Part shown: positions 1 through 64,000 of the stretch, piece by piece
Layout of the letters: each line of letters begins with the position of its first letter
Numbering within the stretch: position 1 is the stretch's first letter
Assembly: GCA_944388995.1 (NCBI GenBank)
Contig: CALXKN010000004.1
Coordinates: 6,394-70,393 of the forward strand
Reading direction: 5' to 3'
Length of the DNA stretch: 64,000 bases
From: an uncultured Spirochaetota bacterium
Lineage (GTDB): Bacteria > Spirochaetota > Spirochaetia > JAFGXN01
Notes under the pieces: generated by a model
What the model saw: only the letters and a program-made list of their open reading frames with translations
Database searches by the model: none
Told to the model about the DNA's origin: nothing
Made by a program: the position numbers and the translations under genes

Positions 1-379
1 GGCATTGGTGCATGCAGTAAAAGGAGAAGCGGATGAATTTTATCGGGAGGAGTTAATGATGCGCCAAGCTGCCGGGTTTCCGCCGTTTTCGGGATTGGTT
101 CACTTGGTTTGCAAATCGGTCGATCGGGACACAGCAGAAACGGCTATCACCCGACTGGCGGAAGTTTTACAGAACAATGGAATCGGGGCGGATGAGTTGT
201 TGGGGCCGACAGAGGCACCGGTTGCTAAATTGAATGGCAAATATCGTTTTCACTGCTTGATACGCACTTCGAGGCCGCAAAAATACGCAAAGATTGTCAA
301 AGAAGCGGCTGCGGCGGTTGTCGGCGAATTCCGTCGGTGTCAAATTGATATCGATGCCGATCCGCTATCGGTTGAATAG
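1..379 (+). CDS. priA: primosomal protein N' (PriA), C-terminal fragment; gene starts upstream of window
   Basis: Translation of 5..379 resembles the PriA C-terminal region; sits directly upstream of def-fmt as in many bacteria. Confidence 0.55.
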   Translation, partial: ALVHAVKGEADEFYREELMMRQAAGFPPFSGLVHLVCKSVDRDTAETAITRLAEVLQNNGIGADELLGPTEAPVAKLNGKYRFHCLIRTSRPQKYAKIVKEAAAAVVGEFRRCQIDIDADPLSVE

Positions 380-381
380 AC

Positions 382-909
382 TTGCCAAAGCGGCCGAATT
401 TTAGTACAATGAAAATAATGAAACTGACCTTAATCGGAGATCCGGTCCTTCGTGAAAAGGCCGGGCCGGTAGAACAATTTGACGACTCTTTGCGGCAAAC
501 GCTTGACGGAATGGTTAAGCTGATGCGGAAAAAATCGGGAGTCGGATTAGCGGCTCCGCAGATAGGCATTAAAAAACGATTTTTCGTCGTCCAGGTTCCG
601 GGAGAAGAGCCGCTTTTCTTTGTCAATCCCGAAATCATCGGCACTTCGATGGAAATGAGCGGTTTTGAAGAGGGCTGTCTGAGCGTTCCCGGCGTCTGGG
701 GAGTGATTTCCCGTCCATCATCGATTCAGATTCAAGCCCAAAACGGTGACGGTAAATTTTTTCGGCTTTCTGCCGATGGTTATCTGGCGCGCATCATTCA
801 GCATGAATACGATCATCTCAACGGCATTCTGTTTGTTGATCACTTTGATGAAAAACAGTCGGCAAAATATCAAAAAAAATTAAACAAAGCGGAGCCGGCA
901 AAAAAATGA
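382..909 (+). CDS. def: peptide deformylase
   Basis: Motifs GLAAPQIG, EGCLSVPG, QHEYDHLNG (three PDF signature motifs). ORF begins at TTG 382; ATG at 409 (MKIMKL) is the more likely start. Confidence 0.9.
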   Translation: MPKRPNFSTMKIMKLTLIGDPVLREKAGPVEQFDDSLRQTLDGMVKLMRKKSGVGLAAPQIGIKKRFFVVQVPGEEPLFFVNPEIIGTSMEMSGFEEGCLSVPGVWGVISRPSSIQIQAQNGDGKFFRLSADGYLARIIQHEYDHLNGILFVDHFDEKQSAKYQKKLNKAEPAKK

Positions 910-1877
910 AGATTTTTTTTGCGGGGACTCCCGCCATCGCCGTTCCGACGCTGGAAGCACTGAACGCTTCTCCTGATATCGAGATTGTGGGCGTATTGAC
1001 CAATCCTGATCGGCCTGTTGGCCGGGGGCGTCATTACGAATCGACGCCGGTAAAAGCAAAAGCACTTGACTTGAAGCTGCGCGTTTATCAGCCTGAATCA
1101 TTGGCTGAGGATTTTTTTGACGTGATTCGTTTTTGCCGACCGCAGTTGTTGGTTGTATTCGCTTACGGAAAAATCTTTTCCCGGGATTTCCTTTCGCTCT
1201 TTCCGAACGGCGGCATCAATATTCATCCTTCTCTGCTGCCGCGATGGCGCGGACCTTCCCCGATTACTGCCGCCTTGCTTGCCCGCGACACTCAGACGGG
1301 ACTGTCGATTCAAACCGTTGATAAGTGGATGGATTGCGGAGATATTCTGTACAGCGAAAAGGTCTTTCTCAGCGGCCGCGAAACTGCGGAATCGCTGAAT
1401 ACTCTTTTTGCCTCAATGGCAGCGGAGGCGGCGGTTTGCGTTGTTGAAAATTTTGAAGAATTTTATCGCAATCGGACGCCGCAGGACGAGTCGGCAGCGA
1501 CTTATTGCCGCAAAATCAAAAAAGAAGACGGAATCATCGATTGGACGATGCCGGCGGTCGATATTGACGCTTGCGTCCGCGCCTATTATCCTCAGCCGAA
1601 AGCCCGTTCGTATTTTAACGGAATCGAGCTGTATTTTCTCCGTTGCGACGTATTCGATTCGGCGCGGCTGCCTCTTTCGCTTCTTGAAACTGCGGCGGCG
1701 GCTGTTCCCGGTGAGATTTTCGGTTATTTGAAACCGATCGGATTTTTAATCAAAACAGGAGACGGAATTTTGGCTGTTTCTGAATTGCAGTTGAAGTCAA
1801 GAAAGGCGTTGGATGCGGCGTCTTTCAAAAACGGTTCTCCCGAAATTGTCGGGACCCGTTTGGGGAGTGAGCCATGA
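906..1877 (+). CDS. fmt: methionyl-tRNA formyltransferase
   Basis: MKIFFAGTP...IHPSLLPRWRGPSPI formyltransferase signature; 4-nt overlap with def stop. Confidence 0.9.
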   Translation: MKIFFAGTPAIAVPTLEALNASPDIEIVGVLTNPDRPVGRGRHYESTPVKAKALDLKLRVYQPESLAEDFFDVIRFCRPQLLVVFAYGKIFSRDFLSLFPNGGINIHPSLLPRWRGPSPITAALLARDTQTGLSIQTVDKWMDCGDILYSEKVFLSGRETAESLNTLFASMAAEAAVCVVENFEEFYRNRTPQDESAATYCRKIKKEDGIIDWTMPAVDIDACVRAYYPQPKARSYFNGIELYFLRCDVFDSARLPLSLLETAAAAVPGEIFGYLKPIGFLIKTGDGILAVSELQLKSRKALDAASFKNGSPEIVGTRLGSEP

Positions 1878-2914
1878 AAATCAAAACATCCGGATCCCTC
1901 GGAAAGAGGATTCTCGCCTTTCTCAGAAGTCTTTTCTATGAAGAAACGGATTCTCCGGAGGTGAAGACCGTCAAAGTCGTTTCTTATACGGTTTTGACCG
2001 TCATTGCTGTCTGTATTCTTTTGTCAAGCATTCTGTTTTCTGCTCTTTTTGAAGAGAGGGAAACCGTTTCCGTTCCGAACGTTGTCGGTATGACGTTGGA
2101 TGAAGCGATGGAGACAATGCAAAATCATTTTCTCCGCGTTAAAATTAATCGAGTCAATACAGAAGATTTGACTGAGAAAGGGGTTGTGGTTTCACAAACC
2201 AAAACTCCCGGTTCAGTTGTCAAAGTCGATTATACGGTCGTTTTGAATGTCGGAAAGGGACCTGTTTCGGATAAAATCACTGATTTTTCGGGGTGGGACA
2301 TTGACGACGTGGAACCTTTTTTGAAAGCGTATCAATCGCAGCTGACGTTGTTGTATCCGCTTTCATATGTCGTCAATAACCGTCCGCGGGGGACCGTTTT
2401 GGGACAGGATCCTCCTGCCGGGACGGAGATTTACGGCGATATTTCACTGCGCCTGTTTGTCTCCGGAGGTCCGGACTTGTACCGGACGTCGATTGAAAAT
2501 TTTGTCGGAAAATCTTACCGCGAAACGATGCTGACGCTTGCAAACCGGAATATTGCGTTTCGTTTTACGGCAGAGGCTCCGCAAACGCGGCAGTCGCCGT
2601 TTACCATCTCTTCACAATCCGTCGAACCCGGTGAATTGATTTCCGTTTTCGAAGGCTGTGTGTTTAACGTCGTTCCGCCGACTTATGTCTCTGCTGATCG
2701 GGTTTTCGGTTTAGTTTCCGCAGCCGTTGAACGCCCGCGTGTTCCCGTTTTACTGAAGGTGACGCGAACCCCTGTCAATCAACGGGAAGAAGATTATTTT
2801 TCCATGCAGTTTATGAGCGATGTTATTTCTTTTCCGTATTACGATGCGCCGGGAACCGTTTACACGATTTATATGGACGAAACTCCCGTTACAATTCATC
2901 AAGTTGCAAAATGA
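1874..2914 (+). CDS. membrane-anchored PASTA-domain protein (no kinase or PBP domain)
   Basis: N-terminal TM helix (VLTVIAVCILLSSILFSALF) followed by PASTA-like repeats (VPNVVGMTLDEAMETM...GSVVKVDYTVVLNVGKGP); ATGA overlap with fmt. Confidence 0.55.
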   Translation: MKIKTSGSLGKRILAFLRSLFYEETDSPEVKTVKVVSYTVLTVIAVCILLSSILFSALFEERETVSVPNVVGMTLDEAMETMQNHFLRVKINRVNTEDLTEKGVVVSQTKTPGSVVKVDYTVVLNVGKGPVSDKITDFSGWDIDDVEPFLKAYQSQLTLLYPLSYVVNNRPRGTVLGQDPPAGTEIYGDISLRLFVSGGPDLYRTSIENFVGKSYRETMLTLANRNIAFRFTAEAPQTRQSPFTISSQSVEPGELISVFEGCVFNVVPPTYVSADRVFGLVSAAVERPRVPVLLKVTRTPVNQREEDYFSMQFMSDVISFPYYDAPGTVYTIYMDETPVTIHQVAK

Positions 2915-3834
2915 ACCGGGCAATTCAGGGATTTCTTCTTTTTATCGCAGTACTCGCTGTTTCGTGCGGAATCGCTCCGCCGAAAGAGATGAAGGCACAG
3001 CTGTTTTTGGATTTTCTTGATACAACGTCCGATGAGATCGTGGATTCGTTCAACGATTTCTCCGCGCTGGATCTATTGAAGCCGTATTGGCTGCCGAATC
3101 CTCTGCTGTGGCATTTTCCGCCGTCTCAAGAAATTCTATTTGAGAAGAGCGCTTTTCCCTCCGAAGAGCTTGACGATTCCGTCATGTTCGCTTTAAATGG
3201 AAATGGTGAAATCGTTTTAAATCGGAATTTTTATTTTACCGCATGGGGGAAAACACTTGTTTACTCGTTCGATAAAATCCGCTGGTTTGCGCTGGACGGC
3301 GATCCGCGGGAGTATGAGGCGTTTGTTCCCGACATTCGTTTCCGGTCGCAGCGCGACGGCGGGCGGCTGCACTTCCGTTTTACGTGGGCTGTACGCGAAG
3401 GAAATTCACCGAAACCGGTGCCGCTGAGGGATGCGGTTGTTTTTTCCGAACGGAAAGAAATTTCTCTCTTGCCGAATCAGGTCTGTTACTCCACCGACAA
3501 AAACGACCGCCCTGTTGATCTGCATTCTCATGTGTTTTTTGTTCCGAACGGAACGAAAGTCGCGTTTAAATGGGATTTTGACTGTAATTTTTTGCAGCTG
3601 CATCAGCTTGACGGCTGCCGCACGGTTTTGAAGCCTCTCAAAGATTTATGGTTTTATCGGAAAAATAGAATTATTTCTCTCGGTTTTGACGGGAAAAATT
3701 ACGGAGATACCTTTTTTAGTTATCGGTTTGCAATGAAACAATCGGTAACAACGGATGATACAGGTTATCCGACCGTTTGTCAACGGATTCTTTTAGTGAA
3801 TAAAAAATTTCCACATATTGATGTTGCCGACTGA
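2911..3834 (+). CDS. hypothetical lipoprotein
   Basis: Signal peptide with lipobox-like LAVSCG; no recognisable catalytic motifs. Confidence 0.45.
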   Translation: MNRAIQGFLLFIAVLAVSCGIAPPKEMKAQLFLDFLDTTSDEIVDSFNDFSALDLLKPYWLPNPLLWHFPPSQEILFEKSAFPSEELDDSVMFALNGNGEIVLNRNFYFTAWGKTLVYSFDKIRWFALDGDPREYEAFVPDIRFRSQRDGGRLHFRFTWAVREGNSPKPVPLRDAVVFSERKEISLLPNQVCYSTDKNDRPVDLHSHVFFVPNGTKVAFKWDFDCNFLQLHQLDGCRTVLKPLKDLWFYRKNRIISLGFDGKNYGDTFFSYRFAMKQSVTTDDTGYPTVCQRILLVNKKFPHIDVAD

Positions 3835-3888
3835 CCGTCGCGATTCGCTCTAAAACGGTCATTTTCGGTTTTAATGAAAGGAGCGAAT

Positions 3889-5178
3889 ATGAGAGAAATT
3901 AAATGTCCTAAGTGCGGTGAGGTGTTTCAGGCTGATGAAGCCGGATATGCGGCTATTGTCAAACAGGTCAGAGACGAAGAGTTTTCGAGGGAACTCGCGG
4001 CAAAAGAGTCGCAGTTTCAATCCGATAAAGAAAGTGCATTGCGTTTGACCCGCCTCGAAACCGAAAACCGTTTTAAGGATGATTTAAACAGAAAAGACGG
4101 TGAAATCGAGAAATTGAAATCGGAAATTGAAGCCGCGCGATTGGCAGGAAAGGCGACCGTCAGCGAATTGACTGCTGAAAAAGATCGGCGGATCGCCGAC
4201 TTGCAGGGCAAACTTGATGCCCTTTCTAAAGACAAAGAGATTGAAATTCACACTCTTCTCAAAGAAAAAGAACGGGAACTTGCAGAAAAAGAGAGTCGTA
4301 TTCTTTTGCTCAGCGGTGAACAAGAGCTTTTTAAAAAAGAGGTTTTACTGAAAGAACAGTCGTTGAAAGAGCAGTACGAAAATGAATTGAAAAACAAAGA
4401 TGAAGAAATCGAACGGCTGAAAAACTATAAACTGAAGCAGTCGACAAAAATGGTCGGCGAAAGTTTGGAACACCACTGCGAAACGGAGTTCAATCGCCTC
4501 CGTGCAACCGGTTTTCAAAGCGCATACTTTGAAAAGGATAACGACGCCAAACTCGGCAGCAAAGGCGACTACATTTATCGAGATTACGATCAAAACGGAA
4601 CAGAGTTTGTATCGATCATGTTTGAAATGAAAAATGAGGTCGAAACAACAGCGTCGAAAAAGAAAAATACGGACTTTTTAAAGGAATTGGATAAAGACCG
4701 CCGCCAAAAAAATTGCGAATACGCCGTTCTTGTTTCCATGCTGGAGCCGGAAAACGAGTTATACAATACGGGAATAGTCGATGTATCGCACTTATTTGAG
4801 AAGATGTATGTGATTCGGCCGCAGTTTTTTATTCCGATGATTACTTTATTGCGCAATGCAGCGCTTCATTCGCTCGAATATCGTAACGAATTGGCTCTTA
4901 TCAAAGCTCAAAATATCGATATTTCGAATTTTGAAGCGGAAATGAACGACTTTAAGGATAAGTTTTCAAAAAATTTTCGTCTTGCAAGCGAAAAATTCAA
5001 AAAAGCCATTGAAGAAATCGACAAAACAATCGAACATCTGCGGAAAACAAAAGAGGCGTTGCTGTCATCAGAAAATAATTTGCGGTTGGCAAACAGCAAA
5101 GCGGAGGGTTTAACGATTCAGCGGTTGACGCGAAACAATCCGACCATGCAGGCCAAATTCGATGAGTTAAAAAAGTAA
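3889..5178 (+). CDS. DUF2130-family protein: N-terminal zinc ribbon, long coiled coil, C-terminal PD-(D/E)xK-like domain
   Basis: [13 protein letters not shown] (C-x2-C), heptad-rich K/E coiled coil, C-terminal GDYIYRD...FEMK (D...ExK). AGGAG RBS 5 nt before ATG 3889; ORF-track start at 3874 includes the RBS. Confidence 0.6.
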
Positions 5179-5209
5179 GCGCAGCGCATTTTCTTTTTGC
5201 GCTTTAATT
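5177..5209. terminator. possible bidirectional stem-loop between convergent genes
   Basis: aagcgca...tgcgctt inverted repeat with T-rich loop, no clean downstream T-tract. Confidence 0.25.
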
Positions 5210-7345
5210 CAAATCGATCCAACCTGATTGCTCTATCACTTTGTTAATAACGCCGTCGGCGGTTTCAAAAACGAAACGCATCGGTTCCAATGTGCGGATG
5301 TGTACCCTGCGGATGTCTTCATCCGAAATAACGACATTGACCGTCCCGTTGGAGATTGAATCGATTCGGCAATGGTAACCGCGGACTTCTTTCGGCGATT
5401 CGGCGTAAATGTAGGCCTTATCGAAAAGAAATTCATACAGCAGCAGCGGCGCCTGAAAACGGCAGTGTTGCCTGATTCCGTAATTATGGGCTGTTTTGTA
5501 TTGGCTTTCCCTGCTTCGGTTGATGAGGGTCGCCATTGCGTTGAGGGCGTTCACCAAATCTTCTTCGCATCCTGTTTTTTCATAAAAAGCGGTGGCCGCT
5601 TTCAGGTAGACAGCCGTCGGATCGGTCGGAAAAGAAACTCCGGCATACAGCGGTGTGCTGTATGCGGAATGAAAATACGGCGAAGCGTTCTCTTTCTGAA
5701 TATGGCACTCTGCCGCTTTCAGCAGTTTTGCTCCGAGCAGAAAAAATTCCGTTTTCAATTCATCCGAAAAATCGGTCTGCGGTTCGGACAGTTCAAGAAA
5801 TTGTTTGGCTGAAATCAATGCTGTCGGCGGATAAGATTCATCGTAATTCGGTTTCTTGTTTTTCAAATAGGTGAGCGCTTTTATAAGGACATTCCGGCAC
5901 AGTTCGGCTTCTTCCGTTTTGCCGGCTTTTTGGTTCAGGTGCGACATTGCCATGAAAGAAGAAAGCAATAACGGAGAAGCTGTCAGATCTTCTTTTGTAT
6001 CGGGATAAAAGATATTCCCGCTGGGTAACTGCATTTTCGAAAAATAATCGGAAATCAGATTGGCAAAATCCAAATCATTGCTGATCAGAGCCAGATTGAG
6101 AAGGAGGAAGCCCGATTCGGGATCTTTAACGGCGTTTAAATTAAGTTTGTTGAGTTGCGGTTGAACAAAGATATTTTTGATAGCGGTAATCCGCTTTTCG
6201 GAAATCTCTTTAAATTCCGGAAAGAGTGCGCCGGCTGTAGCCGCCAAAATATCCGCATAGCAAATTTCATCGGAAGTTTGCGGAATCGGAGTTTTTACAG
6301 CCCGTTCCGCTTCCTGTCTGATAATTTCATGCGGATCTCTGAACACGGAAAATCCGGCGCTCGTTGTCTGTCCTTTTTCGTTCTGTACAGATAACAGATA
6401 AACACCCGGCGCCGCCATTTCTTCGAATGCGAACTGAATCGTCGGCGGTTCTTCCGGTTCGGATTTTTCTTCTTCCGCATTGGGATTTTTCGGCTGAGGT
6501 GTTCTTTCGAAAACAGTTTTGCTGCCGTCAGGGGCGGTCAGCGTCAGTTTAACCGGCGCCTTTGTATGAATCCGACCGGTAACGGTTTCTCCGATAAAGT
6601 AATATGTCCGTTTTAAATCAATGGTCGGAATCCCCGAAATATCAAGAATGACATTTTTCAGACAGTCGTTTTCGGGAATTGCGGCCAGAGAAAAGGCCCA
6701 TCTGACAGTTTCATTGTATTCCATTTGTCGGAAATTTTCTTTTGCCAATAAGTCGATTTTGATTGTCTGCGTTTTTTGATCAAACTGTAAATAGGAAATG
6801 CGCTCAACGGGACTCGGACAGGCAACGGCAAACATTTTCCTTCCGGGAGTTGTGAAACAACCCCACAGAGTGTTTTCTTCCTGCCGCAGGATTGTCGGGT
6901 AGTAAACTTCTTCTGAGGGGCGGTCAAGAGAGTTTCCGATATCAAATCCCAAGAGAATGGAGACATCGTGAGGGGCAGCCTCTTTATGTGAATTTTTTTT
7001 CATTTCGACTTCAATGATAAAAGAGCGGGCAGCGATATTCGGTCTGATGAATAACGAGTATTTGACACGATCCTTAACTGCGTAAAATTTATAGGGATTA
7101 ATCTCTTCTGCTTCAAGTTCCAGTTTTTCGTTGTCAATCAGAATAGCCGGTCCGGCAAGTGAGTCGGCTCGGAAAAAAAGCGGCGGCTGTTCTCTTGAAA
7201 GCCAAAGGCGGTCGAATCTTGTAAAATGATCGTCCGGATAGTTGTTTCCGTCCGGATAAACGGCCCGGATATAAACTTGCGGGTGTACGGAAAGGGTAAA
7301 AAGCGCTGAAAGAATAAATAATAAAATTCCGTTCTTTTTTTTCAT
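5204..7345 (-). CDS. large secreted hypothetical protein (713 aa)
   Basis: N-terminal signal peptide MKKKNGILLFILSALFTLSV; long ORF with coding-like composition; no recognisable motif. Confidence 0.5.
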   Translation of the reverse strand: MKKKNGILLFILSALFTLSVHPQVYIRAVYPDGNNYPDDHFTRFDRLWLSREQPPLFFRADSLAGPAILIDNEKLELEAEEINPYKFYAVKDRVKYSLFIRPNIAARSFIIEVEMKKNSHKEAAPHDVSILLGFDIGNSLDRPSEEVYYPTILRQEENTLWGCFTTPGRKMFAVACPSPVERISYLQFDQKTQTIKIDLLAKENFRQMEYNETVRWAFSLAAIPENDCLKNVILDISGIPTIDLKRTYYFIGETVTGRIHTKAPVKLTLTAPDGSKTVFERTPQPKNPNAEEEKSEPEEPPTIQFAFEEMAAPGVYLLSVQNEKGQTTSAGFSVFRDPHEIIRQEAERAVKTPIPQTSDEICYADILAATAGALFPEFKEISEKRITAIKNIFVQPQLNKLNLNAVKDPESGFLLLNLALISNDLDFANLISDYFSKMQLPSGNIFYPDTKEDLTASPLLLSSFMAMSHLNQKAGKTEEAELCRNVLIKALTYLKNKKPNYDESYPPTALISAKQFLELSEPQTDFSDELKTEFFLLGAKLLKAAECHIQKENASPYFHSAYSTPLYAGVSFPTDPTAVYLKAATAFYEKTGCEEDLVNALNAMATLINRSRESQYKTAHNYGIRQHCRFQAPLLLYEFLFDKAYIYAESPKEVRGYHCRIDSISNGTVNVVISDEDIRRVHIRTLEPMRFVFETADGVINKVIEQSGWIDLN

Positions 7346-7385
7346 GATTTATTTTATTTTATTTTTTTGTCCTTGTCAATAAAAA

Positions 7386-8141
7386 TCAGAAATCGACGGT
7401 GAGTCCGTCGTAGGCCAATTCCGTTCCGGGCGGCAATTCGGCGCTGACCGCTTCGTGTTCCAGATTGTGGCAGATGTGGGTGAAATAAACTTTCTCTGCT
7501 CCGATTTTTCCGGCGATTTCCGCTGCCTGAGGCAGGGAGAGGTGGGTCGGATGGGGGCGCCAGCGCAGGGCGTTTAAAACCAAGACGCGGCAGCCGGAGG
7601 CGGCTTTCAGAGTTTCGGCCGGAATGCGGAGGGCGTCGGTGATATAAACCAAGCCGCCGATTCGGTATCCGAAAATCCGCAGGTGTCCGTGATAAACCGG
7701 CAGCGGCACGATCTGACGGCCGCCGATCTCAAAAGGCCTCCGAACGCGGTGCGGCGCCAGCGACGGAAATCCGCCTCCGGCCTGTTTCGGCGGGGTGAAG
7801 GCGTAGGGAAAGGTGCGCCGCAGCGTTTTCAGCGTTTCGCGGCTGCCGTAAACCGGAAGCGGCCGGCGCGCGGTAAAAACCCGCAGGTCGTCGAGACCGA
7901 AGATGTGATCGGCGTGCGCATGGGTGTAGAGGACGGCGTCGACGCGGTCAAGTTTTTCCCGCAGAGCCTGAAGACGGAATTCAGGCGGCGTATCGATGAG
8001 CCACTTCTCTCCGCCGGTCTCCAGCAAAGCGCCGCAACGGGTGCGTTTGTTTTTCGGGTTTTCGGAGCGGCACACGGAACAGCGGCATCCGATAACGGGA
8101 ATACCGTGGGACGTTCCCGTTCCCAGAAAAGTCAGTCTCAT
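7386..8141 (-). CDS. MBL-fold metallo-hydrolase
   Basis: LGTGTSHGIP...HAHADHIFGLDDL metallo-beta-lactamase HxHxDH motif; last gene of the prfA-prmC-relA-ispD array. Confidence 0.7.
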   Translation of the reverse strand: MRLTFLGTGTSHGIPVIGCRCSVCRSENPKNKRTRCGALLETGGEKWLIDTPPEFRLQALREKLDRVDAVLYTHAHADHIFGLDDLRVFTARRPLPVYGSRETLKTLRRTFPYAFTPPKQAGGGFPSLAPHRVRRPFEIGGRQIVPLPVYHGHLRIFGYRIGGLVYITDALRIPAETLKAASGCRVLVLNALRWRPHPTHLSLPQAAEIAGKIGAEKVYFTHICHNLEHEAVSAELPPGTELAYDGLTVDF

Positions 8142-8833
8142 TCCGTCCGCTCCGTATTCCGCCGTTTTAAAATCGCTTCGGCAATGAAGAGGTCTTCGGG
8201 ACGGGTGATTTTGATGTTTTGCGGATCGCCTTCCGCGACGGCGCAGGAAAATCCGGCGTCAAAAAAGAGGGAAGAGTCGTCGGTGTACGTTTTTCCCGAT
8301 CCTTCGGCCAGCCGGTGCGCTTCCCGCAGTTTTTCCGTCGGAAACTTTTGCGGCAGCTGCACATTGAAAAGCCGGTCGCGGCGCAGAATGCGGCCGATTT
8401 CGTTTGATTCGGTTTTTTCCAAAACCGTAAACGGAATTTCGCAGCCGGGCGTCACCGCTTCCGCCGGGTGACGGAGAACCGCCGCAACCGTTTCCCGGGT
8501 GACCAACGGCCGCGCCGTTTCATGCAGCAGCGTTACGGGGAACGAACAGCGGGTAAGTCCGGCCGCCACCGATTGCCGGCGGGTTTCTCCCCCCGGCTGC
8601 CACAGAAGCGGCGGAAGTTCGATTTTCAGAGCGGCGATGATGTTTTCAATCTCCTTTCGGGTGCCTTCTCTGTAAACAATGACGATCTCTCCGATTTCGG
8701 GAAATCCGGATAACGCTTCCAATGCGTATGCAAAAACCGGTTTTCCGTTTAACTCAAGGAACTGTTTCGGGCAGCTGCCTCCCATGCGGCTGCCGCTGCC
8801 GCCGCTGAGTAAAACCGCACTGACGGATTTCAT
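8138..8833 (-). CDS. ispD: 2-C-methyl-D-erythritol 4-phosphate cytidylyltransferase
   Basis: AVLLSGGSGSRMGGSCPKQFLELNGKPV N-terminal nucleotidyltransferase signature; about 230 aa. Confidence 0.8.
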   Translation of the reverse strand: MKSVSAVLLSGGSGSRMGGSCPKQFLELNGKPVFAYALEALSGFPEIGEIVIVYREGTRKEIENIIAALKIELPPLLWQPGGETRRQSVAAGLTRCSFPVTLLHETARPLVTRETVAAVLRHPAEAVTPGCEIPFTVLEKTESNEIGRILRRDRLFNVQLPQKFPTEKLREAHRLAEGSGKTYTDDSSLFFDAGFSCAVAEGDPQNIKITRPEDLFIAEAILKRRNTERTE

Positions 8834-10839
8834 GATTCAATGCTCCGAATTTGAAGGACGTTGGGAATTGCCGACACTCCTTTTTTGACTTTATACAAAT
8901 CTTTGGCGCGGTTAAGTTCGATCATAAATTCTCCTTCCAGAAGATTTTTTTCGTTTTCATGAAGACTGCCGCGCAGTAAATGACCGGAAAACGGTTTCAG
9001 AATGTTTTCGATTTCTGAAAAGAGATTGCTGACCTCTTTGCTTAAAATCGAAAAGGTGTAAATTTTCCGGGGGGAGGAAATTTCCCATTCAACTTCAATC
9101 AGACGGTCTTTGATGTTTTCGATGTGCTGGAGATTTTTGCAGTCGGTACGGTGAACGATGATGCCGCGGCTGTGTGAAATGTAGCCGATAATCGAATCTC
9201 CGGGGGCAGGGCGGCAGCAGGTGGCGGTCTTGATTAAAAAGTTTTTCTCTTTATTGACCGAAAGTCCCAGCCGCGCTTTATCGAAAAATTCGCGGACAAC
9301 AGCGCCCGGTTCGGCGGCGGCCGTCTTTTTTCCTTTTTTTGATTCGCCCGGCAACACAGCGGGCGCTTTTTTCTTCGCAATAATCGACGATTCGATGATG
9401 TAATTTTCATCGTTTTTATTGAGCCACTGTCGGATCTTTGAACGGGCGGTGGAGGTTTTAACGAATTTCAGCCAGTTGATATTCGGTCGGGCGTTCGGCG
9501 ACGTTTGAATTTCCACCATTTGAGAGTTTTCCAGCGGCCGGTTAAGGGGCGAGATTTTTCCGTCGACTTTGGCTCCGATACAGTTGTTTCCCAGTTGAGT
9601 ATGGACCCGATAAGCAAAATCAATCGGTGTCGATCCTTTCGGCAGTTCGAGAATCTGTCCGGCCGGCGTAAAGACATAAATGGTGTCTTTCAGTAAATCC
9701 CTCTGAATTTCTTCCAAAAATTCGCGGGAGTTGTACATGGAGTTTTGCCACTCTTTCATTTTATTGATGACAGAGAGGTTGATGTCGTCTTCGCCGTTGA
9801 GTTTGATGTTTTTTTTATACGCCCAGTGGGCGGCGATGCCGTGCTCGGCCCGGTTGTGCATCTCTTCGGTTCGAATCTGAATTTCCAAAATCAATCCGTT
9901 GGGCACCATGACCGTTGTATGCAGACTTTGATATTTATTTGCTTTCGGCATGGCGATGTAATCTTTGAATTTCCCTTCAATCGGCGTGTAAAGGCTGTGA
10001 ACGAGCCCCATTAAAATGTAACACTCCTGATTGGTGCGGCAAATGACGCGGATGCCGAGAATATCGGAAATTTCCTGCAAGCTGATGTGCCGCCGTTTCG
10101 TCTTTCGGTAAATCGAATAGATGTGTTTGGTTCGCGCCGAGGTCGTGACTTTGTAGCCGGCTTTGCGCGCCTCGGACTTGATCTCTTCCTGTACGCGGTC
10201 GAGAGTTTCGCGGTATTTTTCAACGTCTTCGTGGACGGTCTGCCTGATGTGGTTGTACGCTTCCGGATTGAGTTCTTTGAACGCCAAATCCTCCAGCTCG
10301 GTTTTCATCCACGAAATTCCCAGTCTCTCGGCCAGCGGCGCATAGATGTCCAGGCACTCCCGCGCAAACCGTTTTGCCCGCTCCGGCGGCAGAAAATGAA
10401 CCGTCTGAATGTTGTGGAGTTTGTCCGCCAGTTTGATGATGATGACGCGGATGTCCTGCGTCATGGCAATCAGCATTTTGCGGATTGATTCGGCTTCCTG
10501 TTCGTTCTTTTTCGACAGTTTGACGCCGGAAATTTTTGTCACGCCGTTGACAAGCCGGGCGGTCTCCTCCCCGAAGTCGGTCTTTAATTCCTCAAGCGTG
10601 TAACCGGTGTCTTCCACGGTGTCATGAAGCAGGGCGGCCATTACGGTCATGGCGTCCATTTTCATATCAATGAGAATTAAGGCGACGCTTACGGGATGAA
10701 TGATGTACGGTTCTCCGCTGAGCCGTTTTTGACTGCCGTGGAGTTCGATCGCCTTGCTGAGCGCGGCCTGAATTTTCCGTCTGTCTTTTCCTGAAAAGAG
10801 GTCCAGTTTAGATTGAAAGGAGGTGATGATGGTTTCCAT
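8830..10839 (-). CDS. relA: bifunctional (p)ppGpp synthetase/hydrolase (RelA/SpoT family)
   Basis: HD domain (HPVSVALIL...LHDTVEDT), synthetase and TGS/ACT-like regions. ORF extends to 10914, but ATG at 10839 (METIIT) avoids a long overlap with prmC and is the more likely start. Confidence 0.85.
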   Translation of the reverse strand: METIITSFQSKLDLFSGKDRRKIQAALSKAIELHGSQKRLSGEPYIIHPVSVALILIDMKMDAMTVMAALLHDTVEDTGYTLEELKTDFGEETARLVNGVTKISGVKLSKKNEQEAESIRKMLIAMTQDIRVIIIKLADKLHNIQTVHFLPPERAKRFARECLDIYAPLAERLGISWMKTELEDLAFKELNPEAYNHIRQTVHEDVEKYRETLDRVQEEIKSEARKAGYKVTTSARTKHIYSIYRKTKRRHISLQEISDILGIRVICRTNQECYILMGLVHSLYTPIEGKFKDYIAMPKANKYQSLHTTVMVPNGLILEIQIRTEEMHNRAEHGIAAHWAYKKNIKLNGEDDINLSVINKMKEWQNSMYNSREFLEEIQRDLLKDTIYVFTPAGQILELPKGSTPIDFAYRVHTQLGNNCIGAKVDGKISPLNRPLENSQMVEIQTSPNARPNINWLKFVKTSTARSKIRQWLNKNDENYIIESSIIAKKKAPAVLPGESKKGKKTAAAEPGAVVREFFDKARLGLSVNKEKNFLIKTATCCRPAPGDSIIGYISHSRGIIVHRTDCKNLQHIENIKDRLIEVEWEISSPRKIYTFSILSKEVSNLFSEIENILKPFSGHLLRGSLHENEKNLLEGEFMIELNRAKDLYKVKKGVSAIPNVLQIRSIES

Positions 10840-11674
10840 AAACGACCCGTTCCCGACCGGCGGCGTCCCGCAGAACACCCGTTTCAGTATAACACAATTC
10901 TTCCATTTTGGCACGAATAATTTTCATTTGATGGGGAGCGGCTTCCAACAGCAGCCGCCCGCCCGGATTCAGTTTGACCGGGGCGCCGCTGAGAATGCGC
11001 AGGATCAGGGAAAGACCGTCGCCGCCGTCGGTAAGAGCCGGTTCCGGTTCATATAAATCGGGTTTGAGGTTTTCCATTTCCGTCAAACTGATATACGGCG
11101 GATTGGCGGCGATGATGTCGTAGTGTCCGGGAAGATTTTTCATCAAATCCCGTTTAAAGACAGTGATTTCCAATCCGAGACGGCGGAAATTCCTCCGCGC
11201 CACTTTTAACGCGGCTGCGCTGATATCCGATGCGCAGACCGTCCAACGCGGACGGGCGTTTTTCACCGCGGCGGCGATACAACCGGAACCGGTACAGAGA
11301 TCGAGCACCCGTAACGGCTTATTCTTGTCGCCGCTTTCAATGACGGCTTCGGCAAGCGTTTCGGTTTCCGATCGCGGAACCAAAACAGCCGGCGTGACCT
11401 CCAAATCCAAGCCGAAGAAACAACGGCTTTTGGTAATGTAAGCGACGGGAACGCCGGCAAGACGTCGTCTCAAAAAGCGGTTAAATCTCCGCTTTACGTT
11501 TTCCGGAACCTTCTCGTCAGCTGCCAGCAGCAACTGCGTCTGATTCAATCCCGATGCATATTCCGTAAGCAGCCGCACGTCCCACTGCGGTGAATCGAAA
11601 TTTTCAGGAGAACGCGGCGGCGGCGCCTCTTTCAGACGGCGAATTGCCTGCGTCTGCAGCTCTTTAAAAGTCAT
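10808..11674 (-). CDS. prmC: release factor glutamine N5-methyltransferase
   Basis: SAM-MTase motif [12 protein letters not shown] and IIAANPPYI (NPPY) motif; directly downstream of prfA. Confidence 0.85.
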
Positions 11675-12743
11675 CGTTGTCTGTCAACGCATCCTGGTTG
11701 GCGTTGATTTTCAACGCTTCGATTAATTCTTCCAGTTTTCCTTCCATTATTTGGTCGAGTTTATAAAGCGTTAAATTGATTCTGTGATCGGTCAGACGGT
11801 TCTGCGGAAAGTTGTATGTGCGAATCCGTTCGGAACGGTCTCCGCTTCCGACTTGGTGTTTTCGATCGGCGGCGCGTTCGGCTGCTTTTCGGGCTTCTTC
11901 CATTTCGTAAAGACGCGAGCGCAGCACCTTTATGGCCTTTGCCCGGTTTTTGATTTGCGACTTTTCGTCCTGGCAGGTAACCACCAATCCGGTCGGTAAG
12001 TGGGTGACGCGGACAGCCGAGTCGGTCGTATTGACGCTCTGCCCGCCGGGACCGGAGGAGCGGTAAACGTCGATTTTTAAGTCGTTTTCGTTGATTTCAA
12101 TGTCGGTTTCTTCCGCCTCCGGCAAAACGGCAACGGTAACGGCTGAAGTGTGGATGCGTCCGCCCGATTCGGTTGCGGGAATTCGCTGGACACGGTGAAC
12201 GCCGCTTTCATAACGCAAATCGCCGTAAACTTCCCGCCCGCTGATGTTGAAAATGATTTCTTTAAAACCGCCCAGTTCGTTTTCATTGGAGGAGAGCACT
12301 TCGATCTTCCATTTTCGGGCATCGGCGTAATACGAGTACATTCGGAAGAGATCGGCGGCAAAAAGAGCCGATTCGTCGCCTCCCGTCCCCGCGCGGATTT
12401 CCATAATAATATTTTTCAAATCGAGAGGATCCTTAGGAATCAGCAGTTTTTTTAACTCCGCTTCCAGAATTTCTCTCTTTTTTTCACATTCTTTTAAATC
12501 TTCTTTGGCCAGTTCCCGCATCTCTTCGTCGGAGTCGTCTGTCATCAGTTCACGGCAGTCGCTGATTTGACGTTCGGTTTCTCTGTATTCGTCAAATTTT
12601 TGTTTAATTTCAAACAACGCGGCGTGTTCCGTTGTCAGTTCGCGGTAGCGGTTGCGGTCGGCAATCACCGCGGGATCGGCCAGCAGCGTCTCGATTTTTT
12701 CAAAATTCTCGGCAATTTTTTCCAGTTTATCGAACATTCCCAT
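11664..12743 (-). CDS. prfA: peptide chain release factor 1
   Basis: [20 protein letters not shown] plus SGPGGQSVN (GGQ motif) and PxT-type domain layout. Confidence 0.9.
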
Positions 12744-12829
12744 GCCCTCATTATACGGTTTTTTTGATAAAAGACAAATGACCTGCGGAATTTTTTACCG
12801 TAAATCGAATCTGTTTCCGAATAAATAAT

Positions 12830-12858
12830 TTGACAACAGCGGAAAGTGCATGTATAAT
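12830..12858 (+). promoter_or_regulatory. sigma70-like promoter (TTGACA-17-TATAAT) for sialidase gene
   Basis: TTGACA at 12830-12835, 17-nt spacer, TATAAT at 12853-12858; AGGAG RBS at 12877-12881. Confidence 0.5.
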
Positions 12859-12888
12859 AGCAACAGAATTCATCACAGGAGTTTCTTT

Positions 12889-14538
12889 GTGAAAAAATTG
12901 ATTTTTTGTTTGGTAATAGCGCCGATGCTGATGTGTTCGGTTCCGTTTATAACGAAGTTTGAAATGGCTTACGCCGGAGACGCCTCCGGATCGGGATATT
13001 TCCGCATTCCCGCATTGCTGACGCTGCGCAGTCCGGACGGCTCCCTGACCGATACCGTTGTGGCTGTTCAGGACGTCCGTTTCTCCGGGTTGGGGGATTC
13101 TCCCGCCAATATCGATTCGGGAATTCGTATCTCGCACGACGCCGGAAAAACCTTTGACGGGCACCGTCTTCTGCCGCCGTACACCTTCCGCGACGTAGCG
13201 GACGGAGAAAAGCATAAAACCGATTCGGCTTCCTTTATCGACTGTTCCCTGTTTCAGAATTACGGAACGGGCCGGCTTTTCGTCGCGGTCAATATGTTCC
13301 CATGGGGGGGCGGCATCATGGGCGGAAACGTCGTAGAGGGTACGCCGTTTGTCGAAAAAGACGGCGAAACCGTGATGCTGCTGACGGCAACGAAGGCGGC
13401 GGTTGATTTGATTGAAAGCGGAGAAGCGCCGGATCCCGAAAAAATTTGGGAAAAAGCGGCGCGTCTGTCCGATGTCAAACGTCCCGGAACCTATTATGTG
13501 AAAAAAGTTTCCGAATATCCCGTTTATCAAACCGATGCTTCGGGAGGGATTTTGTCCGACGAAAACGGATATGCGCGGCTGAAAGAGCCGTTTAAGCGGG
13601 AAATTTACGATGAAAACGGCAGTTACACGAATTTCTTTCTGAACGAACGGTATGAAGTCTGCTATGACGACGGCAGCGATCGGGGGATTGTCCTGAAGGT
13701 TCAGCAAATCGGCGGCGGGGAAACCGTTCCGATGAACGTCGCGTTTAAATATTCGATTTTTCAAATGTTCCGCACGTCGTATAACTTTTTGATTTACAGC
13801 GACGATAAAGGGCAGACGTGGTCGGACCCGATCAATTTGACCGGTATGATTCAAAAACCGACGGAAAACGTCACATACCAAATCGCATCGCCGGGAACCG
13901 GTCTTTATGTTGACCGCGGTCCTTACAAAGGAAGGGTGATGTTTGCCTGCTATACGAATACATCTCCCGACGGAGCGGTGAAGGCGGAAGTGCCGGTTGC
14001 GGTTTGGTCGGATGATAACGGCAAGACGTGGACGCGCGGCGAGACGCTGACTGATTTGGGCGATACCGTCAAGATGTCGGAATCGGTTCTGACGGTGATG
14101 CCGGACGGCAATATCCGCATTTTTTCGCGGACGGGATCGAGCCGGGTCGGTACGGCGCTCTCCCTTGACGGCGGAAAAACGTGGCAGACGGCGCAAAAAA
14201 TTGAAAAAATTTACAATGCCGCAAGTTCCGGCTGTCAGATTACGGTTTTCAATTATCCGGTCAAGGTTGACGGCTGTGACGCGCTGGTTTTGGCCTCTCC
14301 GCAATCAGTTAAGGCGAGGGAAAAAGGGACATTGTGGATCGGTTTGATTCGCGACGGCTCGGGGAATGAAATCGACTGGACGCCGACGACGATTCACGAC
14401 GGCGCTTACGCCTACTCTTGCGCAACTCCGCTGGCCATTTATTCCGAAAGAGGATTCCCCGCGGTCGGTCTCTACGCCGAGTTGGAAGGCAACAAAATGC
14501 ATTACGGGATTCTTTCGTTTGATGATTTGCGCCGCTGA
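12889..14538 (+). CDS. exo-alpha-sialidase (neuraminidase), secreted
   Basis: YFRIPAL (FRIP motif), Asp-boxes SDDKGQTW, SDDNGKTW, SLDGGKTW; signal peptide after GTG 12889. ORF-track start 12850 lies inside the -10 box. Confidence 0.8.
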   Translation: MKKLIFCLVIAPMLMCSVPFITKFEMAYAGDASGSGYFRIPALLTLRSPDGSLTDTVVAVQDVRFSGLGDSPANIDSGIRISHDAGKTFDGHRLLPPYTFRDVADGEKHKTDSASFIDCSLFQNYGTGRLFVAVNMFPWGGGIMGGNVVEGTPFVEKDGETVMLLTATKAAVDLIESGEAPDPEKIWEKAARLSDVKRPGTYYVKKVSEYPVYQTDASGGILSDENGYARLKEPFKREIYDENGSYTNFFLNERYEVCYDDGSDRGIVLKVQQIGGGETVPMNVAFKYSIFQMFRTSYNFLIYSDDKGQTWSDPINLTGMIQKPTENVTYQIASPGTGLYVDRGPYKGRVMFACYTNTSPDGAVKAEVPVAVWSDDNGKTWTRGETLTDLGDTVKMSESVLTVMPDGNIRIFSRTGSSRVGTALSLDGGKTWQTAQKIEKIYNAASSGCQITVFNYPVKVDGCDALVLASPQSVKAREKGTLWIGLIRDGSGNEIDWTPTTIHDGAYAYSCATPLAIYSERGFPAVGLYAELEGNKMHYGILSFDDLRR

Positions 14539-14564
14539 CAGGAAGTTTCGGAGCGAAATTTGAA

Positions 14565-14618
14565 GGGAAGAAGCGTCCGCTTGCGGCGCTTCTTCCCTTT
14601 CTTTTTCTTTTTCTTTCG
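14565..14618 (+). terminator. rho-independent terminator after sialidase
   Basis: 11-bp perfect stem gggaagaagcg/cgcttcttccc followed by a tttctttttctttttctttc T-tract. Confidence 0.65.
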
Positions 14619-14665
14619 GCGGCAAACCGGTTGATTTCTTTTGAGATTCCGGGTAATCTGGATTT

Positions 14666-15535
14666 ATGAAAAACCCGGCTGCCGTTCTGATTCTTTCCGT
14701 TCTGTTTTCAGGCTGCGTGATTTGGAAAAGCGCCCGCGCCGTCGAAGCGCCGCAAACCGACGGAAAAATTACCGACAGGGCTCAAAAGATCGTCTTTGAC
14801 ACCGGAAAAGCGCCGGAATCTTCCGGCGTCGAGAACATCTTCGGCGATGAAAATTACTTTATCACCCACGGAGACAGTTTTTGTCCGTCGGCCGTTTACG
14901 GAATGCAGGTTGAGGACGGAGAGATTGTGCGCTATGACGAGTTCCGGCTGAAGGGCGGTACGCAATTCGACTGGGAAGATACGGCCTCTTCCGTCGATGA
15001 AAACGGAAACCGGACGCTCTATTTGGCCGATATCGGCGACAACTGGCGTTTCCGGACGCGGAAAACCATTTACGTTATCACGAAAATCGAAAACGACCGC
15101 GCCGTTGTCGACCGGAAAATCCGGTTCCGCTGTGTCAGGGACGGAAAAACCGTGTATGCCGATACCGAAGCGCTGTTTTTTTACGGCGGCGCGTTATATG
15201 TTATGACCAAAAATTCCGGAAAGGCGCTGATGTTCCGGATTCCGCTGGACGAAGGCGACCGCGTTGACGCCGAATTCGTGCAGTCGGTTTCCGTTCCCTC
15301 TCTCATTACCTCTGCGGCCGCAACCGACGACGGCGCTGTTTTGGCGGTTCTGTCGCTCGGGTACCTGTATTTTTACGATATTTCCGGCGGAACGGATAAC
15401 CTCGATTCAAAAGTGATAAAAATTTACTCCGCCTCCGGCTGCCGCCAGTGCGAAGGCGTTTGTTTTACCCGCGACGGAAGGGTCGCCGTCACTAACGAGC
15501 AAGGCGAACTCTATCTGTTTTCGGTTGACTTTTAA
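14666..15535 (+). CDS. hypothetical lipoprotein
   Basis: Signal peptide with LFSGC lipobox; no catalytic motif recognised. Confidence 0.45.
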   Translation: MKNPAAVLILSVLFSGCVIWKSARAVEAPQTDGKITDRAQKIVFDTGKAPESSGVENIFGDENYFITHGDSFCPSAVYGMQVEDGEIVRYDEFRLKGGTQFDWEDTASSVDENGNRTLYLADIGDNWRFRTRKTIYVITKIENDRAVVDRKIRFRCVRDGKTVYADTEALFFYGGALYVMTKNSGKALMFRIPLDEGDRVDAEFVQSVSVPSLITSAAATDDGAVLAVLSLGYLYFYDISGGTDNLDSKVIKIYSASGCRQCEGVCFTRDGRVAVTNEQGELYLFSVDF

Positions 15536-15795
15536 GGATTTTCGTTCTCTCCGGCAGCCGGACTCAGCCGTTCCAGTTCCTGCGTTAAACGAAGATTTTC
15601 GGCTTTCAGCGCTTCGATTTCTTTTGTGAGCGTTTGCACGGAAGAGACGGCTTTTTTATCGTTGGTGAAGTTGTCGATGACCCCATAGCGTTCCAGGAAG
15701 AAGAACAGAAGTATGTAAGGGACGACAATCAGAAATGAGACAAGGATGCGTCTGACGGTAGCTCTGTAGTCTTTATCTCCCGACGGTTTTGTCAT
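15532..15795 (-). CDS. small membrane protein with C-terminal coiled coil (FtsB/DivIC-like topology)
   Basis: 87 aa; single TM (ILVSFLIVVPYILLFFFL) followed by a leucine-zipper-like KEIEALKAENLRLTQELERL. Confidence 0.35.
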   Translation of the reverse strand: MTKPSGDKDYRATVRRILVSFLIVVPYILLFFFLERYGVIDNFTNDKKAVSSVQTLTKEIEALKAENLRLTQELERLSPAAGENENP

Positions 15796-15866
15796 GAAAG
15801 CCTCCTGTTTTGATATTAGCCTGTTTCTGGAAAAAAGTCAAATCCGAATTCATGGAAAATTCCTGC

Positions 15867-15895
15867 TTGATATTTGGGGAGGGGAGTGGTATAGT
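15867..15895 (+). promoter_or_regulatory. sigma70-like promoter (TTGATA-17-TATAGT)
   Basis: TTGATA 15867-15872, 17-nt spacer, TATAGT 15890-15895; about 30 nt upstream of ATG 15926 with AAGGAG RBS. Confidence 0.4.
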
Positions 15896-15925
15896 GAAAC
15901 TATATGGAATAAAAAGGAGTTCCCG

Positions 15926-17332
15926 ATGCAAAAACGACGTTTTTTTTTCTTTATATTTATCCTGTTTTCATTCCTGTGTTACGGGATTGATGCGGATTTT
16001 GATTTAACTCCGCTGACAGAAAACGGGGTTCTTGTCTATCCCACGCCTCCGAGGGCGTCCGGACAGAGCGATGTATTGGCTTTGCGTTGTGAGCCGATTG
16101 AAACCGTGCGTATTGCCGCCATCGGATTGGGAATGCGGGGATCTTCCATGACGCTGAGTTTTGCCCGTGTTCCGAACGCCGAAATTACCGTTATTTGCGA
16201 TAAAAATCCCGAAGCGGTTGAAAAGACGGTTCGGGCGTTAAAAGCCCTCGGTAAATCGGAACCTGTAACGTATACAGGCGAAGAAGATTGGAAAGAGATT
16301 TGCCGTCGCGGCGATGTTGATTTGATTTGCGTTTTTACGCCGTGGCCGCTGCACACTCCGATTGCTGTCGAGGCAATGAGAAACGGAAAGCACGTCGCAA
16401 TAGAAGTTCCGGCGGCATTGACATTGCGGGAGTGTTGGCAGTTGGTCGATACGGCTGAACAGACCCGCCGCCATTGTATTATGATGGAGAACTGCAATTA
16501 TGATTTTTTTGAAATGGCAATACTGAATATGGCGCAGCAGGGTGTTTTCGGAGAAATCGTTCACGTCGAAGGTGCGTATATCCACGATTTGCGCAGCATG
16601 CACTTTGCTTTGCCGGGGGAAGAGGGACATTATGAGGATATGTGGCGTCTTCAGGAGACTCGGAAACATACCGGGAATCTCTATCCGACGCACGGATTGG
16701 GACCTGTCGCTCATGTTTTGAATCTCCATCGTGGTGATAAAATCGATGTTCTGGTTTCGCTTTCCTCTGGACAATTCGGAATGAGTGCATTTGCCGAAAA
16801 TAAATTCGGTAAGGATTCCGAATTTGCGGGAGAGGATTATCGGTTGGGCGATATGAATACAACCGTTGCCAGAACCGTTAACGGAAAGACGGTTATGATT
16901 CAGCATGACGTGACTTCTCCCCGTCCGTACAGCCGTCTTCATACTGTCAGCGGAACAAAGGGATTTGCACAGAAATATCCGGTAGAGACCATTGCTTTGG
17001 ATCCAGATGCCCATCAGTCGGTTTCCAAGGCAAAATTAAAGGCACTTCTGAAAAAATACGAGCATCCGATTACCAGACAGTACGGACGGAAAGCAAAATC
17101 CGTCGGCGGGCATGGCGGAATGGATTATATTATGAACTGTCGAATCATTTACTGCCTGAATCACGGGCTGCCGATGGATCAGGATGTTTATGATGCGGCC
17201 GAATGGAGCGCTTTTTGTGAGTTGACGGAAGTTTCGGCCGAAAACAACGGAATTCCTGTTCGATTTCCCGATTTTACAAGAGGCGCATGGAACCGTTTGG
17301 ACGGTGTAAAATATTATATGGACGGAGAATGA
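15926..17332 (+). CDS. secreted Gfo/Idh/MocA-family NAD-dependent enzyme, GH109 (alpha-N-acetylgalactosaminidase)-like
   Basis: Signal peptide MQKRRFFFFIFILFSFLCYG, Rossmann motif IAAIGLGMRG, about 470 aa typical of GH109. ORF-track start 15794 is upstream of the RBS-supported ATG 15926. Confidence 0.55.
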   Translation: MQKRRFFFFIFILFSFLCYGIDADFDLTPLTENGVLVYPTPPRASGQSDVLALRCEPIETVRIAAIGLGMRGSSMTLSFARVPNAEITVICDKNPEAVEKTVRALKALGKSEPVTYTGEEDWKEICRRGDVDLICVFTPWPLHTPIAVEAMRNGKHVAIEVPAALTLRECWQLVDTAEQTRRHCIMMENCNYDFFEMAILNMAQQGVFGEIVHVEGAYIHDLRSMHFALPGEEGHYEDMWRLQETRKHTGNLYPTHGLGPVAHVLNLHRGDKIDVLVSLSSGQFGMSAFAENKFGKDSEFAGEDYRLGDMNTTVARTVNGKTVMIQHDVTSPRPYSRLHTVSGTKGFAQKYPVETIALDPDAHQSVSKAKLKALLKKYEHPITRQYGRKAKSVGGHGGMDYIMNCRIIYCLNHGLPMDQDVYDAAEWSAFCELTEVSAENNGIPVRFPDFTRGAWNRLDGVKYYMDGE

Positions 17333-18120
17333 AAATTAATTCAATGAAGAGTGCTTCGGAAGTGCGCACGGCTTGCCGCACAGGACGTTGGGACGGACCA
17401 ACCTGCGGATTGGCGCCCGGTTTTGTTCAGGCCAATTTGGCTGTTTTTCCGAAAGATTGGGCCTATGATTTTCTGCTTTTTGCGCAGCGCAATCCCCGTC
17501 CGGTGCCGGTTTTGGAAGTCGGTGAAACTGGTGATTTTCTTGTGAAAGAGCTTGCCGAAGACGCCGATATCAGAACCGATTTACCGAAATACATCGTTTG
17601 GGAGAACGGAAAGCCTGTCTGTGAAGTGCCCGATATCGTCGATTTTTGGAGAGAGGATCTCGTTTGGTTTCTGATTGGCTGCAGCTTCAGTTTTGAAGAG
17701 GAATTGATGAATGCAGGACTTCCTGTCCGTCATATTGAGGAAAAAGTCAACGTTCCGATGTACCGAAGTTCATTGATTTGCAGAGGCGCCGGAAAAATTC
17801 CTGATACGCCGATGGTTGTCAGTATGAGACCTTACACGCCGGAAGACGCCGAACGGGCTTCGGAAATCACCGGAAGGATGCCGTCTGTTCACGGAGCCCC
17901 CGTTCATAAGGGCTCTCCCGACGCTATCGGCATTAAAGACATTCAAAAACCGGATTTTGGGGATGCCGTTACGGTCTATCCCGGAGAAATTCCTGTTTTT
18001 TGGGCATGCGGAGTCACTCCGCAATCGGCAGTCATGGAAGCGAAGCCGCCGTTTATGATTTCACACGCCCCGGGGCATATGTTCATCGGAGATAAGCGGA
18101 ATGAAGAGTACCGCATTTGA
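17329..18120 (+). CDS. DUF1445/YcsI-family protein (putative hydro-lyase; D-glutamate cyclase-like C-terminal domain)
   Basis: RTACRTGRWDGPTCGLAPGFVQANLAVFPKDWAYDFLLFAQRNPRPVPVL matches the conserved DUF1445 N-terminus; lies beside pxpBAC as in the B. subtilis ycsF-ycsI-kipIA operon. Confidence 0.6.
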   Translation: MKINSMKSASEVRTACRTGRWDGPTCGLAPGFVQANLAVFPKDWAYDFLLFAQRNPRPVPVLEVGETGDFLVKELAEDADIRTDLPKYIVWENGKPVCEVPDIVDFWREDLVWFLIGCSFSFEEELMNAGLPVRHIEEKVNVPMYRSSLICRGAGKIPDTPMVVSMRPYTPEDAERASEITGRMPSVHGAPVHKGSPDAIGIKDIQKPDFGDAVTVYPGEIPVFWACGVTPQSAVMEAKPPFMISHAPGHMFIGDKRNEEYRI

Positions 18121-18955
18121 TAAAATTGAAAATTTGGTATTACAGGATCCCGGTAAAAGAGGGTTTCCGCGCTTTGCCGTTCCGGGAATGTACCGTCGGG
18201 CGGCGGAGTCTCTTTTTTTTGCGTCGTCAGTATGGATGGTTTCCGGATTTTGGATTCTTGGGGCAGGCGCCTTGGAAACCGACGGACCTCCGGGAACGGT
18301 GGTTTTGGCATCCGCTTTGAAACAATTAAAAATTCCGGTCAGAGTTTTTACCGATGCACACTCCGTCGGAATTTTTCACTCCGCTTCGGCCGCTCTCGGA
18401 TTGACTGATCTTCCGGTTGACGGTGCGGATCATTTCGCATTCCGTTCAGGAGAAATTGCGCCGTCGCATTTTATCGCGTTGGAGCGTCCCGGAAAAGCTG
18501 TTGACGGAGAGTGTTATAATTTCCGGGGAGAGTCGGTATCCCGGTTTACGGCCGATACCGATGCTCTTTTGAACCGGGTCAAATCGGAGGGGAGTGTTAT
18601 TGTTGCTGTCGGTGACGGCGGTAACGAGTTGGGAATGGGAAATTTCCGCAGGCAAACGGAAAGACTTTTTTCGGACGGACGGCCTTTTGCCGCTGTCGCC
18701 GTTTCCGATTTTCCTCTTTGTGCCGGAGTCAGTAATTGGGGAGGTTACGCTTTGGCAGCCATGCTTTCGTTGCTGAGCGGAAGGCCTTTGATGCCGACTG
18801 CTTCAACGCTTTCGGCGGTTCTGAAAGCGTGTGCGGCGGCCGGTTGCGTTGACGGCGTTACCGGGCGGAATGAAACTACGGTGGACGGACTGCCTCCCGG
18901 ATATGAGGAGGAAGTTTACGTGCAAATACGGAGGATTGCAGATGTTTCCGTTTGA
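18101..18955 (+). CDS. DUF4392-like protein (partner of DUF1445)
   Basis: Adjacent to and overlapping DUF1445; GDGGNELGMGN motif. The assignment rests mainly on recalled family co-occurrence. Confidence 0.4.
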   Translation: MKSTAFDKIENLVLQDPGKRGFPRFAVPGMYRRAAESLFFASSVWMVSGFWILGAGALETDGPPGTVVLASALKQLKIPVRVFTDAHSVGIFHSASAALGLTDLPVDGADHFAFRSGEIAPSHFIALERPGKAVDGECYNFRGESVSRFTADTDALLNRVKSEGSVIVAVGDGGNELGMGNFRRQTERLFSDGRPFAAVAVSDFPLCAGVSNWGGYALAAMLSLLSGRPLMPTASTLSAVLKACAAAGCVDGVTGRNETTVDGLPPGYEEEVYVQIRRIADVSV

Positions 18956-19592
18956 AAAAACGGCGGTGGGCGATTTCGCTGTTTCATGGAAATTGGCGGA
19001 AACGATTTCGGTTGAAACTTCTCGCCGGGTTTTGTGCTGTTATCAGGCTTTGAGAGAAAGTAAAAATCCTGTTTTGAAGCAAATCACAGATATCGTTCCG
19101 ACTTATTTATCCGTCACTGTTTATTTCAGAGAGGCCGGAAACGATGAAATTCAGAAGGCCGTTGCTTTGACGGATGAGTTTTTTTCCCGCTTGGATATGA
19201 ATTCTGCGGATAATGGAAAAGGTTCCGTCCTGACGGTTGAATTTCCGGTTGTTTATAACGGCGCGGATTTGGAGCGGGTTGCTGAAATCCACGGAATTTC
19301 CGTCGAAAGCGTCATTCGGCTTCACTGTTCGTCCGAATACCGCGTTGCCATGATCGGATTTAAACCGTATTTTCCGTATTTAATCGGATTGCCGGCTGAG
19401 TTGGAAACTCCGCGGTTGGATTCTCCGCGGCTGTCGGTTCCTGCCGGTTCCGTTGCCGTAGGCGGAGCGCAAACGGGAATTTATCCGGAGGTTTCGCCCG
19501 GCGGTTGGAATCTTCTCGGAGTAACTGATCCGGAATTGCTGAAACAGTTGCGCCCCGGCGATCGGGTTTTGTTTAAAGCTGTCAGTAAATAA
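18942..19592 (+). CDS. pxpB: 5-oxoprolinase subunit B (KipI / allophanate hydrolase subunit 1 family)
   Basis: GFKPYFPYLIGL...PRLSVPAGSVAVGGAQTGIYPEVSPGGWNLLG carboxyltransferase-domain signature; GGAGG RBS 7 nt upstream of ATG 18942. Confidence 0.7.
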   Translation: MFPFEKTAVGDFAVSWKLAETISVETSRRVLCCYQALRESKNPVLKQITDIVPTYLSVTVYFREAGNDEIQKAVALTDEFFSRLDMNSADNGKGSVLTVEFPVVYNGADLERVAEIHGISVESVIRLHCSSEYRVAMIGFKPYFPYLIGLPAELETPRLDSPRLSVPAGSVAVGGAQTGIYPEVSPGGWNLLGVTDPELLKQLRPGDRVLFKAVSK

Positions 19593-19604
19593 AAAGGAGA
19601 AAAA

Positions 19605-20324
19605 ATGGTTGTCAACTGCGATATCGGGGAGAGAGGAGTCAATCATCCGACAGATTTAAAGTTAATGACTCTTATTTCAACCGCCAATATTGCCTGCGGC
19701 GGGCACGCCGGAGATCGGGAAAGCGTCGACGCTTTTTGCGCATTGGCAGATAAGAATAACGTAACCGTTTCAGCGCATCTGTCCTATCCCGATAAAGAAA
19801 ATTTCGGGCGGATTTCCATGAAAATCGATCCGGAACGATTAGCGGATTCTCTTTCCGAACAATATGAATTGATGCCTCCGGCAGTAAAACGTATCAAATT
19901 TCACGGAGCGCTTTACAATGATGCTGTCGCCGAAGGCCGGCTTGCTTCTTTTTTGACAGAATGGATGAAACGGAATGCCGTCAATGAAGTCATTGCACCG
20001 AATGATTCTGCGTTGGCGGCGGCGGCACGGAACGCCGGAATTAAGGTTGAGGCGGAGGGCTTTGCCGAACGACGGTATATTTGGGATCCTCGGACGCGGC
20101 AGCTGACTTTGATGCCGCGCCGTTATCCGGAGGCGTCAATAAAAAATTTAAAGGAAGCGGTTGAACAATCCGTGCGGATGGTGCGTTCCGGAGAAGTGAC
20201 GGCATTTGTTGAAACCGGCGGGGAGTGGATTGAGCGTCTCTGTCCGATTGTTGTCGAAACGGTCTGCATTCATTCCGATTCTGTGATTGCTGTGGATTTG
20301 GCGGAATTGTTACGGAAATGCTGA
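19605..20324 (+). CDS. pxpA: 5-oxoprolinase subunit A (LamB/YcsF family)
   Basis: MVVNCDIGE...ISTANIACGGHAGD typical LamB/YcsF N-terminus; AAGGAG RBS. Confidence 0.75.
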   Translation: MVVNCDIGERGVNHPTDLKLMTLISTANIACGGHAGDRESVDAFCALADKNNVTVSAHLSYPDKENFGRISMKIDPERLADSLSEQYELMPPAVKRIKFHGALYNDAVAEGRLASFLTEWMKRNAVNEVIAPNDSALAAAARNAGIKVEAEGFAERRYIWDPRTRQLTLMPRRYPEASIKNLKEAVEQSVRMVRSGEVTAFVETGGEWIERLCPIVVETVCIHSDSVIAVDLAELLRKC

Positions 20325-21148
20325 AAGAAGTCGCACCCGGATTTTCCAGAAAAGTCTCCTTACCTGTTTACGGTCTGCAGGATCGCGGTATTGCTCCCGG
20401 GGGAGCGGCTGACCGGTTTTCGTTAGAGTGCGCGCTCTCTGTTTTGGGCGCCGGCGGAGATTCGTGGGAGGCCTATGAGTCGGTTGTGCCGGGACGGTGG
20501 GAGTGGGATGAGGATTCTTTTGCGGTTATGACCGGCGCTCCGTGCAAAAATGCTCTTCTGTGTCTGCCTTCCGGCGGAGCGGAACCGGTTGCGGAAGGAG
20601 TTCCGTTTTTTGCTCCTGCCGGTTCGCGGTTGAACTGCGGTGAACGGATAAAAGGGTTTCGGATTTATTTGACATCGGTGAAAAAAACGGAAATTCCTGA
20701 TCCGATCCGCCGCCGCCTGCTTCCGGTTGAAGAACGGTATGCCTGGGCGGAATTCGGCTGTATCCGTGTTGTTCGGGGACCGGAAGCCGCATTACTGAAG
20801 GATCCGTCGGTTTTCTGCCGTTCTTATTGGAAAATTTCAGTAAAATCTGATCACAGCGGATTGAGATTGGAAGGAATTGTACCGGAAACGGATTCGCTAA
20901 ACATGATTTCCGATGCGGTTGCCGATGGAACCGTTCAGTTGACGCCGCAAGGTCCGATTGTGTTGTTGCACTCACGGCAGACAGTCGGCGGGTATCCGCG
21001 GATTTACAACGTGATTTCGGCCGATGTTGATTTGCTGGCGCAATACATGCCGGGACAAATCATTCATTTCAGGGAAATTGATATCGGTGAAGCACGGCGC
21101 ATTAATGAAGAAAAAAAACTGTCGGCAGTTGCTTTTGAGACAGAATAA
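20318..21148 (+). CDS. pxpC: 5-oxoprolinase subunit C (KipA / allophanate hydrolase subunit 2 family)
   Basis: RQTVGGYPRIYNVISADVDLLAQ signature of KipA-type proteins. Confidence 0.7.
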   Translation: MLKEVAPGFSRKVSLPVYGLQDRGIAPGGAADRFSLECALSVLGAGGDSWEAYESVVPGRWEWDEDSFAVMTGAPCKNALLCLPSGGAEPVAEGVPFFAPAGSRLNCGERIKGFRIYLTSVKKTEIPDPIRRRLLPVEERYAWAEFGCIRVVRGPEAALLKDPSVFCRSYWKISVKSDHSGLRLEGIVPETDSLNMISDAVADGTVQLTPQGPIVLLHSRQTVGGYPRIYNVISADVDLLAQYMPGQIIHFREIDIGEARRINEEKKLSAVAFETE

Positions 21149-21157
21149 GGAGTTTAT

Positions 21158-21991
21158 ATGGATATTTGGTATGCAGACGGGAAATTCGTTCCGGAAGACG
21201 AGGCTTTTGTTTCGGCAAGAGATCTGGCTGTTTTGCGCGGATTCGGGGTGTTTGATTTTTTGAGAACCTATCACCGGAAACCGTTTTATTTGGAGGCGCA
21301 TATCGATCGCTTTTTCCGTTCGGCGGACGTGATCGGACTGAAAATTCCGATGAGCAAAAAAGAGACGGCCTCCGTGATCGAAGAGACGCTTTCGCGCAAT
21401 CCTCATCTTGAGGAGGCTAATATCCGGTTTGTCTTTACCGGCGGAAGCAGTCCCGACAATACTTTGCCGGCTGATAATGCCGGAAAATTTTACGTCATGG
21501 TCAGCCGTAAACAGGAGTGTCCTGCGTCGTGGTACAGCGACGGAGTGAAAACGATAACTGTTGATCAAAAACGCGCCTTTCCAGAGGCCAAGAGTATTGA
21601 TTACATTGCCGCAATTCAGGCGCAGCGCCAGGCAAAGAGTGTCGGCGCCGTTGAAGCGTTGTATACAGATGAAAAAAAGCGGGTTTTAGAAGCAACCACT
21701 TGTAATTTTTTTATTGTTAAAAACGGGAAATTGGTGACTCCCGGAGACGGAATCCTCCGCGGAATTACCAGAATGGCGTTACTGGAACTTTTAGACGGAA
21801 AGATTGATGTTGAAATCCGGGATATCAGTTTAAATGAGGCGCTTGATGCGGATGAAGCATTTATTACGGCTTCCAATAAGGAAATTGTTCCGGTTGTCAG
21901 AATCAATGACAGTGTTATCGGAGACGGAAAAGTCGGTAAAACTGTTAAACAGGTAACGGCTTGGTTCCGGGAAATGACGGACAGGTATTGA
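21158..21991 (+). CDS. class IV aminotransferase (D-amino-acid or branched-chain aminotransferase)
   Basis: FVSARDLAVLRGFGVFDFLRTY fold-type IV PLP aminotransferase N-terminus; about 277 aa; immediately upstream of alr. Confidence 0.7.
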   Translation: MDIWYADGKFVPEDEAFVSARDLAVLRGFGVFDFLRTYHRKPFYLEAHIDRFFRSADVIGLKIPMSKKETASVIEETLSRNPHLEEANIRFVFTGGSSPDNTLPADNAGKFYVMVSRKQECPASWYSDGVKTITVDQKRAFPEAKSIDYIAAIQAQRQAKSVGAVEALYTDEKKRVLEATTCNFFIVKNGKLVTPGDGILRGITRMALLELLDGKIDVEIRDISLNEALDADEAFITASNKEIVPVVRINDSVIGDGKVGKTVKQVTAWFREMTDRY

Positions 21992-21995
21992 TTTC

Positions 21996-23141
21996 ATGGA
22001 TTCCCGATTTTTCCCTCGCGCGGAAATCGATTTAAAGGCGCTTGCCGGCAATTACCGTCGGTTGAAAGCGTTGATGGCGCCGACGGCGCGGATGGCGGCG
22101 GTAATCAAAGCGGACGCATACGGTCACGGAGCCGTCAGGACGGCCCGGACGGCGTTAAACGAAGGCGCTTCCTTTTTGGTTGTTGCCCGGCCGGAAGAAG
22201 CGTTTGAACTGAGGGCGGCGGGCATCGGCGCGCCGGTTCTGCTTTTGGGTGCGCTGCCGCCGGAAAACGTGCGGGAAGCCGCCGAGGCCGGAATCACGTT
22301 GTCGGTCAACGGATTTGATGATGCGCATGAATTGAGCAGCCGGCTCGGCGGCGCTTCGGTGAAGGTTCACCTCAAAGTCGATACGGGCATGGGGCGGCTT
22401 GGGTTTTCTTTTAACGAATTCAGTGCTGATATTTCCGATGCGCTGCGAACGGTTCGTTCGGTTGCCTCGTTGCCGGGAGTGGAACTCGAAGGACTCTACA
22501 CTCACTTTGCTTCTGCTGATGCCGCCGAAGAAGAGACCGCTTTTTGCCTTACCCAATTTGACAGTTTTTCGCGGCTGATTCGGATTTTAGAAAAAGAGAA
22601 TCTGCGCCCGCCGATTTGTCACTGCGCCAACAGTGCGGCGACGCTGCGATTTCCTCAAATGCACCTCGATATGTGCCGCGTTGGCATTGTACAATACGGT
22701 TTGCGTCCGTCGGAATTTGTCGATGTCGCCGCACTCGGTTTCCGTCCTGTCATGACACTGCGTTCGCGAATCATTTATCTCAAAGAGGTTCCAGCCGGAT
22801 TTCCCGTCAGTTACGGTTCGGTGTGGAAAAGCCGGCGTCCGTCGCGGATTGCGACCGTAGCCGTCGGTTACGGTGACGGTTACCGCCGCTGTCTCTCCAA
22901 CTGCGGGGAGATGCTGCTGCGCGGCAAACGGGTGCCGGTTGTCGGACGGGTGTGCATGGATCTGACGATGATTGACGTCACCTCCGTTCCCGAAGCGGCC
23001 GTCGGGGACGAGGTGACCGTTTGGGGTGTTGAGGGAAGCGAAACGCTGTCGGCCGACGAAGTTGCGGCGGCGGCCGGCACCATCGGCTACGAAATGACAA
23101 CCGGATTAAACGTCCGCGTGCCGCGGATTTTCAAGGAGTGA
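21996..23141 (+). CDS. alr: alanine racemase
   Basis: AVIKADAYGHG (PLP-lysine motif) and overall Alr length. Confidence 0.85.
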   Translation: MDSRFFPRAEIDLKALAGNYRRLKALMAPTARMAAVIKADAYGHGAVRTARTALNEGASFLVVARPEEAFELRAAGIGAPVLLLGALPPENVREAAEAGITLSVNGFDDAHELSSRLGGASVKVHLKVDTGMGRLGFSFNEFSADISDALRTVRSVASLPGVELEGLYTHFASADAAEEETAFCLTQFDSFSRLIRILEKENLRPPICHCANSAATLRFPQMHLDMCRVGIVQYGLRPSEFVDVAALGFRPVMTLRSRIIYLKEVPAGFPVSYGSVWKSRRPSRIATVAVGYGDGYRRCLSNCGEMLLRGKRVPVVGRVCMDLTMIDVTSVPEAAVGDEVTVWGVEGSETLSADEVAAAAGTIGYEMTTGLNVRVPRIFKE

Positions 23142-23143
23142 GT

Positions 23144-23620
23144 TTGAAACGCGTTCTGTTTGTCTGTCTCGGAAACATTTGCCGTTCGCCTCTGGCACAG
23201 GCGCTTTTCGAAAAGGAAATCGAAGAGCGGGGATTGAGCCCGGCGGTTGTGGCCGACAGTTGCGGTTGTTCCGGCTGGCACAGCGGCGATTTGCCGGATC
23301 CCCGGATGAGGACGGAAGCGGCGCGCCACGGAATCGATTTGACCCACCGTGCGCGGAAAATCACAAACCGCGACGGCAGTGAATTCGATTATATCTTTGC
23401 AATGGATGAAGAGATTTATGACCGCCTTTCCGATGAATTGGGTGAAAAATACTGGAACAAAATCCGACTGTTTCGGGAGTGGGATCAACCCGATGCCGAC
23501 GGCAGCCGGGACGTACCGGATCCGTATTACGGCGGCAGAGAGGGGTTTGCAGCGGTTTATGACATTTGCGAACGAAACTGCCGCCTGATTGCCGACCGGC
23601 TTTTCCCGTGTAACGATTGA
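23144..23620 (+). CDS. low-molecular-weight protein-tyrosine phosphatase
   Basis: VLFVCLGNICRSPLAQA (CX5R P-loop) and DPYY motif; TTG 23144 (RBS AAGGAG) preferred over GTG 23138. Confidence 0.8.
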   Translation: MKRVLFVCLGNICRSPLAQALFEKEIEERGLSPAVVADSCGCSGWHSGDLPDPRMRTEAARHGIDLTHRARKITNRDGSEFDYIFAMDEEIYDRLSDELGEKYWNKIRLFREWDQPDADGSRDVPDPYYGGREGFAAVYDICERNCRLIADRLFPCND

Positions 23621-24639
23621 TCCGGAAAGGTGTTTTAAAAGAAAGAGGAACGGTTGTGTCTGACGAAAAAAAATTCGAAAAAGAGTGTGCGGTTTTAAAC
23701 GAAATCAAATCCGAGACGGCGAAGGTCATTGTCGGACAGGAGACGGTGATCGACCGTCTTCTGACGGCGCTGATTTGCGGCGGTCACGTTTTGCTTGAAG
23801 GCGTTCCCGGATTGGCAAAGACGCTGACGGTTTCCGTTCTGTCGCAGGTCATCGACGCCGACTTCAAACGGATTCAGTTTACGCCGGATTTGCTTCCCTC
23901 CGATTTGTTGGGTACCCTGATATACAATCCTCAGAAGGGGGCGTTTACAACCAAGAAGGGACCGGTTTTTGCCAACATCGTTTTGGCGGATGAAATCAAC
24001 CGCGCTCCGGCGAAGGTCCAGTCGGCTCTGCTGGAGTGTATGCAGGAGCGGCAGGTAACGCTCGGCGACGAAACCTTCCCGCTGCCGAAACCGTTTTTTG
24101 TTCTGGCGACACAGAATCCCATCGATCAGGAGGGAACCTATGCGCTTCCGGAGGCGCAGGTCGACCGTTTTTTCATGAAGCTGAATGTCACTTATCCCCG
24201 GCGGGACGAAGAGCTTCGGATTTTGGAGTCGATGAGTCTCAGCGAAATGCCGGCGGTGCGCCGCGGCGCGGTTTCCTCTCAGACGCTGCTCTCGTTTCAA
24301 ACCCTGCTTGACGAAGTTTATCTTGACGGCAAGCTGAAAGGATACATCGTCGACTTGATCCGGGCGACGCGCGATCCCGCTTCCGTCGGATTGGGAAAAC
24401 TGAAACCGCTGATCGCCTTCGGCGCTTCTCCCCGCGCCGTCATTGCGCTGGCGAAAGCTTCCAAGGCGACTGCCGTCTTAAACGGAAGAAATTGGGTCAA
24501 ACCGGAGGACATCGCCGCCGTCGCGCCGGACATTTTACGGCATCGAGTGATTCTCGGTTACGAAGCAATGGCCGAAGGAAAGACTTCGGATGCCGTCATT
24601 GACGAACTTCAAAAGGCGTGTCCCATTCCCGCATGTTAA
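23617..24639 (+). CDS. MoxR-family AAA+ ATPase
   Basis: Walker A LLEGVPGLAKT, Walker B VLADEINRA, about 330 aa. Confidence 0.85.
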   Translation: MIRKGVLKERGTVVSDEKKFEKECAVLNEIKSETAKVIVGQETVIDRLLTALICGGHVLLEGVPGLAKTLTVSVLSQVIDADFKRIQFTPDLLPSDLLGTLIYNPQKGAFTTKKGPVFANIVLADEINRAPAKVQSALLECMQERQVTLGDETFPLPKPFFVLATQNPIDQEGTYALPEAQVDRFFMKLNVTYPRRDEELRILESMSLSEMPAVRRGAVSSQTLLSFQTLLDEVYLDGKLKGYIVDLIRATRDPASVGLGKLKPLIAFGASPRAVIALAKASKATAVLNGRNWVKPEDIAAVAPDILRHRVILGYEAMAEGKTSDAVIDELQKACPIPAC

Positions 24640-25520
24640 ACGCCGATTTAAGAAAAAAAATTGAATATATTAAAATCATGACTCGCAAAAAGACCTCCGG
24701 CTCTTTTTCCGGAGGTTATTTGAGCGCTTTTCGCGGCCGCGGCATCGAATTCGAAGAGGTGCGCGAATACGCCGCAGGCGACGATTACCGCGCCATCGAT
24801 TGGAACGTGACCGCCAAAACCGGCAGGCCGCACATCAAGCGTTTTGCCGAAGAACGGGAGCTGACGCTTTTTTTTGCGGTCGACGTCTCCGCTTCGGCTG
24901 ATTTCGGCACGGGCGGAAAAACCAAAAAGGAAACAGCCGCCGAAATGGTCTGCGCTCTGGCGTTTGCCGCCGGACTGAACCGCGACCGCACCGGTCTTTT
25001 GCTTTTCAGCGACCGCAGCGAGCTGCGCGTGGCGCCGTCGAAAGGCGAGTGGCACTATTTGCGGCTGACAAGGGATCTGCTGGCGTTTGAGTGCCGGGAG
25101 AAGAAAACCTCGATTTCGGCCGCCTTAACCGATTTGGATGAAATCACCTCCAAACGGGCGGTGGTTTTTCTCTTTTCCGATTTTATTGATTCGGGATGGG
25201 AGAGGGCGCTGAAACAGACTGCAGTCAGACACGATTTGATTCCCGTCGTACTGAGGGATCCGGCGGAGTTGCGGCTGCCTTCCTGCGGACTGATGGAATT
25301 TGCCGACGGTGAGAGCGGCCAGACGGTGTTTGTTGACACGGCCTCGCCTGCCGTGCGCCGCCGCTACGAAGAAACCGCCGCCCGCCGCGACCGGGAACTG
25401 ATGAAGAAACTGAGGAAGTGCGGCGCCGATCCTCTGCTGATTGAGACCGACCGCGACTGGATTGATCCGTTGCGGCGGCTGTTTTTCGGAAGGGAACACC
25501 GCTTTCGGGAGGGTGTATGA
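24618..25520 (+). CDS. DUF58-domain protein (MoxR partner)
   Basis: GGYLSAFRGRGIEFEEVREYAAGDDYRAIDWNVTAK DUF58 signature. Start ambiguous (GTG 24618, ATG 24633 or ATG 24675). Confidence 0.7.
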   Translation: MSHSRMLNADLRKKIEYIKIMTRKKTSGSFSGGYLSAFRGRGIEFEEVREYAAGDDYRAIDWNVTAKTGRPHIKRFAEERELTLFFAVDVSASADFGTGGKTKKETAAEMVCALAFAAGLNRDRTGLLLFSDRSELRVAPSKGEWHYLRLTRDLLAFECREKKTSISAALTDLDEITSKRAVVFLFSDFIDSGWERALKQTAVRHDLIPVVLRDPAELRLPSCGLMEFADGESGQTVFVDTASPAVRRRYEETAARRDRELMKKLRKCGADPLLIETDRDWIDPLRRLFFGREHRFREGV

Positions 25521-26395
25521 AAATCGCAGTACGTTTGACAGCCTTTTTGCTGTTTGGTTTTCTTTCCTGCGCGCGCGGGGAACCGCTGCCGGATCTGCTT
25601 AAAACGTATCAGGTTCCGACGGGAACCTTCAGCGTTTCGGTTGACCGTTCTTCCGTTAATCCGGCGGAACGGCTGACAGTGAGCGCCGAAACGCGCCGCG
25701 AAGACGGAAAGCTTCCCGCTCTGACATGGAGCGGAGATCTGCCGCTGAGGCTTCTTGAGACTTACGAAGCGCCGGCGGAGACCGTCTACCGCTTCGACTC
25801 TGATGTGCCCGGCCGTTATGTTTTGCCGCGGCTGAAAGTGGCGTTTCCGGATGAACGGGAATTTTTCACCGACGAAATTCCGCTTACCGTTTTCAGTGAA
25901 ACGGAAGGCGGCGGGCTTCCCGCGGAAATCCTTCCGATTCAGGATGACGAAACCGATCTGTTTTTGATTCTGCTGAGTGTCTGTGCGGCCGTTTTTATTC
26001 TTCTGTTTGCGGTTTTGATTGCGCTTCTGGTGCGTTACCGGATTCTCAAAAAACGTTTAAAGGAGGCGGTTGACCTTCAGCCGCTGAATATACTGACAGC
26101 CTTAAAAGAGGCGGCCGCCAACCGTTTCGATACGCTGAAAACCGATCAGGCCGCCGTTCTGATCCTGCGGGCGGTGATGCTTTCGGTGAGTGACGGGGAG
26201 AAAATCGACGGGGTGATGGAACAATTCCCCGTCGGAACGCTCCGGAAACTGCGGGAAAAAACGGAGAAGTATCAGAAAATTGCCTTTGCGCAGACTCCCG
26301 TCACCAAAACCGAACTGACGGAGGATCTGAATTTTTTCATCGCATTTCAAAAAGAATGGATCCGGCTGAAAAATGAAGAGGCCGCGAAGAAATGA
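25517..26395 (+). CDS. hypothetical membrane protein of Bat operon
   Basis: Signal peptide plus internal TM (LFLILLSVCAAVFILLFAVLIALLV); conserved position between DUF58 and BatA. Confidence 0.5.
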   Translation: MKIAVRLTAFLLFGFLSCARGEPLPDLLKTYQVPTGTFSVSVDRSSVNPAERLTVSAETRREDGKLPALTWSGDLPLRLLETYEAPAETVYRFDSDVPGRYVLPRLKVAFPDEREFFTDEIPLTVFSETEGGGLPAEILPIQDDETDLFLILLSVCAAVFILLFAVLIALLVRYRILKKRLKEAVDLQPLNILTALKEAAANRFDTLKTDQAAVLILRAVMLSVSDGEKIDGVMEQFPVGTLRKLREKTEKYQKIAFAQTPVTKTELTEDLNFFIAFQKEWIRLKNEEAAKK

Positions 26396-27420
26396 GTTTT
26401 GCGTTTCCGTATGCGTTTCTTCTGCTGATTCCGCTCTGTTGCTACCCTGTTTTTGCTTTTTTTTGCAGAAAGCGGCGTCCTGAAACGGTTTTTTCATCGG
26501 TTTCGTTTTTCGGGGAAAAGCCGCCGGCGACCTTCCGGACGAAAACGGCCTTTATTCCGAAGCTGCTGTTTGCCGCGGCGCTGCTCTCCGGCATTGCCGC
26601 GGCCGCCGGACCTCAGAAAGTCACTGAAGCGGTGGAACGGCCCAAAGAAGGCATTGCCGTCGAGTTGGTATTCGACCGATCTTCGAGCATGGAAACGGTT
26701 TTATTGGAGAGTCTGCCTCCGCAAAAGCGGCTTGCGGCTGCCAAAGACGCGTTAAAGGCCTTTGTTTTCGGCGATGAAAAAGAAGGTCTGCCGGGACGTC
26801 CGAACGACTTGATCGGACTGATAGTCTTTGCCCGCTACGCCGACACCGTTTATCCGCTGTCGGTTTCGCACGAGGCGTTGCGGCCGATTATCGATTCGGT
26901 GGAAACACCGCTCGGCAGTGAGACGGAGGACGGAACCAATATCGGTGATGCGTTGGCGTTGGCGGCGGCGAGACTGAAAGCTTTTGATGAAGATGCGGAT
27001 TTTAAAATCGACAGCCGCGTGGTGGTTCTTCTGACCGACGGCGAAAACAACGTCGGAGAAAAAACGCCGCTTGAGGCAGCCGAATTGGCAAAAGAGTGGG
27101 GAATCCGCGTTTACTGCATCTTTTTCGGCGGACGCGGTTACATCGATTATTACGGACAAAAGTTTCCCGTTTTCAGTCATCCGGCCGGATTTCCCGATTT
27201 GACGGCCATCGCCGAGATGACCGGCGGACAGGCGTTTCGCGCCGACAGTACGGGTGAATTGCTGGAAATTTACAAGGAAATCGACCGGTTGGAAAAGACG
27301 GCTTTTGAAGTTTCTTCCCTGACTCGGACGGAAGAACGGTACCGGCCGTTTTTAACGGCGGCGGTGGCGCTTTTTTTTGTTTCGGCGGTTTCGGCTCTGA
27401 CGGTGTACGGAAGGAATTGA
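26392..27420 (+). CDS. batA: vWA-domain aerotolerance protein BatA
   Basis: N-terminal TMs, vWA MIDAS-like VELVFDRSSSM, C-terminal TM. Confidence 0.7.
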   Translation: MSFAFPYAFLLLIPLCCYPVFAFFCRKRRPETVFSSVSFFGEKPPATFRTKTAFIPKLLFAAALLSGIAAAAGPQKVTEAVERPKEGIAVELVFDRSSSMETVLLESLPPQKRLAAAKDALKAFVFGDEKEGLPGRPNDLIGLIVFARYADTVYPLSVSHEALRPIIDSVETPLGSETEDGTNIGDALALAAARLKAFDEDADFKIDSRVVVLLTDGENNVGEKTPLEAAELAKEWGIRVYCIFFGGRGYIDYYGQKFPVFSHPAGFPDLTAIAEMTGGQAFRADSTGELLEIYKEIDRLEKTAFEVSSLTRTEERYRPFLTAAVALFFVSAVSALTVYGRN

Positions 27421-28427
27421 TGCAGGAGTTGGTTTTTCTTTATCCCGAAGCGTTTTTTCTTTTATGGTTTCTGCCGTTTTTGATTGCGGCGGCGGCCGTT
27501 TCAGTTAAAAAACGGCGCCGTATCGAAAAAATTTACACCCGCCGCCGTCCCCGTTCCCGAAGAGCCCGCTTTTTTTCCCGGGCGGCTGCGTTCTGCGCGG
27601 CGGCGGCTTTGCCGCTTTGTGTGACGGCGGCAGCCGGTCCGGCCTGGGGAAAAGAGCTTCAGGCGGTGCAGACGGAGGGACGGGATGTGGTTTTTCTTGT
27701 CGACGTCTCTCAAAGTATGCTGGCGCGGGATTTGAATCCCAACCGGTTGGTTCAGGCTCAGACGGCCATTAAAGATACGATCGATCTGCTTGAAGGCGAC
27801 AGGGCGGCTTTGGTTGCGTTTGCCGGCAGTACCGTCGTTATGGCTCCTCTGACGACCGATTATGCGTTTCTGCGGCGGGCGGCGGACGAACTTTCGGTCA
27901 GTACGGTTGATCGCGGCGGAACGATGACAGGCGATGCGCTTCGCAAAACCATGCAGTTCATCTTTCCCGATTCGGAAGCCTCTGATGGTTACCGAGACAT
28001 CATTTTGATTACCGACGGCGAAGATCAGGGCAGTTTTCCGGTTCAGGCGGCCGAAGCGGCCGGAAAAAAAGGCATTCGGTTGATTTGCATCGGACTGGGA
28101 GACGAGGCGACCGGCACCCGTATTCCGGTTACCGATCCTTCGGGAACGGAGCGCTTTCTGATGTATAAAGGAAAGGAAGTTTGGAGCCGTCTCGATTCGA
28201 CAACTTTGAGAAAAATGGCGGCGGCAACTCCCGGCGGAAAATATTTGAATATCTCACGAGGCAGTTTTGATCTGGCATCGATTTATACCGAATTGGTGAA
28301 AGGCGCCGATCAACGTCGTTATGATTCGGGAGATTTTGAAGATTACAAAAACGAATATCGAATTTTTCTATTGCCGGCTTTGATTTTAATGACAGCAGCG
28401 CTTTTTTTACGGAGGGCGGCGGCATGA
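27417..28427 (+). CDS. batB: vWA-domain aerotolerance protein BatB
   Basis: VVFLVDVSQSM MIDAS motif, flanking TMs. Confidence 0.7.
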   Translation: MMQELVFLYPEAFFLLWFLPFLIAAAAVSVKKRRRIEKIYTRRRPRSRRARFFSRAAAFCAAAALPLCVTAAAGPAWGKELQAVQTEGRDVVFLVDVSQSMLARDLNPNRLVQAQTAIKDTIDLLEGDRAALVAFAGSTVVMAPLTTDYAFLRRAADELSVSTVDRGGTMTGDALRKTMQFIFPDSEASDGYRDIILITDGEDQGSFPVQAAEAAGKKGIRLICIGLGDEATGTRIPVTDPSGTERFLMYKGKEVWSRLDSTTLRKMAAATPGGKYLNISRGSFDLASIYTELVKGADQRRYDSGDFEDYKNEYRIFLLPALILMTAALFLRRAAA

Positions 28428-29227
28428 AGCGGATTTTGTTTGCGGCAGTGTTTCCGATATTTTTTTCCGCCTGTACGTTTCGTTCGGCGGCGTCGCTGTA
28501 CAATGAGGGGAATGAGTTGTATCGGGAAGGTCGTTTTACGGAAGCCGCTGACCGTTACAAAGAAGCGATTGAAAAAGATCCATCGCCCGGGCTGGCAGCA
28601 CGAATTTATTTTAATGCGGGCAATGCGTCGGTAAAGGAAGCGCTCGCTTCTTCCGGTGAATCGGCAGATCTTTCCTCTGCTGACAGCGAAAATCGCCTTC
28701 GTCAAGCTCTGGAACTTTATTGTCTGGCGCAGGCGTGTTGCAGCGAATCGTTTGCAGCAGCGGCTGTCAATGCGGAGTGGGTCAGAGTTCGTTTGTCCGG
28801 CAGCGAACAAAACTCCGAAGAACAAAACTCCGATAAAAATGAAGGAAGTTCATCCGATGAATCGGATTCTGCTGAAAACAAAGAAAACTCCTCCGGAGAA
28901 TCGGAAGAAGAAAGCAGCGAAGATTCATCTGAAAAACAGGATCCGCAAGAGAACAAAAGTGAAAATTCCGACCGGACGAATTCCGGAAAAGAAGAGGACA
29001 GCATTTCCGAAGAAGAAAATCCCGGCGAAGGTCAAGGCGCTGCTTCCGAAGAAGGAGAAAAAGACGCTTTCGGGCAGCCGAAATCCGAAGAAGACGCCCT
29101 TTCTCAGGAAGAGGCGGCACGGATGCGGGAAGCGGCAGAGTTGTTGGAACGGGAAGCGGCTATGCGCCGGCAACGCCCGCTATTTAATCGGGTGCCTTCC
29201 TATGATGATACGGAGAGGAATTGGTGA
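28424..29227 (+). CDS. batC: TPR/acidic low-complexity aerotolerance protein BatC
   Basis: Lipoprotein signal, TPR-like N-terminus, long Ser/Glu/Asp-rich tract. Confidence 0.6.
   Translation: MKRILFAAVFPIFFSACTFRSAASLYNEGNELYREGRFTEAADRYKEAIEKDPSPGLAARIYFNAGNASVKEALASSGESADLSSADSENRLRQALELYCLAQACCSESFAAAAVNAEWVRVRLSGSEQNSEEQNSDKNEGSSSDESDSAENKENSSGESEEESSEDSSEKQDPQENKSENSDRTNSGKEEDSISEEENPGEGQGAASEEGEKDAFGQPKSEEDALSQEEAARMREAAELLEREAAMRRQRPLFNRVPSYDDTERNW
28800..29110 (+). repeat. acidic low-complexity (GAA/GAT-rich) coding tract within batC
   Basis: Runs of gaagaa/gatgaa encoding SEEQNSD..ESEEESSEDSSE. Generates the spurious K-rich ORF 28656..29423 in another frame. Confidence 0.6.
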
Positions 29228-30918
29228 TGAAAAAAAGATTTCTGTTTTTATTGCTGTTGCCGTCGTTTTTAACCGCTCAAGCCGCATTTCCGCAGAACGT
29301 TTCGACTTCTCTCAGCCGTTCGGAGTCATATGTCGGCGAAACAGTCTATCTCTCGTTTTCTTTGCAAACGGAAGAAAAACCGGTTTTAAAGCCGCTGCGC
29401 GCGGTTTTGGGCTTGAAAATTGAGTATCAAGGGGAGAATGTTTCGACTCAGGTGACGACAACAATCGTCAACGGCCGCCGTCAAACGCGGACAGTGTACC
29501 AATACCGCTTTACTTACGCCGTAACGGGGGAGAAACCGGGCGTTTATATCATTCCGCAAACGACGGTTTCCGTCGGCGATCGGGAAATGAGTACATCTCC
29601 GGCTAAGCTGACAGTAAAGGAGATTGAGCGCAATGAAAAGTATCGGTTGATATTGAGAGTCGAAAACGGAGAGCGCGTTTATGTCGGCGAATCGGTTGAT
29701 TTGACTGTCGAATTGGAAATTTCCTCCGAAATCGGGACTCCGGAAATTGAAATTCCGTTTCTAAACGGAACTGAGCTTTCACCTGTCAAAAATTACACGG
29801 AGACGGATGCCGGAAATATCAAAATTAACGACGGCTATTTTCCCGTTAAAAGGGAAGAGGCGGTCCGTTCAAGAGCGGTTTTTTCTGCCCGTCTGCGTTT
29901 TGCAGCGCAAACACCGGGAGTTTATTCGTTCGATGAGGCAAGAGCTTCGTTTCGAGCGGTGACATCCGTCCGCGAATCGGTCGATATTTTCGGCCGTACG
30001 GTTGCTGACAAACAGTACGAGTCGGTTGTCATTCCGGCGGAGAGCGGTCAGTTGGAAATTCTTGCGCTGCCGCAGCCTCAACCGGCGAATTTTTCCGGTA
30101 TTGTCGGCGTTCCGCGTTTGAGTGCCGAAGCCGATTTGACTGAAGCGTTTGTCGGTGATCCGATTACTTATCGGCTGACGGTCGAAGGTGTAGAAAACGT
30201 TCCTTCGGATTTACCGCCGTTGAATCGGATCGATTCGTTTGAGTCGCACTTTCGGATTCCCGAACACCATTCGCCGGCAATGAATGAGAACGGTAAAACG
30301 GTCTTTGTCTACACCATCCGTCCGCTTTCGGCTGATGTCGATGAAATTCCCGCTTATCCGTGCGTTGTTTTTAATCCCGAATCGGAGAGTTACGAAACCG
30401 TAACGGCGTCAGCGCTGCCGTTAAAGGTGAATCCGTCGCCGGCTTTAGTCGAAGAACAAATTGAAGAGTTTTCGTTTGATTCCGCCGAACGGGAAAAAGT
30501 ATCGATGGAAAAAATCGAAAACTTGCTGCCAGCCAATCCTTCTGCTTCGGCGTTATTAAAAAAGGAGAGTCGGTTTCCGTATCGTCCGTTGTTTTGGATT
30601 GTTTACGCGGTTTCGTTTGTTATTGCATTGATACCGATTGCGGCAGCTGTTATTTTGTGTCTTCGTAAACGCCGTTCGCCGACTCTTGCTTCCCGTAAGA
30701 GAGAGCTGCTGCAGCGGTTTGAATCTCTTCTTCGACGAAACGATGGAAAGAAGCTTGAATCGTTCCTCAATCTTTTGAATGAGTACGATGATGTTAAAGC
30801 GGTCTGTCCGGTGTGTTCGATCATCGAAGATGAGGTTGAACGGGCGCTTTTTTCCGGAAGCGCCGGTGAATTCGACGCCGGAGTGGCGTTTGCGAGGTTG
30901 AAGGAGGGACTGCGATGA
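29221..30918 (+). CDS. batD: BatD-like oxygen-tolerance protein
   Basis: Signal peptide, about 565 aa, C-terminal TM (LFWIVYAVSFVIALIPIAAAVILCL); canonical position. Confidence 0.65.
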   Translation: MVMKKRFLFLLLLPSFLTAQAAFPQNVSTSLSRSESYVGETVYLSFSLQTEEKPVLKPLRAVLGLKIEYQGENVSTQVTTTIVNGRRQTRTVYQYRFTYAVTGEKPGVYIIPQTTVSVGDREMSTSPAKLTVKEIERNEKYRLILRVENGERVYVGESVDLTVELEISSEIGTPEIEIPFLNGTELSPVKNYTETDAGNIKINDGYFPVKREEAVRSRAVFSARLRFAAQTPGVYSFDEARASFRAVTSVRESVDIFGRTVADKQYESVVIPAESGQLEILALPQPQPANFSGIVGVPRLSAEADLTEAFVGDPITYRLTVEGVENVPSDLPPLNRIDSFESHFRIPEHHSPAMNENGKTVFVYTIRPLSADVDEIPAYPCVVFNPESESYETVTASALPLKVNPSPALVEEQIEEFSFDSAEREKVSMEKIENLLPANPSASALLKKESRFPYRPLFWIVYAVSFVIALIPIAAAVILCLRKRRSPTLASRKRELLQRFESLLRRNDGKKLESFLNLLNEYDDVKAVCPVCSIIEDEVERALFSGSAGEFDAGVAFARLKEGLR

Positions 30919-31709
30919 AACGAGTTTTGATTCTTTTAATGGCAGCGCTCGCCGTTTCCGGATTCGCTTCGAACGCCGAAGAACGCATTGCCGAAGCTGA
31001 AAAATTTTTTCGGGAAGGTTTGGATTTAATGAAAACCGACGCTTCCGCGTCGGCTGCCGCGTTTGAAAAGAGCGAAGCGCTCTACCGCGCTTCTGCAGCC
31101 GAATTTCCCAATGCGGCGGTTTACCTCTGTCTCGGAAACGCGGCGTTTTTACGCCGGGATTTTCCGAAAGCCGTTTATTATTACCGCCAGTCGCAGTCGT
31201 TCAGCGACAACGCTTCCGTCCGCGCCGCTTTAAACGCAGCCCGCCTGCGTTTAAACGAAGAGATTGAAATTCCGATTCAGGTAAAAATTTTTGAAACCGT
31301 CTTCTTTCCTCACTACAGGATTCCGTTTTCCGTGCGTGCGGCTGCCTTTCCCGTACTGCTTTTCGCCCTGTCGCTTCTTGCCTCATCGGCGCTGCTTCGC
31401 GGCGGTTGGAAGCGGAAAAAGGCGGTCGCCGCCGTTTTGGCTTTTCTTTTGGCCGCGGACTTCCTTTCCGTGACTGTGACCGTTGCTGAAAAAACCTTCC
31501 GCAGGGAAGGGGTCATTTTGAGTGAAACCGAAGGCCGCTCCGGCAACCACCTTGCTTACGACCCCGCTTACCTGCGCCCGGTTCCGGCAGGAAGCGAAGT
31601 GACGGTGACTGACGAACGGTTCGGCTGGATGCGGATTGTTTTGCGGGACCGCTCGCGTTGCTGGGTTCCGAAAGAGGCCGTCTCACTGATCGGCGATCCG
31701 CTTCAGTAA
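30915..31709 (+). CDS. batE: BatE-like TPR/SH3-type protein
   Basis: Signal peptide, TPR-like helices, internal TMs and C-terminal SH3-like GWMRIVLRDRSRCWVPKEAV. Confidence 0.55.
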   Translation: MKRVLILLMAALAVSGFASNAEERIAEAEKFFREGLDLMKTDASASAAAFEKSEALYRASAAEFPNAAVYLCLGNAAFLRRDFPKAVYYYRQSQSFSDNASVRAALNAARLRLNEEIEIPIQVKIFETVFFPHYRIPFSVRAAAFPVLLFALSLLASSALLRGGWKRKKAVAAVLAFLLAADFLSVTVTVAEKTFRREGVILSETEGRSGNHLAYDPAYLRPVPAGSEVTVTDERFGWMRIVLRDRSRCWVPKEAVSLIGDPLQ

Positions 31710-32936
31710 AAATACGGCAGCCTCGGTTTTGGAAACAAAACCCGTATCGCTCACCGTTCCGTCCGCGGAAATAATCAGCAGCCGGTTCGTATCGGTTTCA
31801 AATCCGCAGCCCGGCGCGGAAACGTCATTGACGGCAATAAAGTCGGCGCGGGCCTTTTCCATGCGCTTCACGGCGTCTTTGCGCAAAAGCGCTTCGTCGG
31901 CCTGCGGCAGCGCGCGGAACGCGGTGATTTGGCTTTCCGGCGACTGTTCCCGCATACGGTCGAGGATTTTGACAGTCGGAACCAATGTCACGGTGAGACT
32001 CCCGGTTCCGTGCGTCGGAATTTTCCCCTGAACGGAAACTTCCGGCTTCCAGTCTCCGACTGCCGCGGCGGCGATGATGCGGTCGTATTTGTTTTCCTTT
32101 AATTCTGTTTCAACGGCGGCCGCCATCTGATCGGCGGTTTCCGTTTTGATAATGCGCACATTGTCCGGCAGTCGGCACGCCGTTTTCCCCGCAATCATCG
32201 TTACTTCCGCGCCCGCTTTTTGAGCCGCTTCGGCGACAGCCGCGCCCATTTTTCCGCTGGAATTATTGGAAATCACCCGTACACTGTCAAGATATTCGAC
32301 GGTCCGTCCCGTCGTGACGAGGATCCGTTCGCCTTCCAGGAAACGGTCGCCGTGCGGTGAGTGCAGCCGGATTTTGACCTCCTTCAGAATGGTTTCTTCA
32401 TCGGGAATTTTGGCTTTTCCTTCTTCCATTCGGGGAGCGAGAACCGAAACGCCCCAGCTTCGTAACCGGGCCAGATTTTCCCTGACGGCGGGATGGTAAA
32501 ACATCGGTTCGTGCATGGAAGGAACCAGGACAATCGGAATCCCTTCGCCGAGCGCGGTTGTGGCAAAAGTCGTAACGGGGGTGTCGTCGATTCCGCAGGC
32601 GATTTTTCCGACAGTGTTCGCTGTCGCCGGAGCAATCAGCAGCAAATCGGCTTTCGTCTTCGTGTTTCCGGCAAAACAAACGTGTTCGACATCGCCGGTC
32701 AGTTCAAGAATCGGCTTGCGTCCGGTCGCCCAGTGCAGTAACTGAGGGGAGATGAGTCCGGCGGCAGCCGCGCTCATTACGGGAATGATTTCCGCTCCGT
32801 GCCGCATCAGCAGACGGGCCAGTCCGACGCTTTTCAGTACGGCGACGCTGCCGCAGAGCGCCAGGACGATGCGTTTTCCTTTTAAATCGGAAGAAAGGGT
32901 TCCGATAATGTCGGTTGACGGGTGGGGTTCAGCCAT
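31683..32936 (-). CDS. coaBC: bifunctional phosphopantothenoylcysteine decarboxylase / phosphopantothenate-cysteine ligase
   Basis: Flavoprotein N-domain KRIVLALCGSVAVLKS, DFP-domain C-terminal half; about 417 aa. Confidence 0.85.
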   Translation of the reverse strand: MAEPHPSTDIIGTLSSDLKGKRIVLALCGSVAVLKSVGLARLLMRHGAEIIPVMSAAAAGLISPQLLHWATGRKPILELTGDVEHVCFAGNTKTKADLLLIAPATANTVGKIACGIDDTPVTTFATTALGEGIPIVLVPSMHEPMFYHPAVRENLARLRSWGVSVLAPRMEEGKAKIPDEETILKEVKIRLHSPHGDRFLEGERILVTTGRTVEYLDSVRVISNNSSGKMGAAVAEAAQKAGAEVTMIAGKTACRLPDNVRIIKTETADQMAAAVETELKENKYDRIIAAAAVGDWKPEVSVQGKIPTHGTGSLTVTLVPTVKILDRMREQSPESQITAFRALPQADEALLRKDAVKRMEKARADFIAVNDVSAPGCGFETDTNRLLIISADGTVSDTGFVSKTEAAVFLLKRIADQ

Positions 32937-34098
32937 TTTCTGTCTCCGTAATTTTCTGTAAATCCTTTAAAAAACGGCGGACGGTCTTTTCCGTCACATG
33001 GGGCATAATGACGATACGCAAATACTCTCCGAAGAAGGAGATCGCCCAGCCTTTTGCCCGCAGTCGTTCGGAAAGAATTTCATTTGCGATTTTTGTCGAG
33101 CAAAAAGCGACGACGTTGAGCTGCGGTTCTTTTACACAGCGGATTCCGTCGATTCGGTCCAAACGTCCGGCAAGGGAACGGGCGAGGGACATCGATTTTC
33201 TGACGATTTTGATATAGCCGCTTTCGCCGAGTCTGAGGATTTGCGCCCAGTTGGCCAAAACCGCCGCGCCGCTGCGGGTTCCGACGAGCGTCAGATGTTC
33301 CGTTTCTCCTCCGGAAAGATAAGAGACGGGAAAGGCGACCCGTCCGGCAATTTCGGCGGAACGGTACAAAATGCAGCCGCCGGGAGTGAGTCCCCGTCCC
33401 ATTTTGTGGGGATCGATGGTGACGGAAGAGACGCCGGGAACCGAAAAATCAAACGGCTTGGAAGGAAACCCCGCTTTTTCCAAAAAAGGCAGAACGAAAC
33501 CGCCGAAAGCGGCGTCCGTATGAAGGTAGACGCCGTGTTTTTCAGCCAACGCTCCCAAAGCGGGGATATCGTCGACCGCTCCGGTTCCCGTGGTTCCGGC
33601 AATGCCGATCAACGCCAGCGTGTTTTCCGAAATAGCGGCGGCTGCCGCTTCGACGTCAATCGAAAAATCTTCTTTATGAGGGATAAAAATCAGTTTGAGA
33701 TCCATCATTTCGGCCGCTTTGCGGAACGAAAAGTGGGCGCAGTCGGAGAGAATCACTTCCCTCTGGTTGGAGGCGGACAGTTTTTTGGCCGTCAGTAGCG
33801 CCAGAATGTTGGCCTCCGTTCCGCCGGTCGTAAAAACGCCGGCGGCGGACGGATTTCCGAGCAGGGAGCCGAGCATTTCAACCGCCCGGCGTTCGATTTC
33901 CGCCGTCCCCGGACACAGCCCCGGATCGCCGAGGTTCTTTTCGATATAGCGGCGGAAAATGCGGGCGCAAAATGCCGGCGGATCGGAACACATACTGCCG
34001 ATAATTTTTCCGCTTCGAAATGATAAATCCCGTCGCAATTCTTTTTTCAGGATGCGGTTGATTTTCGCTTTCGGGAACGGCTTTTTCGGAAAAGGCAT
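32929..34098 (-). CDS. group II PLP-dependent decarboxylase, archaeal MfnA-type (probable L-aspartate/L-tyrosine decarboxylase supplying beta-alanine)
   Basis: FTTGGTEANILAL and ...DPHKMG (PLP-Lys) motifs; about 389 aa like MfnA; embedded between coaBC and panB. Confidence 0.65.
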   Translation of the reverse strand: MPFPKKPFPKAKINRILKKELRRDLSFRSGKIIGSMCSDPPAFCARIFRRYIEKNLGDPGLCPGTAEIERRAVEMLGSLLGNPSAAGVFTTGGTEANILALLTAKKLSASNQREVILSDCAHFSFRKAAEMMDLKLIFIPHKEDFSIDVEAAAAAISENTLALIGIAGTTGTGAVDDIPALGALAEKHGVYLHTDAAFGGFVLPFLEKAGFPSKPFDFSVPGVSSVTIDPHKMGRGLTPGGCILYRSAEIAGRVAFPVSYLSGGETEHLTLVGTRSGAAVLANWAQILRLGESGYIKIVRKSMSLARSLAGRLDRIDGIRCVKEPQLNVVAFCSTKIANEILSERLRAKGWAISFFGEYLRIVIMPHVTEKTVRRFLKDLQKITETENG

Positions 34099-34865
34099 CA
34101 GCGGTACGACTCGTTTTGAGAGGGATAATCGCCCGAGCGGACGTCGCGGACGAATGAGTGGACCGCTTCGATGATAACGCCGCAGAGATCCGCATAGCGT
34201 CTGACGAATTTAGCGCCCTTTTCTTCTTTCAGACCGAGCATATCGTTGACAACAAGAACCTGTCCGTCGCAGCCGTTGCCGGCGCCGATTCCGATTGTCG
34301 GAATGTCGAGCGACTCCGTAATTTCGGCCGCCAATGCGGAAGAGGTGCACTCGATCACAGTCATGACGGCGCCCTCTTCCTGAAGAGCCGCCGCTTCGGT
34401 TTTGAGCCTGATTTGTTCGTCCTCCTCTTTTCCGCGGACTTTGAAGTTTTCGGCTGTCTGCGGAAGAAGTCCGATGTGGGCGCACACGGGGATGCCGGCA
34501 TCGGTCAGCGCCCGGACAATTCCTTTGCGGTAGCCTTCCAGCTTAACGCCGTCGGCGCCCGCTTCAATCAGACGGCGGGCGTTTGCAACGGCGGTTTCCG
34601 GCGTTTCGTAACTGAGATGAGGCATATCGGTCCACACAAACGCATTCGGCGCGCCCGCGCGGACGGAGCGGGTGTGGTAAACCATCTGACCGACCGTTAC
34701 TTCCCGCGTTGATGAAACGCCTTGGAATACATTTCCCAAACTGTCGCCGACAAGGATACAGTCGATACCGGCTTTTTCAAGCAAGGAAGCGAACGCCGCG
34801 TCGTAGGCGGTCAGCATTGTCAGCCGTTCGCCCGTTTCTCGGTATTTCCCGAAACTTCGTTTCAT
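34098..34865 (-). CDS. panB: 3-methyl-2-oxobutanoate hydroxymethyltransferase
   Basis: RLTMLTAYDAAFASLLEKAGIDCILVGDSLGNV N-terminal PanB signature. Confidence 0.85.
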   Translation of the reverse strand: MKRSFGKYRETGERLTMLTAYDAAFASLLEKAGIDCILVGDSLGNVFQGVSSTREVTVGQMVYHTRSVRAGAPNAFVWTDMPHLSYETPETAVANARRLIEAGADGVKLEGYRKGIVRALTDAGIPVCAHIGLLPQTAENFKVRGKEEDEQIRLKTEAAALQEEGAVMTVIECTSSALAAEITESLDIPTIGIGAGNGCDGQVLVVNDMLGLKEEKGAKFVRRYADLCGVIIEAVHSFVRDVRSGDYPSQNESYR

Positions 34866-35611
34866 AAAATTCCCCTGACGGCTTTCTCCGCCTCTTTCAG
34901 AATGGCCGTATTATCGTATTCATCAAGAATTTTTCGGCGTTCTTCTTCGGAGAGTGCAGCCGTCTCTTTCAGTTTGCGGATTAAAAGCGGCAGCGCGCGG
35001 GTGATGTTGTCGACAATGGTGACCGTTCCCGAAACGGCCGTGCGCGAGAGCGGGTTCAGGTCGATGACGACGGTTTTCTTTCCTTCCCGGACAAGCGCTT
35101 CGGCGCGGTCGCCGTCTTCCAGCGGAACAATCACCGTGTCGGCGGCCGCAATACCGTTGCGGTCGACAATGCGCCGCGCGTGATCGAGTGAGGAAAGACG
35201 CAGCGTATCGGATTTCTTCACTCCCAAAACGGTTTTGACTCCGTGTTTTTTCAAATGCTTCAGAATCGCCCGTTCCCGTTTCGGCGTGCGGTAAAACAGA
35301 TTGATTTCGACGGCAACCGGCGAGATCCGTTCAATTTCGGCAATTTCATCGGGGCAAAGCGCCGCCGCATTTCCGTTGACCGAGAGAATCGGCCGTTCGG
35401 ATTCAAGAATCAGCGCCGCCGCCGCTTCGGCTGCCTTGAGCGCAAACGGTTTCGTCTCTTCTCCCAACAAATAATCGAACGCTTCCCCCCGTCCGTGGGC
35501 AATCAGTCCCGATTCGGCGACAATCGATTTTTTTCCGCCTTCCGTAATCAGATGGCGCATCAAAAGAGAATGGTAGCGCGGGTGACTCGGCGGAAGGTCT
35601 TTAAAGCTCAT
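34862..35611 (-). CDS. DUF137-family protein resembling archaeal 4-phosphopantoate--beta-alanine ligase (phosphopantothenate synthetase, PPS)
   Basis: SHPRYHSLLMRHLITEG...LIAHGRGEAFDYLLGE N-terminal pattern and about 249 aa size fit the COG1701/PPS family; operon context with PoK-like kinase, panB, coaBC. Confidence 0.5.
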   Translation of the reverse strand: MSFKDLPPSHPRYHSLLMRHLITEGGKKSIVAESGLIAHGRGEAFDYLLGEETKPFALKAAEAAAALILESERPILSVNGNAAALCPDEIAEIERISPVAVEINLFYRTPKRERAILKHLKKHGVKTVLGVKKSDTLRLSSLDHARRIVDRNGIAAADTVIVPLEDGDRAEALVREGKKTVVIDLNPLSRTAVSGTVTIVDNITRALPLLIRKLKETAALSEEERRKILDEYDNTAILKEAEKAVRGIL

Positions 35612-36510
35612 CGGATTCTGGCTCCTTTTTCGGCAACGGTTGAGATGAGTATATCACTTTTGAGATTCTTTTTCAGCAGTTTTTTTAATTTTTGCGCTTC
35701 CCTTTTGCCGGAACAGAAGGTGTAGACGCCGTCGCCGAACATCAGCATGGCGGCGCGTTTGCCGTAACTTTCCAAAAGAGCCGCCGCTTTGCGTCCGTTT
35801 TCGGAAAAAAGATCCGCTTCCGCCGAAAAACCGGCCGCTTCCGTCAAAAACCGTTGCGGCGACGATTCGTTTTTGAGGCGCAGCAGCCGTTCGCCGGCAG
35901 ATCGGTTAATCCGCTCCCGGATAAGGGGATCCGAAAGCGAGCAGACCGTTGAGAGCGGACCGAAGAGCGCAAACACGGCATAAACCGTCTCTTCCGGAAA
36001 AAAGCCGTCAATCAGACCGAACGGCGGCGCGCCCGGTTTCAGCCGCAGTTCAAAACCGCCCCGCTGTTCGCCGACGACGGTTCCCAATCCGGTTCTGCAC
36101 AAAACATCGGCGCTGTGGGCCGCTCCGACAGTCTGACTTTCATCAAGAGGGGAACCGTAAAGCCGGTTCAGCGCCAACGCGAGACTCAGCGCGCCTGCCC
36201 CCGAAGTTCCGAAGCCGGCTCCCTGCGGTACGTTTACGCGGTGCGCGATTTTCAGCGGTTCGGGAGGAATTCCGGCGGCGGCGAAAAACAGCTCGGCTGT
36301 TTTCAGAGAAACGGGCGCAAAGACGCGGCGACCGTTGATGAGGACGATACTCTCCGATCGGAAACGGCATCGGCGGACAGCGGTGAAAGTTCCCTTGCCG
36401 ATACAAAAACCGGCTCCCAAGGAGCCGGTCTGCAGCGGATTCTCCGAGGCGTCTTTGATTGTAAAAAATCCCGTTATATGAGCGGGGCAGAAAGATTTCG
36501 CTCTGCGCAT
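35608..36510 (-). CDS. GHMP-kinase family protein resembling archaeal pantoate kinase (PoK)
   Basis: N-terminal CPAHITGFF and GHMP motif II PQGAGFGTSGAGALSLALALN; about 300 aa; context. Confidence 0.5.
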   Translation of the reverse strand: MRRAKSFCPAHITGFFTIKDASENPLQTGSLGAGFCIGKGTFTAVRRCRFRSESIVLINGRRVFAPVSLKTAELFFAAAGIPPEPLKIAHRVNVPQGAGFGTSGAGALSLALALNRLYGSPLDESQTVGAAHSADVLCRTGLGTVVGEQRGGFELRLKPGAPPFGLIDGFFPEETVYAVFALFGPLSTVCSLSDPLIRERINRSAGERLLRLKNESSPQRFLTEAAGFSAEADLFSENGRKAAALLESYGKRAAMLMFGDGVYTFCSGKREAQKLKKLLKKNLKSDILISTVAEKGARIR

Positions 36511-36544
36511 ACCTCAGTATAACGGTTTTTTTGAAAAAAGTAAA

Positions 36545-37480
36545 TCAGACCCACTTATCGATTTCCTGCGGATTGGCGATGATTTCCGCGACCCGATCCT
36601 GAAACGGCAGCAGCTGTCCGAAATCGACGGCTCTGTGATCGAAGGTGCAGCAGATCGGCAGGATTTTACGGATTCCGATTTGCTGTCTGCCGTTTGCGTC
36701 GGTGTACACGCCCGGGCGGTCCTGCAGCGCATTCAGACCGATAACGAAAACCTGAGGGGCGATGATTTCAAGGATGGAAACAGCGCCTTTTTGGTGGCGG
36801 TTAATGGATCCGATATTCGAAACCAAAGTCGTCGCGCCGAAAATATCGGCAGGCGTCAGTCTGTCTTTTTCCGGAATTTTATAGTACTCTTTGCGTCGTT
36901 GCCTGGAAATCCGCCGGACTCTGTGCTTGCCGATTAAATTCGGAATGATTTGTTTCAGAGAAGAAAATTTCAGGTTTTTCAAATCGGAGATTTTTTCGCC
37001 GAAACTGACCTTGTACAGCAACTCTTCGAGAATGGTATTTTTCAGCCGCCGGGCAATGTCGTTGATGTAATCGGTGATTTCATGAAGATTCTTGTTGCCG
37101 ACGTCTTTGACAATCGGAGTGAACATATCTCCGTTATCAAGCATCCACGGAAGCGCAATGTTGATTTCCCGGGCAATTTTATGCGTTCCGCGGGCTGTCG
37201 ATGCCGAGTACTCCAAGTTGGAGTTGAGTTCCGGCGCCGCCTTCAGTCCCTCGGCGATGACTTTCAGCATCAGCGTATTGAACGAGATTTTTCCGTTTTT
37301 TGAAAAACGTTCTTTATTATCCTGAAAATACTGAAAAAAATCGGTCATATCCGGTTCATAAACGTAGGAAACGTGGGGAATTTCATTCCACGATTTCTGC
37401 GTCATGTAAGCGACCATTTTTCTCTGGATTCCGAAAATCCGCTTTTCCGTAAAGGTAATCCCTTTTCCCATTTGACTCAT
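36545..37480 (-). CDS. stand-alone 2-oxoacid dehydrogenase E2-type acyltransferase catalytic domain (CAT-like), no lipoyl/PSBD domains
   Basis: C-terminal catalytic motif CCTFDHRAVDFGQ (DHRxxDG-like) and overall E2 catalytic-domain layout, beginning directly with the catalytic domain. Confidence 0.55.
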   Translation of the reverse strand: MSQMGKGITFTEKRIFGIQRKMVAYMTQKSWNEIPHVSYVYEPDMTDFFQYFQDNKERFSKNGKISFNTLMLKVIAEGLKAAPELNSNLEYSASTARGTHKIAREINIALPWMLDNGDMFTPIVKDVGNKNLHEITDYINDIARRLKNTILEELLYKVSFGEKISDLKNLKFSSLKQIIPNLIGKHRVRRISRQRRKEYYKIPEKDRLTPADIFGATTLVSNIGSINRHQKGAVSILEIIAPQVFVIGLNALQDRPGVYTDANGRQQIGIRKILPICCTFDHRAVDFGQLLPFQDRVAEIIANPQEIDKWV

Positions 37481-37568
37481 AGTGATTTGCTCCTTTAATT
37501 TGTATGGTTTATTATAACCGATTTTCTTTCAAAAATAATTAAAATAGTATTAAAAAAAACAAAAATAA

Positions 37569-37578
37569 TGCTATAATA
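37569..37578 (+). promoter_or_regulatory. extended -10 element (TGcTATAAT) upstream of pyrB-pyrI fusion
   Basis: tgctataat at 37569-37578 in an AT-rich divergent intergenic region; GTGAGGTGG RBS then ATG 37593. Confidence 0.35.
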
Positions 37579-37592
37579 AAGTGAGGTGGATT

Positions 37593-39176
37593 ATGTGCGC
37601 ACGGTTTAAAGGTCGCAGTCTGTCGGTTATTAATGATTTAAGCGTAGAGGAACAGATTTTCTTATATCAAAAGACACGCGAATTGAAAGAGGCGCACAAA
37701 GAGGGAAGGGGGCTTGATGCGTTCCGGCTGAAGAATCCGGAGGCGTCGTTCTACCTTCTGTTTATGGAAGACAGCACGCGGACAAAGGAGAGCTTCCGCA
37801 ATGCGGCCGCCTTTCACGGCGGGCGGGTCAATCTTTTCGATGCAGCCGGCTCTTCGTTTAATAAAATGGAAAGTATATCCGATACGGTTAAAATGCTGGT
37901 CGGTTACGCGCCTTCTTCGACCTTTATCATCCGCAGCCGGCTGGAAGGACTGACGGCGTTTTTGGACGATACCCTCGGCGAGTACTGCGTTCATCACGGT
38001 ATCGAGAAGCCGGTTTTCATCAACGCCGGCGACGGCAAACACGAACATCCGACGCAGGAGCTTCTGGATGAGTTCAGTTTTCTTGAACAGAAGAACTGGG
38101 ACCGCAGCGCCATTCACTTGGCGATTGTCGGCGATCTTTTTCACGGACGGACGGTTCATTCGAAGGTCAACGGTCTGAGAATTTTTGATTCCGTCCGGGT
38201 CGATTTGATTGCGCCGAAAGAGCTGATGATGCCGGAGCATTACATCGACGAAATGAAAGGCAACGGATTTTCGCTGCGGATTTTCGCTTCCATTGAAGAG
38301 TATTTGACTCAGGACGATACGGCCGGAATTTGGTATTTTACCCGTCTGCAGCTGGAGCGGATGGGCGATGAAGTTTTGGAAAAGGCCGGTCAGCTGCGCA
38401 AGGCGGTCACATTCCGCCGCGAGTTCATGCCGTTACTGAAACCCGGTACGCGGTTTTATCATCCGCTGCCCCGGCATAAAGAACATCCGACCGTGCCGAC
38501 GTTTCTTGACAACACCGCACTGAACGGCTGGGACGCCCAGTCGGTCAACGGCTATTTTACCCGGATCATCGAAATCGGACTGCTTAACGGTCTTTATGAC
38601 GGAGAGGCGGAGAAGAGCCTTCCTCCGGTTTGCGCAAAGCCCGCTCCGTCGTCTTCGTTCGTGAAAGAGATGCCGCTGAATCCCGAACCGAAGATTTCAG
38701 ACCGCAAAGTCGGCATTAAGCCGGTTGAGAACGGAATCGTTATTGATCACATCTCCTGCGGGCCGTCTATTGAAACGATTTGGAACAATATCGACCGAAT
38801 CCGGAAAGTGCTGCATCTGAATGTCCGCAGCTCTCACGGCGTTTATCACCGCAACGATCCGAACTTTTACAAAGGCATCATTTCTCTTCCCGATATTCTT
38901 TCGTTTTCCCAAAAAGAGGTCAAGAAACTGGCCGCCGTTTCTCCCGGCTGCACGATTAATTTTATCAAAGACTCCCGCGTGTATAAAAAACTGCGGTTGG
39001 ACATGCCGCCGCGCGTTTACGGGTTTTCCGAAATTTCATGCAAAAACGAAGCCTGCGTTTCCCATGCCTCGCACCATGAATCGGTGATGACGGAATTTTT
39101 GCGGGCGGGCGAACAGACTTTTAAGTGCAAATACTGCGAAAAGCCGTTTCACTACGATGAAATTTGGGATTTATGA
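37593..39176 (+). CDS. pyrB: aspartate carbamoyltransferase, fused catalytic (PyrB) and regulatory (PyrI) chains
   Basis: STRTKESF (STRT) and HPLPR carbamoyltransferase motifs in residues about 1-330; C-terminal about 150 aa has a PyrI-like VENGIVIDHI allosteric domain and a 4-Cys zinc domain (CKNEAC...CKYCEK). Confidence 0.7.
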   Translation: MCARFKGRSLSVINDLSVEEQIFLYQKTRELKEAHKEGRGLDAFRLKNPEASFYLLFMEDSTRTKESFRNAAAFHGGRVNLFDAAGSSFNKMESISDTVKMLVGYAPSSTFIIRSRLEGLTAFLDDTLGEYCVHHGIEKPVFINAGDGKHEHPTQELLDEFSFLEQKNWDRSAIHLAIVGDLFHGRTVHSKVNGLRIFDSVRVDLIAPKELMMPEHYIDEMKGNGFSLRIFASIEEYLTQDDTAGIWYFTRLQLERMGDEVLEKAGQLRKAVTFRREFMPLLKPGTRFYHPLPRHKEHPTVPTFLDNTALNGWDAQSVNGYFTRIIEIGLLNGLYDGEAEKSLPPVCAKPAPSSSFVKEMPLNPEPKISDRKVGIKPVENGIVIDHISCGPSIETIWNNIDRIRKVLHLNVRSSHGVYHRNDPNFYKGIISLPDILSFSQKEVKKLAAVSPGCTINFIKDSRVYKKLRLDMPPRVYGFSEISCKNEACVSHASHHESVMTEFLRAGEQTFKCKYCEKPFHYDEIWDL

Positions 39177-39578
39177 ACCGCTCCGCTTTTTGCGGCGGCG
39201 GAAAAGAAAATCAAAAATCCGTCTGAAAAAATTCGCGATGCGCTGTTTCAGCGTGGGATTTTTCAGGCGGTGAATGCGTTCGTATCCTTCATTCAGCTCC
39301 GCTTCCGTAAACGGCTTGCGGAAGATGTTTTCTTCGATTTCCAGTTCAAGCGACTTGATTTCCCCCGGATCGTCGATGACTTTTGCTTCTATCGATTTCC
39401 AGCCGAGCCGTTTGGCCGCTTCCAGACGCCGTTCGCCGGCAATCAGCCGGTAATCGGATGTCACTAAAATCGGGGAAAAAAGCCCGTGGCGGTTCAGGCT
39501 GTCGCTCAGCGTTTCGATGTTGCCGAGGTCTTTGCGTATGCGGTTGCGGACTTTGATGTCGCTGATTTTAACTTTCAT
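39171..39578 (-). CDS. small ParB/Srx-fold (ParB N-terminal nuclease-like) domain protein
   Basis: 135 aa; ...SPILVTSDYRLIAGERRLEAAKRLG (ParB box GERR motif). Confidence 0.5.
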   Translation of the reverse strand: MKVKISDIKVRNRIRKDLGNIETLSDSLNRHGLFSPILVTSDYRLIAGERRLEAAKRLGWKSIEAKVIDDPGEIKSLELEIEENIFRKPFTEAELNEGYERIHRLKNPTLKQRIANFFRRIFDFLFRRRKKRSGS

Positions 39579-39596
39579 TTGTCCCTCCGTTCGGCG

Positions 39597-42242
39597 TTAA
39601 ATCCCCAGAAGCGGGTTTTCTTCCGTCAAAAGATCCAATTCTTTCTGTTCGGCCGGCTGCGTTTCGGTTTCTTCCTTTTCTCCAAAAGAATTTTTTTCCT
39701 CTCCGAAAGAGCGCTGTTTTCCGGCGGATTCAAACGCCTTCTCCGAAAGAATGTCGGATTGATACATGGAAACAATTTCTTCTTCCGAAAAATATTGATC
39801 GAGCATCGATTGAAGGAATTCGTTGTTCTCCTCTTCGACGGACGCCCAAACCGATTCGGATCCGATTTGATTGACCTCGGATTCCACTTTGTGTTCTCCG
39901 GAGACCGAGAGCGTGTAGCGGGCGGCGCACATGGAACACTCTTCCTGCGGCTGCGTGCCGGTGATAAAAATTTCGCTGAAACGGCGGGCGCAGGCGGGCG
40001 ACGGTTTGGCTCCCGAAACGGAACAGACCTCCGCGTAGGTCAGACCCGACGCCGGACGTTTAAAGTCGCGGATCGGCAGTGTTTTGTGGATGGCGTACAT
40101 GTATTCGCACCACGATTGTCCCGAATGGGATTCTCCTGTGATATTGGCTCCGAGGGAAAGGCCGGGGTAGTCGAATCCGTACCAAACGGCCGTCGTCATG
40201 TAGGGTGAAAAACCGACCGTCCAGACGTCGCCCCAGTTGTCGGTTGTGCCGGTTTTGACGGCCATCGGCATGCCGTTGAAGTTGTTGACCATGGAGGCGC
40301 GCACGCGCATGGTGCCGATGGTCAGCGTCGATTTCAGCATATCGGTCATGATGTAGGCGTCCTGTTCGCTCATGACGTTGTAAAGCGCCGGATTTTCTGC
40401 TTGAACGCGGCGGCTGTCGGAGACGTTGTCGATAATGATTTCACCGTTGCGGTTGCGGACCGTTAAAATCGCAATCGGATCAACGGCCTTTCCGCCGTTT
40501 GCGAAAATCGAGTAGGCGCGCGCCATTTGATACGGGTTGGTCTGGATGATTCCCAGTGCGAGCGGATAAACCCGCGGATAGGCCTGCTTGTCGAAGCGTT
40601 TGTCGTAAGTTCCGAGCATCTTCGTGATGCGGTCAATGGCCGGCTCGAATCCAACCCGCTCTAAAACGTCAACCGCCGGAATGTTCATGCTGAACGCCAG
40701 CGCCCGCCGCGCCAGCATATCGCCGTACCAACGGCCGCCGTAGTTGCGGGGGATGTACGGGTCGTTTTGCTCGGCAAAATAGACGCGCGGCGTATCGGAG
40801 AGGTAGGTGGCGGGGGTGATCACTCTTGACGAAATACCGGCCGAATAGATGAGCGGTTTGATGGAGGAACCGGGCGTCACCATCGCGTTTGTGGCGCGGT
40901 TGTTCTCCTTTGTCAGAAAATCACTTCCGCCGATCATCGCCAGAATGTTGCCGGTTTCGTTTTCAACGCAGATAAAAGCGCCCTCCACCGTGTTGCGTTC
41001 ATTGATTCGCCGCAGATACTGCGCCCGTTCCGCCGTTGATTGGTGAAGTCCGGGAGCGGAAGTCATCAGCGATACCATGTGAAGCAACGGATTGATTTCG
41101 CTGTCGTAGGTTTCCATCGCCCTCCGTCCGCGTTGATCGCCCCGTTCGGCCAGTGCGGGTATGTCGGTCGTATAGGCCAGCGCCGACAAAACCGGCAGGA
41201 GTTCGGATAAGTCGCGCTCGCTGCCGCCTTTTGTGTTCCGACGGTAATCGGCGTTAATGCGGCGGAATCCCTGGCTCATCACCGATTCGGCGATCGTCTG
41301 ATAATCCAGATCCAACGAAGTGTTGACAATGAAACCGTCCGTATTGATATCCGTCGAACCGTAGAGCATTTTGGTCAGCTGAATGCGGACGTACTCGGAG
41401 AAGTAGGGCGCCTGTTTTTCGTTGGCTTCGTAAGAGCTGTTGTTGACGAAACGGGTGTAGTCGTAGGAGCTCCAGAACTCGTCGTAGGATTTTTGCGCCT
41501 CTTCACGGGTCAGATAGCCGGAGGCGACCATCTGTTTCATCACCTCTTCCTGCCGGGATTTGGCGTTGTCGATGTGGGAAATCAGGTTGAATCGCGAGGG
41601 ATTGGAAAGACAGACAACCAAAACAGCTGCTTCCGCAGGCGTCATTTCCCGCGCCGGTTTTTCAAAGTAAAAGTTGCTTGCCGCTTCAAAGCCGTTTGTT
41701 CCGTAGCCGAGGGTCGCGTCATTCATATACTGTTCAAGAATCTGTTCTTTCGAATAGGACTCTTCCATCAGAAAAGCGTACCACAACTCCTTGATTTTCC
41801 GCGCGTAAGTAATTTCACTGCGGTCGCAGAAAATCATTCCCGACGTCTGCTGCGTCAAAGAGCTGCCGCCGCCGCGGTTTTGTCCGATCAAACGGAAAAG
41901 GAAAGCGCGCGAGAATCCGACGACATTCAGCCCCCGGTGCCCGAAAAAATTCCTGTCTTCGCGGCTGATGAGGGCGTAAATGACATGAGCCGGCAAATCC
42001 CGGGCCGAGAGAATTTTCCGGTTTTGATTGCCGTAAAACTCGGAAATCAGCCGTCCCTTCCGGTCGTAAATTCTTGTCGGCAAAACCGGTTCGTAGTTTT
42101 CCAAGACTTGTTCCATGTGCCACTCGGATGAAGAAATCAAGCCCGTCGTGACGCCGAAGATAACCGACGTCATCAGCATCGCCGCGACGCCGATGATTGT
42201 GAAAAAAATCATAATCGCTTTTTGAAAGCGGGAAAACACCAT
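39597..42242 (-). CDS. mrcA: penicillin-binding protein 1A (bifunctional transglycosylase/transpeptidase)
   Basis: N-terminal TM, GT51 motifs (EDRNFFGHRGLN; RGGSSLTQQ), transpeptidase SxxK-type region; about 881 aa with acidic C-terminal tail. Confidence 0.85.
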   Translation of the reverse strand: MVFSRFQKAIMIFFTIIGVAAMLMTSVIFGVTTGLISSSEWHMEQVLENYEPVLPTRIYDRKGRLISEFYGNQNRKILSARDLPAHVIYALISREDRNFFGHRGLNVVGFSRAFLFRLIGQNRGGGSSLTQQTSGMIFCDRSEITYARKIKELWYAFLMEESYSKEQILEQYMNDATLGYGTNGFEAASNFYFEKPAREMTPAEAAVLVVCLSNPSRFNLISHIDNAKSRQEEVMKQMVASGYLTREEAQKSYDEFWSSYDYTRFVNNSSYEANEKQAPYFSEYVRIQLTKMLYGSTDINTDGFIVNTSLDLDYQTIAESVMSQGFRRINADYRRNTKGGSERDLSELLPVLSALAYTTDIPALAERGDQRGRRAMETYDSEINPLLHMVSLMTSAPGLHQSTAERAQYLRRINERNTVEGAFICVENETGNILAMIGGSDFLTKENNRATNAMVTPGSSIKPLIYSAGISSRVITPATYLSDTPRVYFAEQNDPYIPRNYGGRWYGDMLARRALAFSMNIPAVDVLERVGFEPAIDRITKMLGTYDKRFDKQAYPRVYPLALGIIQTNPYQMARAYSIFANGGKAVDPIAILTVRNRNGEIIIDNVSDSRRVQAENPALYNVMSEQDAYIMTDMLKSTLTIGTMRVRASMVNNFNGMPMAVKTGTTDNWGDVWTVGFSPYMTTAVWYGFDYPGLSLGANITGESHSGQSWCEYMYAIHKTLPIRDFKRPASGLTYAEVCSVSGAKPSPACARRFSEIFITGTQPQEECSMCAARYTLSVSGEHKVESEVNQIGSESVWASVEEENNEFLQSMLDQYFSEEEIVSMYQSDILSEKAFESAGKQRSFGEEKNSFGEKEETETQPAEQKELDLLTEENPLLGI

Positions 42243-42296
42243 GTTAACAGAATATTTTTTGAAAGGAGAATTGTCAAGGGTTTTGCCGCTTATTAA

Positions 42297-42324
42297 TGAA
42301 AAAACCGACCGCCGGGCGGTCGGC
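42297..42324 (-). terminator. rho-independent terminator ending the minus-strand M23-peptidase operon
   Basis: On the minus strand: stem ccgaccg/cggtcgg with 5-nt loop followed by TTTTTTC. Confidence 0.5.
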
Positions 42325-42418
42325 TGTCAGTCTTCAATATAGCAAACTGGGAGGGGAACTATATCTTGCCTGACATTAAGTTTATCGGCAAACGGGCGAT
42401 AAACTTAATTGAGAACGG

Positions 42419-43315
42419 TTAAAAATTTAAAAAAAGTCGGGGATCTTTTTTTGCGTTGTCGGAGATGAATTCAAAGTGAAGGTGGGGGCCCGTCGCGCGG
42501 CCCGTACTGCCGACGGCGGCGATGATGTCGCCTCCGGCGACAAATTGGTTTTCGGTCACGTAAATTTTTGAAAGGTGGGCGTAGCGGGTGCGGACGTTGT
42601 TGTCGTGGATAATCTCGATATAGGTGCCGTAAATCGGGTGACCTTCGCCGCAGAGGGCGACAGTACCGTTTTGAGGGCAGATGACGTCGGTGCCGGCCGG
42701 CGCGGCAATGTCGACACCGCCGTGAAACGACTCCCTCCCGTGAAACGGATCCTTGCGGAGCCCGTAATCGGAGGTGATGCGCCCCTTCGGAACGGGAAAA
42801 AAGCGCAGAAAACCCAGAAAATACGACCGTTCGAGATCGCCGTAACTCTGTCCGTCGAGCCAAAAAAAGAGTTCCTTCAAATCGCCCGACCGGATGCGGA
42901 CGGATTGTTCCCCGTTCCAGTCGTGTCCTTCGAAAACCATCAGTTCAAGATCGGATTTCCGCCGTTCGGGAAGGAAAAGCGCCGGGCGGTTGGGAACCAG
43001 AATCTCGGTTTTGCCGTCAAAGACGATATTTGAGGAGATCCTGTTGAGGGAAGCGATGGTCTCAAAAGGCAGCGAGAGGAGGGAGGAGAGGGCAATCAGC
43101 GTCATCCCCTCCGCCGGAGTGTAGCGGCGGAAAACAAAGCCGGGAAGTTCGCCGCCTGCCGCCTGCGCCGAGTAATACGCCTCAATATCGAAGCAAAGCT
43201 GCGCGTATTGGGGATCGGCTGCGTAAAGTTCGGTGATTTCGGGATAAGTTCCGTTGCCGAAAAGCGCGGCCGGAAAAAAAATCAGCAGAAGGAGCGGGGA
43301 AAGCCGTTTTTTCAT
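42419..43315 (-). CDS. M23-family metallopeptidase (secreted)
   Basis: HGGVDIAAPAGTDV...HLHFE M23 motifs; signal peptide begins at MKKRLSPLLLLIFF (start 43315), ORF-track extension to 43450 unlikely. Confidence 0.75.
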   Translation of the reverse strand: MKKRLSPLLLLIFFPAALFGNGTYPEITELYAADPQYAQLCFDIEAYYSAQAAGGELPGFVFRRYTPAEGMTLIALSSLLSLPFETIASLNRISSNIVFDGKTEILVPNRPALFLPERRKSDLELMVFEGHDWNGEQSVRIRSGDLKELFFWLDGQSYGDLERSYFLGFLRFFPVPKGRITSDYGLRKDPFHGRESFHGGVDIAAPAGTDVICPQNGTVALCGEGHPIYGTYIEIIHDNNVRTRYAHLSKIYVTENQFVAGGDIIAAVGSTGRATGPHLHFEFISDNAKKDPRLFLNF

Positions 43316-43737
43316 GCGGCGTCCTTGGACAAAAAGAGCGGTATTCTCAAGGCGGTGAAAAAAAGAAGCGAAAGGAGGGCCGGAACCGGCAGCTGCCACA
43401 CGACCGACAGAATCAGGCAGGCCGCAAAGAAGAACGACGCCGTCCGGCAAGCGATGAAAACCGTCTTCTTTTTCAGCGAAAGGTTGCGCTTTTTTTTCAA
43501 AAAGATAATCTTTCTCAGCCAGAAACCGAAGGCGGCCGTCAAAAAAACAGCTATGCAGGTGCGTGTGTAAGCGGTCGGCGCTTCAACAGCAAACGCCCAA
43601 AGCGGCGAAGCAATGAGAATGCCGGTAATCAGGGAAACAGCAACGGCTGCCGCCAGAATCGAAAAGTCAAGGAGGGAGTCAAAAATTCGGGAGCGGATCC
43701 GGCCGGCGGAAAATTTCATAGGCGCATTATAACTCAT
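43312..43737 (-). CDS. hypothetical polytopic membrane protein
   Basis: 141 aa, four predicted TM helices; ATGA-overlap with downstream M23 peptidase gene. Confidence 0.45.
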   Translation of the reverse strand: MSYNAPMKFSAGRIRSRIFDSLLDFSILAAAVAVSLITGILIASPLWAFAVEAPTAYTRTCIAVFLTAAFGFWLRKIIFLKKKRNLSLKKKTVFIACRTASFFFAACLILSVVWQLPVPALLSLLFFTALRIPLFLSKDAA

Positions 43738-44632
43738 TTGAGGAAGATTGACAATATTTTTCTTTTAAAACAGACGGCAGGCAGAAGAGGGGAATCGGTT
43801 TGCCGTCGGAAGTGCGGCCGAAAACGGCGTTCGGTTTGTCGGAACCATGAAAATCGCTGCCGCCGCTGATAAGCATGCCGAGCCGCTGTGCGGCGGCCAG
43901 CAGATAACGCATGCGGACAGCTGAACAGCTGGAGTGGACGACTTCAACCCCGTCGACGCCGCGGGCTTTGACGTCGGAAAGAAACGCTTCGGTTCGATCC
44001 CAATTCAAATTAAGCGACAGAGGATGGGCAACAAAAGTCAGCCCGCCCGCGTCGCGGATGGCGGCGACGGCTTCCTCCAACGGTGTTTTTTCAAACGGAA
44101 CAACGTTGCCCGTGTGCGCTCCCAAGTAACGAGCAAATGCTTCTTGCAGTGAACAGACTTCCTTTAAACGAATCAGTTCGCGGGCAATGCGCAGCCGCCC
44201 GGGAGCGCCTCTCTCCGAAGAGAGAATCAATTCGCCGTCAATATCAATGCCGTGAGCGGCTATCCGGCGGCAGATTTCGAGAAAGCGCTCCCGCCGCCGC
44301 GCGCTTTGCCTGCGGCAAAGCGCGGAGAGCTGCGCTCTCCCGCCGTCGACGCCGAGTCCCAAAAGATGGAAGGGACGGCCTTCGTAATCTTCGATTGTGA
44401 TTTCTGTTCCCGGAATGAAAACGATGCCGGCGCCGGCGGCTGCGGCGGCTGCTTCCGGCAGTCCGTCAACTGTATCGTGATCGGTCAGGGCCCAGTAACG
44501 GACGTTCTTTTCGACGGCTGTCCGAACCATTTCTTTCGGCGGCAGAGCACCGTCGGAATAAAACGAGTGGGTGTGAAGATCGCATGAAACGGCGTGACGA
44601 AGGAGGGGAGCGCTTTTTTTCTTTTTTTTCAT
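43727..44632 (-). CDS. PHP-domain phosphoesterase
   Basis: CDLHTHSFYSDGA...ALTDHD PHP (polymerase/histidinol phosphatase) metal-binding motifs. Confidence 0.7.
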   Translation of the reverse strand: MKKKKKSAPLLRHAVSCDLHTHSFYSDGALPPKEMVRTAVEKNVRYWALTDHDTVDGLPEAAAAAAGAGIVFIPGTEITIEDYEGRPFHLLGLGVDGGRAQLSALCRRQSARRRERFLEICRRIAAHGIDIDGELILSSERGAPGRLRIARELIRLKEVCSLQEAFARYLGAHTGNVVPFEKTPLEEAVAAIRDAGGLTFVAHPLSLNLNWDRTEAFLSDVKARGVDGVEVVHSSCSAVRMRYLLAAAQRLGMLISGGSDFHGSDKPNAVFGRTSDGKPIPLFCLPSVLKEKYCQSSSNEL

Positions 44633-45141
44633 GTAATAGAGCGCAGAAAGTAGCGTCCGTCACGCGAATAAAATTCGAAATCGGAACTGAAGGTCTTTTC
44701 TCCGTTGCCGACAGTGCATCGGCGAAGTTTTGTCTCTTCCGGTAAAGACGAAATCAAATAGTCATCTTCAGGGATCCATTCGAAGTTGTTCTTTTGGGAG
44801 ATCAGTTTTCCGAAGAGCAGTGTTCCGGTAAATGGGTGGACGGTGACTAAGCAGAGCGCGCTTTTTTCGCATAGCGCCGCTTTAATCAGCCGCTCACTCT
44901 CTTCGATCGTCATCTTTCCTTCCGTCGGTAAAACGAATGTTTTCTCTTTTCCGTATAGACGAATGAGCTTCTGAATCTTTCGTTCTTTATCGGCATGAAG
45001 GAGAATCAAGTCCGGCTTGATTGTTTTTCCGATTTTCTTCGGATTCGCTTCGCTTTTAACGAGGTTGAGATTGTGTTTTAGACAAAACTGATCGGCAACA
45101 GTCTCCGTTTCTTTCGAAATTCCCGGACAGAAAAGGGTCAT
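44629..45141 (-). CDS. hypothetical protein
   Basis: 170 aa; coding-like; translationally coupled to flanking genes (4-nt overlaps both sides). Confidence 0.4.
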   Translation of the reverse strand: MTLFCPGISKETETVADQFCLKHNLNLVKSEANPKKIGKTIKPDLILLHADKERKIQKLIRLYGKEKTFVLPTEGKMTIEESERLIKAALCEKSALCLVTVHPFTGTLLFGKLISQKNNFEWIPEDDYLISSLPEETKLRRCTVGNGEKTFSSDFEFYSRDGRYFLRSIT

Positions 45142-46091
45142 TTTTCGATTCCTAAATTCCGGACGGCGTAGTCTTTAATCCTCCAGACGGAATCTTTTTT
45201 CTCCAGTCGGTATTTGTATTCTTTTTTTTCAGTGAAGGTCACGCGATCAAAGAATTCGATGACAGTGACTTGCGCATTTGTCGCGGTGTATGTGGTCAAT
45301 GAGATTTCGTATCGGTTGGGAATCAGTACAAATTCTCTTTCGGCGTTTCCTTCCGTGATTTTCCGACGATATTCATTCAAAAGTGCATTGCGGACTTCTT
45401 CCGATCCTTTCATGTAAAGATCTTTTCGCTCTGCGTTTTTGAGATAGAGTGATTCTAAATCAATATAAAGGAAGAAGTCGTCGTTCTTTTTGTTCATTAA
45501 TGCATCGATAGTGAAGGCGACAACGCGGTCGGGTTCCATTGCGCTTCGGCGAGCGGCAGCAGAGGACGGCTGAACTGTTTCTTCCGCAGCGGTTAAGATT
45601 TCTTCTTGCGTCGATTCGGCTTCACCGATATTTAAAAAAAGCGGATTGGAGACGGCCGCTTCTCCCGAATTTTGACTCAGCTGACCGAAAAAGAGCACTT
45701 CGATTTTATAAGAATCGGCTTGATTGATAACGACGTAATCCGCCAGAACGATGCGAAAGCTGTAACTTTCGTTCGGTTGAAGGATAATTTCTTTGTACTG
45801 ATACGGCTCCTGAATCGCCATGGTTTTCAGGTAGAGGTCGGACGGTTCGCAGAGGACGCCTTGAAGGGTGGCAGCCTTAACTTTGATGTTGTAGATTTTG
45901 TTGTCCGCGGAGAGAAAGGCGATCGGATTTTCGGTTTTGTTCTCCAATTCGACCAAAATTTCAACGGCAGAGTCGGGAGTATAGATTTTTTTGTTGTAAA
46001 ATCGTATATTGACATCGGGGTTGATGATTTGGGCAAACAGCGCCGATGCCGACCAAAACAGAAGGGTTGCCGAAAGTATAACTCGTTTCAT
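45138..46091 (-). CDS. hypothetical secreted protein
   Basis: Signal peptide MKRVILSATLLFWSASALFAQ; first gene of the 5-gene minus-strand operon. Confidence 0.45.
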   Translation of the reverse strand: MKRVILSATLLFWSASALFAQIINPDVNIRFYNKKIYTPDSAVEILVELENKTENPIAFLSADNKIYNIKVKAATLQGVLCEPSDLYLKTMAIQEPYQYKEIILQPNESYSFRIVLADYVVINQADSYKIEVLFFGQLSQNSGEAAVSNPLFLNIGEAESTQEEILTAAEETVQPSSAAARRSAMEPDRVVAFTIDALMNKKNDDFFLYIDLESLYLKNAERKDLYMKGSEEVRNALLNEYRRKITEGNAEREFVLIPNRYEISLTTYTATNAQVTVIEFFDRVTFTEKKEYKYRLEKKDSVWRIKDYAVRNLGIEK

Positions 46092-46111
46092 CTGGACTCC
46101 TTTTATCTACT

Positions 46112-49100
46112 ATGAAGGAATTTCGTTCGTTTTTGTTTTCGAAAATCAGGAGCTATCCGCCTTACGATGCGCTTCTTTCCGCATTTGCTTACGAAAAATA
46201 TCCGATTCACGTTGACGGATTAAAAGGCTCTTTGATTCCTCTTATATTATCGGAATTATTTTCTATAGGTAAAGCCTCTTTTTTGATAATTCTGCCTTAC
46301 GAAAAAGAGGCTGCTCAGGCCGCCGCCGATTTGCGGGATGCGGGTGTTCCTGCATTTTATTTTCCCGATTCGGGTCATCTGCCGTATTCGGAGAGCCGCC
46401 GCAGTTCGCCGGCAGAGGGTGAACGTTTTGCGCTGCTGCAGCGGTTGGCGTCGGCGCAAAAGTGTATTGTGACCGTATCGCTTCGTTCTTTTTTACAGCC
46501 TGTGACGCCTCCGTCGGTTTTGTCGGCGATGAAGATGACGGTGAAAGTCGGCGGCAGCCTTGATACGCAGGCGCTCGAACGGTTTCTCTCCGACGGCGGT
46601 TACACGCGTACGGTGAGGGTTTCAGCGGCGGGTGAGTTTGCCGTTCGCGGCGAGGTGGTTGATGTATTTCCGCCGGGGCAGAAGGCAGCGGTGCGCATCG
46701 TTGCCGAGTGGGACGTTATCGAGAAAATCCGCCGCTTCGATCCGCTTTCCCAGGAGAGCATTGAAGAAATTTCCGAGGCGGATCTTTATCCGGCTGTCGA
46801 ATGGATTTGGAGCGATGAGCGAATCGACGGATTGGCCTCATTTCTCTCCAAAAAGAGTTATTTGCGGGGGAAATGCGACTTGTTTCTCTCTGATTTGAGG
46901 GAGAAGCGCAGCTGTGCGGCGGAAGAGCAGCTTTACCCGTTGTCGTTTGGGAAACGCGCGTTTTTGAGCGACTATTTAAAGGACAAAGATGCGGCGGTTT
47001 TTGTCAATCCCGAACGGTTCGGGGCGTTGGCGGAAGGTGCGTTTAAAGAACTGAAGGGGCTTTACGCGCGGGCGCGGACTGCCGGTATGGTTGTACCAAC
47101 TCCTGAGGAGTTTTTACAGACTTACGAAGAGGCGGCTGCGCGCTGCAGCAAAACGATTTCGGTTGACTTTATTCCGCAGACAGCGAACCGCGACCGCATT
47201 TCGTTTGACGCCGGCGATTCCCACTCTTACTTCGGTAATATTGCTTATCTGAAGGAAGAGCTCCAAACGCGGGCGGCCGCCGGTTACCGCGTGTTTATTT
47301 TTGCCGGAAATGCGGCGCAAGGCGAACGGCTGCGTTATCTGCTGCGGGACACCGGAGTCGAAGTTTCGGACGGACGGCTGTCGGAAGGTTTTGTGATTCC
47401 GCCGCTGAAGATCCTCTGCATTGCCGAGCACGAAATCTTTGGACGGAAGCGGCGTAAGGTCTCCGTTGTTCGCAACATTCAGACGAAGGTCATCGACAGC
47501 TTTCTCGATTTAAACGAGGGCGATTACGTGGTTCACGTTAACCACGGCGTCGCCGTTTACCGCGGCATTGAGCGGGTTGTTTCGGGTGAGCGGGAACGAG
47601 ACTACATTAAACTTGAGTACGCTCAAAATGAAATTCTCTTCATCCCGACTGAGCAGGTGAACCTCGTTCAGCGTTACCTCGGCGGTGAAGGCAAAACCCC
47701 GTCGCTTGATGTTCTCGGCGGTAAAAGCTGGCAGCACAAAAAGGAGCACGCCCGTAAAAGTGTTGAAGATTTGGCGGACATGCTTTTGGATATTTATTCC
47801 GAACGGGAACAGGCGCGCGGTTACCGTTTCTCTCCGGATACGGAGTGGCAGTCGGATTTCGAAGCGCGTTTTCCTTATGAAGAGACCGAAGATCAGCTGC
47901 GTTCCGTTGCCGAAATTAAGGCTGATATGGAATCAGACAAACCGATGGATCGGCTCTTGTGCGGCGATACCGGCTACGGAAAAACAGAAGTGGCGATGCG
48001 GGCGGCGTTTAAGGCGGCTGTTGACGGCAAGCAGACGGCTCTCATCGCTCCGACGACGATTCTTGCGGGACAACACTACGAAAATTTCGTCAAACGGTTT
48101 GAAGGCTTTCCCGTCCGCATCGAACTGCTTTCCCGCTTTGTCAAAGGAATAAAACAGAAGGAAGTACTGAAGGCGGTCGCCGCCGGCGAGGTTGATATTC
48201 TTATCGGCACCCACCGGTTATTGCAAAAGGATGTCGTTTTTAAAGATCTCGGTTTGCTCATTGTTGATGAAGAGCACCGTTTCGGCGTAAAGGACAAAGA
48301 GCGGCTGAAAACTCTTAAAGCCAACGTCGACGCTTTGGCAATGTCGGCTACACCGATTCCCCGCACTCTCCATATGTCGCTGCTGAAAATTCGTGATATT
48401 TCTCTTATCACAACCTCTCCTTACAACCGCAAGCCGATTGAAACCGTCGTCTGCGCCTTTGACGAGCGGCTGATTCGCAACGCCGTCATGAAAGAGGTCG
48501 AACGGGGCGGGCAGGTCTTTTATCTGCACAACCGCATTGAGAGTCTCGAATCGGTTCGGCTTTTTCTGGAAAAGATTCTCCCCGAAGTGATGATTGAAAC
48601 CGCACACGGCCGCATGAGCGCCGAAGAGCTTGACGAAAAGATGCACCGCTTCATCAATAACAACTTTCAAGTACTGCTCTCTACAACCATTATCGAAAGC
48701 GGCATCGACATTCCCAATGTCAACACCATTATCATCGACCGCGCCGATATGTACGGTATCAGTCAGCTTTACCAGCTTAAAGGGCGTGTCGGCCGCAGCG
48801 ACCGCAGCTCTTACGCATGGCTCTTCTATCCGAAGGAACAACCGCTTTCGGAAGCGGCTGTCAAACGTCTGCAGGTTATTTCCGATTTTGGAGAACTGGG
48901 TTCGGGGTTCCGCATTGCGATGAAAGATATGGAGATTCGCGGTGCCGGCAACCTTCTCGGACGCGAACAGCACGGGGAAATCGCTTCGGTCGGCTACGAA
49001 ATGTACCTCAAACTTCTTGATGACGTCATCGGCGAAAAACAGAATCGTCCCAAACAGGAAGAGGTGTGTCTTGACCTCGAATACTCCGGTTACATTCCCA

Positions 49101-49498
49101 ACGAGTACATCGCCGACAAAAGCGAGAAAATGGCGGTCTACAAACGCATCGCCTCTATTCGCAGCGAAGAAGATTACGATCTTGCGCAAGCCGAAATCGA
49201 CGACCGTTACGGTCCTCTGCCGCCTGCTGTCGCCTCCCTCTTTGCCGTTGCCCGCATCAAGCTGCTCGCCGAAAAACTCGGTATCGTTTCGATTCGCGAA
49301 CGAGGCGGTTTTGCGGACATTGTCTTCGGTAAAATCAGCCTTCTCGACCCCGGCAAAACCGTCCGTCTGATCGCCGAAAATCCGGACTCCGTCATCTACC
49401 GGCCCGAACGCCCTGATACTCTGCGCATCAAAACCGGCACTCTCGAACTGGTTCAAAAGAGCGCTTACCTCGGCGAACGGCTGCAGAACTTACTGTAA
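46112..49498 (+). CDS. mfd: transcription-repair coupling factor
   Basis: Superfamily-2 helicase motifs GDTGYGKTEVAMRAAF (Walker A), DEEHRFG, TRG-motif region; 1128 aa. Confidence 0.9.
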   Translation: MKEFRSFLFSKIRSYPPYDALLSAFAYEKYPIHVDGLKGSLIPLILSELFSIGKASFLIILPYEKEAAQAAADLRDAGVPAFYFPDSGHLPYSESRRSSPAEGERFALLQRLASAQKCIVTVSLRSFLQPVTPPSVLSAMKMTVKVGGSLDTQALERFLSDGGYTRTVRVSAAGEFAVRGEVVDVFPPGQKAAVRIVAEWDVIEKIRRFDPLSQESIEEISEADLYPAVEWIWSDERIDGLASFLSKKSYLRGKCDLFLSDLREKRSCAAEEQLYPLSFGKRAFLSDYLKDKDAAVFVNPERFGALAEGAFKELKGLYARARTAGMVVPTPEEFLQTYEEAAARCSKTISVDFIPQTANRDRISFDAGDSHSYFGNIAYLKEELQTRAAAGYRVFIFAGNAAQGERLRYLLRDTGVEVSDGRLSEGFVIPPLKILCIAEHEIFGRKRRKVSVVRNIQTKVIDSFLDLNEGDYVVHVNHGVAVYRGIERVVSGERERDYIKLEYAQNEILFIPTEQVNLVQRYLGGEGKTPSLDVLGGKSWQHKKEHARKSVEDLADMLLDIYSEREQARGYRFSPDTEWQSDFEARFPYEETEDQLRSVAEIKADMESDKPMDRLLCGDTGYGKTEVAMRAAFKAAVDGKQTALIAPTTILAGQHYENFVKRFEGFPVRIELLSRFVKGIKQKEVLKAVAAGEVDILIGTHRLLQKDVVFKDLGLLIVDEEHRFGVKDKERLKTLKANVDALAMSATPIPRTLHMSLLKIRDISLITTSPYNRKPIETVVCAFDERLIRNAVMKEVERGGQVFYLHNRIESLESVRLFLEKILPEVMIETAHGRMSAEELDEKMHRFINNNFQVLLSTTIIESGIDIPNVNTIIIDRADMYGISQLYQLKGRVGRSDRSSYAWLFYPKEQPLSEAAVKRLQVISDFGELGSGFRIAMKDMEIRGAGNLLGREQHGEIASVGYEMYLKLLDDVIGEKQNRPKQEEVCLDLEYSGYIPNEYIADKSEKMAVYKRIASIRSEEDYDLAQAEIDDRYGPLPPAVASLFAVARIKLLAEKLGIVSIRERGGFADIVFGKISLLDPGKTVRLIAENPDSVIYRPERPDTLRIKTGTLELVQKSAYLGERLQNLL

Positions 49499-49504
49499 AA
49501 TTTT

Positions 49505-49660
49505 TTTTGGGGCGTCCCGGCTTCGCCGTCGGCGCCCTTCGGACTCGGTCTGCCCGCCGATCGGCGGGCAGACGGCCTTACGGCCCCCTCCGGGCGCCTG
49601 ACGCCTTCGGCAGGGCTGCGCCTCCCTGCGCGGTTATTTTAGAAAAACAAATTCAGTTTT
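49505..49660 (+). repeat. GC-rich cluster of perfect stem-loops downstream of mfd (probable terminator / REP-like element)
   Basis: 11-bp perfect stem gtctgcccgcc-GATC-ggcgggcagac at 49548-49573 plus further short GC hairpins; T-rich ttattttag follows at about 49648. Confidence 0.4.
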
Positions 49661-49903
49661 GGCTAATCCAAAAGACCCCCATTAATATTAATGCCGTTTT
49701 TTTCCTTTTTCAGCGGAGCGCCTGCGGAACTCCGGCGCGAGGGATTGAAGCGGAAATGAGCGGCCGACGGAAAGAAGGCGCAGGGCAAAGCGGCAGCTTT
49801 GCCGCGGACGCCGGTAAGGGAGGCCGCGAATTGCAGCGGAAAGCCCGGTGCGCGCCGCAAGCGGCGCGCACGCGCCCGGAAGATAGAGGGAAAAAGGCTG
49901 TGC

Positions 49904-49932
49904 TTGCGCTTTCGGGTGGTTTGGGCTATAAT
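49904..49932 (+). promoter_or_regulatory. sigma70-like promoter (TTGCGC-17-TATAAT) for Hcy-MT/MTHFR gene
   Basis: ttgcgc 49904-49909, 17-nt spacer, tataat 49927-49932, ATG at 49948 (short leader). Confidence 0.4.
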
Positions 49933-49947
49933 GTCGCAGGGGTGCTT

Positions 49948-51792
49948 ATGGATTTAGCGGCTGAGTTGAAGAATCGTGTGTTGATTTTTGACGGAGCGAT
50001 GGGAACGCTTCTTTATGATAAAGGATATTTTTTAAATGCGTGTTACGAGCAGCTGGCTTTGACGGCGCCTGCTGTGATTGAGTCGATTCACCGCGATTAT
50101 TTGAGGGCGGGCGCCGATGTGCTGACCACCGATACTTTCGGAGCCAATCCGCTGCGGTTGGCGGCGTTCGGTTTGGAGGATCGAACCGATGAGATCAATG
50201 AGGCGGCTGTGCGCGCGGCGCGGCGGGCGATTGAGGCTGAGGGAGCGCAGGCGTTTGTGGCCGGCGATATCGGGCCGTGTTCGTTTTTCAGACAGCGAGG
50301 TTCGGCAAAGAAGACGGTTTTGCGTGATGCGTTTCGTCGTCAGGCGGAGGCGCTGGCTCGAGCGGGGGCCGACTTTTTCCTTTTGGAGACCTTTACCCGT
50401 CTTTCGGAGCTGATGACAGCGGCGCAGGCAGCGTCCGAGTTCGGTTTGCCGGTAGCCGCTTCGTTTACGCCTCCCGGGAATACAGGCGCTGCCGACGAGG
50501 TTGACGGCGAGGGCGTGGCTGCTTTTGTTTCTCGTCTTGATAACGAGAAGTGTGTCCAGGCGATTGGGATGAATTGCGGCAGCGGGCCGGCAGCGCTCTT
50601 TTCGGCGGCCGAAATTGCGTTGAAGCATACCCGCAAACCGTTGATTGTGATGCCTAACGCGGGGCTGCCGCGGATGGTGGACGGGCGGCTGATGTATTTG
50701 ACGAATCCCGAATACTTTACCGAGTATGCCAAGCGCTACGCCTCTCTCGGCGTGCGGGGTATCGGCGGCTGCTGCGGGACGACTCCCGATCACATTCGGG
50801 AAGCGGCGGCGGCGCTGAAGCCTCTGCTTCGTACCCGCGTGACGGTGGAGGTGAGTGAAGCCGGAAAGGCGGTTGTTGAGCGGGAGCCGGTTCCGGCGGC
50901 CGAACGGTCTCGGTTGGCTGCCAAGATTTTTGCAGGAGAGAAGGTGACTTCCGTAGAGATGGTTTCTCCCGGAGGCGCTGATTTGACGCCGATGTTGGAA
51001 AAGGTCAAGCTTTGCAGTGAGGCGGGCGTCGATGCGGTCAACATTCCCGACGGACCGCGTGCCAATTCGCGCATATCTCCGATGATTGCGGCGGCGGAAA
51101 TCGAACGGCGTATCGGCATCGAAACGGTGCTCCACTACTGCTGCCGGGACCGTAATCTCATCGGAATTCAAGCCGATTTGTTGGGAGCGGCGGCTGTCGG
51201 GCTGCGCAATCTGCTGCTGATCACCGGAGATCCGCCGAAGCTGGGGAGCTATCCGCAGGCCACCGGTGTTTTTGACATCGATTCGGTCGGTTTGGTGCAG
51301 ACGGTTTCGCATTTAAACAGAGGTGTCGATCCGGCCGGCCGCGTTATCGAGCCGCCGACCGCGTTTTTTGCGGGAGTCGGGCTTAATCCGTGTGCCGTGA
51401 ATCTCGACGCCGAAAAGGAACACTTTCTTGAAAAGGTGAAGGCGGGCGCCGAGTTTTGCATTACTCAGCCGGTATTTGATCCCGAAGCGCTGCTTTCGAT
51501 TATCCGTTGGATGAAAGAGGCAGGCGCGGCGATTCCCGTTATCGCCGGGATTTGGCCGCTGACGGGGTATAAAAACGCCGAATTTATGAAGAACGAGGTG
51601 CCGGGGGTTGTTTTGCCTGACGAATTGTTGCTGAGGATGTCCAAAACCCGCACAAAGGAGGAGGGCCTCAAAGAAGGCGCCGACATTGCCCGCGAAATGA
51701 TAGCGGCTATTCGGGATGATGTAGCGGGAATTCAGGTGAGCGCTCCGTTCGGACGTATCGACATTGCCATCGATGTTTTGGAGGCGTTGTGA
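49948..51792 (+). CDS. bifunctional homocysteine S-methyltransferase / 5,10-methylenetetrahydrofolate reductase (YitJ-like)
   Basis: N-terminal Hcy-binding domain (IFDGAMGTLLYDKGY...DVLTTDTF; GMNCG...GGCCGTTPDHI zinc Cys ligands); C-terminal MetF-like domain. The ORF-track N-terminal extension back to 49507 is a GC-rich run, not coding. Confidence 0.75.
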   Translation: MDLAAELKNRVLIFDGAMGTLLYDKGYFLNACYEQLALTAPAVIESIHRDYLRAGADVLTTDTFGANPLRLAAFGLEDRTDEINEAAVRAARRAIEAEGAQAFVAGDIGPCSFFRQRGSAKKTVLRDAFRRQAEALARAGADFFLLETFTRLSELMTAAQAASEFGLPVAASFTPPGNTGAADEVDGEGVAAFVSRLDNEKCVQAIGMNCGSGPAALFSAAEIALKHTRKPLIVMPNAGLPRMVDGRLMYLTNPEYFTEYAKRYASLGVRGIGGCCGTTPDHIREAAAALKPLLRTRVTVEVSEAGKAVVEREPVPAAERSRLAAKIFAGEKVTSVEMVSPGGADLTPMLEKVKLCSEAGVDAVNIPDGPRANSRISPMIAAAEIERRIGIETVLHYCCRDRNLIGIQADLLGAAAVGLRNLLLITGDPPKLGSYPQATGVFDIDSVGLVQTVSHLNRGVDPAGRVIEPPTAFFAGVGLNPCAVNLDAEKEHFLEKVKAGAEFCITQPVFDPEALLSIIRWMKEAGAAIPVIAGIWPLTGYKNAEFMKNEVPGVVLPDELLLRMSKTRTKEEGLKEGADIAREMIAAIRDDVAGIQVSAPFGRIDIAIDVLEAL

Positions 51793-53114
51793 AGTATTAC
51801 GACGTCCACTGTCACCTCTTTACCCACGATATTCTCTCTCGAACCGGTTCGTCGATTCTCAGTTTTCTCAATCGTTTTTTGACAGATTCAAAGGAAGACA
51901 GCTGCACGGATACAGACGGTCGTCTTCGACGGATTTCCGGTTTCATTGATACTGCTTTGGCAGACGATGCACTGGAAACTTTTAAGGAGATGGAAAGCGT
52001 TTACGGAGCTCATTTTGCCGTTTGTCCGCTTTGCATGGATTTGAAATATAGTATGATCGACGCTCGTCCGGGAGATGATCATACTGCTGCTGAAACGGTG
52101 GCTGCCGTCGGCTCTTACGAACCGGACAACCGCGGTTCGTATTGGAGTTTTCGTCGGATTGTCAATTTCTTTTCCGGAAACCACTACAGCGCGCTGCCGA
52201 ATATGTTTGCCGACAGCTTTCTCACTCAAATTGAAGAGATGGAGCGGTTAAAAGCCCGTTATCCCGATCGCGTTTATCCGTTTTTTCCCGTTGATCCCCG
52301 GCGCAACCGCGATTGCGACCTGATGGCGCTGATCAAACAGAAAGTCGGTCCGGGAAAGCCGTTTGTCGGAATCAAACTTTACCCGGCGCTCGGATTTTCT
52401 GTTACCGATCCTTTTCTCTACGGCAGTGAAAAAGGGAGCGGCGGTCTTTACGCTTACTGCGAAAAATATTCGATTCCGATTGTCACCCACTCCGGTTTCC
52501 GCGGTTATGCGGCGTTGGCCAAGCGTATCGAAGTCTGCGGCGATATCTTTCACACCGAATCGGGACGTCCCGTTCCCGTGCGCGAAATCTATCCCGACGG
52601 TATCGTTTCCTTCCCGATCAAAGAGAAGATGAGCGAAATTACCATGCGCGGGTATTTGTTCAATCATCCCGTTTTATGGGAGAAGGTTCTCAATCGCTAT
52701 CCGAAGCTTTATATCAATTTCGCTCACTTCGGCGGAGATAAGTTCATTTACAAATACATTCATGAATCGTCGACTTCGGGTTATTACACCGCCGAAATCC
52801 TGCGGTTCATGGCTAAGTATCCGAACGTTTACACCGATTTGAGCTGTTTCGTCGATAACGGAAAAAAAGGGTACTCTTTAAGTGAAGTCAAAAAAGAGAT
52901 CTACGATAAGACCAAACTCTCCGTCCGGAAAAAATTCCTTTACGGTTCCGATTACTTCATTCTCAAATTTAAAGAGTGTTCGCTTCAGAATTACTATGCC
53001 CGCTTTCGTGAAGTTTTCGGTTCGGAAATGCGGAAAATTGCCTCTGTCAACACGGGAAGGTTTCTGCGCTACGGGATGAAGCCGAAGCGGATTTGGAGGA
53101 GGTGGTTGTGGTAA
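51789..53114 (+). CDS. amidohydrolase-2 (TIM-barrel metal-dependent hydrolase) family protein
   Basis: N-terminal MKYYDVHCHLF (HxH metal motif) and internal H/D residues; 441 aa; ATGA overlap with upstream gene. Confidence 0.45.
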   Translation: MKYYDVHCHLFTHDILSRTGSSILSFLNRFLTDSKEDSCTDTDGRLRRISGFIDTALADDALETFKEMESVYGAHFAVCPLCMDLKYSMIDARPGDDHTAAETVAAVGSYEPDNRGSYWSFRRIVNFFSGNHYSALPNMFADSFLTQIEEMERLKARYPDRVYPFFPVDPRRNRDCDLMALIKQKVGPGKPFVGIKLYPALGFSVTDPFLYGSEKGSGGLYAYCEKYSIPIVTHSGFRGYAALAKRIEVCGDIFHTESGRPVPVREIYPDGIVSFPIKEKMSEITMRGYLFNHPVLWEKVLNRYPKLYINFAHFGGDKFIYKYIHESSTSGYYTAEILRFMAKYPNVYTDLSCFVDNGKKGYSLSEVKKEIYDKTKLSVRKKFLYGSDYFILKFKECSLQNYYARFREVFGSEMRKIASVNTGRFLRYGMKPKRIWRRWLW

Positions 53115-56005
53115 ACGAAGGCGATGTTGTCGGCGGTTTTCGTATCGAATCGGTCAAGGATTTACCTGAGAAAAAAGGCGTCGGTATTTCGGCTCGCCAT
53201 GAACAGACCGGGTTGGAGGTGTTCCACTTTTTAACCGATGATCGGGAAAATTTTTTCGGCTTTGTCGTTTCCACGCCGCCGGAAGACGATTGCGGTATTC
53301 CGCACATTTTAGAGCATTCAATTCTTTCGGCTTCCCGCGATCTGCCGATGAAAGACGCATTTTTTTCAATGGAAAAGCGCAGCGCAGCGACTTTTATGAA
53401 TGCAATGACTTATCCCGATGCAACGGTTTTTCCCGCCGCCTCGGCGGTTCCCGAAGATTACTACAATCTTTTGGAGTATTACGGCGGCTGCGTTTTTTTT
53501 CCTTTGCTGAGAGAAGAGACGTTTAAAACCGAAGGCGTGCGTCCGGAAAGAAGCGGTTCCGGTGCGTTCGTCTTCAACGGTATTGTTTATAACGAAATGA
53601 AAGGCGTTTATTCGCAGTTCGATGCGGCCGTTGAGCGAAGCGTTGTTTCCTCGCTTTTTCCCGACTGCGCTTATCGTTTCGAATACGGCGGTGATCCGAA
53701 TGAAATTCCGTCGTTATCTTATGAGGCGTTTCTCGATTTTTACCGCCGCCGTTACGTTCCGCAGAATATCAAACTTTTCCTTTACGGTTCGCTGCCGACG
53801 GAAGAGCAGCTGGCGTTTTTGGATGAGAAAATTCTTTCCCGGGTGACGGTTTCGGGCGAGCGGGCGCCGCTGCCGAATCAAACGCGGTGGAAGCGGCCGC
53901 GTTCGTTTTCGGTTGAGGCGCCTCCCGGTGAAGAGGGCGCCGTTGTGGCATTCAGTTGGCTGTGGGATGAAGCCGTTTCTCCCGAAGCGTGTATCGAAGC
54001 TGAATTGCTTTCCGCCTGCCTTTGCGGTCATCAGGGAACGCCGCTTTATCGCAAACTCTCCGAATCCGGTTTAGGCAGTGATTTGTCTCCGTATATGGGC
54101 GGAGGCAGTGAGCTGCGTTATCTTTTTTTCACTTGCGGTTTGCGAGGTGTGAAAACCCGCCGCATCGATGCGGCGTTTGATTTTATCCGTTCGGCTGTCG
54201 ATGAAATCGCGCGGGAAGGAATTGCTTCCGATGTTGTCGACGGAGTGCTCGACTCTTATGAGTTTTCAATGAAGGAGATCAAAAGCGGCGTTCCGCTCGG
54301 TCTTCGTTACCTTGAGCGGATGATGTTTACGTGGATGAGAGGAGGAGATCCGTGTGAATGGTTTCAGATCGAAGGGGTGTTTCGGGAATTGCGCCGCCGT
54401 TTCTCCGATCCTTCGTTCATTAAATCGCGGCTGAAAACGCTTCTGACGGACAATTCTCACCGCGCGGACATTGTCGTCGCCTCTTCATCCGTTTACTTCG
54501 AAAGTTGGACCCGTGCTGCCGAAAAAGCTGCCGCTGATTTGATGAATACCCGCTTTTCCGATCCGGGGGCGGTTGAACGGGATGAGAAAGCGTTCAACGA
54601 GTACCGCAATGCGCCCGAAAATGAAGAGGCCCTTAACCGCTTTCCGCCGCTGACACGCCGAAACGTTCGAGCTCCGCTGCTGAAAATTCCGTACAGACGG
54701 GATGAAGTCGGCGGCTGTCCGATTCTGACGACGGAAACTGAGACCAACGGTATCGTTTATCTCGATTTGTACTTTCGGCTGGATCAGGCCGAGTCAGGCT
54801 TGCTGCCGTTTTTTAATCAATTTTCCAAACTTCTTTTGAGCGCCGGACAAAAACACAGAAGTTACGATGAAGCGGCTCGTGAAATGACAAAAGTTTTCGG
54901 TTCTTTTTCGTCATATATTGAAATCGGCAGCGAGCCGCGTTCGGATAAACCGCATCTGTTTCTGGTTATCCGCACCCGTTTTTTGGAGGAGAAGGCGGAG
55001 GTTGCCGTCGATTCATTGATTCGCGTGCTTTGCGAAACGGTTTTTACCGATCTTAAACGTATTCGAACGGTTTTAACCGAATCGAAAAACGATATGGCTG
55101 CCGATTTAACTCAAAACGGTTCATTATTTGCGGCTTCTTACGCTCGATCATTTCTTTCCGCCGAGGCTGCGGCCGGAGACCTTGTTGACGGCGTTCGTCA
55201 GTACCGCTTTCTGTCCGACGTTTTGAAAAGCCGTCGCCGCCTGCGCCGTTTTGCCGCCCGCATGACGGCGCTTTTACCCGAAATCTGTTCCCGTCGGCGG
55301 GTGATTTACGGTTTAGCCGGAAGCCGGCGCGCTATCGCTCAAACCGCAGCCGAGCTGACCCGACTGACCGATGCTCTTTCCGATGCGCTGCTGCCGGAGG
55401 TTTCTGTGTTTGACCTTGCCGTCTCACCGCCGCCGCAAGGAATTCAAGGGGCGGCGATTGCCTCCGACGTGGCGTTTAATGCATTTGTGCAAAAAACAGA
55501 TTCTTTTGATTTTCTTCGTCTGGCCCGCAGACGGCTTTTGACTGACTTAATGAAGAATCGTCTGCTTGACGAAGTGCGCGTTAAATCGGGGGCGTACGGA
55601 GCCGCTGCGTTTTTAAGCGGCCGTTTTCTGCAGATGACCTCTTACCGTGATCCTCGGGTTACCTCCACATTCGAGGCGTTTGAAAACACGCGAAAGACTT
55701 TCGCCGAAAATCCGCCGTCGTCAACCGAATTGGAGCACCACATTGTTCAATCGCTGGCGATCAACTTAAAGCCGGTTCGGCCGTCGGCTCGGCTTTCCCG
55801 CGTCATGCTGCAGGAGCTGCTGGTGATCGACGACGATTACCGAGAACGGCTCTTGGTCGAAACGGCGAATGTGACGCCCGAAGATGTGCTTGATGAAGCG
55901 AGGCGGCTGTATAACGCCGGATTTCCGCAAGTGAAAGCGTCGTTAGCGGGAAAAAGGATGCTGAAGGCGGTTAAAGCCCGGATTGACCGTTCTCTTTCGG
56001 TCTGA
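53093..56005 (+). CDS. M16C-type (PreP/pitrilysin-like) zinc metallopeptidase
   Basis: Inverted zinc motif HILEHSIL (HxxEH) in the first 100 aa, about 970 aa. Start uncertain (TTG 53093 / GTG 53102 / GTG 53108, RBS GGAGGAGG). Confidence 0.75.
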   Translation: MEEVVVVNEGDVVGGFRIESVKDLPEKKGVGISARHEQTGLEVFHFLTDDRENFFGFVVSTPPEDDCGIPHILEHSILSASRDLPMKDAFFSMEKRSAATFMNAMTYPDATVFPAASAVPEDYYNLLEYYGGCVFFPLLREETFKTEGVRPERSGSGAFVFNGIVYNEMKGVYSQFDAAVERSVVSSLFPDCAYRFEYGGDPNEIPSLSYEAFLDFYRRRYVPQNIKLFLYGSLPTEEQLAFLDEKILSRVTVSGERAPLPNQTRWKRPRSFSVEAPPGEEGAVVAFSWLWDEAVSPEACIEAELLSACLCGHQGTPLYRKLSESGLGSDLSPYMGGGSELRYLFFTCGLRGVKTRRIDAAFDFIRSAVDEIAREGIASDVVDGVLDSYEFSMKEIKSGVPLGLRYLERMMFTWMRGGDPCEWFQIEGVFRELRRRFSDPSFIKSRLKTLLTDNSHRADIVVASSSVYFESWTRAAEKAAADLMNTRFSDPGAVERDEKAFNEYRNAPENEEALNRFPPLTRRNVRAPLLKIPYRRDEVGGCPILTTETETNGIVYLDLYFRLDQAESGLLPFFNQFSKLLLSAGQKHRSYDEAAREMTKVFGSFSSYIEIGSEPRSDKPHLFLVIRTRFLEEKAEVAVDSLIRVLCETVFTDLKRIRTVLTESKNDMAADLTQNGSLFAASYARSFLSAEAAAGDLVDGVRQYRFLSDVLKSRRRLRRFAARMTALLPEICSRRRVIYGLAGSRRAIAQTAAELTRLTDALSDALLPEVSVFDLAVSPPPQGIQGAAIASDVAFNAFVQKTDSFDFLRLARRRLLTDLMKNRLLDEVRVKSGAYGAAAFLSGRFLQMTSYRDPRVTSTFEAFENTRKTFAENPPSSTELEHHIVQSLAINLKPVRPSARLSRVMLQELLVIDDDYRERLLVETANVTPEDVLDEARRLYNAGFPQVKASLAGKRMLKAVKARIDRSLSV

Positions 56006-56413
56006 GCTTTTTCTCTTTGGGAGCCGTTTTCTCTTCAATCCGGCTGAGCATTTGTGTTGAAAGAATTTGCGGCCATTCGGGAAGCACTTCGCTGCTTTCG
56101 GTCTCATAAGTGCGCAGAATCCCGAAAAAGGCGTCTTCGGCCTCCCGGTACTTTTCCTGTCTGTAAAGCAGGTACGCGATTTCGTAACGGCATTCGATTC
56201 CGATGGCTTTGTATTCGGGAAAACGCGCAATCACCTCTTCAAAAAGAGCGATCACGGCTTCGTAATCTTTTTTGGTTTTGATTTGCCCCTGCTGGACCTG
56301 GGCGTGAAAAAAAAGCTCTTCCGCCGAAAGATTCCCGTTCGTTTCCGTATCAACCGTTACGCAGGAAAAGAGAAAAAGCAAAACGGCGAAAACCGGCGCA
56401 AATGTTTTCACAC
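55971..56413 (-). CDS. small TPR-like lipoprotein
   Basis: GTG start 56413 gives MKTFAPVFAVLLFLFSC lipobox; TPR-like helices (YREAEDAFFGILRTY). ORF-track extension to 56501 unlikely. Confidence 0.45.
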
Positions 56414-56713
56414 CCGGAAGACCTCGTCGTTGACCGGCAGTTTTTTCTTTAAATCTTTCAGATATTCTTCCTCGTCGCCCATCGATTCGTAAGCGTCGCA
56501 TTGATCCAGTTTCCGGCGGATGACGGTGAAGTACTTGTAGTATTTTTCGTCACCCATTTTCTTTTTCCACATACCGGCGTCGCAGCGGACGCGGAGCTGA
56601 TATTCGCCTTCGTTCTGTGTTTGTGTTTTGATGACTTTGCAGTGAATGCAGTTGGCGCAGTATATTTTCGAATCGTCAAAATCTTTTCCGGAAGCGGAAT
56701 CACTGTCTTTCAT
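56408..56713 (-). CDS. small Cys-containing (zinc-ribbon-like) hypothetical protein
   Basis: 101 aa, CANCIHC...C pattern; overlaps downstream lipoprotein gene start (gtgtga coupling). Confidence 0.35.
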   Translation of the reverse strand: MKDSDSASGKDFDDSKIYCANCIHCKVIKTQTQNEGEYQLRVRCDAGMWKKKMGDEKYYKYFTVIRRKLDQCDAYESMGDEEEYLKDLKKKLPVNDEVFRV

Positions 56714-56895
56714 TTTTTAAAACCTCGCATTAATGCAACATTTCGCTCATTGTATTCCGTAAAAATAAAAAAGTCAATAAGAACGGGCAGAATCCGGCGG
56801 AAAACTCGTTATTTCTTGCAAAATACTCAAAAAAGTTCTTTCCATATCTGCAATTATGTTTTATAATAAAACGGCTTTTTGCAGGGAGGGAAAAA

Positions 56896-59800
56896 GTGAG
56901 TATGGTCGGTCTGCTTTTAAACGCCGTGACTTTGGCAGTTTCCGTTGCAATCGTCATTGTTTTCCGCATTATGGATCGGGATAACCGCTCTTTGGACAAA
57001 TTGAAACGATATGCGGCGTCTCTTCAGGAAGAAATCGACGGAATTGTTGAGAAATCCGTGCAGGAGCTGAAAAATACCGCTTTGGATCTGGAGGTCAATA
57101 CGAGGGCCGGGCGGGAGCTGTTAAGCGATGTCAATCGGGAAGATTCCCGTCTGACGGAAATTCAGGAGCGCATCGGCGGTCTGGAAAACAGTGTCAGAAA
57201 TTCCGAAACGGCGATGGATCAGCTTGCGGGATTGACGCAGAGTGTTGAAGAGAATATGCGCAATCTCCGCCGCGAATCGGATTTTGTTACGGCCGTTGCC
57301 AAAAAAGTGAAGGAGATCGACGAACGGACGCAGGCTATCCGCAGTGAGATGGATGAGGTTCTGAACGAATTCGAAGCAAAAGCTTCCGATTCTTTGGAAC
57401 GGATTTCACGCGAGGTTCGGGATGATTTCGAAGAGGAGAAAAAGGAATGCCTGCGTTCCATCGAGGATACAAAAGAGTCGGCCGAACGTGATTGGGCGGC
57501 TTATGTTTCGGGAGAGAAGGAAAGTTTCGATCGGGCTGCGGATGAAATCAGGGAATTTGTCCGGACCATTTCCGAAGAAGGAACCCGAATTTCCGATGAG
57601 GCCGTTTCCCGCATGAACGAAGGTGCGGCGGCAGCGGCCGATGCCTTCCGGAGCGTCTGCGGGGAGAGTCTTCAAAGTCAGCAGGACAAGATTCAGTCCG
57701 TTCGGGAATCGCTTGCCCGGGCGCTGGAAGAGCTGACGGATCAGGTTGAAAATGTCAAGTTTGCTCACCGCGAGTCAATGACGCAAATTCAATCCGAAAA
57801 AGAGCAGATGGAAGAACTTTTTCTTCAGCTGCGGCAAAAAAGCGCCGAACTGACGGATCAGACTGCCGCTCAGATGAAGGAAGATTCCAGGAAGGCGACT
57901 GCGGCCTTTAAAGCAGACTGCGAATCCTTGCAAAGGGAAAACCGGGAGCATGCGGACGGACTGAAAAATTCATTTCAGGAGGTACTTTCTTCCGTGTCGG
58001 CGCAGCTGGAGTCCGTCAAAGGAACTCACGAAGCGGCTTTAAACCGTCTGAATACCGAAAAAATGCAAATGCTGGCGCTGGTTGCCGGACAGCGGGAAAA
58101 ACTGGAAGAGCAGATCAAAAAGGAAATCGCCTCCGTTCTTTCCGGAGTCAAAGAGAAAACCGATACATATACGGCCATTTTTGATGCCAAAGTTGCCGAC
58201 GCCAAAAGCCGCGTCGAAAAAGATCTTTCCGTTCTTCAGGAAAAACAAAACAGAAACCGTTCGGTTTATGTCCGTCAGATGGAAACGCTTGAATCCGATA
58301 TCGAAAAACTTCTGGGAAAATTCAAGACACAGGCCGAAGAGGTCGAAACCCGCTATCAGCGCAACATTCAGAGCGCCATGGACCGCTCCCTTCGGCTTGA
58401 GGACGATATTTTCGAAAATCTCCGCCACAACATTGAAGAGAGGGCTGCAAAATCGGAAAAGCAGCTGGAATCCCATTTAGCTTCCCTGTTTGCTAATATA
58501 GAAACAACAAATGAAGAAATTCTGCACCATTTCGGAGAGATGCGCAGCGAAGTCGAAATGAAAAAAGAAGAGTCGAAAAAAGACTTGGAACAGTTAAAAA
58601 CATCGATTTCAGCCGCTTTGCATGAAGCCGATGCGTTTAACCGTTCGAATTTAACCCGGATTTTGGAAGAGGCTGAAACTTCCCGTAAACGTCTGCGGGA
58701 AGATTTGGACAGTTTCATAGAACGAATGAATTCGGAAATGGATTCCTTTAGGGGAAAAATTACTGACGAACTGAACCTTTCCGAAATGCGCTTGGACGAA
58801 AATACGCGCAAATTGGATCATATTTCGTCGGAAATTGACACTTCAGGCACTCAAATGATTGAATCGGCTTCAGCGCGGTTCAATCAGTCGTTGAATCTCG
58901 TTACGGCGGAAATTGAACGGAAAATAACGGAATTGAACCGTCTGTTTGAGGACCACAAAACGCATTTGGAGTACAAAGTCTCTCAAATCGATGAGGTCGA
59001 ATCGAGCATCGGACGTTATATGGAGGAGGTTTCGGTTTCTCTGGAAAAAGCCGGGAAGCGGAACGAAGAGCTTCTGGAATCATTTGCGGCGGAAGCGCAG
59101 GAGCGGCGGGAGAGCGAGCGGGCGAAAACGGAAGAAGGGTACCGCGAGATTCATCAGACCATCGAGAATATTGGAAAAGAAATCGAATCGATTAAAGCGG
59201 CGGCGTACGAAAGTACCGATAAGCAGATGTCGATTTACGAAGACCAATTTTTTGCCGATTTACGCGAACGGACCGACGCTTTGAATTTAAAAGTTTTGGA
59301 GTGGCAGCAGCAGACCGAAAAGGACATGGAAAAAATTTTGCTTGAATCCCGTGCTCATCAGGCAGAAGCGGAAGAGCAGCGGCGGGCGGCAATCGCGGAA
59401 GGGTTAAAGAAAATCGAAGAGCAGACCGACCGCGAACTGCTCCATTTAAACAGCCGCATTCAGTCGCTTCAGGATAAGATTGCTTCGGATTCCCTGCGCA
59501 ACGAACAGGAAGTAGAAGAGTTTAAAATTCAGATTAATAAAAATATCGAAGGCATCCGCAACGAGGCGCAAAACGCATTCGAAGTGGAATTTTCGAAATA
59601 CGATATGAGTATTGCGGCGAGGCTGGGTGAGTATCAAAAAAATCTGGACGGAGAGATTGAGTCGGTAAAAGGAAAGTTGGAAGAAAATATTTCCGATATA
59701 TTGAAAAGGAACGAAACCGCTTACTCCGATTTAAAGGTTATGCATTCGAACGTCATTCAGCAGATGAAAAATACGGAAGCTGATTTAAAGGCTAAATACG

Positions 59801-61086
59801 CCGATTTGAAAACTTCCGTTTCCGAGAACGTCAATATCATCAAAGATTCCTTTGCGACGCAAAAAGACGGTGTGCTTGAAAAAGCAAAACGGGATACGGA
59901 GGAGTTGGCAAAAGCGGTTCTGATAGTCAGTCAGGATGTCGAAAAAATGGGGATCGATTTACGGCAAAAGTCTGACGATGCTCTTATCGAACTGAATAAA
60001 AAGTATGATGAATTTTATGCGGAATTCAACTATAAGACCGATACGTTACTGAATGAGTTGGATTACAAAATCCGCGATTTCCGTCAGTCCAGCGCCGATA
60101 CCCGCGAAAAAATCGAAGCTGTACAGCAGAAACTTCATAACGATGTCGAAGAAGGGCGGAAAAATCTCTCTTTTCGTCTGGATGAAATTACGAAACGGAT
60201 CCGCGATTTTGAATCGCAGACAAAACTTTTTGAGCGCGCCGACAGTATGAAGAAGAAGCTGACCGATGATATCGCCTCTCTTCGTAATGAAATTGATCAG
60301 TTGGTAATTAAAAAGAAAGAATTCAAAGATATTGATGTCACCTTAGCCAAAGTGAAGGCGATAGAGGCCGATGTGACGGGGAAATTGGGGCAGCTGCAGG
60401 CCAATAAGCGGATTGTCGATGATTTGGAGAAGGACTTTAAACGGTTGCGCGATACTTCTGCCGAAATTAACTCCCGTATCGATAAAGTGACGGCTTCCAA
60501 CGACGCCGTTATGGAAATGCAGGCGCGGCTGCGGCAGTTGGATGAGCTGGAAAGAACCGTCGAGGATCAATATACCCGTTTGGAGAAAAAGGAGCACGTT
60601 CTCAATCACACCACAATGGGAATTGATAAGAATTTTGAGGAGATGCAGGAGCTGGAAACCAGGCTGAAAAATTTCGAAATATCGTTCAATGATTTTCTCG
60701 GAAAATTGGCCGGAGCATCCAAACGGATCGAATCTCTCAGTAATAATAAGGAGCGGGCCGACTTTGCTGTTGAAAAACTGATGGATCTGGACTCCATGCT
60801 TGCTGATATCGACGCGAAGATTGAGTCTGTTACAAAAGCCCGCAAATGGTTGGCCGATACCGAGTCCCGGCTGGTTCAACTCAACGACTCTGCCGTTAAA
60901 AATCTGACAACTTTAAAGGAGGTCACGGAGCTTTCCAACTTTTCAGGCGGAAAAGGAAAGGTTGATCGGAATGCTTTGATTTTACGTTTGGCTCAGCAGG
61001 GTTGGAGCGCTGCCGATATTGCGAAAAAGCTGAATATCGGACTCGGCGAAGTACAGTTGATTATAGAGACGAATCTGAATAAATAG
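56896..61086 (+). CDS. giant membrane-anchored coiled-coil protein with C-terminal helix-turn-helix (1396 aa)
   Basis: N-terminal TM (LLLNAVTLAVSVAIVIVF), about 1300 aa of E/K/Q/L-rich heptad sequence, C-terminal ILRLAQQGWSAADIAKKLNIGLGEVQLII (HTH-like). AGGGAGGG RBS before GTG 56896 / ATG 56902. Confidence 0.6.
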   Translation: MSMVGLLLNAVTLAVSVAIVIVFRIMDRDNRSLDKLKRYAASLQEEIDGIVEKSVQELKNTALDLEVNTRAGRELLSDVNREDSRLTEIQERIGGLENSVRNSETAMDQLAGLTQSVEENMRNLRRESDFVTAVAKKVKEIDERTQAIRSEMDEVLNEFEAKASDSLERISREVRDDFEEEKKECLRSIEDTKESAERDWAAYVSGEKESFDRAADEIREFVRTISEEGTRISDEAVSRMNEGAAAAADAFRSVCGESLQSQQDKIQSVRESLARALEELTDQVENVKFAHRESMTQIQSEKEQMEELFLQLRQKSAELTDQTAAQMKEDSRKATAAFKADCESLQRENREHADGLKNSFQEVLSSVSAQLESVKGTHEAALNRLNTEKMQMLALVAGQREKLEEQIKKEIASVLSGVKEKTDTYTAIFDAKVADAKSRVEKDLSVLQEKQNRNRSVYVRQMETLESDIEKLLGKFKTQAEEVETRYQRNIQSAMDRSLRLEDDIFENLRHNIEERAAKSEKQLESHLASLFANIETTNEEILHHFGEMRSEVEMKKEESKKDLEQLKTSISAALHEADAFNRSNLTRILEEAETSRKRLREDLDSFIERMNSEMDSFRGKITDELNLSEMRLDENTRKLDHISSEIDTSGTQMIESASARFNQSLNLVTAEIERKITELNRLFEDHKTHLEYKVSQIDEVESSIGRYMEEVSVSLEKAGKRNEELLESFAAEAQERRESERAKTEEGYREIHQTIENIGKEIESIKAAAYESTDKQMSIYEDQFFADLRERTDALNLKVLEWQQQTEKDMEKILLESRAHQAEAEEQRRAAIAEGLKKIEEQTDRELLHLNSRIQSLQDKIASDSLRNEQEVEEFKIQINKNIEGIRNEAQNAFEVEFSKYDMSIAARLGEYQKNLDGEIESVKGKLEENISDILKRNETAYSDLKVMHSNVIQQMKNTEADLKAKYADLKTSVSENVNIIKDSFATQKDGVLEKAKRDTEELAKAVLIVSQDVEKMGIDLRQKSDDALIELNKKYDEFYAEFNYKTDTLLNELDYKIRDFRQSSADTREKIEAVQQKLHNDVEEGRKNLSFRLDEITKRIRDFESQTKLFERADSMKKKLTDDIASLRNEIDQLVIKKKEFKDIDVTLAKVKAIEADVTGKLGQLQANKRIVDDLEKDFKRLRDTSAEINSRIDKVTASNDAVMEMQARLRQLDELERTVEDQYTRLEKKEHVLNHTTMGIDKNFEEMQELETRLKNFEISFNDFLGKLAGASKRIESLSNNKERADFAVEKLMDLDSMLADIDAKIESVTKARKWLADTESRLVQLNDSAVKNLTTLKEVTELSNFSGGKGKVDRNALILRLAQQGWSAADIAKKLNIGLGEVQLIIETNLNK

Positions 61087-61096
61087 AGGAGCGGAT

Positions 61097-61447
61097 ATGG
61101 AGCCGTGTTTATTTTGCAGGATTGCCGGCGGAGAAATTCCGTCGGAAAAAGTTTATGAGGATGAATTTGTTTACGCGTTTGAAGATATCAATCCGCAGGC
61201 GCCGGTTCACGTTTTGATCGTTCCCAAGCGTCACATTGCGCGCGTTGAAGATCTTTGCCACTCAGACGCCGAGACAGCCGGCCGTTTACTGACGGCGGCG
61301 GCGGTCATCGCGAAGCAAAGAGGGCTGACAAACGGATTCCGCGCCGTATTCAATAACGGCGCGGACGGCGGACAGGAGGTTGAACACATTCATCTGCATT
61401 TGATCGGCGGGGTCAAAATGGGCTGGCCGCCGTTTCCGTCGGTTTAA
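61097..61447 (+). CDS. HIT-family (histidine triad) protein
   Basis: HIHLHLIGG histidine-triad motif, 116 aa, AGGAG RBS. Confidence 0.8.
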   Translation: MEPCLFCRIAGGEIPSEKVYEDEFVYAFEDINPQAPVHVLIVPKRHIARVEDLCHSDAETAGRLLTAAAVIAKQRGLTNGFRAVFNNGADGGQEVEHIHLHLIGGVKMGWPPFPSV

Positions 61448-62208
61448 TCGGCAACTTCCAGCATTATCGGGCAGTGATCAGAGCCGGTGATGTCGGAAAG
61501 AATTTCGCAGGATTTTAATTTTTCTTTTAAAACCGGATTGACGCAGAAAAAGTCAATTCTCCAGCCGATGTTTTTGCTGCGCGCCTGAAAACGGTAGCTC
61601 CACCATGTATAGGCGTCGGTTTTTTCGGGGTAGAAAAAACGGAAGCAGTCGGTGTAGCCCGCGTCAAGAAACCGTTTCATCCACGCCCGTTCTTCCGGAA
61701 GATACCCGGGATTGCCTTCGTTCGCTTTCGGATTTTTTAAATCGATCGGAAACGGCGCAATGTTGTAATCGCCGCAGAGAATCACCTCCAATCCGGCCGC
61801 GGTCAGTTCATTCAGCTTCTGTTCCATCGCTTCGCAGAAGCGCAGCTTATAACCGAGACGTTTTCCGCCTTCCTGACTGTTGGGAAAGTAAGCGGAGATC
61901 AGAACCCGTTTTCCGAATGTCAGAAACAGCGCGCGGCCTTCGTCGTCGAATTCTTCTATATTCATTTTTTCGATTTTATCCGGTTCCCGTTTTGTATAAA
62001 CCGCGACGCCGCTGTAACCTTTCCGCTTGGCGTCGGCAAAACAGACCCGGTAGGGAGAAAACTCCTTGAAGTGCCGCTTTAAAACAGTCTCCTGGGCTTT
62101 GGTTTCCTGCAGGCACCAGCAGTCCGCGTCGGAACCTTTCATGATATCGAAAAGACCTTTTTCTTCCGCCGAACGGATTCCGTTGACATTCCATGAGATG
62201 ATTTTCAT
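61444..62208 (-). CDS. xth: exodeoxyribonuclease III
   Basis: MKIISWNVNGIRS N-terminus and EEP-fold motifs. Start at 62208 (ATG overlapping upstream stop as ATGA) preferred over ORF-track 62310. Confidence 0.8.
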   Translation of the reverse strand: MKIISWNVNGIRSAEEKGLFDIMKGSDADCWCLQETKAQETVLKRHFKEFSPYRVCFADAKRKGYSGVAVYTKREPDKIEKMNIEEFDDEGRALFLTFGKRVLISAYFPNSQEGGKRLGYKLRFCEAMEQKLNELTAAGLEVILCGDYNIAPFPIDLKNPKANEGNPGYLPEERAWMKRFLDAGYTDCFRFFYPEKTDAYTWWSYRFQARSKNIGWRIDFFCVNPVLKEKLKSCEILSDITGSDHCPIMLEVAD

Positions 62209-62810
62209 GTTTTGTTGCACTCCCCACCCGGCGACAGCGCCGTTTGTTTTTGTTTCAGCGCCTGAAAGAGTTCCCGCGGAATGCGCAGTTCCCTTTGCCT
62301 GGCGCTCCAATAAGTTTCTCCGTAGTCGGTAAAAATTTCTTCCCCCCGTTCGACGGTACGGGCGGCGTAAAAGAAGACAATCCAGTGCCCGTCAATGAAA
62401 AGATGATCGGCGGCTGCGTTCGGGGTAAACGAGTGGTTGGCAAACCGAAGCGCATTGCCTTTTTTCAGAGCGTTGATTTCCAGCCGCGGAAAAGTCGGCG
62501 CCGGTACAAGCCAGGCATAGTCGGTTCTTCTTGAGAACGGCAGCGCCCAGCGCTGTTCGCCGGTGTACTGACCGATCCAGTCGCCCTCAGCCAGCGTTTT
62601 GCGGGCAAAAAGACCGCAGCCGTGAACCGAAGAAGGGCGCACTTCGACGTCGGCGATCTCCCCGCGGCGGATTGATTTTCCGTATTTCTTTAAGAGCCGT
62701 TCGAATTCGTTCCGGTTGCGTTCGTAGTAACCGCGCGCGCTGAACAGAGGCCGCTGCTGAATCCGGTTTTGTGTCAAAAATTCAAAATCATCGGGATAAA
62801 ACGGCTCCAT
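62205..62810 (-). CDS. bacterial SET-domain protein (putative lysine methyltransferase)
   Basis: FANHSFTPNA (NHSCxPN-like SET motif), GCGLFA, and C-terminal EEIFTDYG; 201 aa; translationally coupled to xth. Confidence 0.6.
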   Translation of the reverse strand: MEPFYPDDFEFLTQNRIQQRPLFSARGYYERNRNEFERLLKKYGKSIRRGEIADVEVRPSSVHGCGLFARKTLAEGDWIGQYTGEQRWALPFSRRTDYAWLVPAPTFPRLEINALKKGNALRFANHSFTPNAAADHLFIDGHWIVFFYAARTVERGEEIFTDYGETYWSARQRELRIPRELFQALKQKQTALSPGGECNKT

Positions 62811-62875
62811 AGCTCATTTTATCACAAATCGGAGAAAAAGAAAACGAAAAAAAGATCTGCGTCCGTTAAAACGGA

Positions 62876-62902
62876 TTGCAAAAATCAGAAATTCGATATA
62901 AT
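62876..62902 (+). promoter_or_regulatory. candidate promoter (TTGCAA-15-TATAAT)
   Basis: ttgcaa 62876-62881, tataat 62897-62902, AGGAG RBS 62911-62915, GTG 62922. Confidence 0.3.
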
Positions 62903-62921
62903 ATAGGACAAGGAGAATTTT

Positions 62922-64000
62922 GTGGAATCGGCATCATCGATTGGTGGAACACTGGCCCGTTTTGCGAATGCCCTGAATCAAAACGGAAGCAGTTTAAATG
63001 AATTTATTGAAAAAAATTACTTAAAAAAATGGGTAAGCGACGATCTCTATCGGGTGATGAGAATTCGTACGACGTTTATTGCAGCAATGACTCGATTTTT
63101 GACGGATGAAGGGCTGCTGAATTTGGAACGAGTCTCTCTCAGTCCGGTAACCGATCCGTTGGCTCACGACATAGAGCACTCTCCGACCATTCGGTACAAA
63201 GGACAGCCGTATAAAACGACACATTCGATGATTTATTCCAAATTTCTTGCGTGTTTTAATCCGAAAATCAAAGGAATTTTTGTTGACTCCCCCAATATCC
63301 GACTGGAGATTGAAGATCCAAACGGTATTCAGCGGGGAAAATATTTAATTGATTTTTCTCAGATGGATATTGAGCTGCGCCGCTCTTGCCGACCGACTTT
63401 GGATGAGTATTTTCATCAGCGCGAAAAAGTGGAGTCGATTTTGCGGGATGAAACAGAAACGGCGCTGTCGTTTTTTGAACGATTGATTACAGCGGCTGTC
63501 AGCGAAATTGTCGAAAAAAATGCGGATGATTTAAAAGCGTTGAAAGTGTCGCTTGACGTGCCCGAAACTCCGTTTCCCCGTATTACAAGAGACGAAGCGG
63601 TGCGGTTAACGGGAACTAAAGCGTTTGAAGCGCCTCTCGGCGACGTTTTTAAGACCCATTTTTTCTGGATTACCGGATTAATGCGGGAGAATTACGATTT
63701 GATTTACCCGTATCTGAACAAAGACGGTTCGAAAATTCCTTTGTCGGATTTCCGTTCCGAGCAGATTTACAATTACGATTTATGCGCCCGCAGCCGCTCC
63801 GATGAAGGCGTTTGGGGGCAGCCTTACGAGGTTCTTTCCGGCGCCTTGAGAGAGTGGCTTTATGAACCGATTGTCGAGAGGCTGATTGACAACAAGATTT
63901 TGAGAACCAGACCGCAGTTTTCGCGGGAAGGAGAGTTGCTGAATCCCGAAGATCTGGACGGGTACGGACCGTTTTTGTGCGCGGCGCACGCTTTGACGGA
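62922..64000 (+). CDS. class II aaRS-like catalytic-core protein, AsnA (aspartate--ammonia ligase)-like; 5' part only, continues beyond window
   Basis: Open frame from GTG 62922 to window end (absent from ORF track because no stop). Motif-1-like RIRTTFIAAMTRFLTDEGLLNLERVSLSP and a YLIDFSQMDIE block reminiscent of AsnA QWDWE. Confidence 0.4.
   Translation, partial: MESASSIGGTLARFANALNQNGSSLNEFIEKNYLKKWVSDDLYRVMRIRTTFIAAMTRFLTDEGLLNLERVSLSPVTDPLAHDIEHSPTIRYKGQPYKTTHSMIYSKFLACFNPKIKGIFVDSPNIRLEIEDPNGIQRGKYLIDFSQMDIELRRSCRPTLDEYFHQREKVESILRDETETALSFFERLITAAVSEIVEKNADDLKALKVSLDVPETPFPRITRDEAVRLTGTKAFEAPLGDVFKTHFFWITGLMRENYDLIYPYLNKDGSKIPLSDFRSEQIYNYDLCARSRSDEGVWGQPYEVLSGALREWLYEPIVERLIDNKILRTRPQFSREGELLNPEDLDGYGPFLCAAHALT

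Follow-up and report, generated by a model that had tools for sequence, protein, structure and literature searches.

NanI of Clostridium perfringens (PDB 2bf6/2vk5) is a hydrolytic GH33 sialidase, and RgNanH of Ruminococcus gnavus (PDB 4x47) is an intramolecular trans-sialidase. In the latter enzyme, Arg276, Ile338 and Asp339 form the O4/N-acetyl pocket (PMC4510645), and Thr557, Tyr607 and Trp698 have been proposed to cause both 2,7-anhydro formation and alpha2-3 specificity (PMC4510645, PMC4646021). Specifically, Thr557, located two residues before the catalytic Glu, imposes an axial position on the glycerol chain (PMC4510645), and a hydrophobic Tyr/Trp stack, provided by Tyr607/Trp698 in RgNanH and by Tyr632/Trp716 in NanC, lies over the active site (PMC4510645, PMC4646021).

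As for family GH109, solved structures include AmGH109A of Akkermansia muciniphila (6t2b) and NagA of Elizabethkingia (2ixa); catalytic roles are assigned to AmGH109A Tyr226, His259 and His404 in PMC10755693, with reference to Teze et al. 2020. The Akkermansia GH109 enzymes do not cleave the Tn antigen (PMC11790493). BT4243-GH109 of Bacteroides thetaiotaomicron cleaves the Tn antigen, blood-group A and the Forssman disaccharide, and its release of GalNAc from bovine submaxillary mucin is markedly increased by sialidase pre-treatment (PMC11992087). Together with the sialidase BT0455, this enzyme acts sequentially on sialyl-Tn-rich mucin (PMC11992087); its gene belongs to a polysaccharide utilisation locus with a GH2 enzyme, a GalNAc kinase, an M60-like peptidase and SusC/D, while the sialidase gene lies elsewhere.

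The same two activities are predicted from neighbouring genes in the window analysed here, a stretch of 64,000 nucleotides from an uncultured Spirochaetia bacterium which, judging from the record titles of related MAGs, is probably gut-dwelling. In contrast to B. thetaiotaomicron, the spirochaete has both glycosidase genes in one neighbourhood, with no transport or catabolic genes close by. The genes follow one another as GH33 sialidase, propeller lipoprotein, small membrane protein (minus strand) and GH109 enzyme, with the following features:

12830-12858, plus strand: TTGACA-17-TATAAT, a sigma-70-type promoter ahead of the sialidase gene, matching all 12 of 12 consensus positions
12877-12891, plus strand: Shine-Dalgarno AGGAG (12877-12881) and GTG start codon (12889-12891), read from the sequence
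12889-14538, plus strand: GH33 exo-alpha-sialidase, 549 aa (Pfam BNR_2 6e-14, PDB matches, AlphaFold model)
14562-14610, plus strand: intrinsic terminator following the sialidase gene, with a stem of 16 bp, a loop of 7 nt and a T-rich tail
14666-15535, plus strand: 289-aa lipoprotein, lipobox LFSG-C (AlphaFold, Foldseek, family profile)
15532-15795, minus strand: 87-aa small membrane protein (sequence layout, sub-threshold Pfam matches)
15867-15895, plus strand: promoter-like site ahead of the GH109 gene, TTGATA-17-TATAGT, 10 of 12 positions, with extended -10 TG
15926-17332, plus strand: GH109 NAD+-dependent alpha-N-acetylgalactosaminidase, 468 aa (Pfam and PDB matches, motifs)
17329-18120, plus strand: D-glutamate-cyclase-like hydro-lyase gene, given as context (Pfam and NCBIfam matches)

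The sialidase consists of a signal sequence, a six-bladed propeller and an inserted domain at roughly aa 140-295, and no CBM40 or lectin module was found in it. Its best PDB matches are RgNanH (3e-47), NanL (3e-45) and NanI (2e-42), and its AlphaFold model (pLDDT 88) superposes on RgNanH, NanI and NanA with target-normalised TM scores of 0.79-0.84. These values bear out the assignment to GH33 made in the first-pass annotation, which had also listed a FRIP motif and three Asp-boxes: the FRIP motif is in place (aa 38-41), and the Asp-boxes number four, namely the degenerate SHDAGKTF, with F for W, at aa 82-89, SDDKGQTW at 304-311, SDDNGKTW at 374-381 and SLDGGKTW at 425-432. The key residues are R39 (within FRIP), R64, D70, I117/D118, Y355, E398, R414, R477 and Y509. 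Specifically, the arginine triad R39, R414 and R477 corresponds to RgNanH Arg257, Arg575 and Arg637, and the nucleophile Y509, its partner E398 and the acid/base D70 to Tyr677, Glu559 and Asp282; all six residues are invariant in a 15-sequence family alignment. In addition, R64, I117 and D118 map to the RgNanH residues of the O4/N-acetyl pocket, which is thus kept. On this sequence evidence, we assign 12889-14538 to the GH33 exo-alpha-sialidases of the NanI/RgNanH class, with the catalytic set intact.

Compared with NanI, the protein shares the propeller, the inserted domain and the catalytic residues (TM 0.83), with an identity of only about 25%. It differs from NanI in lacking the N-terminal lectin module, in its longer inserted region and in insertions of 6 residues, one behind FRIP and the other separating the nucleophile Tyr from the LYE motif; the Tyr of the NanI EPYCQ segment is also missing. 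Compared with RgNanH, which shares the catalytic core and pocket (TM 0.81), the differences include the absence of a CBM40 and of a nan cluster or NanOx nearby.

The Gfo/Idh/MocA reading frame starting at 15926 is separated from the sialidase gene by those at 14666-15535 (plus strand) and 15532-15795 (minus strand), as originally described. Its product matches Glyco_hydro_109_C (PF21252) at 2.4e-51, scoring 174 bits where the cutoff is 27, and GFO_IDH_MocA (PF01408) at 3e-16; among solved enzymes it matches 6t2b (2.5e-99) and 2ixa (1e-70) over about 400-420 of 468 residues. The Rossmann motif GLGMRG (aa 67-72) is followed by E188/N189, Y218, R241, Y253, H256, Y335 and the loop GGHGG (aa 394-398). 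As in AmGH109A and NagA, the NAD motif, the catalytic Tyr and His and the loop His are present: Y218, H256 (YPTHG) and H396 (GGHGG) align with AmGH109A Tyr226, His259 and His404 in 6t2b, and the residues aligning with NagA E149, Y179, R213, Y225, H228 and Y307 are kept. The protein differs from these two enzymes in its spirochaete host and in a signal without a conserved twin-arginine, the twin-Arg of its MQKRRFFFF start not being conserved in relatives. Homologues number more than 8000, and outside the clade the nearest ones (58-66% identical) include Bacteroidales/Marinilabiliales proteins named acetylgalactosaminidase, a name which is a source label. The first-pass annotation had left room for a generic oxidoreductase without GH109 catalytic residues; since these residues, including the GGHGG loop, are kept, that reading does not apply, and 15926-17332 is by its sequence a bona fide GH109 enzyme with the catalytic residues intact. 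Both enzymes are ordinary members of well-known families.

The signal peptides proposed for both enzymes agree with the N-termini, which, read directly from sequence, are basic and then hydrophobic in the sialidase (MKKLIFCLVIAPMLMC...) as well as in the GH109 enzyme (MQKRRFFFFIFILFSFLC...); the signal of the latter is Sec-type or possibly lipoprotein-type.

Between them, the 289-aa lipoprotein itself gave no Pfam or NCBIfam match. Its AlphaFold model (pLDDT 93) retrieved generic propellers with Foldseek, the top TM score being that of E. coli YjiK (3qqz), and its family profile matches YjiK at 3e-9; PF13449 is matched by 19 of 54 family members and PF06977 by 13 of 54. The predicted fold is a beta-propeller of the YjiK/SdiA-regulated and 'phytase-like' type, with invariant acidic residues E51, D70, D102, E104, D122, E168, E263 and E278. 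In the 87-aa protein, a single transmembrane helix precedes a leucine-zipper coiled coil, a layout like that of FtsB/DivIC; the Pfam matches of this protein (ZapB, DivIC, HALZ) are all sub-threshold, with E about 2e-3 to 4e-3. Its gene is convergent with the lipoprotein gene and divergent from the GH109 gene.

Upstream of the sialidase, the near-consensus promoter noted at first reading proved to be the sole perfect match in the 64 kb, in which matches with at most one mismatch numbered 5 against 0.16 expected from shuffles. Promoter-like sites occur at the same place in related genomes (TTGACA-18-TATAAT in L007, TTGCAA-17-TATGAT in L008, TTGCAA-17-TATTAT in L009), and 12830-12858 presumably drives the sialidase gene. 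The longest sialidase reading frame opens at ATG 12850, within the -10 hexamer, and the true start is therefore GTG 12889; gene callers on public contigs likewise give 549 aa. The strong terminator also held up: the hairpin at 14562-14600, followed by a T-run, has a dG of -30.9 kcal/mol (z = -6.5), a stability reached by none of 200 shuffles. We propose that the sialidase gene is monocistronic, with a strong promoter and a strong terminator. The promoter-like site of the GH109 gene is kept as TTGCTA/TTGTCA ... TGATATAAT in L008 and L009, and AAGGAG lies 6 nt upstream of ATG 15926. Because of the terminator after the sialidase gene and the opposite-strand gene in between, the sialidase and GH109 genes are not co-transcribed, and the neighbourhood comprises at least three transcription units. 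A terminator scan gave nothing convincing 3' of the GH109 gene, whose stop codon, read from the sequence, overlaps the ATG of the hydro-lyase gene (ATGA); this overlap suggests that GH109 heads an operon that extends through the GLUCM-like gene, pxpBAC, the D-amino-acid transaminase gene and alr.

The four-gene order is common to five related spirochaete lineages, with sialidase identity down to 56%. The position of the lipoprotein gene is constant in five lineages, and the 87-aa protein is found, 43-75% identical, at the same position in L007, L008, L009, L090 and L091. The chromosomal context is common to four lineages (the window, L008, L009 and L091); the neighbours change upstream of the block in L090 and downstream in L009 and L091, and in one of the five lineages priA replaces prfA upstream. 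RelA is 86-89% identical where comparable (L008, L009, L091), the L090 contig carrying neither relA nor prfA. In the closest genome, L007, the sialidase is present and GH109 is absent at this site; therefore, the pair is dispensable as a unit. As the lineages sharing the block are closely related, the synteny may be inherited rather than selected.

Taken as a whole, we consider it probable that the locus encodes two exported exo-glycosidases of known families, a hydrolytic sialidase and then a GH109 enzyme acting on O-glycans, whose most likely role is to remove outer sugars from mucin-type glycans of the host; their export, hydrolytic outcome, substrates and cooperation are what we infer from the data above. 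In the sialidase, Tyr509, activated by Glu398, would attack a sialoside anchored by the triad of Arg39, Arg414 and Arg477, Asp70 serving as acid/base; since the residues forcing an intramolecular attack are missing, water would resolve the intermediate and free Neu5Ac would be released. The GH109 enzyme, with tightly bound NAD+, would proceed through C3 oxidation, aglycone elimination, rehydration and reduction, by means of Tyr218, His256 and His396 of the GGHGG loop, and remove terminal alpha-GalNAc. By analogy with Bacteroides BT4243-GH109, the two enzymes would act one after the other on O-glycans that are capped with alpha-GalNAc or on sialyl-Tn. Working outside the cytoplasm, the sialidase would first strip the cap from sialylated O-glycans, e.g. 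sialyl-Tn, and GH109 would next take the exposed alpha-GalNAc off the Tn antigen, or off blood-group A or Forssman-type caps. Points against this proposal include the need of a Sec-exported GH109 enzyme to acquire NAD+, the differing substrate ranges of characterised GH109 members, and the absence of genes for Neu5Ac or GalNAc use among the ORFs scanned in the 64 kb.

A different use of the same two genes would be a 2,7-anhydro-Neu5Ac pathway, in which an intramolecular trans-sialidase is paired with a NanOx/YjhC-type protein converting 2,7-anhydro-Neu5Ac to Neu5Ac. The top PDB match of the sialidase is indeed the R. gnavus anhydrosialidase, the leech intramolecular trans-sialidase ranks third, and NanOx is a Gfo/Idh/MocA protein too (PMC7535918). 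However, the hydrolytic NanI scores equally and comes first when the C-terminal half is used as query, and the fold scores of RgNanH and NanI tie. The position of RgNanH Thr557 is occupied by the hydrophobic Met396 (K-M-S-E), as it is by Leu in NanI, and that of Tyr607 by Ser/Gly (A-S-S-G-C-Q); the 40 residues that follow Tyr509 contain no Trp, the PDB alignments ending before the Trp698 column. With the three determinants missing, plain hydrolysis rather than 2,7-anhydro formation is expected. As for the partner, YjhC (4e-5) and RgNanOx (2e-4) match its Rossmann part only (6o15, 4.4e-5; 6z3b/c, 2.4e-4), against 2.5e-99 for GH109; it possesses the GGHGG loop and the GH109_C domain, and it has an N-terminal export signal, while NanOx works on imported substrate. 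The NanOx-like identity that had been offered as an alternative is thus rejected, and we regard such a pathway as extremely improbable. It is also very unlikely, if slightly less so, that the GH109-family protein has another specificity or chemistry (beta-acting or on another HexNAc), which would direct the pair at some other glycan: substrate ranges do vary among GH109 members (PMC11992087, PMC11790493), but every mappable residue from the GalNAc complexes 2ixa and 6t2b is conserved, and the 58-66% identity is to a very large family with members named acetylgalactosaminidase.

Both classes may also be correct and the enzymes still not cooperate, their adjacency being inherited synteny. The sialidase might then serve host interaction or complement evasion, a role reportedly played in Treponema denticola, and GH109 might be tied to the downstream operon or to non-host alpha-GalNAc glycans. 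The separate transcription units, the ATGA overlap, the absence of GH109 from L007 at this site and the close relatedness of the block-sharing genomes are compatible with this, as is the finding that, of about 76 loci in Clostridia that encode a related sialidase, only 3 have a GH109-like gene within 7 kb, which is cytoplasmic. Nevertheless, the four-gene order persists despite 56% sialidase identity and changed neighbours, both products carry predicted export signals, and the two activities are consecutive sialyl-Tn steps in a characterised system (PMC11992087). We therefore deem independent roles unlikely and favour joint trimming of O-glycans.

The term 'island' used at first is appropriate for a gene neighbourhood and not beyond that, given the native composition, the three or more transcription units and the state of L007. 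GC across the block is 0.49-0.53 with similar flanks, and neither Pfam nor public annotation shows an integrase or transposase among the neighbour genes; by composition, by mobility genes and by the chromosomal context common to four lineages, the block does not look like a horizontally acquired genomic island. The 64 kb yielded no genes for the catabolism or transport of Neu5Ac or GalNAc, in line with the earlier remark that nanA and nanT are not adjacent. Specifically, the Pfam families expected of nanA, nanE, nanK and a sialic-acid transporter are absent from 37 directly scanned window ORFs (not every short or overlapping ORF of 180 aa or more, e.g. 62205-62810, being among these) and from the genes with precomputed annotation at 5926-27332 of the window (public contig L001). 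In favour of the proposed reading, sialic-acid uptake in the clade is suggested by a related genome in which a second sialidase paralogue adjoins a NanM-sodium:solute-symporter fusion.

The sialidase gene opens a block of four genes, in which two others separate it from the GH109 gene, in line with the "two genes downstream" of the first-pass annotation:

12889-14538, plus strand: sialidase, 549 aa, GH33
14666-15535, plus strand: lipoprotein, 289 aa, with a lipobox (LFSG-C) conserved in relatives
15532-15795, minus strand: small protein, 87 aa, combining a transmembrane helix with a leucine-zipper coiled coil
15926-17332, plus strand: GH109 protein, 468 aa
upstream of the block, minus strand: relA/spoT, prmC and prfA, housekeeping neighbours
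downstream of the block, plus strand: D-glutamate-cyclase-like gene, GLUCM-like gene, pxpB/A/C, class-IV aminotransferase gene, alr, LMW phosphatase gene and MoxR/Bat cluster, likewise housekeeping neighbours

The exact proteins of this region were found on many metagenomic contigs. The nearest GTDB species representative is L007 (CALXOJ01), an uncultured Spirochaetes MAG, and further relatives are MAGs named 'Spirochaetia' or 'Spirochaetales'. Over 12-18 kb the GC content (0.49-0.53) does not differ from that of the flanks; a horizontally acquired island was rejected on this native composition and the conserved context.

A promoter scan detected TTGACA-17-TATAAT at 12830-12858, which agrees with the consensus at 12/12 positions. 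No other site in the window is perfect; allowing up to one mismatch gives 5 sites, where shuffled sequence would yield 0.16. The promoter previously described as near-consensus is present. The ATG at 12850, which opens the longest ORF, falls within the -10 hexamer, while AGGAG at 12877-12881 is followed seven bases on by GTG 12889, and public annotation likewise has a product of 549 aa; for these reasons we place the gene at 12889-14538. The strong terminator of the first-pass annotation was recovered at 14562-14600, as a 16-bp stem with a T-run (-30.9 kcal/mol, z = -6.5). The sialidase gene is monocistronic, and a single operon for the whole block was rejected because of this terminator and the opposite-strand gene. 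Promoter-like hexamers occur at the equivalent site in related genomes. An Rfam scan of the whole window returned no RNA family.

The sialidase matches the Pfam family BNR_2, and its best PDB matches are all GH33 enzymes with an inserted domain: RgNanH, the R. gnavus anhydrosialidase (E 3e-47), leech NanL (3e-45), C. perfringens NanI (2e-42), NanJ (1e-34), NanB (5e-33), NanA (about 1e-28) and NanC (4e-27). Residue roles are described for RgNanH (PMC4510645), and a HMMER alignment with this enzyme places the arginine triad at R39 (in the FRIP motif), R414 and R477, the nucleophile pair at Y509 and E398, the acid/base at D70, and the O4/N-acetyl pocket at R64, I117, D118 and Y355. None of these residues varies across an alignment of 15 family sequences. 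The FRIP motif was thus correctly read from the DNA, but the Asp-boxes number four, one of them degenerate, rather than three. The AlphaFold model (pLDDT 88) superposes on RgNanH, NanI, NanA, NanB and NanC, with intramolecular and hydrolytic enzymes tying. In every respect that the sequence can address the protein is a member of GH33, as had been proposed, with an intact active site.

The protein carries no CBM40 or other lectin domain. Its clade is small and divergent, with this compact lectin-free architecture: after nine close relatives, identity drops to about 31-36% (Clostridia MAGs), and nothing outside the clade exceeds about 36%. This drop to Clostridia homologues hints that the sialidase may be an old transfer from Firmicutes.

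Formation of the 2,7-anhydro product and alpha2-3 specificity have been ascribed to a Thr placed two positions ahead of the catalytic Glu and to a Tyr/Trp stack (PMC4510645, PMC4646021). In our protein the Thr position is occupied by Met396, where hydrolytic NanI has Leu, the Tyr position by Ser/Gly, and no Trp was found in the 40 residues after Tyr509. On the basis of these substitutions, ordinary hydrolysis in an open active site would be expected. A PDB search with the C-terminal 53 residues, made to place the Trp698 column, gave no relevant match.

As regards the Gfo/Idh/MocA gene, the ATG at 15926, already proposed as its start, is preceded by AAGGAG. Upstream lies TTGATA-17-TATAGT with an extended -10 TG, conserved in the related genomes L008 and L009. 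The protein matches Glyco_hydro_109_C (2.4e-51) and a Rossmann domain (3e-16) in Pfam, and NCBIfam returned only weak, sub-threshold dehydrogenase matches. In the PDB, AmGH109A (6t2b, 2.5e-99) and Elizabethkingia NagA (2ixa, 1e-70) align with some 400-420 of its 468 residues, whereas no generic Gfo/Idh/MocA oxidoreductase scores better than 3e-11, and these enzymes align with the Rossmann half alone. The AmGH109A mechanism outlined in PMC10755693 assigns C3 to His404 of the GGHGG loop, C2 to Tyr226 and the glycosidic bond to His259. The alignment matches these with H396, Y218 and H256. In NagA, the sugar-binding residues are reportedly E149, Y179, R213, Y225, H228 and Y307 (attributed to Liu et al. 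2007), and the residues aligned with them are conserved.

These scores and residues identify the protein as a GH109 member with an intact active site, consistent with it on every sequence-testable feature, and not as the generic oxidoreductase lacking GH109 catalytic residues that would have undone the first-pass assignment. For the same reason the NanOx-like oxidoreductase offered there as an alternative does not hold: the 2,7-anhydro-Neu5Ac oxidoreductases YjhC (4e-5) and RgNanOx (2e-4) rank among the generic enzymes, again over the Rossmann half only. Neither intramolecular trans-sialidase nor NanOx membership is borne out, and a NanOx/anhydro-sialidase pathway was rejected on the sequence scores and the missing determinant residues. 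Homologues of the GH109 protein number more than 8000; outside the spirochaete clade the nearest share 58-66% identity with it, and the source-named ones among them belong to Bacteroidales or Marinilabiliales, some being called acetylgalactosaminidase. This level of identity hints at a possible old transfer from Bacteroidota.

The order of GH33, propeller lipoprotein, small minus-strand gene and GH109 is kept in five lineages.

Amino acid identity to the window's proteins in related spirochaete genomes and contigs
L008: GH33 66%, lipoprotein 64%, small protein 45%, GH109 77%
L009: GH33 65%, lipoprotein 64%, small protein 44%, GH109 76%
L091: GH33 62%, lipoprotein 51%, small protein 47%, GH109 73%
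L090: GH33 56%, lipoprotein 48%, small protein 43%, GH109 70%

Since this order persists while the neighbours change (in L090 the upstream neighbour is priA, not prfA, and in L009 and L091 the genes after GH109 differ from the window's), the data argue for some pressure keeping the four genes together. Against such pressure weigh the close kinship of the block-bearing genomes (RelA identity is 86-89% for L008, L009 and L091; neither relA nor prfA is on the L090 contig), the monocistronic sialidase, the probable place of GH109 at the head of the downstream operon, and the absence of GH109 from this site in L007, the nearest genome, which keeps the first three genes and at the GH109 position carries ldh, a transglutaminase-like gene and Big_2 surface proteins.

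The annotated parts of the window yielded no catabolic or transport gene of the nan or aga type, in keeping with the reported absence of adjacent nanA/nanT. The L008 genome has a second sialidase paralogue of 999 aa (L010, 8606-15416), its catalytic domain 57% identical to the window's sialidase. It adjoins a protein of 895 aa in which a NanM-like Kelch mutarotase is fused to a sodium:solute symporter and which is likely to take up sialic acid, so that such uptake probably exists in the clade; the two genes are surrounded by several large ORFs that match nothing in Pfam.

According to the proposed mechanism, the sialidase, exported via its signal sequence, would take off terminal Neu5Ac, and GH109 would next remove the alpha-GalNAc thus exposed. 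This sequence of action is experimentally established in B. thetaiotaomicron, where BT4243-GH109 accepts Tn antigen, blood-group A and Forssman disaccharide as substrates, and where treating submaxillary mucin rich in sialyl-Tn with sialidase beforehand greatly increases the GalNAc that this enzyme sets free (PMC11992087). Unlike BT4243-GH109, the Akkermansia GH109 enzymes are active on alpha-GalNAc caps and spare Tn antigen (PMC11790493), so that the precise substrate here is not predictable. For the window's two enzymes, family membership and intact active sites are shown, while export, a hydrolytic outcome, the substrates and cooperation are inferred. A literature search for Treponema with GH33 and GH109 yielded metagenome surveys alone. 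Gut spirochaetes are usually discussed as fibre fermenters. The conserved pairing of a putatively exported sialidase with an alpha-GalNAc-ase suggests that one uncultured spirochaete lineage or more can remove the outer sugars from mucin-type O-glycans, which bears on host-microbe interaction and cross-feeding; GH109 enzymes are also of practical interest for blood-group A conversion.

Both enzymes are ordinary family members in an under-studied host lineage. For the conserved propeller lipoprotein, searches of Pfam, NCBIfam and the PDB with its own sequence gave no match. Its AlphaFold model (pLDDT 93) is a beta-propeller, for which a fold search retrieved generic propellers; E. coli YjiK, of the SdiA-regulated family, is the best structural and profile neighbour, and family members match PF13449 and PF06977. 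Acidic residues are invariant in a 54-sequence family alignment, and a paralogue and a distant homologue both lie in unrelated housekeeping contexts. That this YjiK-like protein, with its invariant acidic residues arranged in a ring, is a previously unrecognised third glycan-active component of a dedicated cell-surface O-glycan trimming module, in a spirochaete that forages on host mucin instead of degrading fibre, is a long shot in our estimation; under that reading it might be a novel hydrolase, esterase, lyase or lectin that works after desialylation and before alpha-GalNAc is removed. The small protein has a layout resembling FtsB/DivIC, with sub-threshold matches only.

Three Clostridia (Acutalibacteraceae-type) MAGs (L044, L065 and L071, the last at 3260-11530) carry a GH109-like gene at most 7 kb from a related sialidase. 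Its product is a signal-less, cytoplasmic protein of 381 aa (PF21252 at 6e-21), and these three loci support the pairing weakly at best. L071, the sole annotated locus of the three, also has GH39-like and GH5 genes.

The GH109 signal sequence (15926-15990) contains a twin arginine, MQKRRFFFF, which its relatives lack (RKK, VKK, KKK), and four of five lineages have the Cys of a possible lipobox. GH109 is NAD+-dependent, and its cofactor supply would be unexplained if it were exported in unfolded form. The GH109 stop and the ATG of the following gene, a D-glutamate-cyclase-like hydro-lyase, overlap in ATGA, and therefore GH109 probably heads the downstream operon. The plus-strand genes at 17329-23141 (hydro-lyase, GLUCM-like_C, pxpB/A/C for 5-oxoprolinase, D-amino-acid/branched-chain aminotransferase, alanine racemase) look like a D-Glu/5-oxoproline/D-Ala cluster, apparently co-transcribed with this secreted glycosidase. 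The cyclase-pxp segment is absent in L009 and L091.

Nucleotide identity between the window and L007 is a mosaic over 2863-16000: 2863-5262, 9152-9451 and 11552-11851 are 100% identical, 5561-8251 is only 51-81% identical, the sialidase block is 60-92% identical, and synteny stops near 15800. Such a pattern points to lineages that have recombined or to assemblies that mix strains. The most divergent segment (51-76%), with near-identical DNA on either side, is a 713-aa ORF at 5204-7345 (minus strand) without Pfam or NCBIfam match, which may encode a fast-evolving surface protein.

At 31683-36510 (minus strand) this bacterium has an operon for an archaeal-type coenzyme A route, comprising coaBC, an MfnA-type PLP decarboxylase (TIGR03812, 410 bits, cutoff 299), panB, an archaeal-type phosphopantothenate synthetase (NF010324, 328 bits, cutoff 227; PF02006) and a GHMP kinase resembling pantoate kinase (about 115 bits, short of the cutoffs); the window showed no classical panC or coaA. 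Finally, a 1396-aa ORF at 56896-61086 (plus strand) combines apolipoprotein-like helical repeats with a C-terminal DUF6115 and resembles a giant coiled-coil protein.

Follow-up and report, generated by a model that had tools for sequence, protein, structure and literature searches.

Organization of the seven-gene module

The window (the whole 64,000-nucleotide stretch of DNA analyzed, from an uncultured Spirochaetota bacterium) contains all seven of the genes that a first-pass annotation had placed at 17329-23141, each on the + strand and with the coordinates given there.

17329-18120, + strand: DUF1445 (PF07286), 263 aa; DUF1445/UPF0317/YcsI type, "D-Glu_cyclase"
18101-18955, + strand: DUF4392 (PF14336), 284 aa; TON_0340-like two-metal (Mn2+/Mg2+) type, "GLUCM-like_C"
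18942-19592, + strand: PxpB-like protein (carboxyltransferase subdomains C/D), 216 aa; PF02682, E = 2.6e-53
19605-20324, + strand: PxpA-like protein (LamB/YcsF lactamase family), 239 aa; PF03746, E = 3.9e-53
20318-21148, + strand: short-type PxpC-like protein (carboxyltransferase subdomains A/B), 276 aa; PF02626, E = 2.2e-33
21158-21991, + strand: class IV aminotransferase (fold-type IV), 277 aa; PF01063, E = 8e-51
21996-23141, + strand: Alr, alanine racemase, 381 aa; PF01168 and PF00842, TIGR00492

Intergenic distances from DUF1445 to alr are -20, -14, +12, -7, +9, and +4 nt, the first two being the overlaps of DUF1445 with DUF4392 (20 nt) and of DUF4392 with the PxpB-like gene (14 nt). DUF1445 starts at an ATG at 17329, preceded by GGAG and forming an ATGA overlap with the stop codon of the upstream gene; the start of the PxpB-like gene was read off the sequence as the in-frame ATG at 18942. 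The transcription unit extends beyond the module, with 4-nt overlaps between a GH109-like gene and DUF1445 upstream and between alr and LMW-PTP/MoxR/Bat genes downstream.

A split homologue of D-glutamate cyclase

In profile searches the DUF1445 protein matched PF07286 (E = 2.5e-64) and exceeded the cutoff of NCBIfam PRK05463, "putative hydro-lyase" (397.5 bits; cutoff, 324); it also matched PDB entries 3DB9 and 2PIF (E of about 1e-89), and its AF2 model has a pLDDT of 92. The assignment of 18101-18955 to DUF4392, which the lack of a family match would have undone, is borne out by PF14336 (E = 7.3e-72). The DUF4392 family profile also retrieves the TON_0340 structures 4FC5 and 4DWZ (E = 1.5e-58). 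TON_0340 binds metal through E59, D61, E115, D157, E161, and D246 (PMC5132392), and these align with E59, D61, E128, D172, E176, and D262 of the window protein, which on this alignment keeps all six ligands. The site is of the DHH/RecJ-like two-metal type (PMC5132392 and this analysis).

Human C14orf159/DGLUCY comprises DUF1445 followed by a C-terminal, TON_0340-like DUF4392 domain (PMC5132392, PMC5339696), and the mammalian enzyme forms 5-oxo-D-proline from D-Glu (PMC5339696). The proposal that this fusion is split here into overlapping genes agrees with the domain order, and by family and order the DUF1445 protein is the counterpart of the DUF1445 half of the mammalian enzyme and the DUF4392 protein that of its C-terminal half. 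The literature searched yielded no characterization of DUF1445 or DUF4392 in bacteria.

Pxp-like proteins, aminotransferase, and alanine racemase

The three Pxp-like proteins all fall under NCBIfam equivalog cutoffs and are, by this measure, divergent: the PxpB-like protein just below (TIGR00370, 144.3 bits; cutoff, 145.55), the PxpA-like protein at 178 bits against 213 for the best PxpA model, and the PxpC-like protein at 91 bits against 500. The top PDB match of the last is Escherichia coli YbgK (5DUD), which it resembles strongly in the C-terminal half but weakly in the N-terminal half, and its relatives are 270 to 300 aa long.

The aminotransferase scores below every NCBIfam cutoff. Its signature, LRGFGVFDFLRTY (R27, F32, F34, R36), NIRFV (R90), K145, and ASNKE (K241), is kept in all module orthologues. 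R27 and K241 match R27 and K237 of AmicoTA, which bind the α- and γ-carboxylates of D-Glu, and the protein is best read as a noncanonical D-amino-acid (D-Glu/D-Ala) transaminase (DAAT). The earlier assignment to the D-amino-acid type is strengthened by gene context: alr lies directly downstream in 20 of 49 relatives, and Ddl-like and PGA_cap genes occur near its relatives. The aminotransferase-alr pair is also common on its own outside the module. Alr itself is well above its cutoff (TIGR00492, 363 bits; cutoff, 168).

Recurrence and gene neighborhood

The same seven-gene order is present in close relatives (L001-L003) and in L004/L005/L122, L010, L089, and L173. The latter group are metagenomic and MAG contigs; their flanks are unrelated, and their DUF4392 shares only about 40% identity with that of the window. 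Six genes, without alr, occur in Oceanispirochaeta crateris (L006), in L090, and in a Desulfolunaceae MAG (L011), and in a Dehalococcoidales contig (L007) the module is rearranged with its genes still linked. A core of seven, six, or five genes is found in Spirochaetes, Desulfobacterota, Chloroflexota, and Clostridia with differing flanks. The linkage is not due to chance, because the order reappears where the flanking genes are unrelated.

Co-occurrence was counted at 80 GTDB-species loci around DUF4392. DUF1445 is adjacent or fused to DUF4392 in 33, at least one Pxp subunit is nearby in 20, and a class IV aminotransferase is nearby in 7; together with the recurring full order, these counts uphold the suggested association of DUF1445, DUF4392, and Pxp. 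At least 13 loci carry the DUF1445-DUF4392 pair without Pxp. Over half of the DUF4392 loci lack any DUF1445, Pxp, or DAAT gene within 10 kb, and some have other partners (PxpA on its own, for instance, or a class III aminotransferase), so the DUF4392 family may not be confined to a single role. The seven genes are not an indivisible unit but bring together three separable blocks: DUF1445-DUF4392, short-type PxpBAC, and DAAT-Alr, each also known alone. Short PxpBAC, for example, occurs without DUF1445 or DUF4392 beside TctABC and TRAP transporters in L172 and alone in L174.

The linkage is convergent as well as conserved. In seven Phycisphaerae-type loci, Pxp is replaced by a fused HyuA/HyuB ATP-dependent lactamase adjoining DUF4392, a member of the oxoprolinase/hydantoinase/caprolactamase family that is nonhomologous to Pxp. 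The DAAT is of the canonical Dat type in Anaerovibrio, Lachnospiraceae, and Sulfurospirillum clusters and noncanonical in window-type modules; judged by these types, two separate transaminase lineages have been recruited. DUF4392 and DUF1445 are fused in both orders, independently, in L024 and L042 versus vertebrates (PMC5132392). DUF4392 also occurs as a fusion with a truncated MurD that comprises the N-terminal and central domains (TIGR01087 positions 1 to 300, 182 to 185 bits), and in L089 a full murD lies immediately upstream of the module; both support the previously suggested link to supply or salvage of peptidoglycan D-amino acids. Other frequent neighbors are genes for Na+/Ala symporters, MFS and TRAP transporters, polar amino-acid ABC ATPases, chemoreceptors, and dedicated regulators.

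A proposed node linking D-glutamate and 5-oxoproline

We propose, with a probability of roughly 0.5, that the module connects 5-oxoproline, D-Glu, 2-oxoglutarate, D-Ala, and L-Ala in a node that serves salvage and homeostasis. All the activities set out below are predictions, as are the stereospecificity of ring opening and the physiological direction. (i) DUF1445 and DUF4392 would catalyze an ATP-independent interconversion of D-Glu and 5-oxo-D-proline by means of the two-metal (Mn2+/Mg2+) center of DUF4392 and a Cys/His-rich pocket of DUF1445. (ii) The short-type PxpB-PxpA-PxpC complex would convert 5-oxoproline, presumably the L-form by analogy with characterized PxpABC, to glutamate at the expense of ATP. 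(iii) The noncanonical DAAT would interconvert D-Glu plus pyruvate and 2-oxoglutarate plus D-Ala. (iv) Alr would interconvert D-Ala and L-Ala. In the salvage direction, wall turnover or spontaneous cyclization would supply 5-oxoproline of either hand, D-Glu, and D-Ala, which would be returned to L-Glu, 2-oxoglutarate, and L-Ala; in reverse, a D-Glu pool would be kept for MurD and not lost as a dead-end lactam.

A cyclase and an ATP-dependent opener acting on one enantiomer would form a futile cycle, and the model assumes opposite or complementary stereospecificity. ATP-free hydrolysis of 5-oxo-D-proline is thermodynamically unfavorable and in the model would require pull from the transaminase. 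The only DUF4392 biochemistry is that of TON_0340, to which weak Mn-dependent phosphatase activity toward AMP was assigned (PMC5132392); this activity has no place in the node model.

Among the alternatives, the strongest, though unlikely, is housekeeping supply of D-amino acids for peptidoglycan, involving neither uptake nor catabolism: Alr would provide D-Ala, from which the DAAT would form D-Glu with 2-oxoglutarate, the cyclase would serve as an overflow valve for surplus D-Glu, and Pxp would perform ordinary 5-oxo-L-proline repair. The Ddl-like and PGA_cap neighbors of the aminotransferase-Alr pair and the adjoining murD of L089 are consistent with this, as are the fit of Alr to the generic alr model and not to the DadX model and the class A PBP and M23 peptidase genes, which indicate that the host makes peptidoglycan. 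The transporters, chemoreceptors, and dedicated regulators that often adjoin are more typical of uptake and catabolism.

The Pxp-like complex could itself be a 5-oxo-D-prolinase with DUF1445 and DUF4392 as accessory or finishing subunits, a reading that ranks second among the alternatives and is doubtful. DUF4392 could then hydrolyze a γ-glutamyl-phosphate-type intermediate in a linear catabolism from 5-oxo-D-proline through D-Glu to 2-oxoglutarate and D-Ala, and on to L-Ala. Mur ligases make acyl-phosphates, and their domains are fused to DUF4392. The overlapping frames point to coupled translation and stoichiometric expression, the Pxp sequences are divergent, and the two-metal site and weak phosphatase activity would suit a finishing step (PMC5132392). 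Against this, the Pxp block and the DUF1445-DUF4392 pair each occur without the other, and mammalian DGLUCY functions without Pxp proteins (PMC5339696).

Third, and improbable, is ATP-driven stereoinversion of glutamate via the lactam: one of DUF1445 and DUF4392 would cyclize Glu, the other would racemize 5-oxoproline, and Pxp or HyuAB would irreversibly open the inverted lactam. With this chemistry, the five core genes would be a MurI-independent source of D-Glu from L-Glu for MurD or a D-Glu-to-L-Glu sink. This accounts for the pairing with either of two nonhomologous ATP-dependent lactamases and for MurD fusion or adjacency in the absence of a DAAT. Cofactor-independent racemases have a Cys pair, each at a strand-to-helix junction, and in the model and structure comparison the two invariant cysteines of DUF1445, C118 (GCSFSFE) and C227 (WACGVTPQ), are so placed. 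However, the DUF1445 fold differs from that of Asp/Glu racemases, its sole remote structural neighbor being an NrpR-like domain; an internal repeat in DUF1445 was not significant (hhalign E = 0.31); and a second D-Glu route would be redundant where DAAT and Alr are present. DgcN offers a precedent in energy-costly, N-acyl-based D-Glu racemization (PMC12363236), but mammalian DGLUCY, with both domains, was reported to give 5-oxo-D-proline, the enantiomer that humans excrete (PMC5339696).

A long operon that in this lineage happens to hold housekeeping genes with no functional link is very hard to credit. In its favor, the tight codirectional run continues both ways in the window, and the GH109-like and LMW-PTP/MoxR/Bat flanks are common only to L001-L003. 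Against it, the core recurs on distant contigs with other flanks and outlasts rearrangement, nonhomologous replacement, and gene fusion.

Recurrence of the gene set across several distant bacterial groups offers DUF1445 and DUF4392 a role in the D-glutamate metabolism of the cell wall that experiments can probe.

Comparison with known systems

The mammalian D-glutamate cyclase (DGLUCY/C14orf159/9030617O03Rik; EC 4.2.1.48) has PF07286 and PF14336 arranged as in the module, and the six acidic metal ligands of its DUF4392 half are kept here too. It is one mitochondrial polypeptide, whereas the window has two genes, overlapping by 20 nt and embedded with an ATP-dependent oxoprolinase, DAAT, and Alr, and their cyclase activity is a prediction.

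The YcsI(DUF1445)-Kip linkage mentioned in the first-pass annotation is indeed found in Bacillus subtilis, whose ycsF-ycsG(mntG)-ycsI-kipI-kipA operon combines DUF1445 with the three Pxp families (PMC10448178), as does the module. The module differs in its B-A-C order, short PxpC (276 aa), Pxp-like proteins under the equivalog cutoffs, and lack of NRAMP and KipR genes; it adds DAAT and Alr, as well as DUF4392, which is not among the operon genes named in that study (PMC10448178).

The module DUF4392 belongs to the same family as Thermococcus onnurineus TON_0340 (PDB 4FC5, 4DWZ, and 5GL2-4). Archaea are reported to lack DUF1445 homologues (PMC5132392); unlike the archaeal protein, the module DUF4392 is apparently coupled in translation to DUF1445 and PxpB.

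The aminotransferase shares the fold-type IV scaffold and catalytic Lys with AmicoTA (8AHR) and Halhy (7P7X/7P8O). As in AmicoTA, Arg27 lies on the O-pocket helix, an Arg lies on the β-Y strand, and a Lys lies in β-turn 2, where AmicoTA holds the D-Glu γ-carboxylate. The Y31/R98/H100 trap of canonical DAATs is absent, and the published noncanonical motif is matched in part, positions 34/36 being Phe/Arg rather than [TY]/[LA]. By sequence, archaeal BCATs rank first among its PDB matches, and DAATs score almost as high. Pairing with alr resembles the Bacillus Dat/Alr route to D-Glu.

MurD2/MurL of Xanthomonas and DgcN/DgcA, which are other MurI-independent or energy-consuming D-Glu routes, also deal with D-Glu stereochemistry at an energetic cost, the former reported to be tied to MurD-type ligases and the latter to D-Glu catabolism (PMC12363236). 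Neither system has homologous proteins in common with the module, and their routes run through UDP-MurNAc-peptide or N-acetyl-Glu, whereas the route proposed here would pass through the free lactam 5-oxoproline.

Gene content and organization of the module

Seven genes on the + strand of the window, between 17329 and 23141, encode DUF1445 and DUF4392 proteins, three Pxp-like subunits, a class IV aminotransferase (AT4), and alanine racemase (Alr).

Genes of the module (window positions, strand, family, and match).
17329–18120, + strand, DUF1445 (PF07286, E = 2.5e-64; PRK05463 "putative hydro-lyase," 397.5 bits, above the cutoff of 324)
18101–18955, + strand, DUF4392 (PF14336, E = 7.3e-72)
18942–19592, + strand, PxpB-like (PF02682)
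19605–20324, + strand, PxpA-like (PF03746)
20318–21148, + strand, PxpC-like (PF02626)
21158–21991, + strand, class IV aminotransferase (PF01063)
21996–23141, + strand, Alr (PF01168, E = 7e-66; PF00842, E = 1.4e-48; TIGR00492, 363 bits against a cutoff of 168)

The seven family assignments made in the first-pass annotation all hold with Pfam and NCBIfam models, and the match of 18101–18955 to DUF4392, on which its proposal of a split D-glutamate-cyclase-like pair depended, was found (PF14336, E = 7.3e-72). The PxpB-like gene is placed at 18942–19592 because of an in-frame ATG at 18942. Successive genes are spaced by −20, −14, +12, −7, +9, and +4 nt. The three Pxp families are encoded together by adjacent or overlapping genes, and all three proteins score below the NCBIfam equivalog cutoffs (PxpB, 144.3 versus 145.55 bits; PxpA, 178 versus 213; PxpC, 91 versus 500). 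Alr contains both the N- and C-terminal alanine racemase domains and exceeds the TIGR00492 cutoff.

Genomic surroundings

The tightly packed, co-directional run of genes continues beyond the module at both ends. Upstream, the stop codon of a GH109-like NAD-dependent glycosidase gene (15794–17332) overlaps the DUF1445 start (ATGA). This gene is preceded by a BNR/sialidase-like gene (12850–14538) with a perfect −35/−10 promoter (12830–12858) and a strong terminator (14562–14600), and the linkage of the two genes to DUF1445 is common only to the close relatives of the window (L001–L003). Downstream, alr overlaps a low-molecular-weight phosphotyrosine phosphatase gene by 4 nt, followed without gaps by genes for MoxR, DUF58, BatA/BatB-like VWA, and BatD proteins (23138–31709), the MoxR/DUF58/Bat genes forming an aerotolerance-type operon. 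Given this gapless continuation, the module sits inside one very long co-directional run. A promoter and terminator scan found no strong terminator inside the run from 17.3 to 31 kb, and its only strong sites, at 12830 and 14562–14600, both lie upstream of the module. No riboswitch, rRNA, tRNA, or other known RNA was found by an Rfam scan of the whole window at the gathering threshold.

The surroundings are those of an ordinary bacterial chromosome (def, fmt, relA/spoT, ispD, prfA, coaBC, panB, mfd, and metH-like genes). The window further codes for a class A penicillin-binding protein and for an M23 peptidase, and from this gene content the organism makes peptidoglycan and therefore needs D-Ala and D-Glu. 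Archaeal-type CoA genes are present on the − strand (34862–36510), adjoining panB and coaBC: a phosphopantothenate synthetase (PF02006, 34862–35611) and a GHMP kinase (35608–36510) that may be pantoate kinase. The aspartate carbamoyltransferase gene (37581–39176) is a single 531-amino-acid ORF in which the catalytic (OTCace) and regulatory (PyrI) domains are fused.

Conserved residues and folds of DUF4392 and DUF1445

The DUF4392 family matches the structures of TON_0340, a protein of the same family, with an E value of 1.5e-58. In TON_0340, a small cavity holds two metal ions (Mn2+ or Mg2+); the protein resembles the DHH core of RecJ and has weak phosphatase activity only (PMC5132392). All six of its acidic metal ligands are kept in the DUF4392 protein of the window (E59, D61, E128, D172, E176, and D262).

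DUF1445 is 57 to 79% identical across aligned relatives, with invariant Cys118, Cys227, Glu123, and several His and Arg residues. Each cysteine sits in a similar strand-to-helix motif (GCSFSFE for Cys118, WACGVTPQ for Cys227), and Atu3911 and PSPTO_5379 have both cysteines too. These two proteins were the matches in a structure search with the DUF1445 model (pLDDT, 92), together with, remotely, an NrpR-like domain (3NEK), and nothing else was retrieved. An internal duplication was considered and rejected; hhalign of the two halves pairs precisely the two Cys motifs, but the alignment is not significant (E = 0.31).

Identity of the aminotransferase

Canonical D-amino-acid transaminases (DAATs) of the Bacillus Dat type carry F26, Y31, xYxQ, and an R98-x-H100 trap. 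The window aminotransferase differs from these in having R27, F32, and NIRF, with no RxH in the O-pocket loop. The motif of noncanonical DAATs comprises R26, F31, [TY]33, [LA]35, an x[RK]x[IVW] β-Y strand (bsDAAT numbering), and a basic residue in β-turn 2. Compared with this motif in AmicoTA, Halhy, and CpuTA, the window protein matches at R27, F32, I-R90-F-V, and K241 but deviates at F34 and R36. R27, F32, R90, K145, and K241 are kept in every aminotransferase of the orthologous modules, and R27 and K241 align with the AmicoTA residues that hold the α- and γ-carboxylates of D-Glu.

The top PDB and NCBIfam matches suggested a BCAT, and this assignment was rejected on motif residues and gene neighbors. 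The window protein has FDFLR and N-I-R where archaeal BCATs have FEGIR and Y-I-R, and it scores below all NCBIfam BCAT cutoffs. We take FEGxR (Gly at the position of F34 in the window) and a Tyr before the β-Y Arg to be diagnostic of BCATs. The genes that recur beside related aminotransferases (alr, Ddl-like, and PGA_cap) support a role in D-amino-acid metabolism.

Recurrence of the module

Outside the 90% cluster of the window protein itself, the nearest DUF4392 is 55% identical. Contigs encoding 54 to 55% identical proteins have the whole neighborhood in common and therefore show common descent only. Distant carriers, with DUF4392 ∼36 to 42% identical, are informative because their flanks are unrelated. 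The seven genes occur in identical order in L004/L005/L122, an Oceanispirochaeta MAG (L010), L089, and L173, and a six-gene version without alr occurs in Oceanispirochaeta crateris (L006), L090, and a Desulfolunaceae MAG (L011). In a Dehalococcoidales contig (L007), DUF1445-DUF4392 faces convergent pxpC-A-B, and in a Desulfobacteraceae MAG (L091), DUF1445-DUF4392-PxpA-AT4 stands behind an Na+/alanine symporter and a PAS/HTH regulator. In clostridial loci the gene order is DUF1445-DUF4392-PxpA-B-C and the Pxp proteins are more distant, and Anaerovibrio has AT4-PxpA-B-C-DUF1445-DUF4392. Neighbors in carriers are often transporters, chemoreceptors, and regulators. The locus groups (Clostridia, Spirochaetes, Desulfobacterota, and Dehalococcoidia) suggest that carriers are mostly anaerobes.

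A GTDB scan with one genome per species yielded at least 589 DUF4392 loci, of which the best 80 were examined. DUF1445 was adjacent or fused in 33 of these 80; within 10 kb, at least one Pxp subunit was encoded in 20, AT4 in 7, and alr in 2. Other arrangements were also seen. At L030:9838-12189 and 11 other loci of Rokuibacteriota, Methylomirabilota, and Binatia, the gene after DUF4392 encodes a relative of glutamate-1-semialdehyde aminomutase from class III of the aminotransferases (PRK00062 at 352 bits, short of the cutoff), and neither DUF1445 nor Pxp is present; DUF4392 may have a different role there. Three clostridial loci (L028, L032, and L041) have DUF4392 with PxpA (LamB/YcsF) only, without PxpB, PxpC, or DUF1445, and the pair adjoins a fused TRAP-type DctM permease and a DUF1850 protein.

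Links to D-glutamate and 5-oxoproline

Four observations, independent of the window, tie the DUF1445/DUF4392 pair to D-Glu and 5-oxoproline. First, at seven Phycisphaerae-type loci, a fused HyuA/HyuB protein (Hydant_A_N, Hydantoinase_A, and Hydantoinase_B domains) adjoins DUF4392 where Pxp otherwise stands. This fusion is one of the ATP-dependent lactamases of the oxoprolinase/hydantoinase/caprolactamase family, and its presence in place of Pxp is a non-homologous replacement. Second, DUF4392 in the HyuA/HyuB loci is joined in one protein with the N-terminal and central domains of the D-Glu-adding ligase MurD (TIGR01087 positions 1 to 300 of 441, 182 to 185 bits).

DUF4392::MurD fusions (locus handle and positions).
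L029:9659-11779
L047:257-2464
L049:9980-11764
also in L018, L037, L040, and L043

The fusion is without the D-Glu-binding C-terminal domain of MurD, DUF1445 often comes after it, and in L049 it lies outside any dcw cluster. At one seven-gene locus (L089), a full-length MurD-like ligase is encoded directly upstream of the module. Third, two DAAT lineages have been recruited, a putatively noncanonical one in window-type modules and the canonical one (F26/Y31/xYxQ) in clusters of Anaerovibrio, Lachnospiraceae, and Sulfurospirillum. Fourth, natural DUF4392-DUF1445 fusions occur in Clostridia (L024:9812-11638 and L042:9794-11632). The vertebrate protein has the opposite domain order (PMC5132392), and the fusion therefore arose at least twice.

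Modularity of the operon

Metagenomes were scanned with a module aminotransferase profile, and the best 80 relatives (45 to 53% identity; loci L092–L171) were examined. PxpC was upstream in 1 of the 50 among these with at least 1.2 kb of upstream DNA, namely in the L004 contig already described. This type of aminotransferase is thus not exclusive to the module. Directly downstream, alr was found in 20 of the 49 with at least 1.4 kb of downstream DNA, and the recurrent neighbors among the 80 were PGA_cap (18 loci) and a Ddl-like ATP-grasp protein (11 loci). The same loci carry a recurrent 269-amino-acid ORF with DSGLGGLS, ACNT, and CTHF motifs, which looks glutamate racemase-like by eye and has no Pfam match at 1e-5.

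Three contexts of short PxpC relatives (270 to 300 amino acids) were sampled. L173 is a full seven-gene module; in L172, PxpB-A-C is flanked by TctCBA and DctPQM transporters, a setting consistent with an autonomous enzyme; in L174, PxpB-A-C stands alone. The last two loci reject the idea that short PxpBAC is exclusive to DUF1445/DUF4392. The operon is therefore composed of three blocks joined together, and each of them also occurs independently: DUF1445-DUF4392, short PxpBAC, and DAAT-Alr.

Proposed function and alternatives

The best-supported reading is a split cyclase acting with PxpBAC and DAAT/Alr, to which we give about an even chance (probability of roughly 0.5), with the activities, stereospecificities, and flux directions all inferred. 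DUF1445 and DUF4392 would interconvert D-Glu and 5-oxo-D-proline, PxpBAC would carry out ATP-driven opening of 5-oxoproline (presumably the L-form), and DAAT and Alr would link D-Glu to 2-oxoglutarate, D-Ala, and L-Ala. The predicted outcome is recovery of the lactam of either hand and of wall-derived D-amino acids; in the reverse direction, a D-Glu pool could be kept for MurD. The frequent transporter, chemoreceptor, and regulator neighbors favor salvage and catabolism, the MurD links favor a tie to wall synthesis, and both may be true at once. A purely biosynthetic D-amino-acid operon, with which the MurD links agree and the salvage-type neighbors do not, is the leading alternative and an unlikely one.

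Next in order, and also unlikely, is that the Pxp complex is D-specific and has DUF1445 and DUF4392 for accessory subunits. This reading is weakened by the loci with autonomous PxpBAC. Ranking after it, and improbable, is a previously unrecognized, MurI-independent, ATP-driven stereoinversion of glutamate by DUF1445, DUF4392, and the ATP-dependent 5-oxoprolinase. Cyclization would be followed by racemization of the lactam and irreversible ring opening, with D-Glu fed to MurD or drained, and in Phycisphaerae the DUF4392::MurD fusion would hard-wire the pathway to the ligase. The structure search with the DUF1445 model retrieved no racemase fold. The absence of any functional link among the module genes is contradicted by the comparative data and is very improbable.

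Significance and comparison with known systems

UPF0317/YcsI (DUF1445) and TON_0340-like (DUF4392) proteins form large, highly conserved families with structures solved for both. Our literature search found no work on the function of DUF1445 or DUF4392 in bacteria, nor in archaea, and no description of the seven-gene module, of HyuAB standing in for Pxp, or of the MurD fusions; the proposed D-Glu/pyroglutamate route goes unmentioned in a curated survey of D-amino-acid genes from 2025. The comparative evidence places DUF1445 and DUF4392 at the D-glutamate/5-oxoproline node, beside peptidoglycan precursor synthesis. The question of YcsI/UPF0317 and TON_0340-like function is thereby reduced to a few direct assays, with exact candidate substrates (D-Glu, 5-oxo-D-proline, and 5-oxo-L-proline) and carriers with sequenced genomes, among them Oceanispirochaeta crateris (CP036150), Desulfoluna limicola, and a Phycisphaerales genome (CP070718). 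If the split-cyclase reading is true, bacterial D-amino-acid metabolism would gain a route for turning over D-Glu and pyroglutamate.

The gene families of the module are all known already. So is the linkage of DUF1445 to Pxp, from B. subtilis (PMC10448178), and gut bacteria have been surveyed for the number of their split homologues of the human D-glutamate cyclase (PMC12547972). The mouse enzyme is the only D-glutamate cyclase assayed for conversion of D-Glu to 5-oxo-D-proline (PMC5339696). Much mammalian D-Glu is thought to be bacterial, and the module, if correctly read, would be a microbial counterpart of the mammalian enzyme that disposes of it. Both domains of this mammalian D-glutamate cyclase (DGLUCY), PF07286 and PF14336, are present in the module but, unlike in DGLUCY, where they form one polypeptide, they are encoded by two ORFs in different frames with a 20-nt overlap.

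Follow-up and report, generated by a model that had tools for sequence, protein, structure and literature searches.

An archaeal-type pantoate kinase and phosphopantothenate synthetase operon predicted to serve coenzyme A synthesis in Spirochaetia

The window analysed here, a stretch of 64 kb, carries on its minus strand six open reading frames, all of which were found at the coordinates and in the order reported by a first-pass annotation. They encode an E2-like acyltransferase (37480-36545, 311 aa), a pantoate kinase (PoK) of the GHMP-kinase family (36510-35608, 300 aa), a phosphopantothenate synthetase (PPS, 4-phosphopantoate--beta-alanine ligase; 35611-34862, 249 aa), ketopantoate hydroxymethyltransferase (PanB; 34865-34098, 255 aa), an MfnA-type PLP-dependent decarboxylase (34098-32929, 389 aa) and the bifunctional PPCS/PPCDC protein CoaBC (32936-31683, 417 aa). 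The last five make up the CoA cluster (31683-36510), in which neighboring genes overlap by 4 nt (PoK/PPS and PPS/PanB), 1 nt (PanB/MfnA) and 8 nt (MfnA/CoaBC). These overlaps of 1-8 nt are the predicted basis of translational coupling, and the genes of the cluster would be expected to be co-transcribed. The overlaps had been described as 0-4 nt throughout, which is correct for the first three junctions but not for MfnA/CoaBC, nor for the junction between the E2-like gene and PoK, where there is a gap of 34 nt and no overlap. At least 18 independent metagenome contigs carry the identical six-gene string, and a collinear version with 65-89% amino acid identity is present in a Spirochaetia MAG at NCBI; the string is therefore not an assembly artefact.

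The E2-like gene (36545..37480) had been counted as part of the CoA operon, a placement that does not survive comparison with related genomes. It was found only in the clade of the window (loci L007 and L094) and was not found at five related loci (L088, L089, L090, L095 and L096), so that it is a clade-specific neighbor upstream of, and outside, the conserved CoA module. The only Pfam match of its product is to PF00198, a match split in two by an insert of about 55 aa. Pfam and NCBIfam profile searches detected neither a lipoyl domain nor an E3-binding domain, scores against the E2 equivalog models are far under cutoff, and the protein belongs to a family of its own, with members of about 300-320 aa. 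The gene is probably co-transcribed with the CoA cluster. An AT-rich intergenic region (37481..37580) separates it from the divergent plus-strand pyrBI genes, and in this region a perfect -10 hexamer, TATAAT (37516-37511, minus strand), is a candidate promoter element for the E2-like gene, followed by an AAGGAG ribosome-binding site (37495-37490, minus strand); a pattern scan also placed a promoter-like site for pyrBI at 37550-37577 on the plus strand. The gap before PoK contains a weak promoter-like motif (TTTACT-17-TATACT, 36516..36544, minus strand), which matches the consensus at 9 of 12 positions and adjoins the PoK ribosome-binding site. No terminator-like site was found in these 34 nt.

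At the family level the identities of the CoA genes are clear, and residues invariant in the PoK and PPS families are retained. The GHMP kinase had been proposed to be a pantoate kinase, and in a profile search its best scores were indeed to the NCBIfam pantoate kinase models NF041122 (E 1.9e-33) and NF040725 (E 1.2e-32), although at 116 and 113 bits it lies far under their lineage-specific equivalog cutoffs of 500 and 380. Other GHMP kinases scored no better than 1e-05, with the homoserine kinase model at 1.5e-05. The protein also matches the crystal structure of Thermococcus kodakarensis PoK (PDB 6JBC; E 1.9e-32, 34% identity), and 35 of 39 columns that are near-invariant (at least 90% conserved) in archaeal PoK are identical, the remaining four being conservative changes. 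Similarly, the protein first described as DUF137/PPS-like belongs to PPS: it matches PF02006 (PPS_PS) with E 4.8e-66, exceeds the NF010324 cutoff (328.5 versus 227 bits), falls just short of that of the archaeal equivalog NF041123 (287.9 versus 300 bits) and is 51% identical to the crystallised T. kodakarensis PPS (PDB 3WDK; E 9e-67). It retains 69 of 74 archaeal near-invariant columns, with only conservative changes in the others. The assignments of the three remaining genes likewise stand, since each product exceeds the cutoff of its model: PanB with TIGR00222 (282 versus 207.55 bits; PF02548, E 9.6e-94), the decarboxylase with the equivalog TIGR03812 (410.6 versus 299.4 bits) and CoaBC with TIGR00521 (332 versus 219.7 bits; both PF02441 and PF04127 match). 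CoaBC is 54% identical to its counterpart in Sediminispirochaeta smaragdinae. The decarboxylase keeps the PLP-lysine motif DPHKMG, and its best PDB matches are the Methanocaldococcus jannaschii L-tyrosine/L-aspartate decarboxylase structures 3F9T and 6JY1 (about 3e-69).

These assignments suggest the following pathway. PanB would form ketopantoate, which a reductase encoded elsewhere would convert to pantoate; PoK would phosphorylate pantoate to 4-phosphopantoate; the MfnA-type enzyme would decarboxylate aspartate to beta-alanine; PPS would join these two products to give 4'-phosphopantothenate; and CoaBC would add cysteine and decarboxylate the adduct to 4'-phosphopantetheine. We estimate a probability of roughly 80% that the five genes are a functional operon for making 4'-phosphopantetheine by this archaeal route, ancestral to the broad Spirochaetia/Spirochaetales, inherited vertically and ultimately derived from a TACK-type archaeon.

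If so, the operon may replace PanC, PanK and PanD rather than duplicate them. The earlier statement that panC, panD and coaA are missing from the cluster can be extended to the 64-kb window, in which neither tblastn with the E. coli proteins nor a Pfam scan of all 53 large ORFs detected PanC, PanD or CoaA homologues. The same Pfam scan found no ketopantoate reductase, PPAT or DPCK in the window, and the description of the module as complete was in this respect too generous. It is possible, though we consider it the less probable case, that canonical PanC and PanK (type I or III) and/or PanD are encoded elsewhere and that the archaeal-type route is supplementary. Our view of the genome is limited to 64 kb, and some host-associated spirochetes salvage pantothenate with a type III PanK. 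However, PanC, PanK and PanD were found neither in the window nor in the flanks fetched for seven related spirochete loci, which reach up to 10 kb to either side of the gene that matched, and the presence in the operon of its own beta-alanine-forming decarboxylase suggests self-sufficiency.

That decarboxylase might instead act on tyrosine or another amino acid outside CoA synthesis, with beta-alanine obtained from another source. The name of TIGR03812, tyrosine decarboxylase MfnA, invites this reading, and according to the PDB molecule names the M. jannaschii enzyme takes both tyrosine and aspartate. We regard it as unlikely. The tyrosine-dependent role of MfnA leads to methanofuran, a cofactor of methanogens. 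In the window the gene lies between PanB and CoaBC and is translationally coupled to both, it occupies the same operon position in S. smaragdinae and at L095, and the pantoate operon of Bathyarchaeia also contains an MfnA gene. In an archaeon, a homologue has been shown to decarboxylate aspartate for the synthesis of CoA (Tomita et al. 2014, as cited in PMC6650551). The operon context thus favors an L-aspartate decarboxylase that supplies beta-alanine.

Somewhat less likely again is that the two central steps follow the bacterial order, with the PF02006 protein, as a pantothenate synthetase, using pantoate that is not phosphorylated, and with pantothenate then phosphorylated by the GHMP kinase. 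The net product would be unchanged, and 4-phosphopantoate would not be an intermediate. The Pfam/NCBIfam family name, "phosphopantothenate/pantothenate synthetase", preserves a historical ambiguity, substrate preference is not fixed by sequence alone, and 34% identity of the window PoK to the characterised enzyme is modest. On the other side, phosphorylation precedes condensation in the characterised T. kodakarensis system, as summarised in PMC6650551, and the near-invariant archaeal positions are kept in both window proteins. We therefore favor phosphorylation first, as the probable order.

The same cluster, with PBP1a-ParB_N upstream, is present in the complete genome of S. smaragdinae DSM 11293 (CP002116.1), a cultured species sequenced in 2010. 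It also occurs in Spirochaetales GCA_016937215.1, and in several Spirochaetia/Spirochaetales MAGs it likewise follows PBP1a-ParB_N, at the same place in the chromosome. Identity within the window clade is 60-79%, and the closest named relatives of PoK all belong to Spirochaetia, Spirochaetales or Sediminispirochaetaceae. A second arrangement, PoK-PPS-CoaBC-PanB-FolD, was found in Spirochaetia GCA_024402405.1 and on a 3.8-Mb contig. We also encountered a PPS::CoaBC fusion protein, which implies that these two steps are functionally linked. Between lineages, the CoA proteins (PoK 38-40%, PPS 47-50%, CoaBC 47-54% identity) have diverged to an extent that matches the flanking genes (PBP1a 38-39%, ParB_N 43-50%), and GC3 is 0.60-0.65 in the cluster and 0.59-0.68 in the flanks. 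The shared address and these similarities to the flanks show that the operon is neither a recent nor an isolated acquisition. A recent acquisition from an archaeon, confined to a single narrow lineage of spirochetes, or the mis-binning of an archaeal contig into a bacterial MAG, might have been suspected because identities in the PPS search fall straight from at least 69% within the clade to 57% or less, mostly in archaeal sequences, and because 79 of the best 80 genome loci are archaeal, but both are effectively refuted by the S. smaragdinae and GCA_016937215.1 clusters, by GC3 and divergence, and by the bacterial genes on both sides of one contiguous sequence (the Bat operon, pyrBI, PBP1a, Mfd, RelA/SpoT and others). 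Of the two explanations offered initially, horizontal acquisition or an under-recognised bacterial distribution, the second is borne out, and the first fails as a recent event. The operon is common in Spirochaetia and looks old and vertically inherited there, and the ancestor shared by a broad group of lineages, S. smaragdinae among them, would already have carried it at the conserved position after PBP1a-ParB_N.

As to its ultimate source, at least six Nitrososphaerota loci have a collinear PoK-PPS-PanB-CoaBC order, and Bathyarchaeia have PoK-PPS-PanE-PanB-MfnA. In these operons (L013, L021, L026, L034, L060 and L037) gene order and orientation are as in the spirochetes, and their CoaBC, PanB and MfnA proteins are 39-45%, 40-48% and 46% identical to the spirochete ones, E. 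coli being the sole canonical bacterial reference in the PanB and CoaBC comparisons. Spirochete PoK has a "GLGT" signature in common with only Bathyarchaeia, Nitrososphaerota and Lokiarchaeum, whereas the motif reads "GLGD" in every euryarchaeon of the set. Gene order and signature together suggest an ancient en-bloc transfer of PoK-PPS-PanB-(MfnA/CoaBC) from a donor that was probably a TACK-type archaeon. However, no fetched archaeal locus combines the five genes in the order seen in spirochetes, and the archaeal genes are separated by small gaps whereas those of the spirochetes overlap. A sister relationship has weak bootstrap support: in a neighbor-joining tree of PoK, spirochete monophyly received 29% and the relationship to TACK 37%, and the PPS tree lacks resolution, with the spirochetes in two groups.

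The archaeal route was described in T. kodakarensis with PoK TK2141 and PPS TK1686 (Yokooji et al. 2009, as summarised in PMC6650551). The spirochete enzymes, known from their genes, belong to the same families with the invariant residues kept, and the same chemistry would apply in an uncultured bacterium of the Spirochaetia as in this archaeon, pantoate being phosphorylated and then ligated to beta-alanine from a PLP-dependent decarboxylase, not from pyruvoyl-dependent PanD. In contrast to the T. kodakarensis route, neither PPAT nor DPCK of the archaeal type was seen in the window. Moreover, the spirochete genes are joined to PanB and CoaBC in a single, translationally coupled operon, whereas those of T. 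kodakarensis are scattered in the genome. The canonical bacterial route (PanD, PanC, and CoaA or CoaX; panBCD and coaA in E. coli) likewise starts from ketoisovalerate through PanB, arrives at 4'-phosphopantothenate and continues with CoaBC. In that route condensation comes before phosphorylation, the reverse of the order expected here, and its PanK, PanC and pyruvoyl-dependent PanD are unrelated to PoK, PPS and the PLP decarboxylase, respectively.

PoK and PPS in bacteria are the subject of one earlier publication, on Candidatus Poribacteria, in which the sponge symbionts Candidatus Entoporibacteria were reported to possess both enzymes and to lack PanC and PanK, with CoaBC and other downstream enzymes of bacterial type (Thomes and Lescure 2020, PMC7883664). 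These authors noted the mis-annotation of PoK as "GHMP kinase" and placed the poribacterial proteins nearer Euryarchaeota. The spirochete PoK signature is of TACK/Asgard type, so the two acquisitions, in different phyla, were probably independent. Set against Ca. Entoporibacteria, the spirochete operon has an MfnA-type decarboxylase, and one of the spirochetes that carry it is a cultured organism whose genome is finished. Our literature search found no paper on PoK or PPS in spirochetes; some of the spirochete proteins already bear the name pantoate kinase in JGI and NCBI annotations. As a whole, these comparisons show the operon to be no one-off oddity but an old, widespread feature of the spirochetes.

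Six co-directional genes on the minus strand had been described by the first-pass annotation, and an ORF listing reproduced their coordinates exactly. Read 5' to 3', the string comprises a 311-aa E2-like protein (36545-37480, matching PF00198), a GHMP kinase recognized by the pantoate-kinase models of NCBIfam (PoK, 36510-35608), a phosphopantothenate synthetase (PPS, 35611-34862, PF02006 PPS_PS), PanB (34865-34098, identified with Pfam and NCBIfam), a PLP-dependent decarboxylase of the MfnA type (34098-32929, equivalog TIGR03812) and CoaBC (32936-31683, TIGR00521). The overlaps of 0-4 nt that had been claimed between neighbours are present at PoK/PPS (4 nt), PPS/PanB (4 nt) and PanB/MfnA (1 nt), but MfnA and CoaBC overlap by 8 nt and a gap of 34 nt separates the E2-like gene from PoK. 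The last five genes, which make up the CoA module, are apparently translationally coupled. Since the identical string of proteins is present on at least 18 independent metagenome contigs (ENA and Logan), it represents a real and recurrent genomic arrangement. At its far end, a convergent gene for a 264-aa protein with no Pfam match (30915-31709) overlaps the 3' end of CoaBC by 27 nt (31683-31709), and this overlap is also kept at three other loci (L001, L003 and L094).

The N-terminal domain of PoK exceeds the gathering score of the GHMP-kinase family PF00288 (3.2e-09), and its glycine/serine-rich phosphate-binding motif, PQGAGFGTSGAG, aligns with FPNGYGFGNSAGG in 6JBC, the pantoate kinase of T. 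kodakarensis. This structure is the sole strong match in the PDB (1.9e-32, 34% identity), the runner-up being found at 0.0095. In NCBIfam the pantoate-kinase models NF041122 and NF040725 (1.9e-33 and 1.2e-32) are the best matches by about 28 orders of magnitude, with homoserine kinase at 1.5e-05 and mevalonate kinase at 1e-04. PoK lies below the curated equivalog cutoffs (116 bits against 500 and 113 against 380). To judge from their names, panto_kin_Thplsm and panto_kin_Meth, the models were made for particular archaeal lineages, and the shortfall is therefore attributed to divergence and not to a different function. Conservation was assessed against alignments of archaeal proteins from the fetched loci (52 PoKs and 80 PPSs), at the columns where at least 90% of them agree. 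The window PoK has the archaeal residue at 35 of 39 such columns, including those aligned to S28, S104, H131, R155 and T186 of the T. kodakarensis enzyme, and the four differences are all conservative (E134 to D, V to T twice, and F to Y). Pantoate, in preference to pantothenate, is the predicted substrate.

The evidence for PPS is of the same kind. The protein matches PF02006 over its full length with 222 bits (threshold 26.4, 4.8e-66) and scores 328.5 against the cutoff of 227 for the subfamily model NF010324, falling narrowly under that of the archaeal equivalog NF041123 (287.9 against 300). It is 51% identical to the T. kodakarensis PPS 3WDK (9e-67) and agrees with the archaeal proteins at 69 of 74 near-invariant columns, the other five being conservative replacements. 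The first-pass annotation had allowed that the kinase might be a different GHMP kinase and the second protein a member of an unrelated family; the family scores and the conserved columns contradict both suggestions. At another locus (L090, 2284-4458), on a bacterium-like contig, a single 724-aa protein carries PPS fused at its N-terminal side to CoaBC, with a PoK gene before it and a HicA/HicB toxin-antitoxin pair adjoining. This is an apparent "Rosetta-stone" fusion, which would tie PPS to the next two steps of the pathway.

The remaining members of the module are assigned with comfortable scores. The decarboxylase reaches 410.6 bits against a cutoff of 299.4 for TIGR03812, the MfnA equivalog of the group II PLP enzymes; its best structural match is the L-tyrosine/L-aspartate decarboxylase of M. 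jannaschii (about 3e-69), and the PLP-lysine motif DPHKMG is intact and aligned to that of 3F9T. CoaBC scores 332.1 against 219.7 for TIGR00521, with matches to both PF02441 and PF04127, and PanB scores 282.4 against 207.55 for TIGR00222. The predicted route would begin with PanB, which belongs to the family that converts 2-oxoisovalerate to ketopantoate, and pantoate would then presumably be formed by a reductase encoded outside the window, either PanE or IlvC. PoK would phosphorylate pantoate to 4-phosphopantoate, the predicted substrate of PPS, which would join it, and not pantoate, to beta-alanine to give 4'-phosphopantothenate, and CoaBC, by its family membership, would carry this on to 4'-phosphopantetheine. 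From the position of its gene in the operon, and from the M. jannaschii structures, which are named for activity on both Tyr and Asp, the MfnA-type enzyme would probably supply beta-alanine from L-aspartate. The PPAT and DPCK steps must be encoded outside the window. Hence the description of a complete archaeal-route module is borne out for PoK, PPS, PanB, the MfnA-type enzyme and CoaBC but goes too far for the ketopantoate reductase, PPAT and DPCK, since no ketopantoate reductase and no archaeal-type PPAT or DPCK was found within the 64 kb. The claim that panC, panD and coaA are missing from the cluster may be widened to the whole window, which holds no PanC, PanD, CoaA, CoaX, PanE, IlvC, CoaD or CoaE, and neither the window nor seven related loci contain PanC, PanD or PanK of types I to III.

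The E2-like gene stands apart from the other five. Classification as the E2 subunit of a 2-oxoacid dehydrogenase can be dismissed: PF00198 is its only match and is interrupted by about 55 inserted residues, no lipoyl domain and no peripheral-subunit-binding (E3-binding) domain was found with Pfam or NCBIfam, and the scores are far under all E2 equivalog cutoffs (for example, 87.7 against 722), even though the catalytic DHR motif is kept. Its relatives constitute a separate family of proteins that stand alone and are about 300-320 aa long; a search gave 81 cluster representatives at E<=1e-30, most of which align over almost their whole length, the others being shorter fragments, with full-length E2 subunits appearing as weak matches only. 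Nor does its low total GC of 0.474 point to a foreign origin, as this value reflects amino-acid composition and GC3 is 0.593. That the gene is a core member of the CoA operon does not survive comparison with the related spirochete loci, at five of seven of which it is missing. It lies beside the CoA genes in the window clade only; at 88-89% it is better conserved there than any other gene of the string. No terminator was found in the 34-nt gap before PoK, which contains just a weak promoter-like match abutting the PoK ribosome-binding site, and the E2-like gene itself is preceded by a perfect -10 element and a strong ribosome-binding site; co-transcription with the CoA genes is therefore likely. 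A functional link between the two is not supported.

The window as a whole is an ordinary segment of a bacterial chromosome. Among others, it encodes PriA, Def, Fmt, RelA/SpoT, PrmC, RF-1, alanine racemase, a MoxR-DUF58-BatA/B/D aerotolerance operon, a PyrB-PyrI fusion, PBP1a, an M23 peptidase and Mfd. Scans with Rfam and for tRNAs gave zero matches, so that the window contains neither a riboswitch nor a tRNA that might serve as an integration site. Several other features were noted. The genes for the catalytic and regulatory chains of aspartate carbamoyltransferase are fused in a 531-aa frame (37581-39176, plus strand) that diverges from the E2-like gene and is 81-85% conserved at the two other loci of the window clade, L007 and L094. 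In four diverged lineages of spirochetes, PBP1a is always followed directly by the gene for a small protein of 131-146 aa consisting only of a ParB_N domain (39171-39578 on the minus strand of the window, 422-862 in L088, 4004-4402 in L094 and 6784-7179 in L095). Homocysteine S-methyltransferase and methylenetetrahydrofolate reductase domains are joined in a 761-aa protein (49507-51792, plus), and a 1396-aa protein (56896-61086, plus) combines apolipoprotein-like helical repeats, below the Pfam cutoff, with a C-terminal DUF6115. The interval 17287-23141 (plus) encodes D-glutamate cyclase in two ORFs, 5-oxoprolinase-like PxpB/PxpA/PxpC, a class IV aminotransferase and alanine racemase, and looks like a cluster for D-amino-acid and 5-oxoproline metabolism. 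A SET-domain, lysine methyltransferase-like protein is encoded at 62205-62810 (minus) in this bacterial chromosome.

How the operon came to be in this chromosome may be considered next. The exact proteins of the window also occur in NCBI MAGs labelled "Spirochaetia bacterium", and in the closest species-representative genome, the Spirochaetia MAG SUG3664, the six genes are collinear with 65-89% identity. A search with PPS returned about 8 protein clusters at least 69% identical to the window protein, the next ones being at most 57% identical and mostly archaeal; 79 of the best 80 genome loci were archaeal, and a few WOR-3 bacteria also carried PPS. The impression of a narrow and recent transfer that this search first gave was overturned by searches with CoaBC and PoK. 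The closest CoaBC relatives outside the clade (52-58%) include that of Sediminispirochaeta smaragdinae DSM 11293, the finished genome of which (CP002116.1) contains PoK-PPS-PanB-decarboxylase-CoaBC, with CoaBC last and with PBP1a and the small ParB_N protein upstream, just as in the window. Among the 120 matches listed for PoK, the nearest named relatives (37-46%) were all from Spirochaetia, Spirochaetales or Sediminispirochaetaceae, and an archaeal sequence showed up only near the bottom. L094, which is in the window clade but more distant, has the order M23-PBP1a-ParB_N-pyrBI-E2like-PoK-PPS-PanB-MfnA-CoaBC, and the Spirochaetales MAG represented by L095 has PBP1a-ParB_N-TrkA-like-PoK-PPS-MfnA-CoaBC. 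A second arrangement, PoK-PPS-CoaBC-PanB-FolD, is found in a Spirochaetia MAG (L096) and on a 3.8-Mb contig (L089), where a divergent PanE/ApbA gene adjoins the cluster upstream.

Recent transfer and mis-binning are both rejected: the operon has bacterial flanks on either side, their GC3 matches, and a finished spirochete genome carries the same locus. When the window is compared with the S. smaragdinae and L095 lineages, identities are 38-40% for PoK, 47-50% for PPS and 47-54% for CoaBC, and for the flanking PBP1a and ParB_N they are 38-39% and 43-50%; the CoA genes and the housekeeping genes beside them have diverged to the same extent. GC3 does not distinguish the five CoA genes (0.60-0.65) from their flanks. 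The shared address, together with a divergence and a GC3 that match those of the flanks, indicates that the common ancestor of these spirochete lineages already had the operon at this site and that descent has been vertical from then on.

The source of the operon is suggested by gene order and by one position in PoK. In the archaeal loci that were fetched, PoK-PPS is the longest string seen in haloarchaea and methanogens; Nitrososphaerota repeatedly have PoK-PPS-PanB-CoaBC, in the order and orientation seen in spirochetes. The position aligned to Asp143 of the T. kodakarensis PoK varies among archaea: of the 52 sequences, 41 have D, 10 have T and 1 has S. It is Thr in all 15 spirochete sequences and likewise in Bathyarchaeia, most Nitrososphaerota and Lokiarchaeum, and Asp in every euryarchaeal sequence of the set, and so proved useful as a putative signature of lineage. 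In a neighbour-joining tree of PoK the spirochetes formed one group (bootstrap 29%) beside Nitrososphaerota and Bathyarchaeia (37%), the expected topology but with weak bootstrap values; the PPS topology was unresolved and the PanB tree was uninformative. In the CoaBC tree the spirochetes grouped together (71%) among archaeal sequences and apart from E. coli Dfp, the sole canonical bacterial reference; the identity is 32% to this protein as against 39-49% to archaeal CoaBCs. On the strength of the synteny and the Asp143-position signature, the best reading would be that the operon may have been taken up en bloc, in ancient times, from a TACK-type archaeon. A compact PoK-PPS-PanE-PanB-MfnA operon was also observed on a Bathyarchaeia contig (L037, 9088-13623). 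Shimosaka et al. (2019; PMC6650551) listed Bathyarchaeota among the archaeal groups that have no PoK/PPS homologues, and at least some Bathyarchaeia therefore do carry them.

The PoK/PPS pathway is the textbook route for Archaea and has been proposed as a marker that divides the two prokaryotic domains; feedback regulation acts on ketopantoate reductase in the archaeal pathway and on PanK in the bacterial one. Even in 2019 the two enzymes were said to be "unique to the archaea" (Shimosaka et al.; PMC6650551). Thomes and Lescure (2020; PMC7883664) then reported an unexpected exception in the sponge-symbiotic Ca. Poribacteria, and noted that the archaeal-type and bacterial routes had never been seen together. 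Our literature search found no paper linking PoK or PPS to spirochetes. Public annotation already recognises the spirochete PoKs in part: many homologues are labelled "pantoate kinase" by JGI, and at NCBI one Sediminispirochaetaceae protein has this name, several others being called "GHMP kinase" or "hypothetical protein". The system itself is thus not of a new kind, and what is new is its occurrence in spirochetes. Our comparisons show this group to be a second and broader bacterial home for a predicted PoK/PPS pathway, in an operon that includes a putative archaeal-style supply of beta-alanine. Unlike the published exception, which concerns uncultured symbionts, the spirochete case is experimentally tractable.

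A bolder reading is that much of the Spirochaetia, including the cultivable S. smaragdinae, has lost or never had PanC, PanK and PanD, and may make CoA solely by means of an operon that was taken over whole from a TACK-type archaeon early in the history of spirochetes. We give this reading slightly less than an even chance (roughly 0.45). Because several of the kinases carry only the uninformative NCBI labels, metabolic reconstructions that use PanC and PanK alone would wrongly class these spirochetes, some of them apparently gut-associated, as pantothenate auxotrophs. As one host is cultured and has a finished genome, the chemistry, essentiality and regulation of the pathway are open to direct tests in a bacterium. 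If the operon is indeed the sole route to CoA, these would be the first bacteria in culture to depend on the "archaea-specific" PoK/PPS chemistry as their essential route, and they would have acquired it in a second event, separate from that in Poribacteria.
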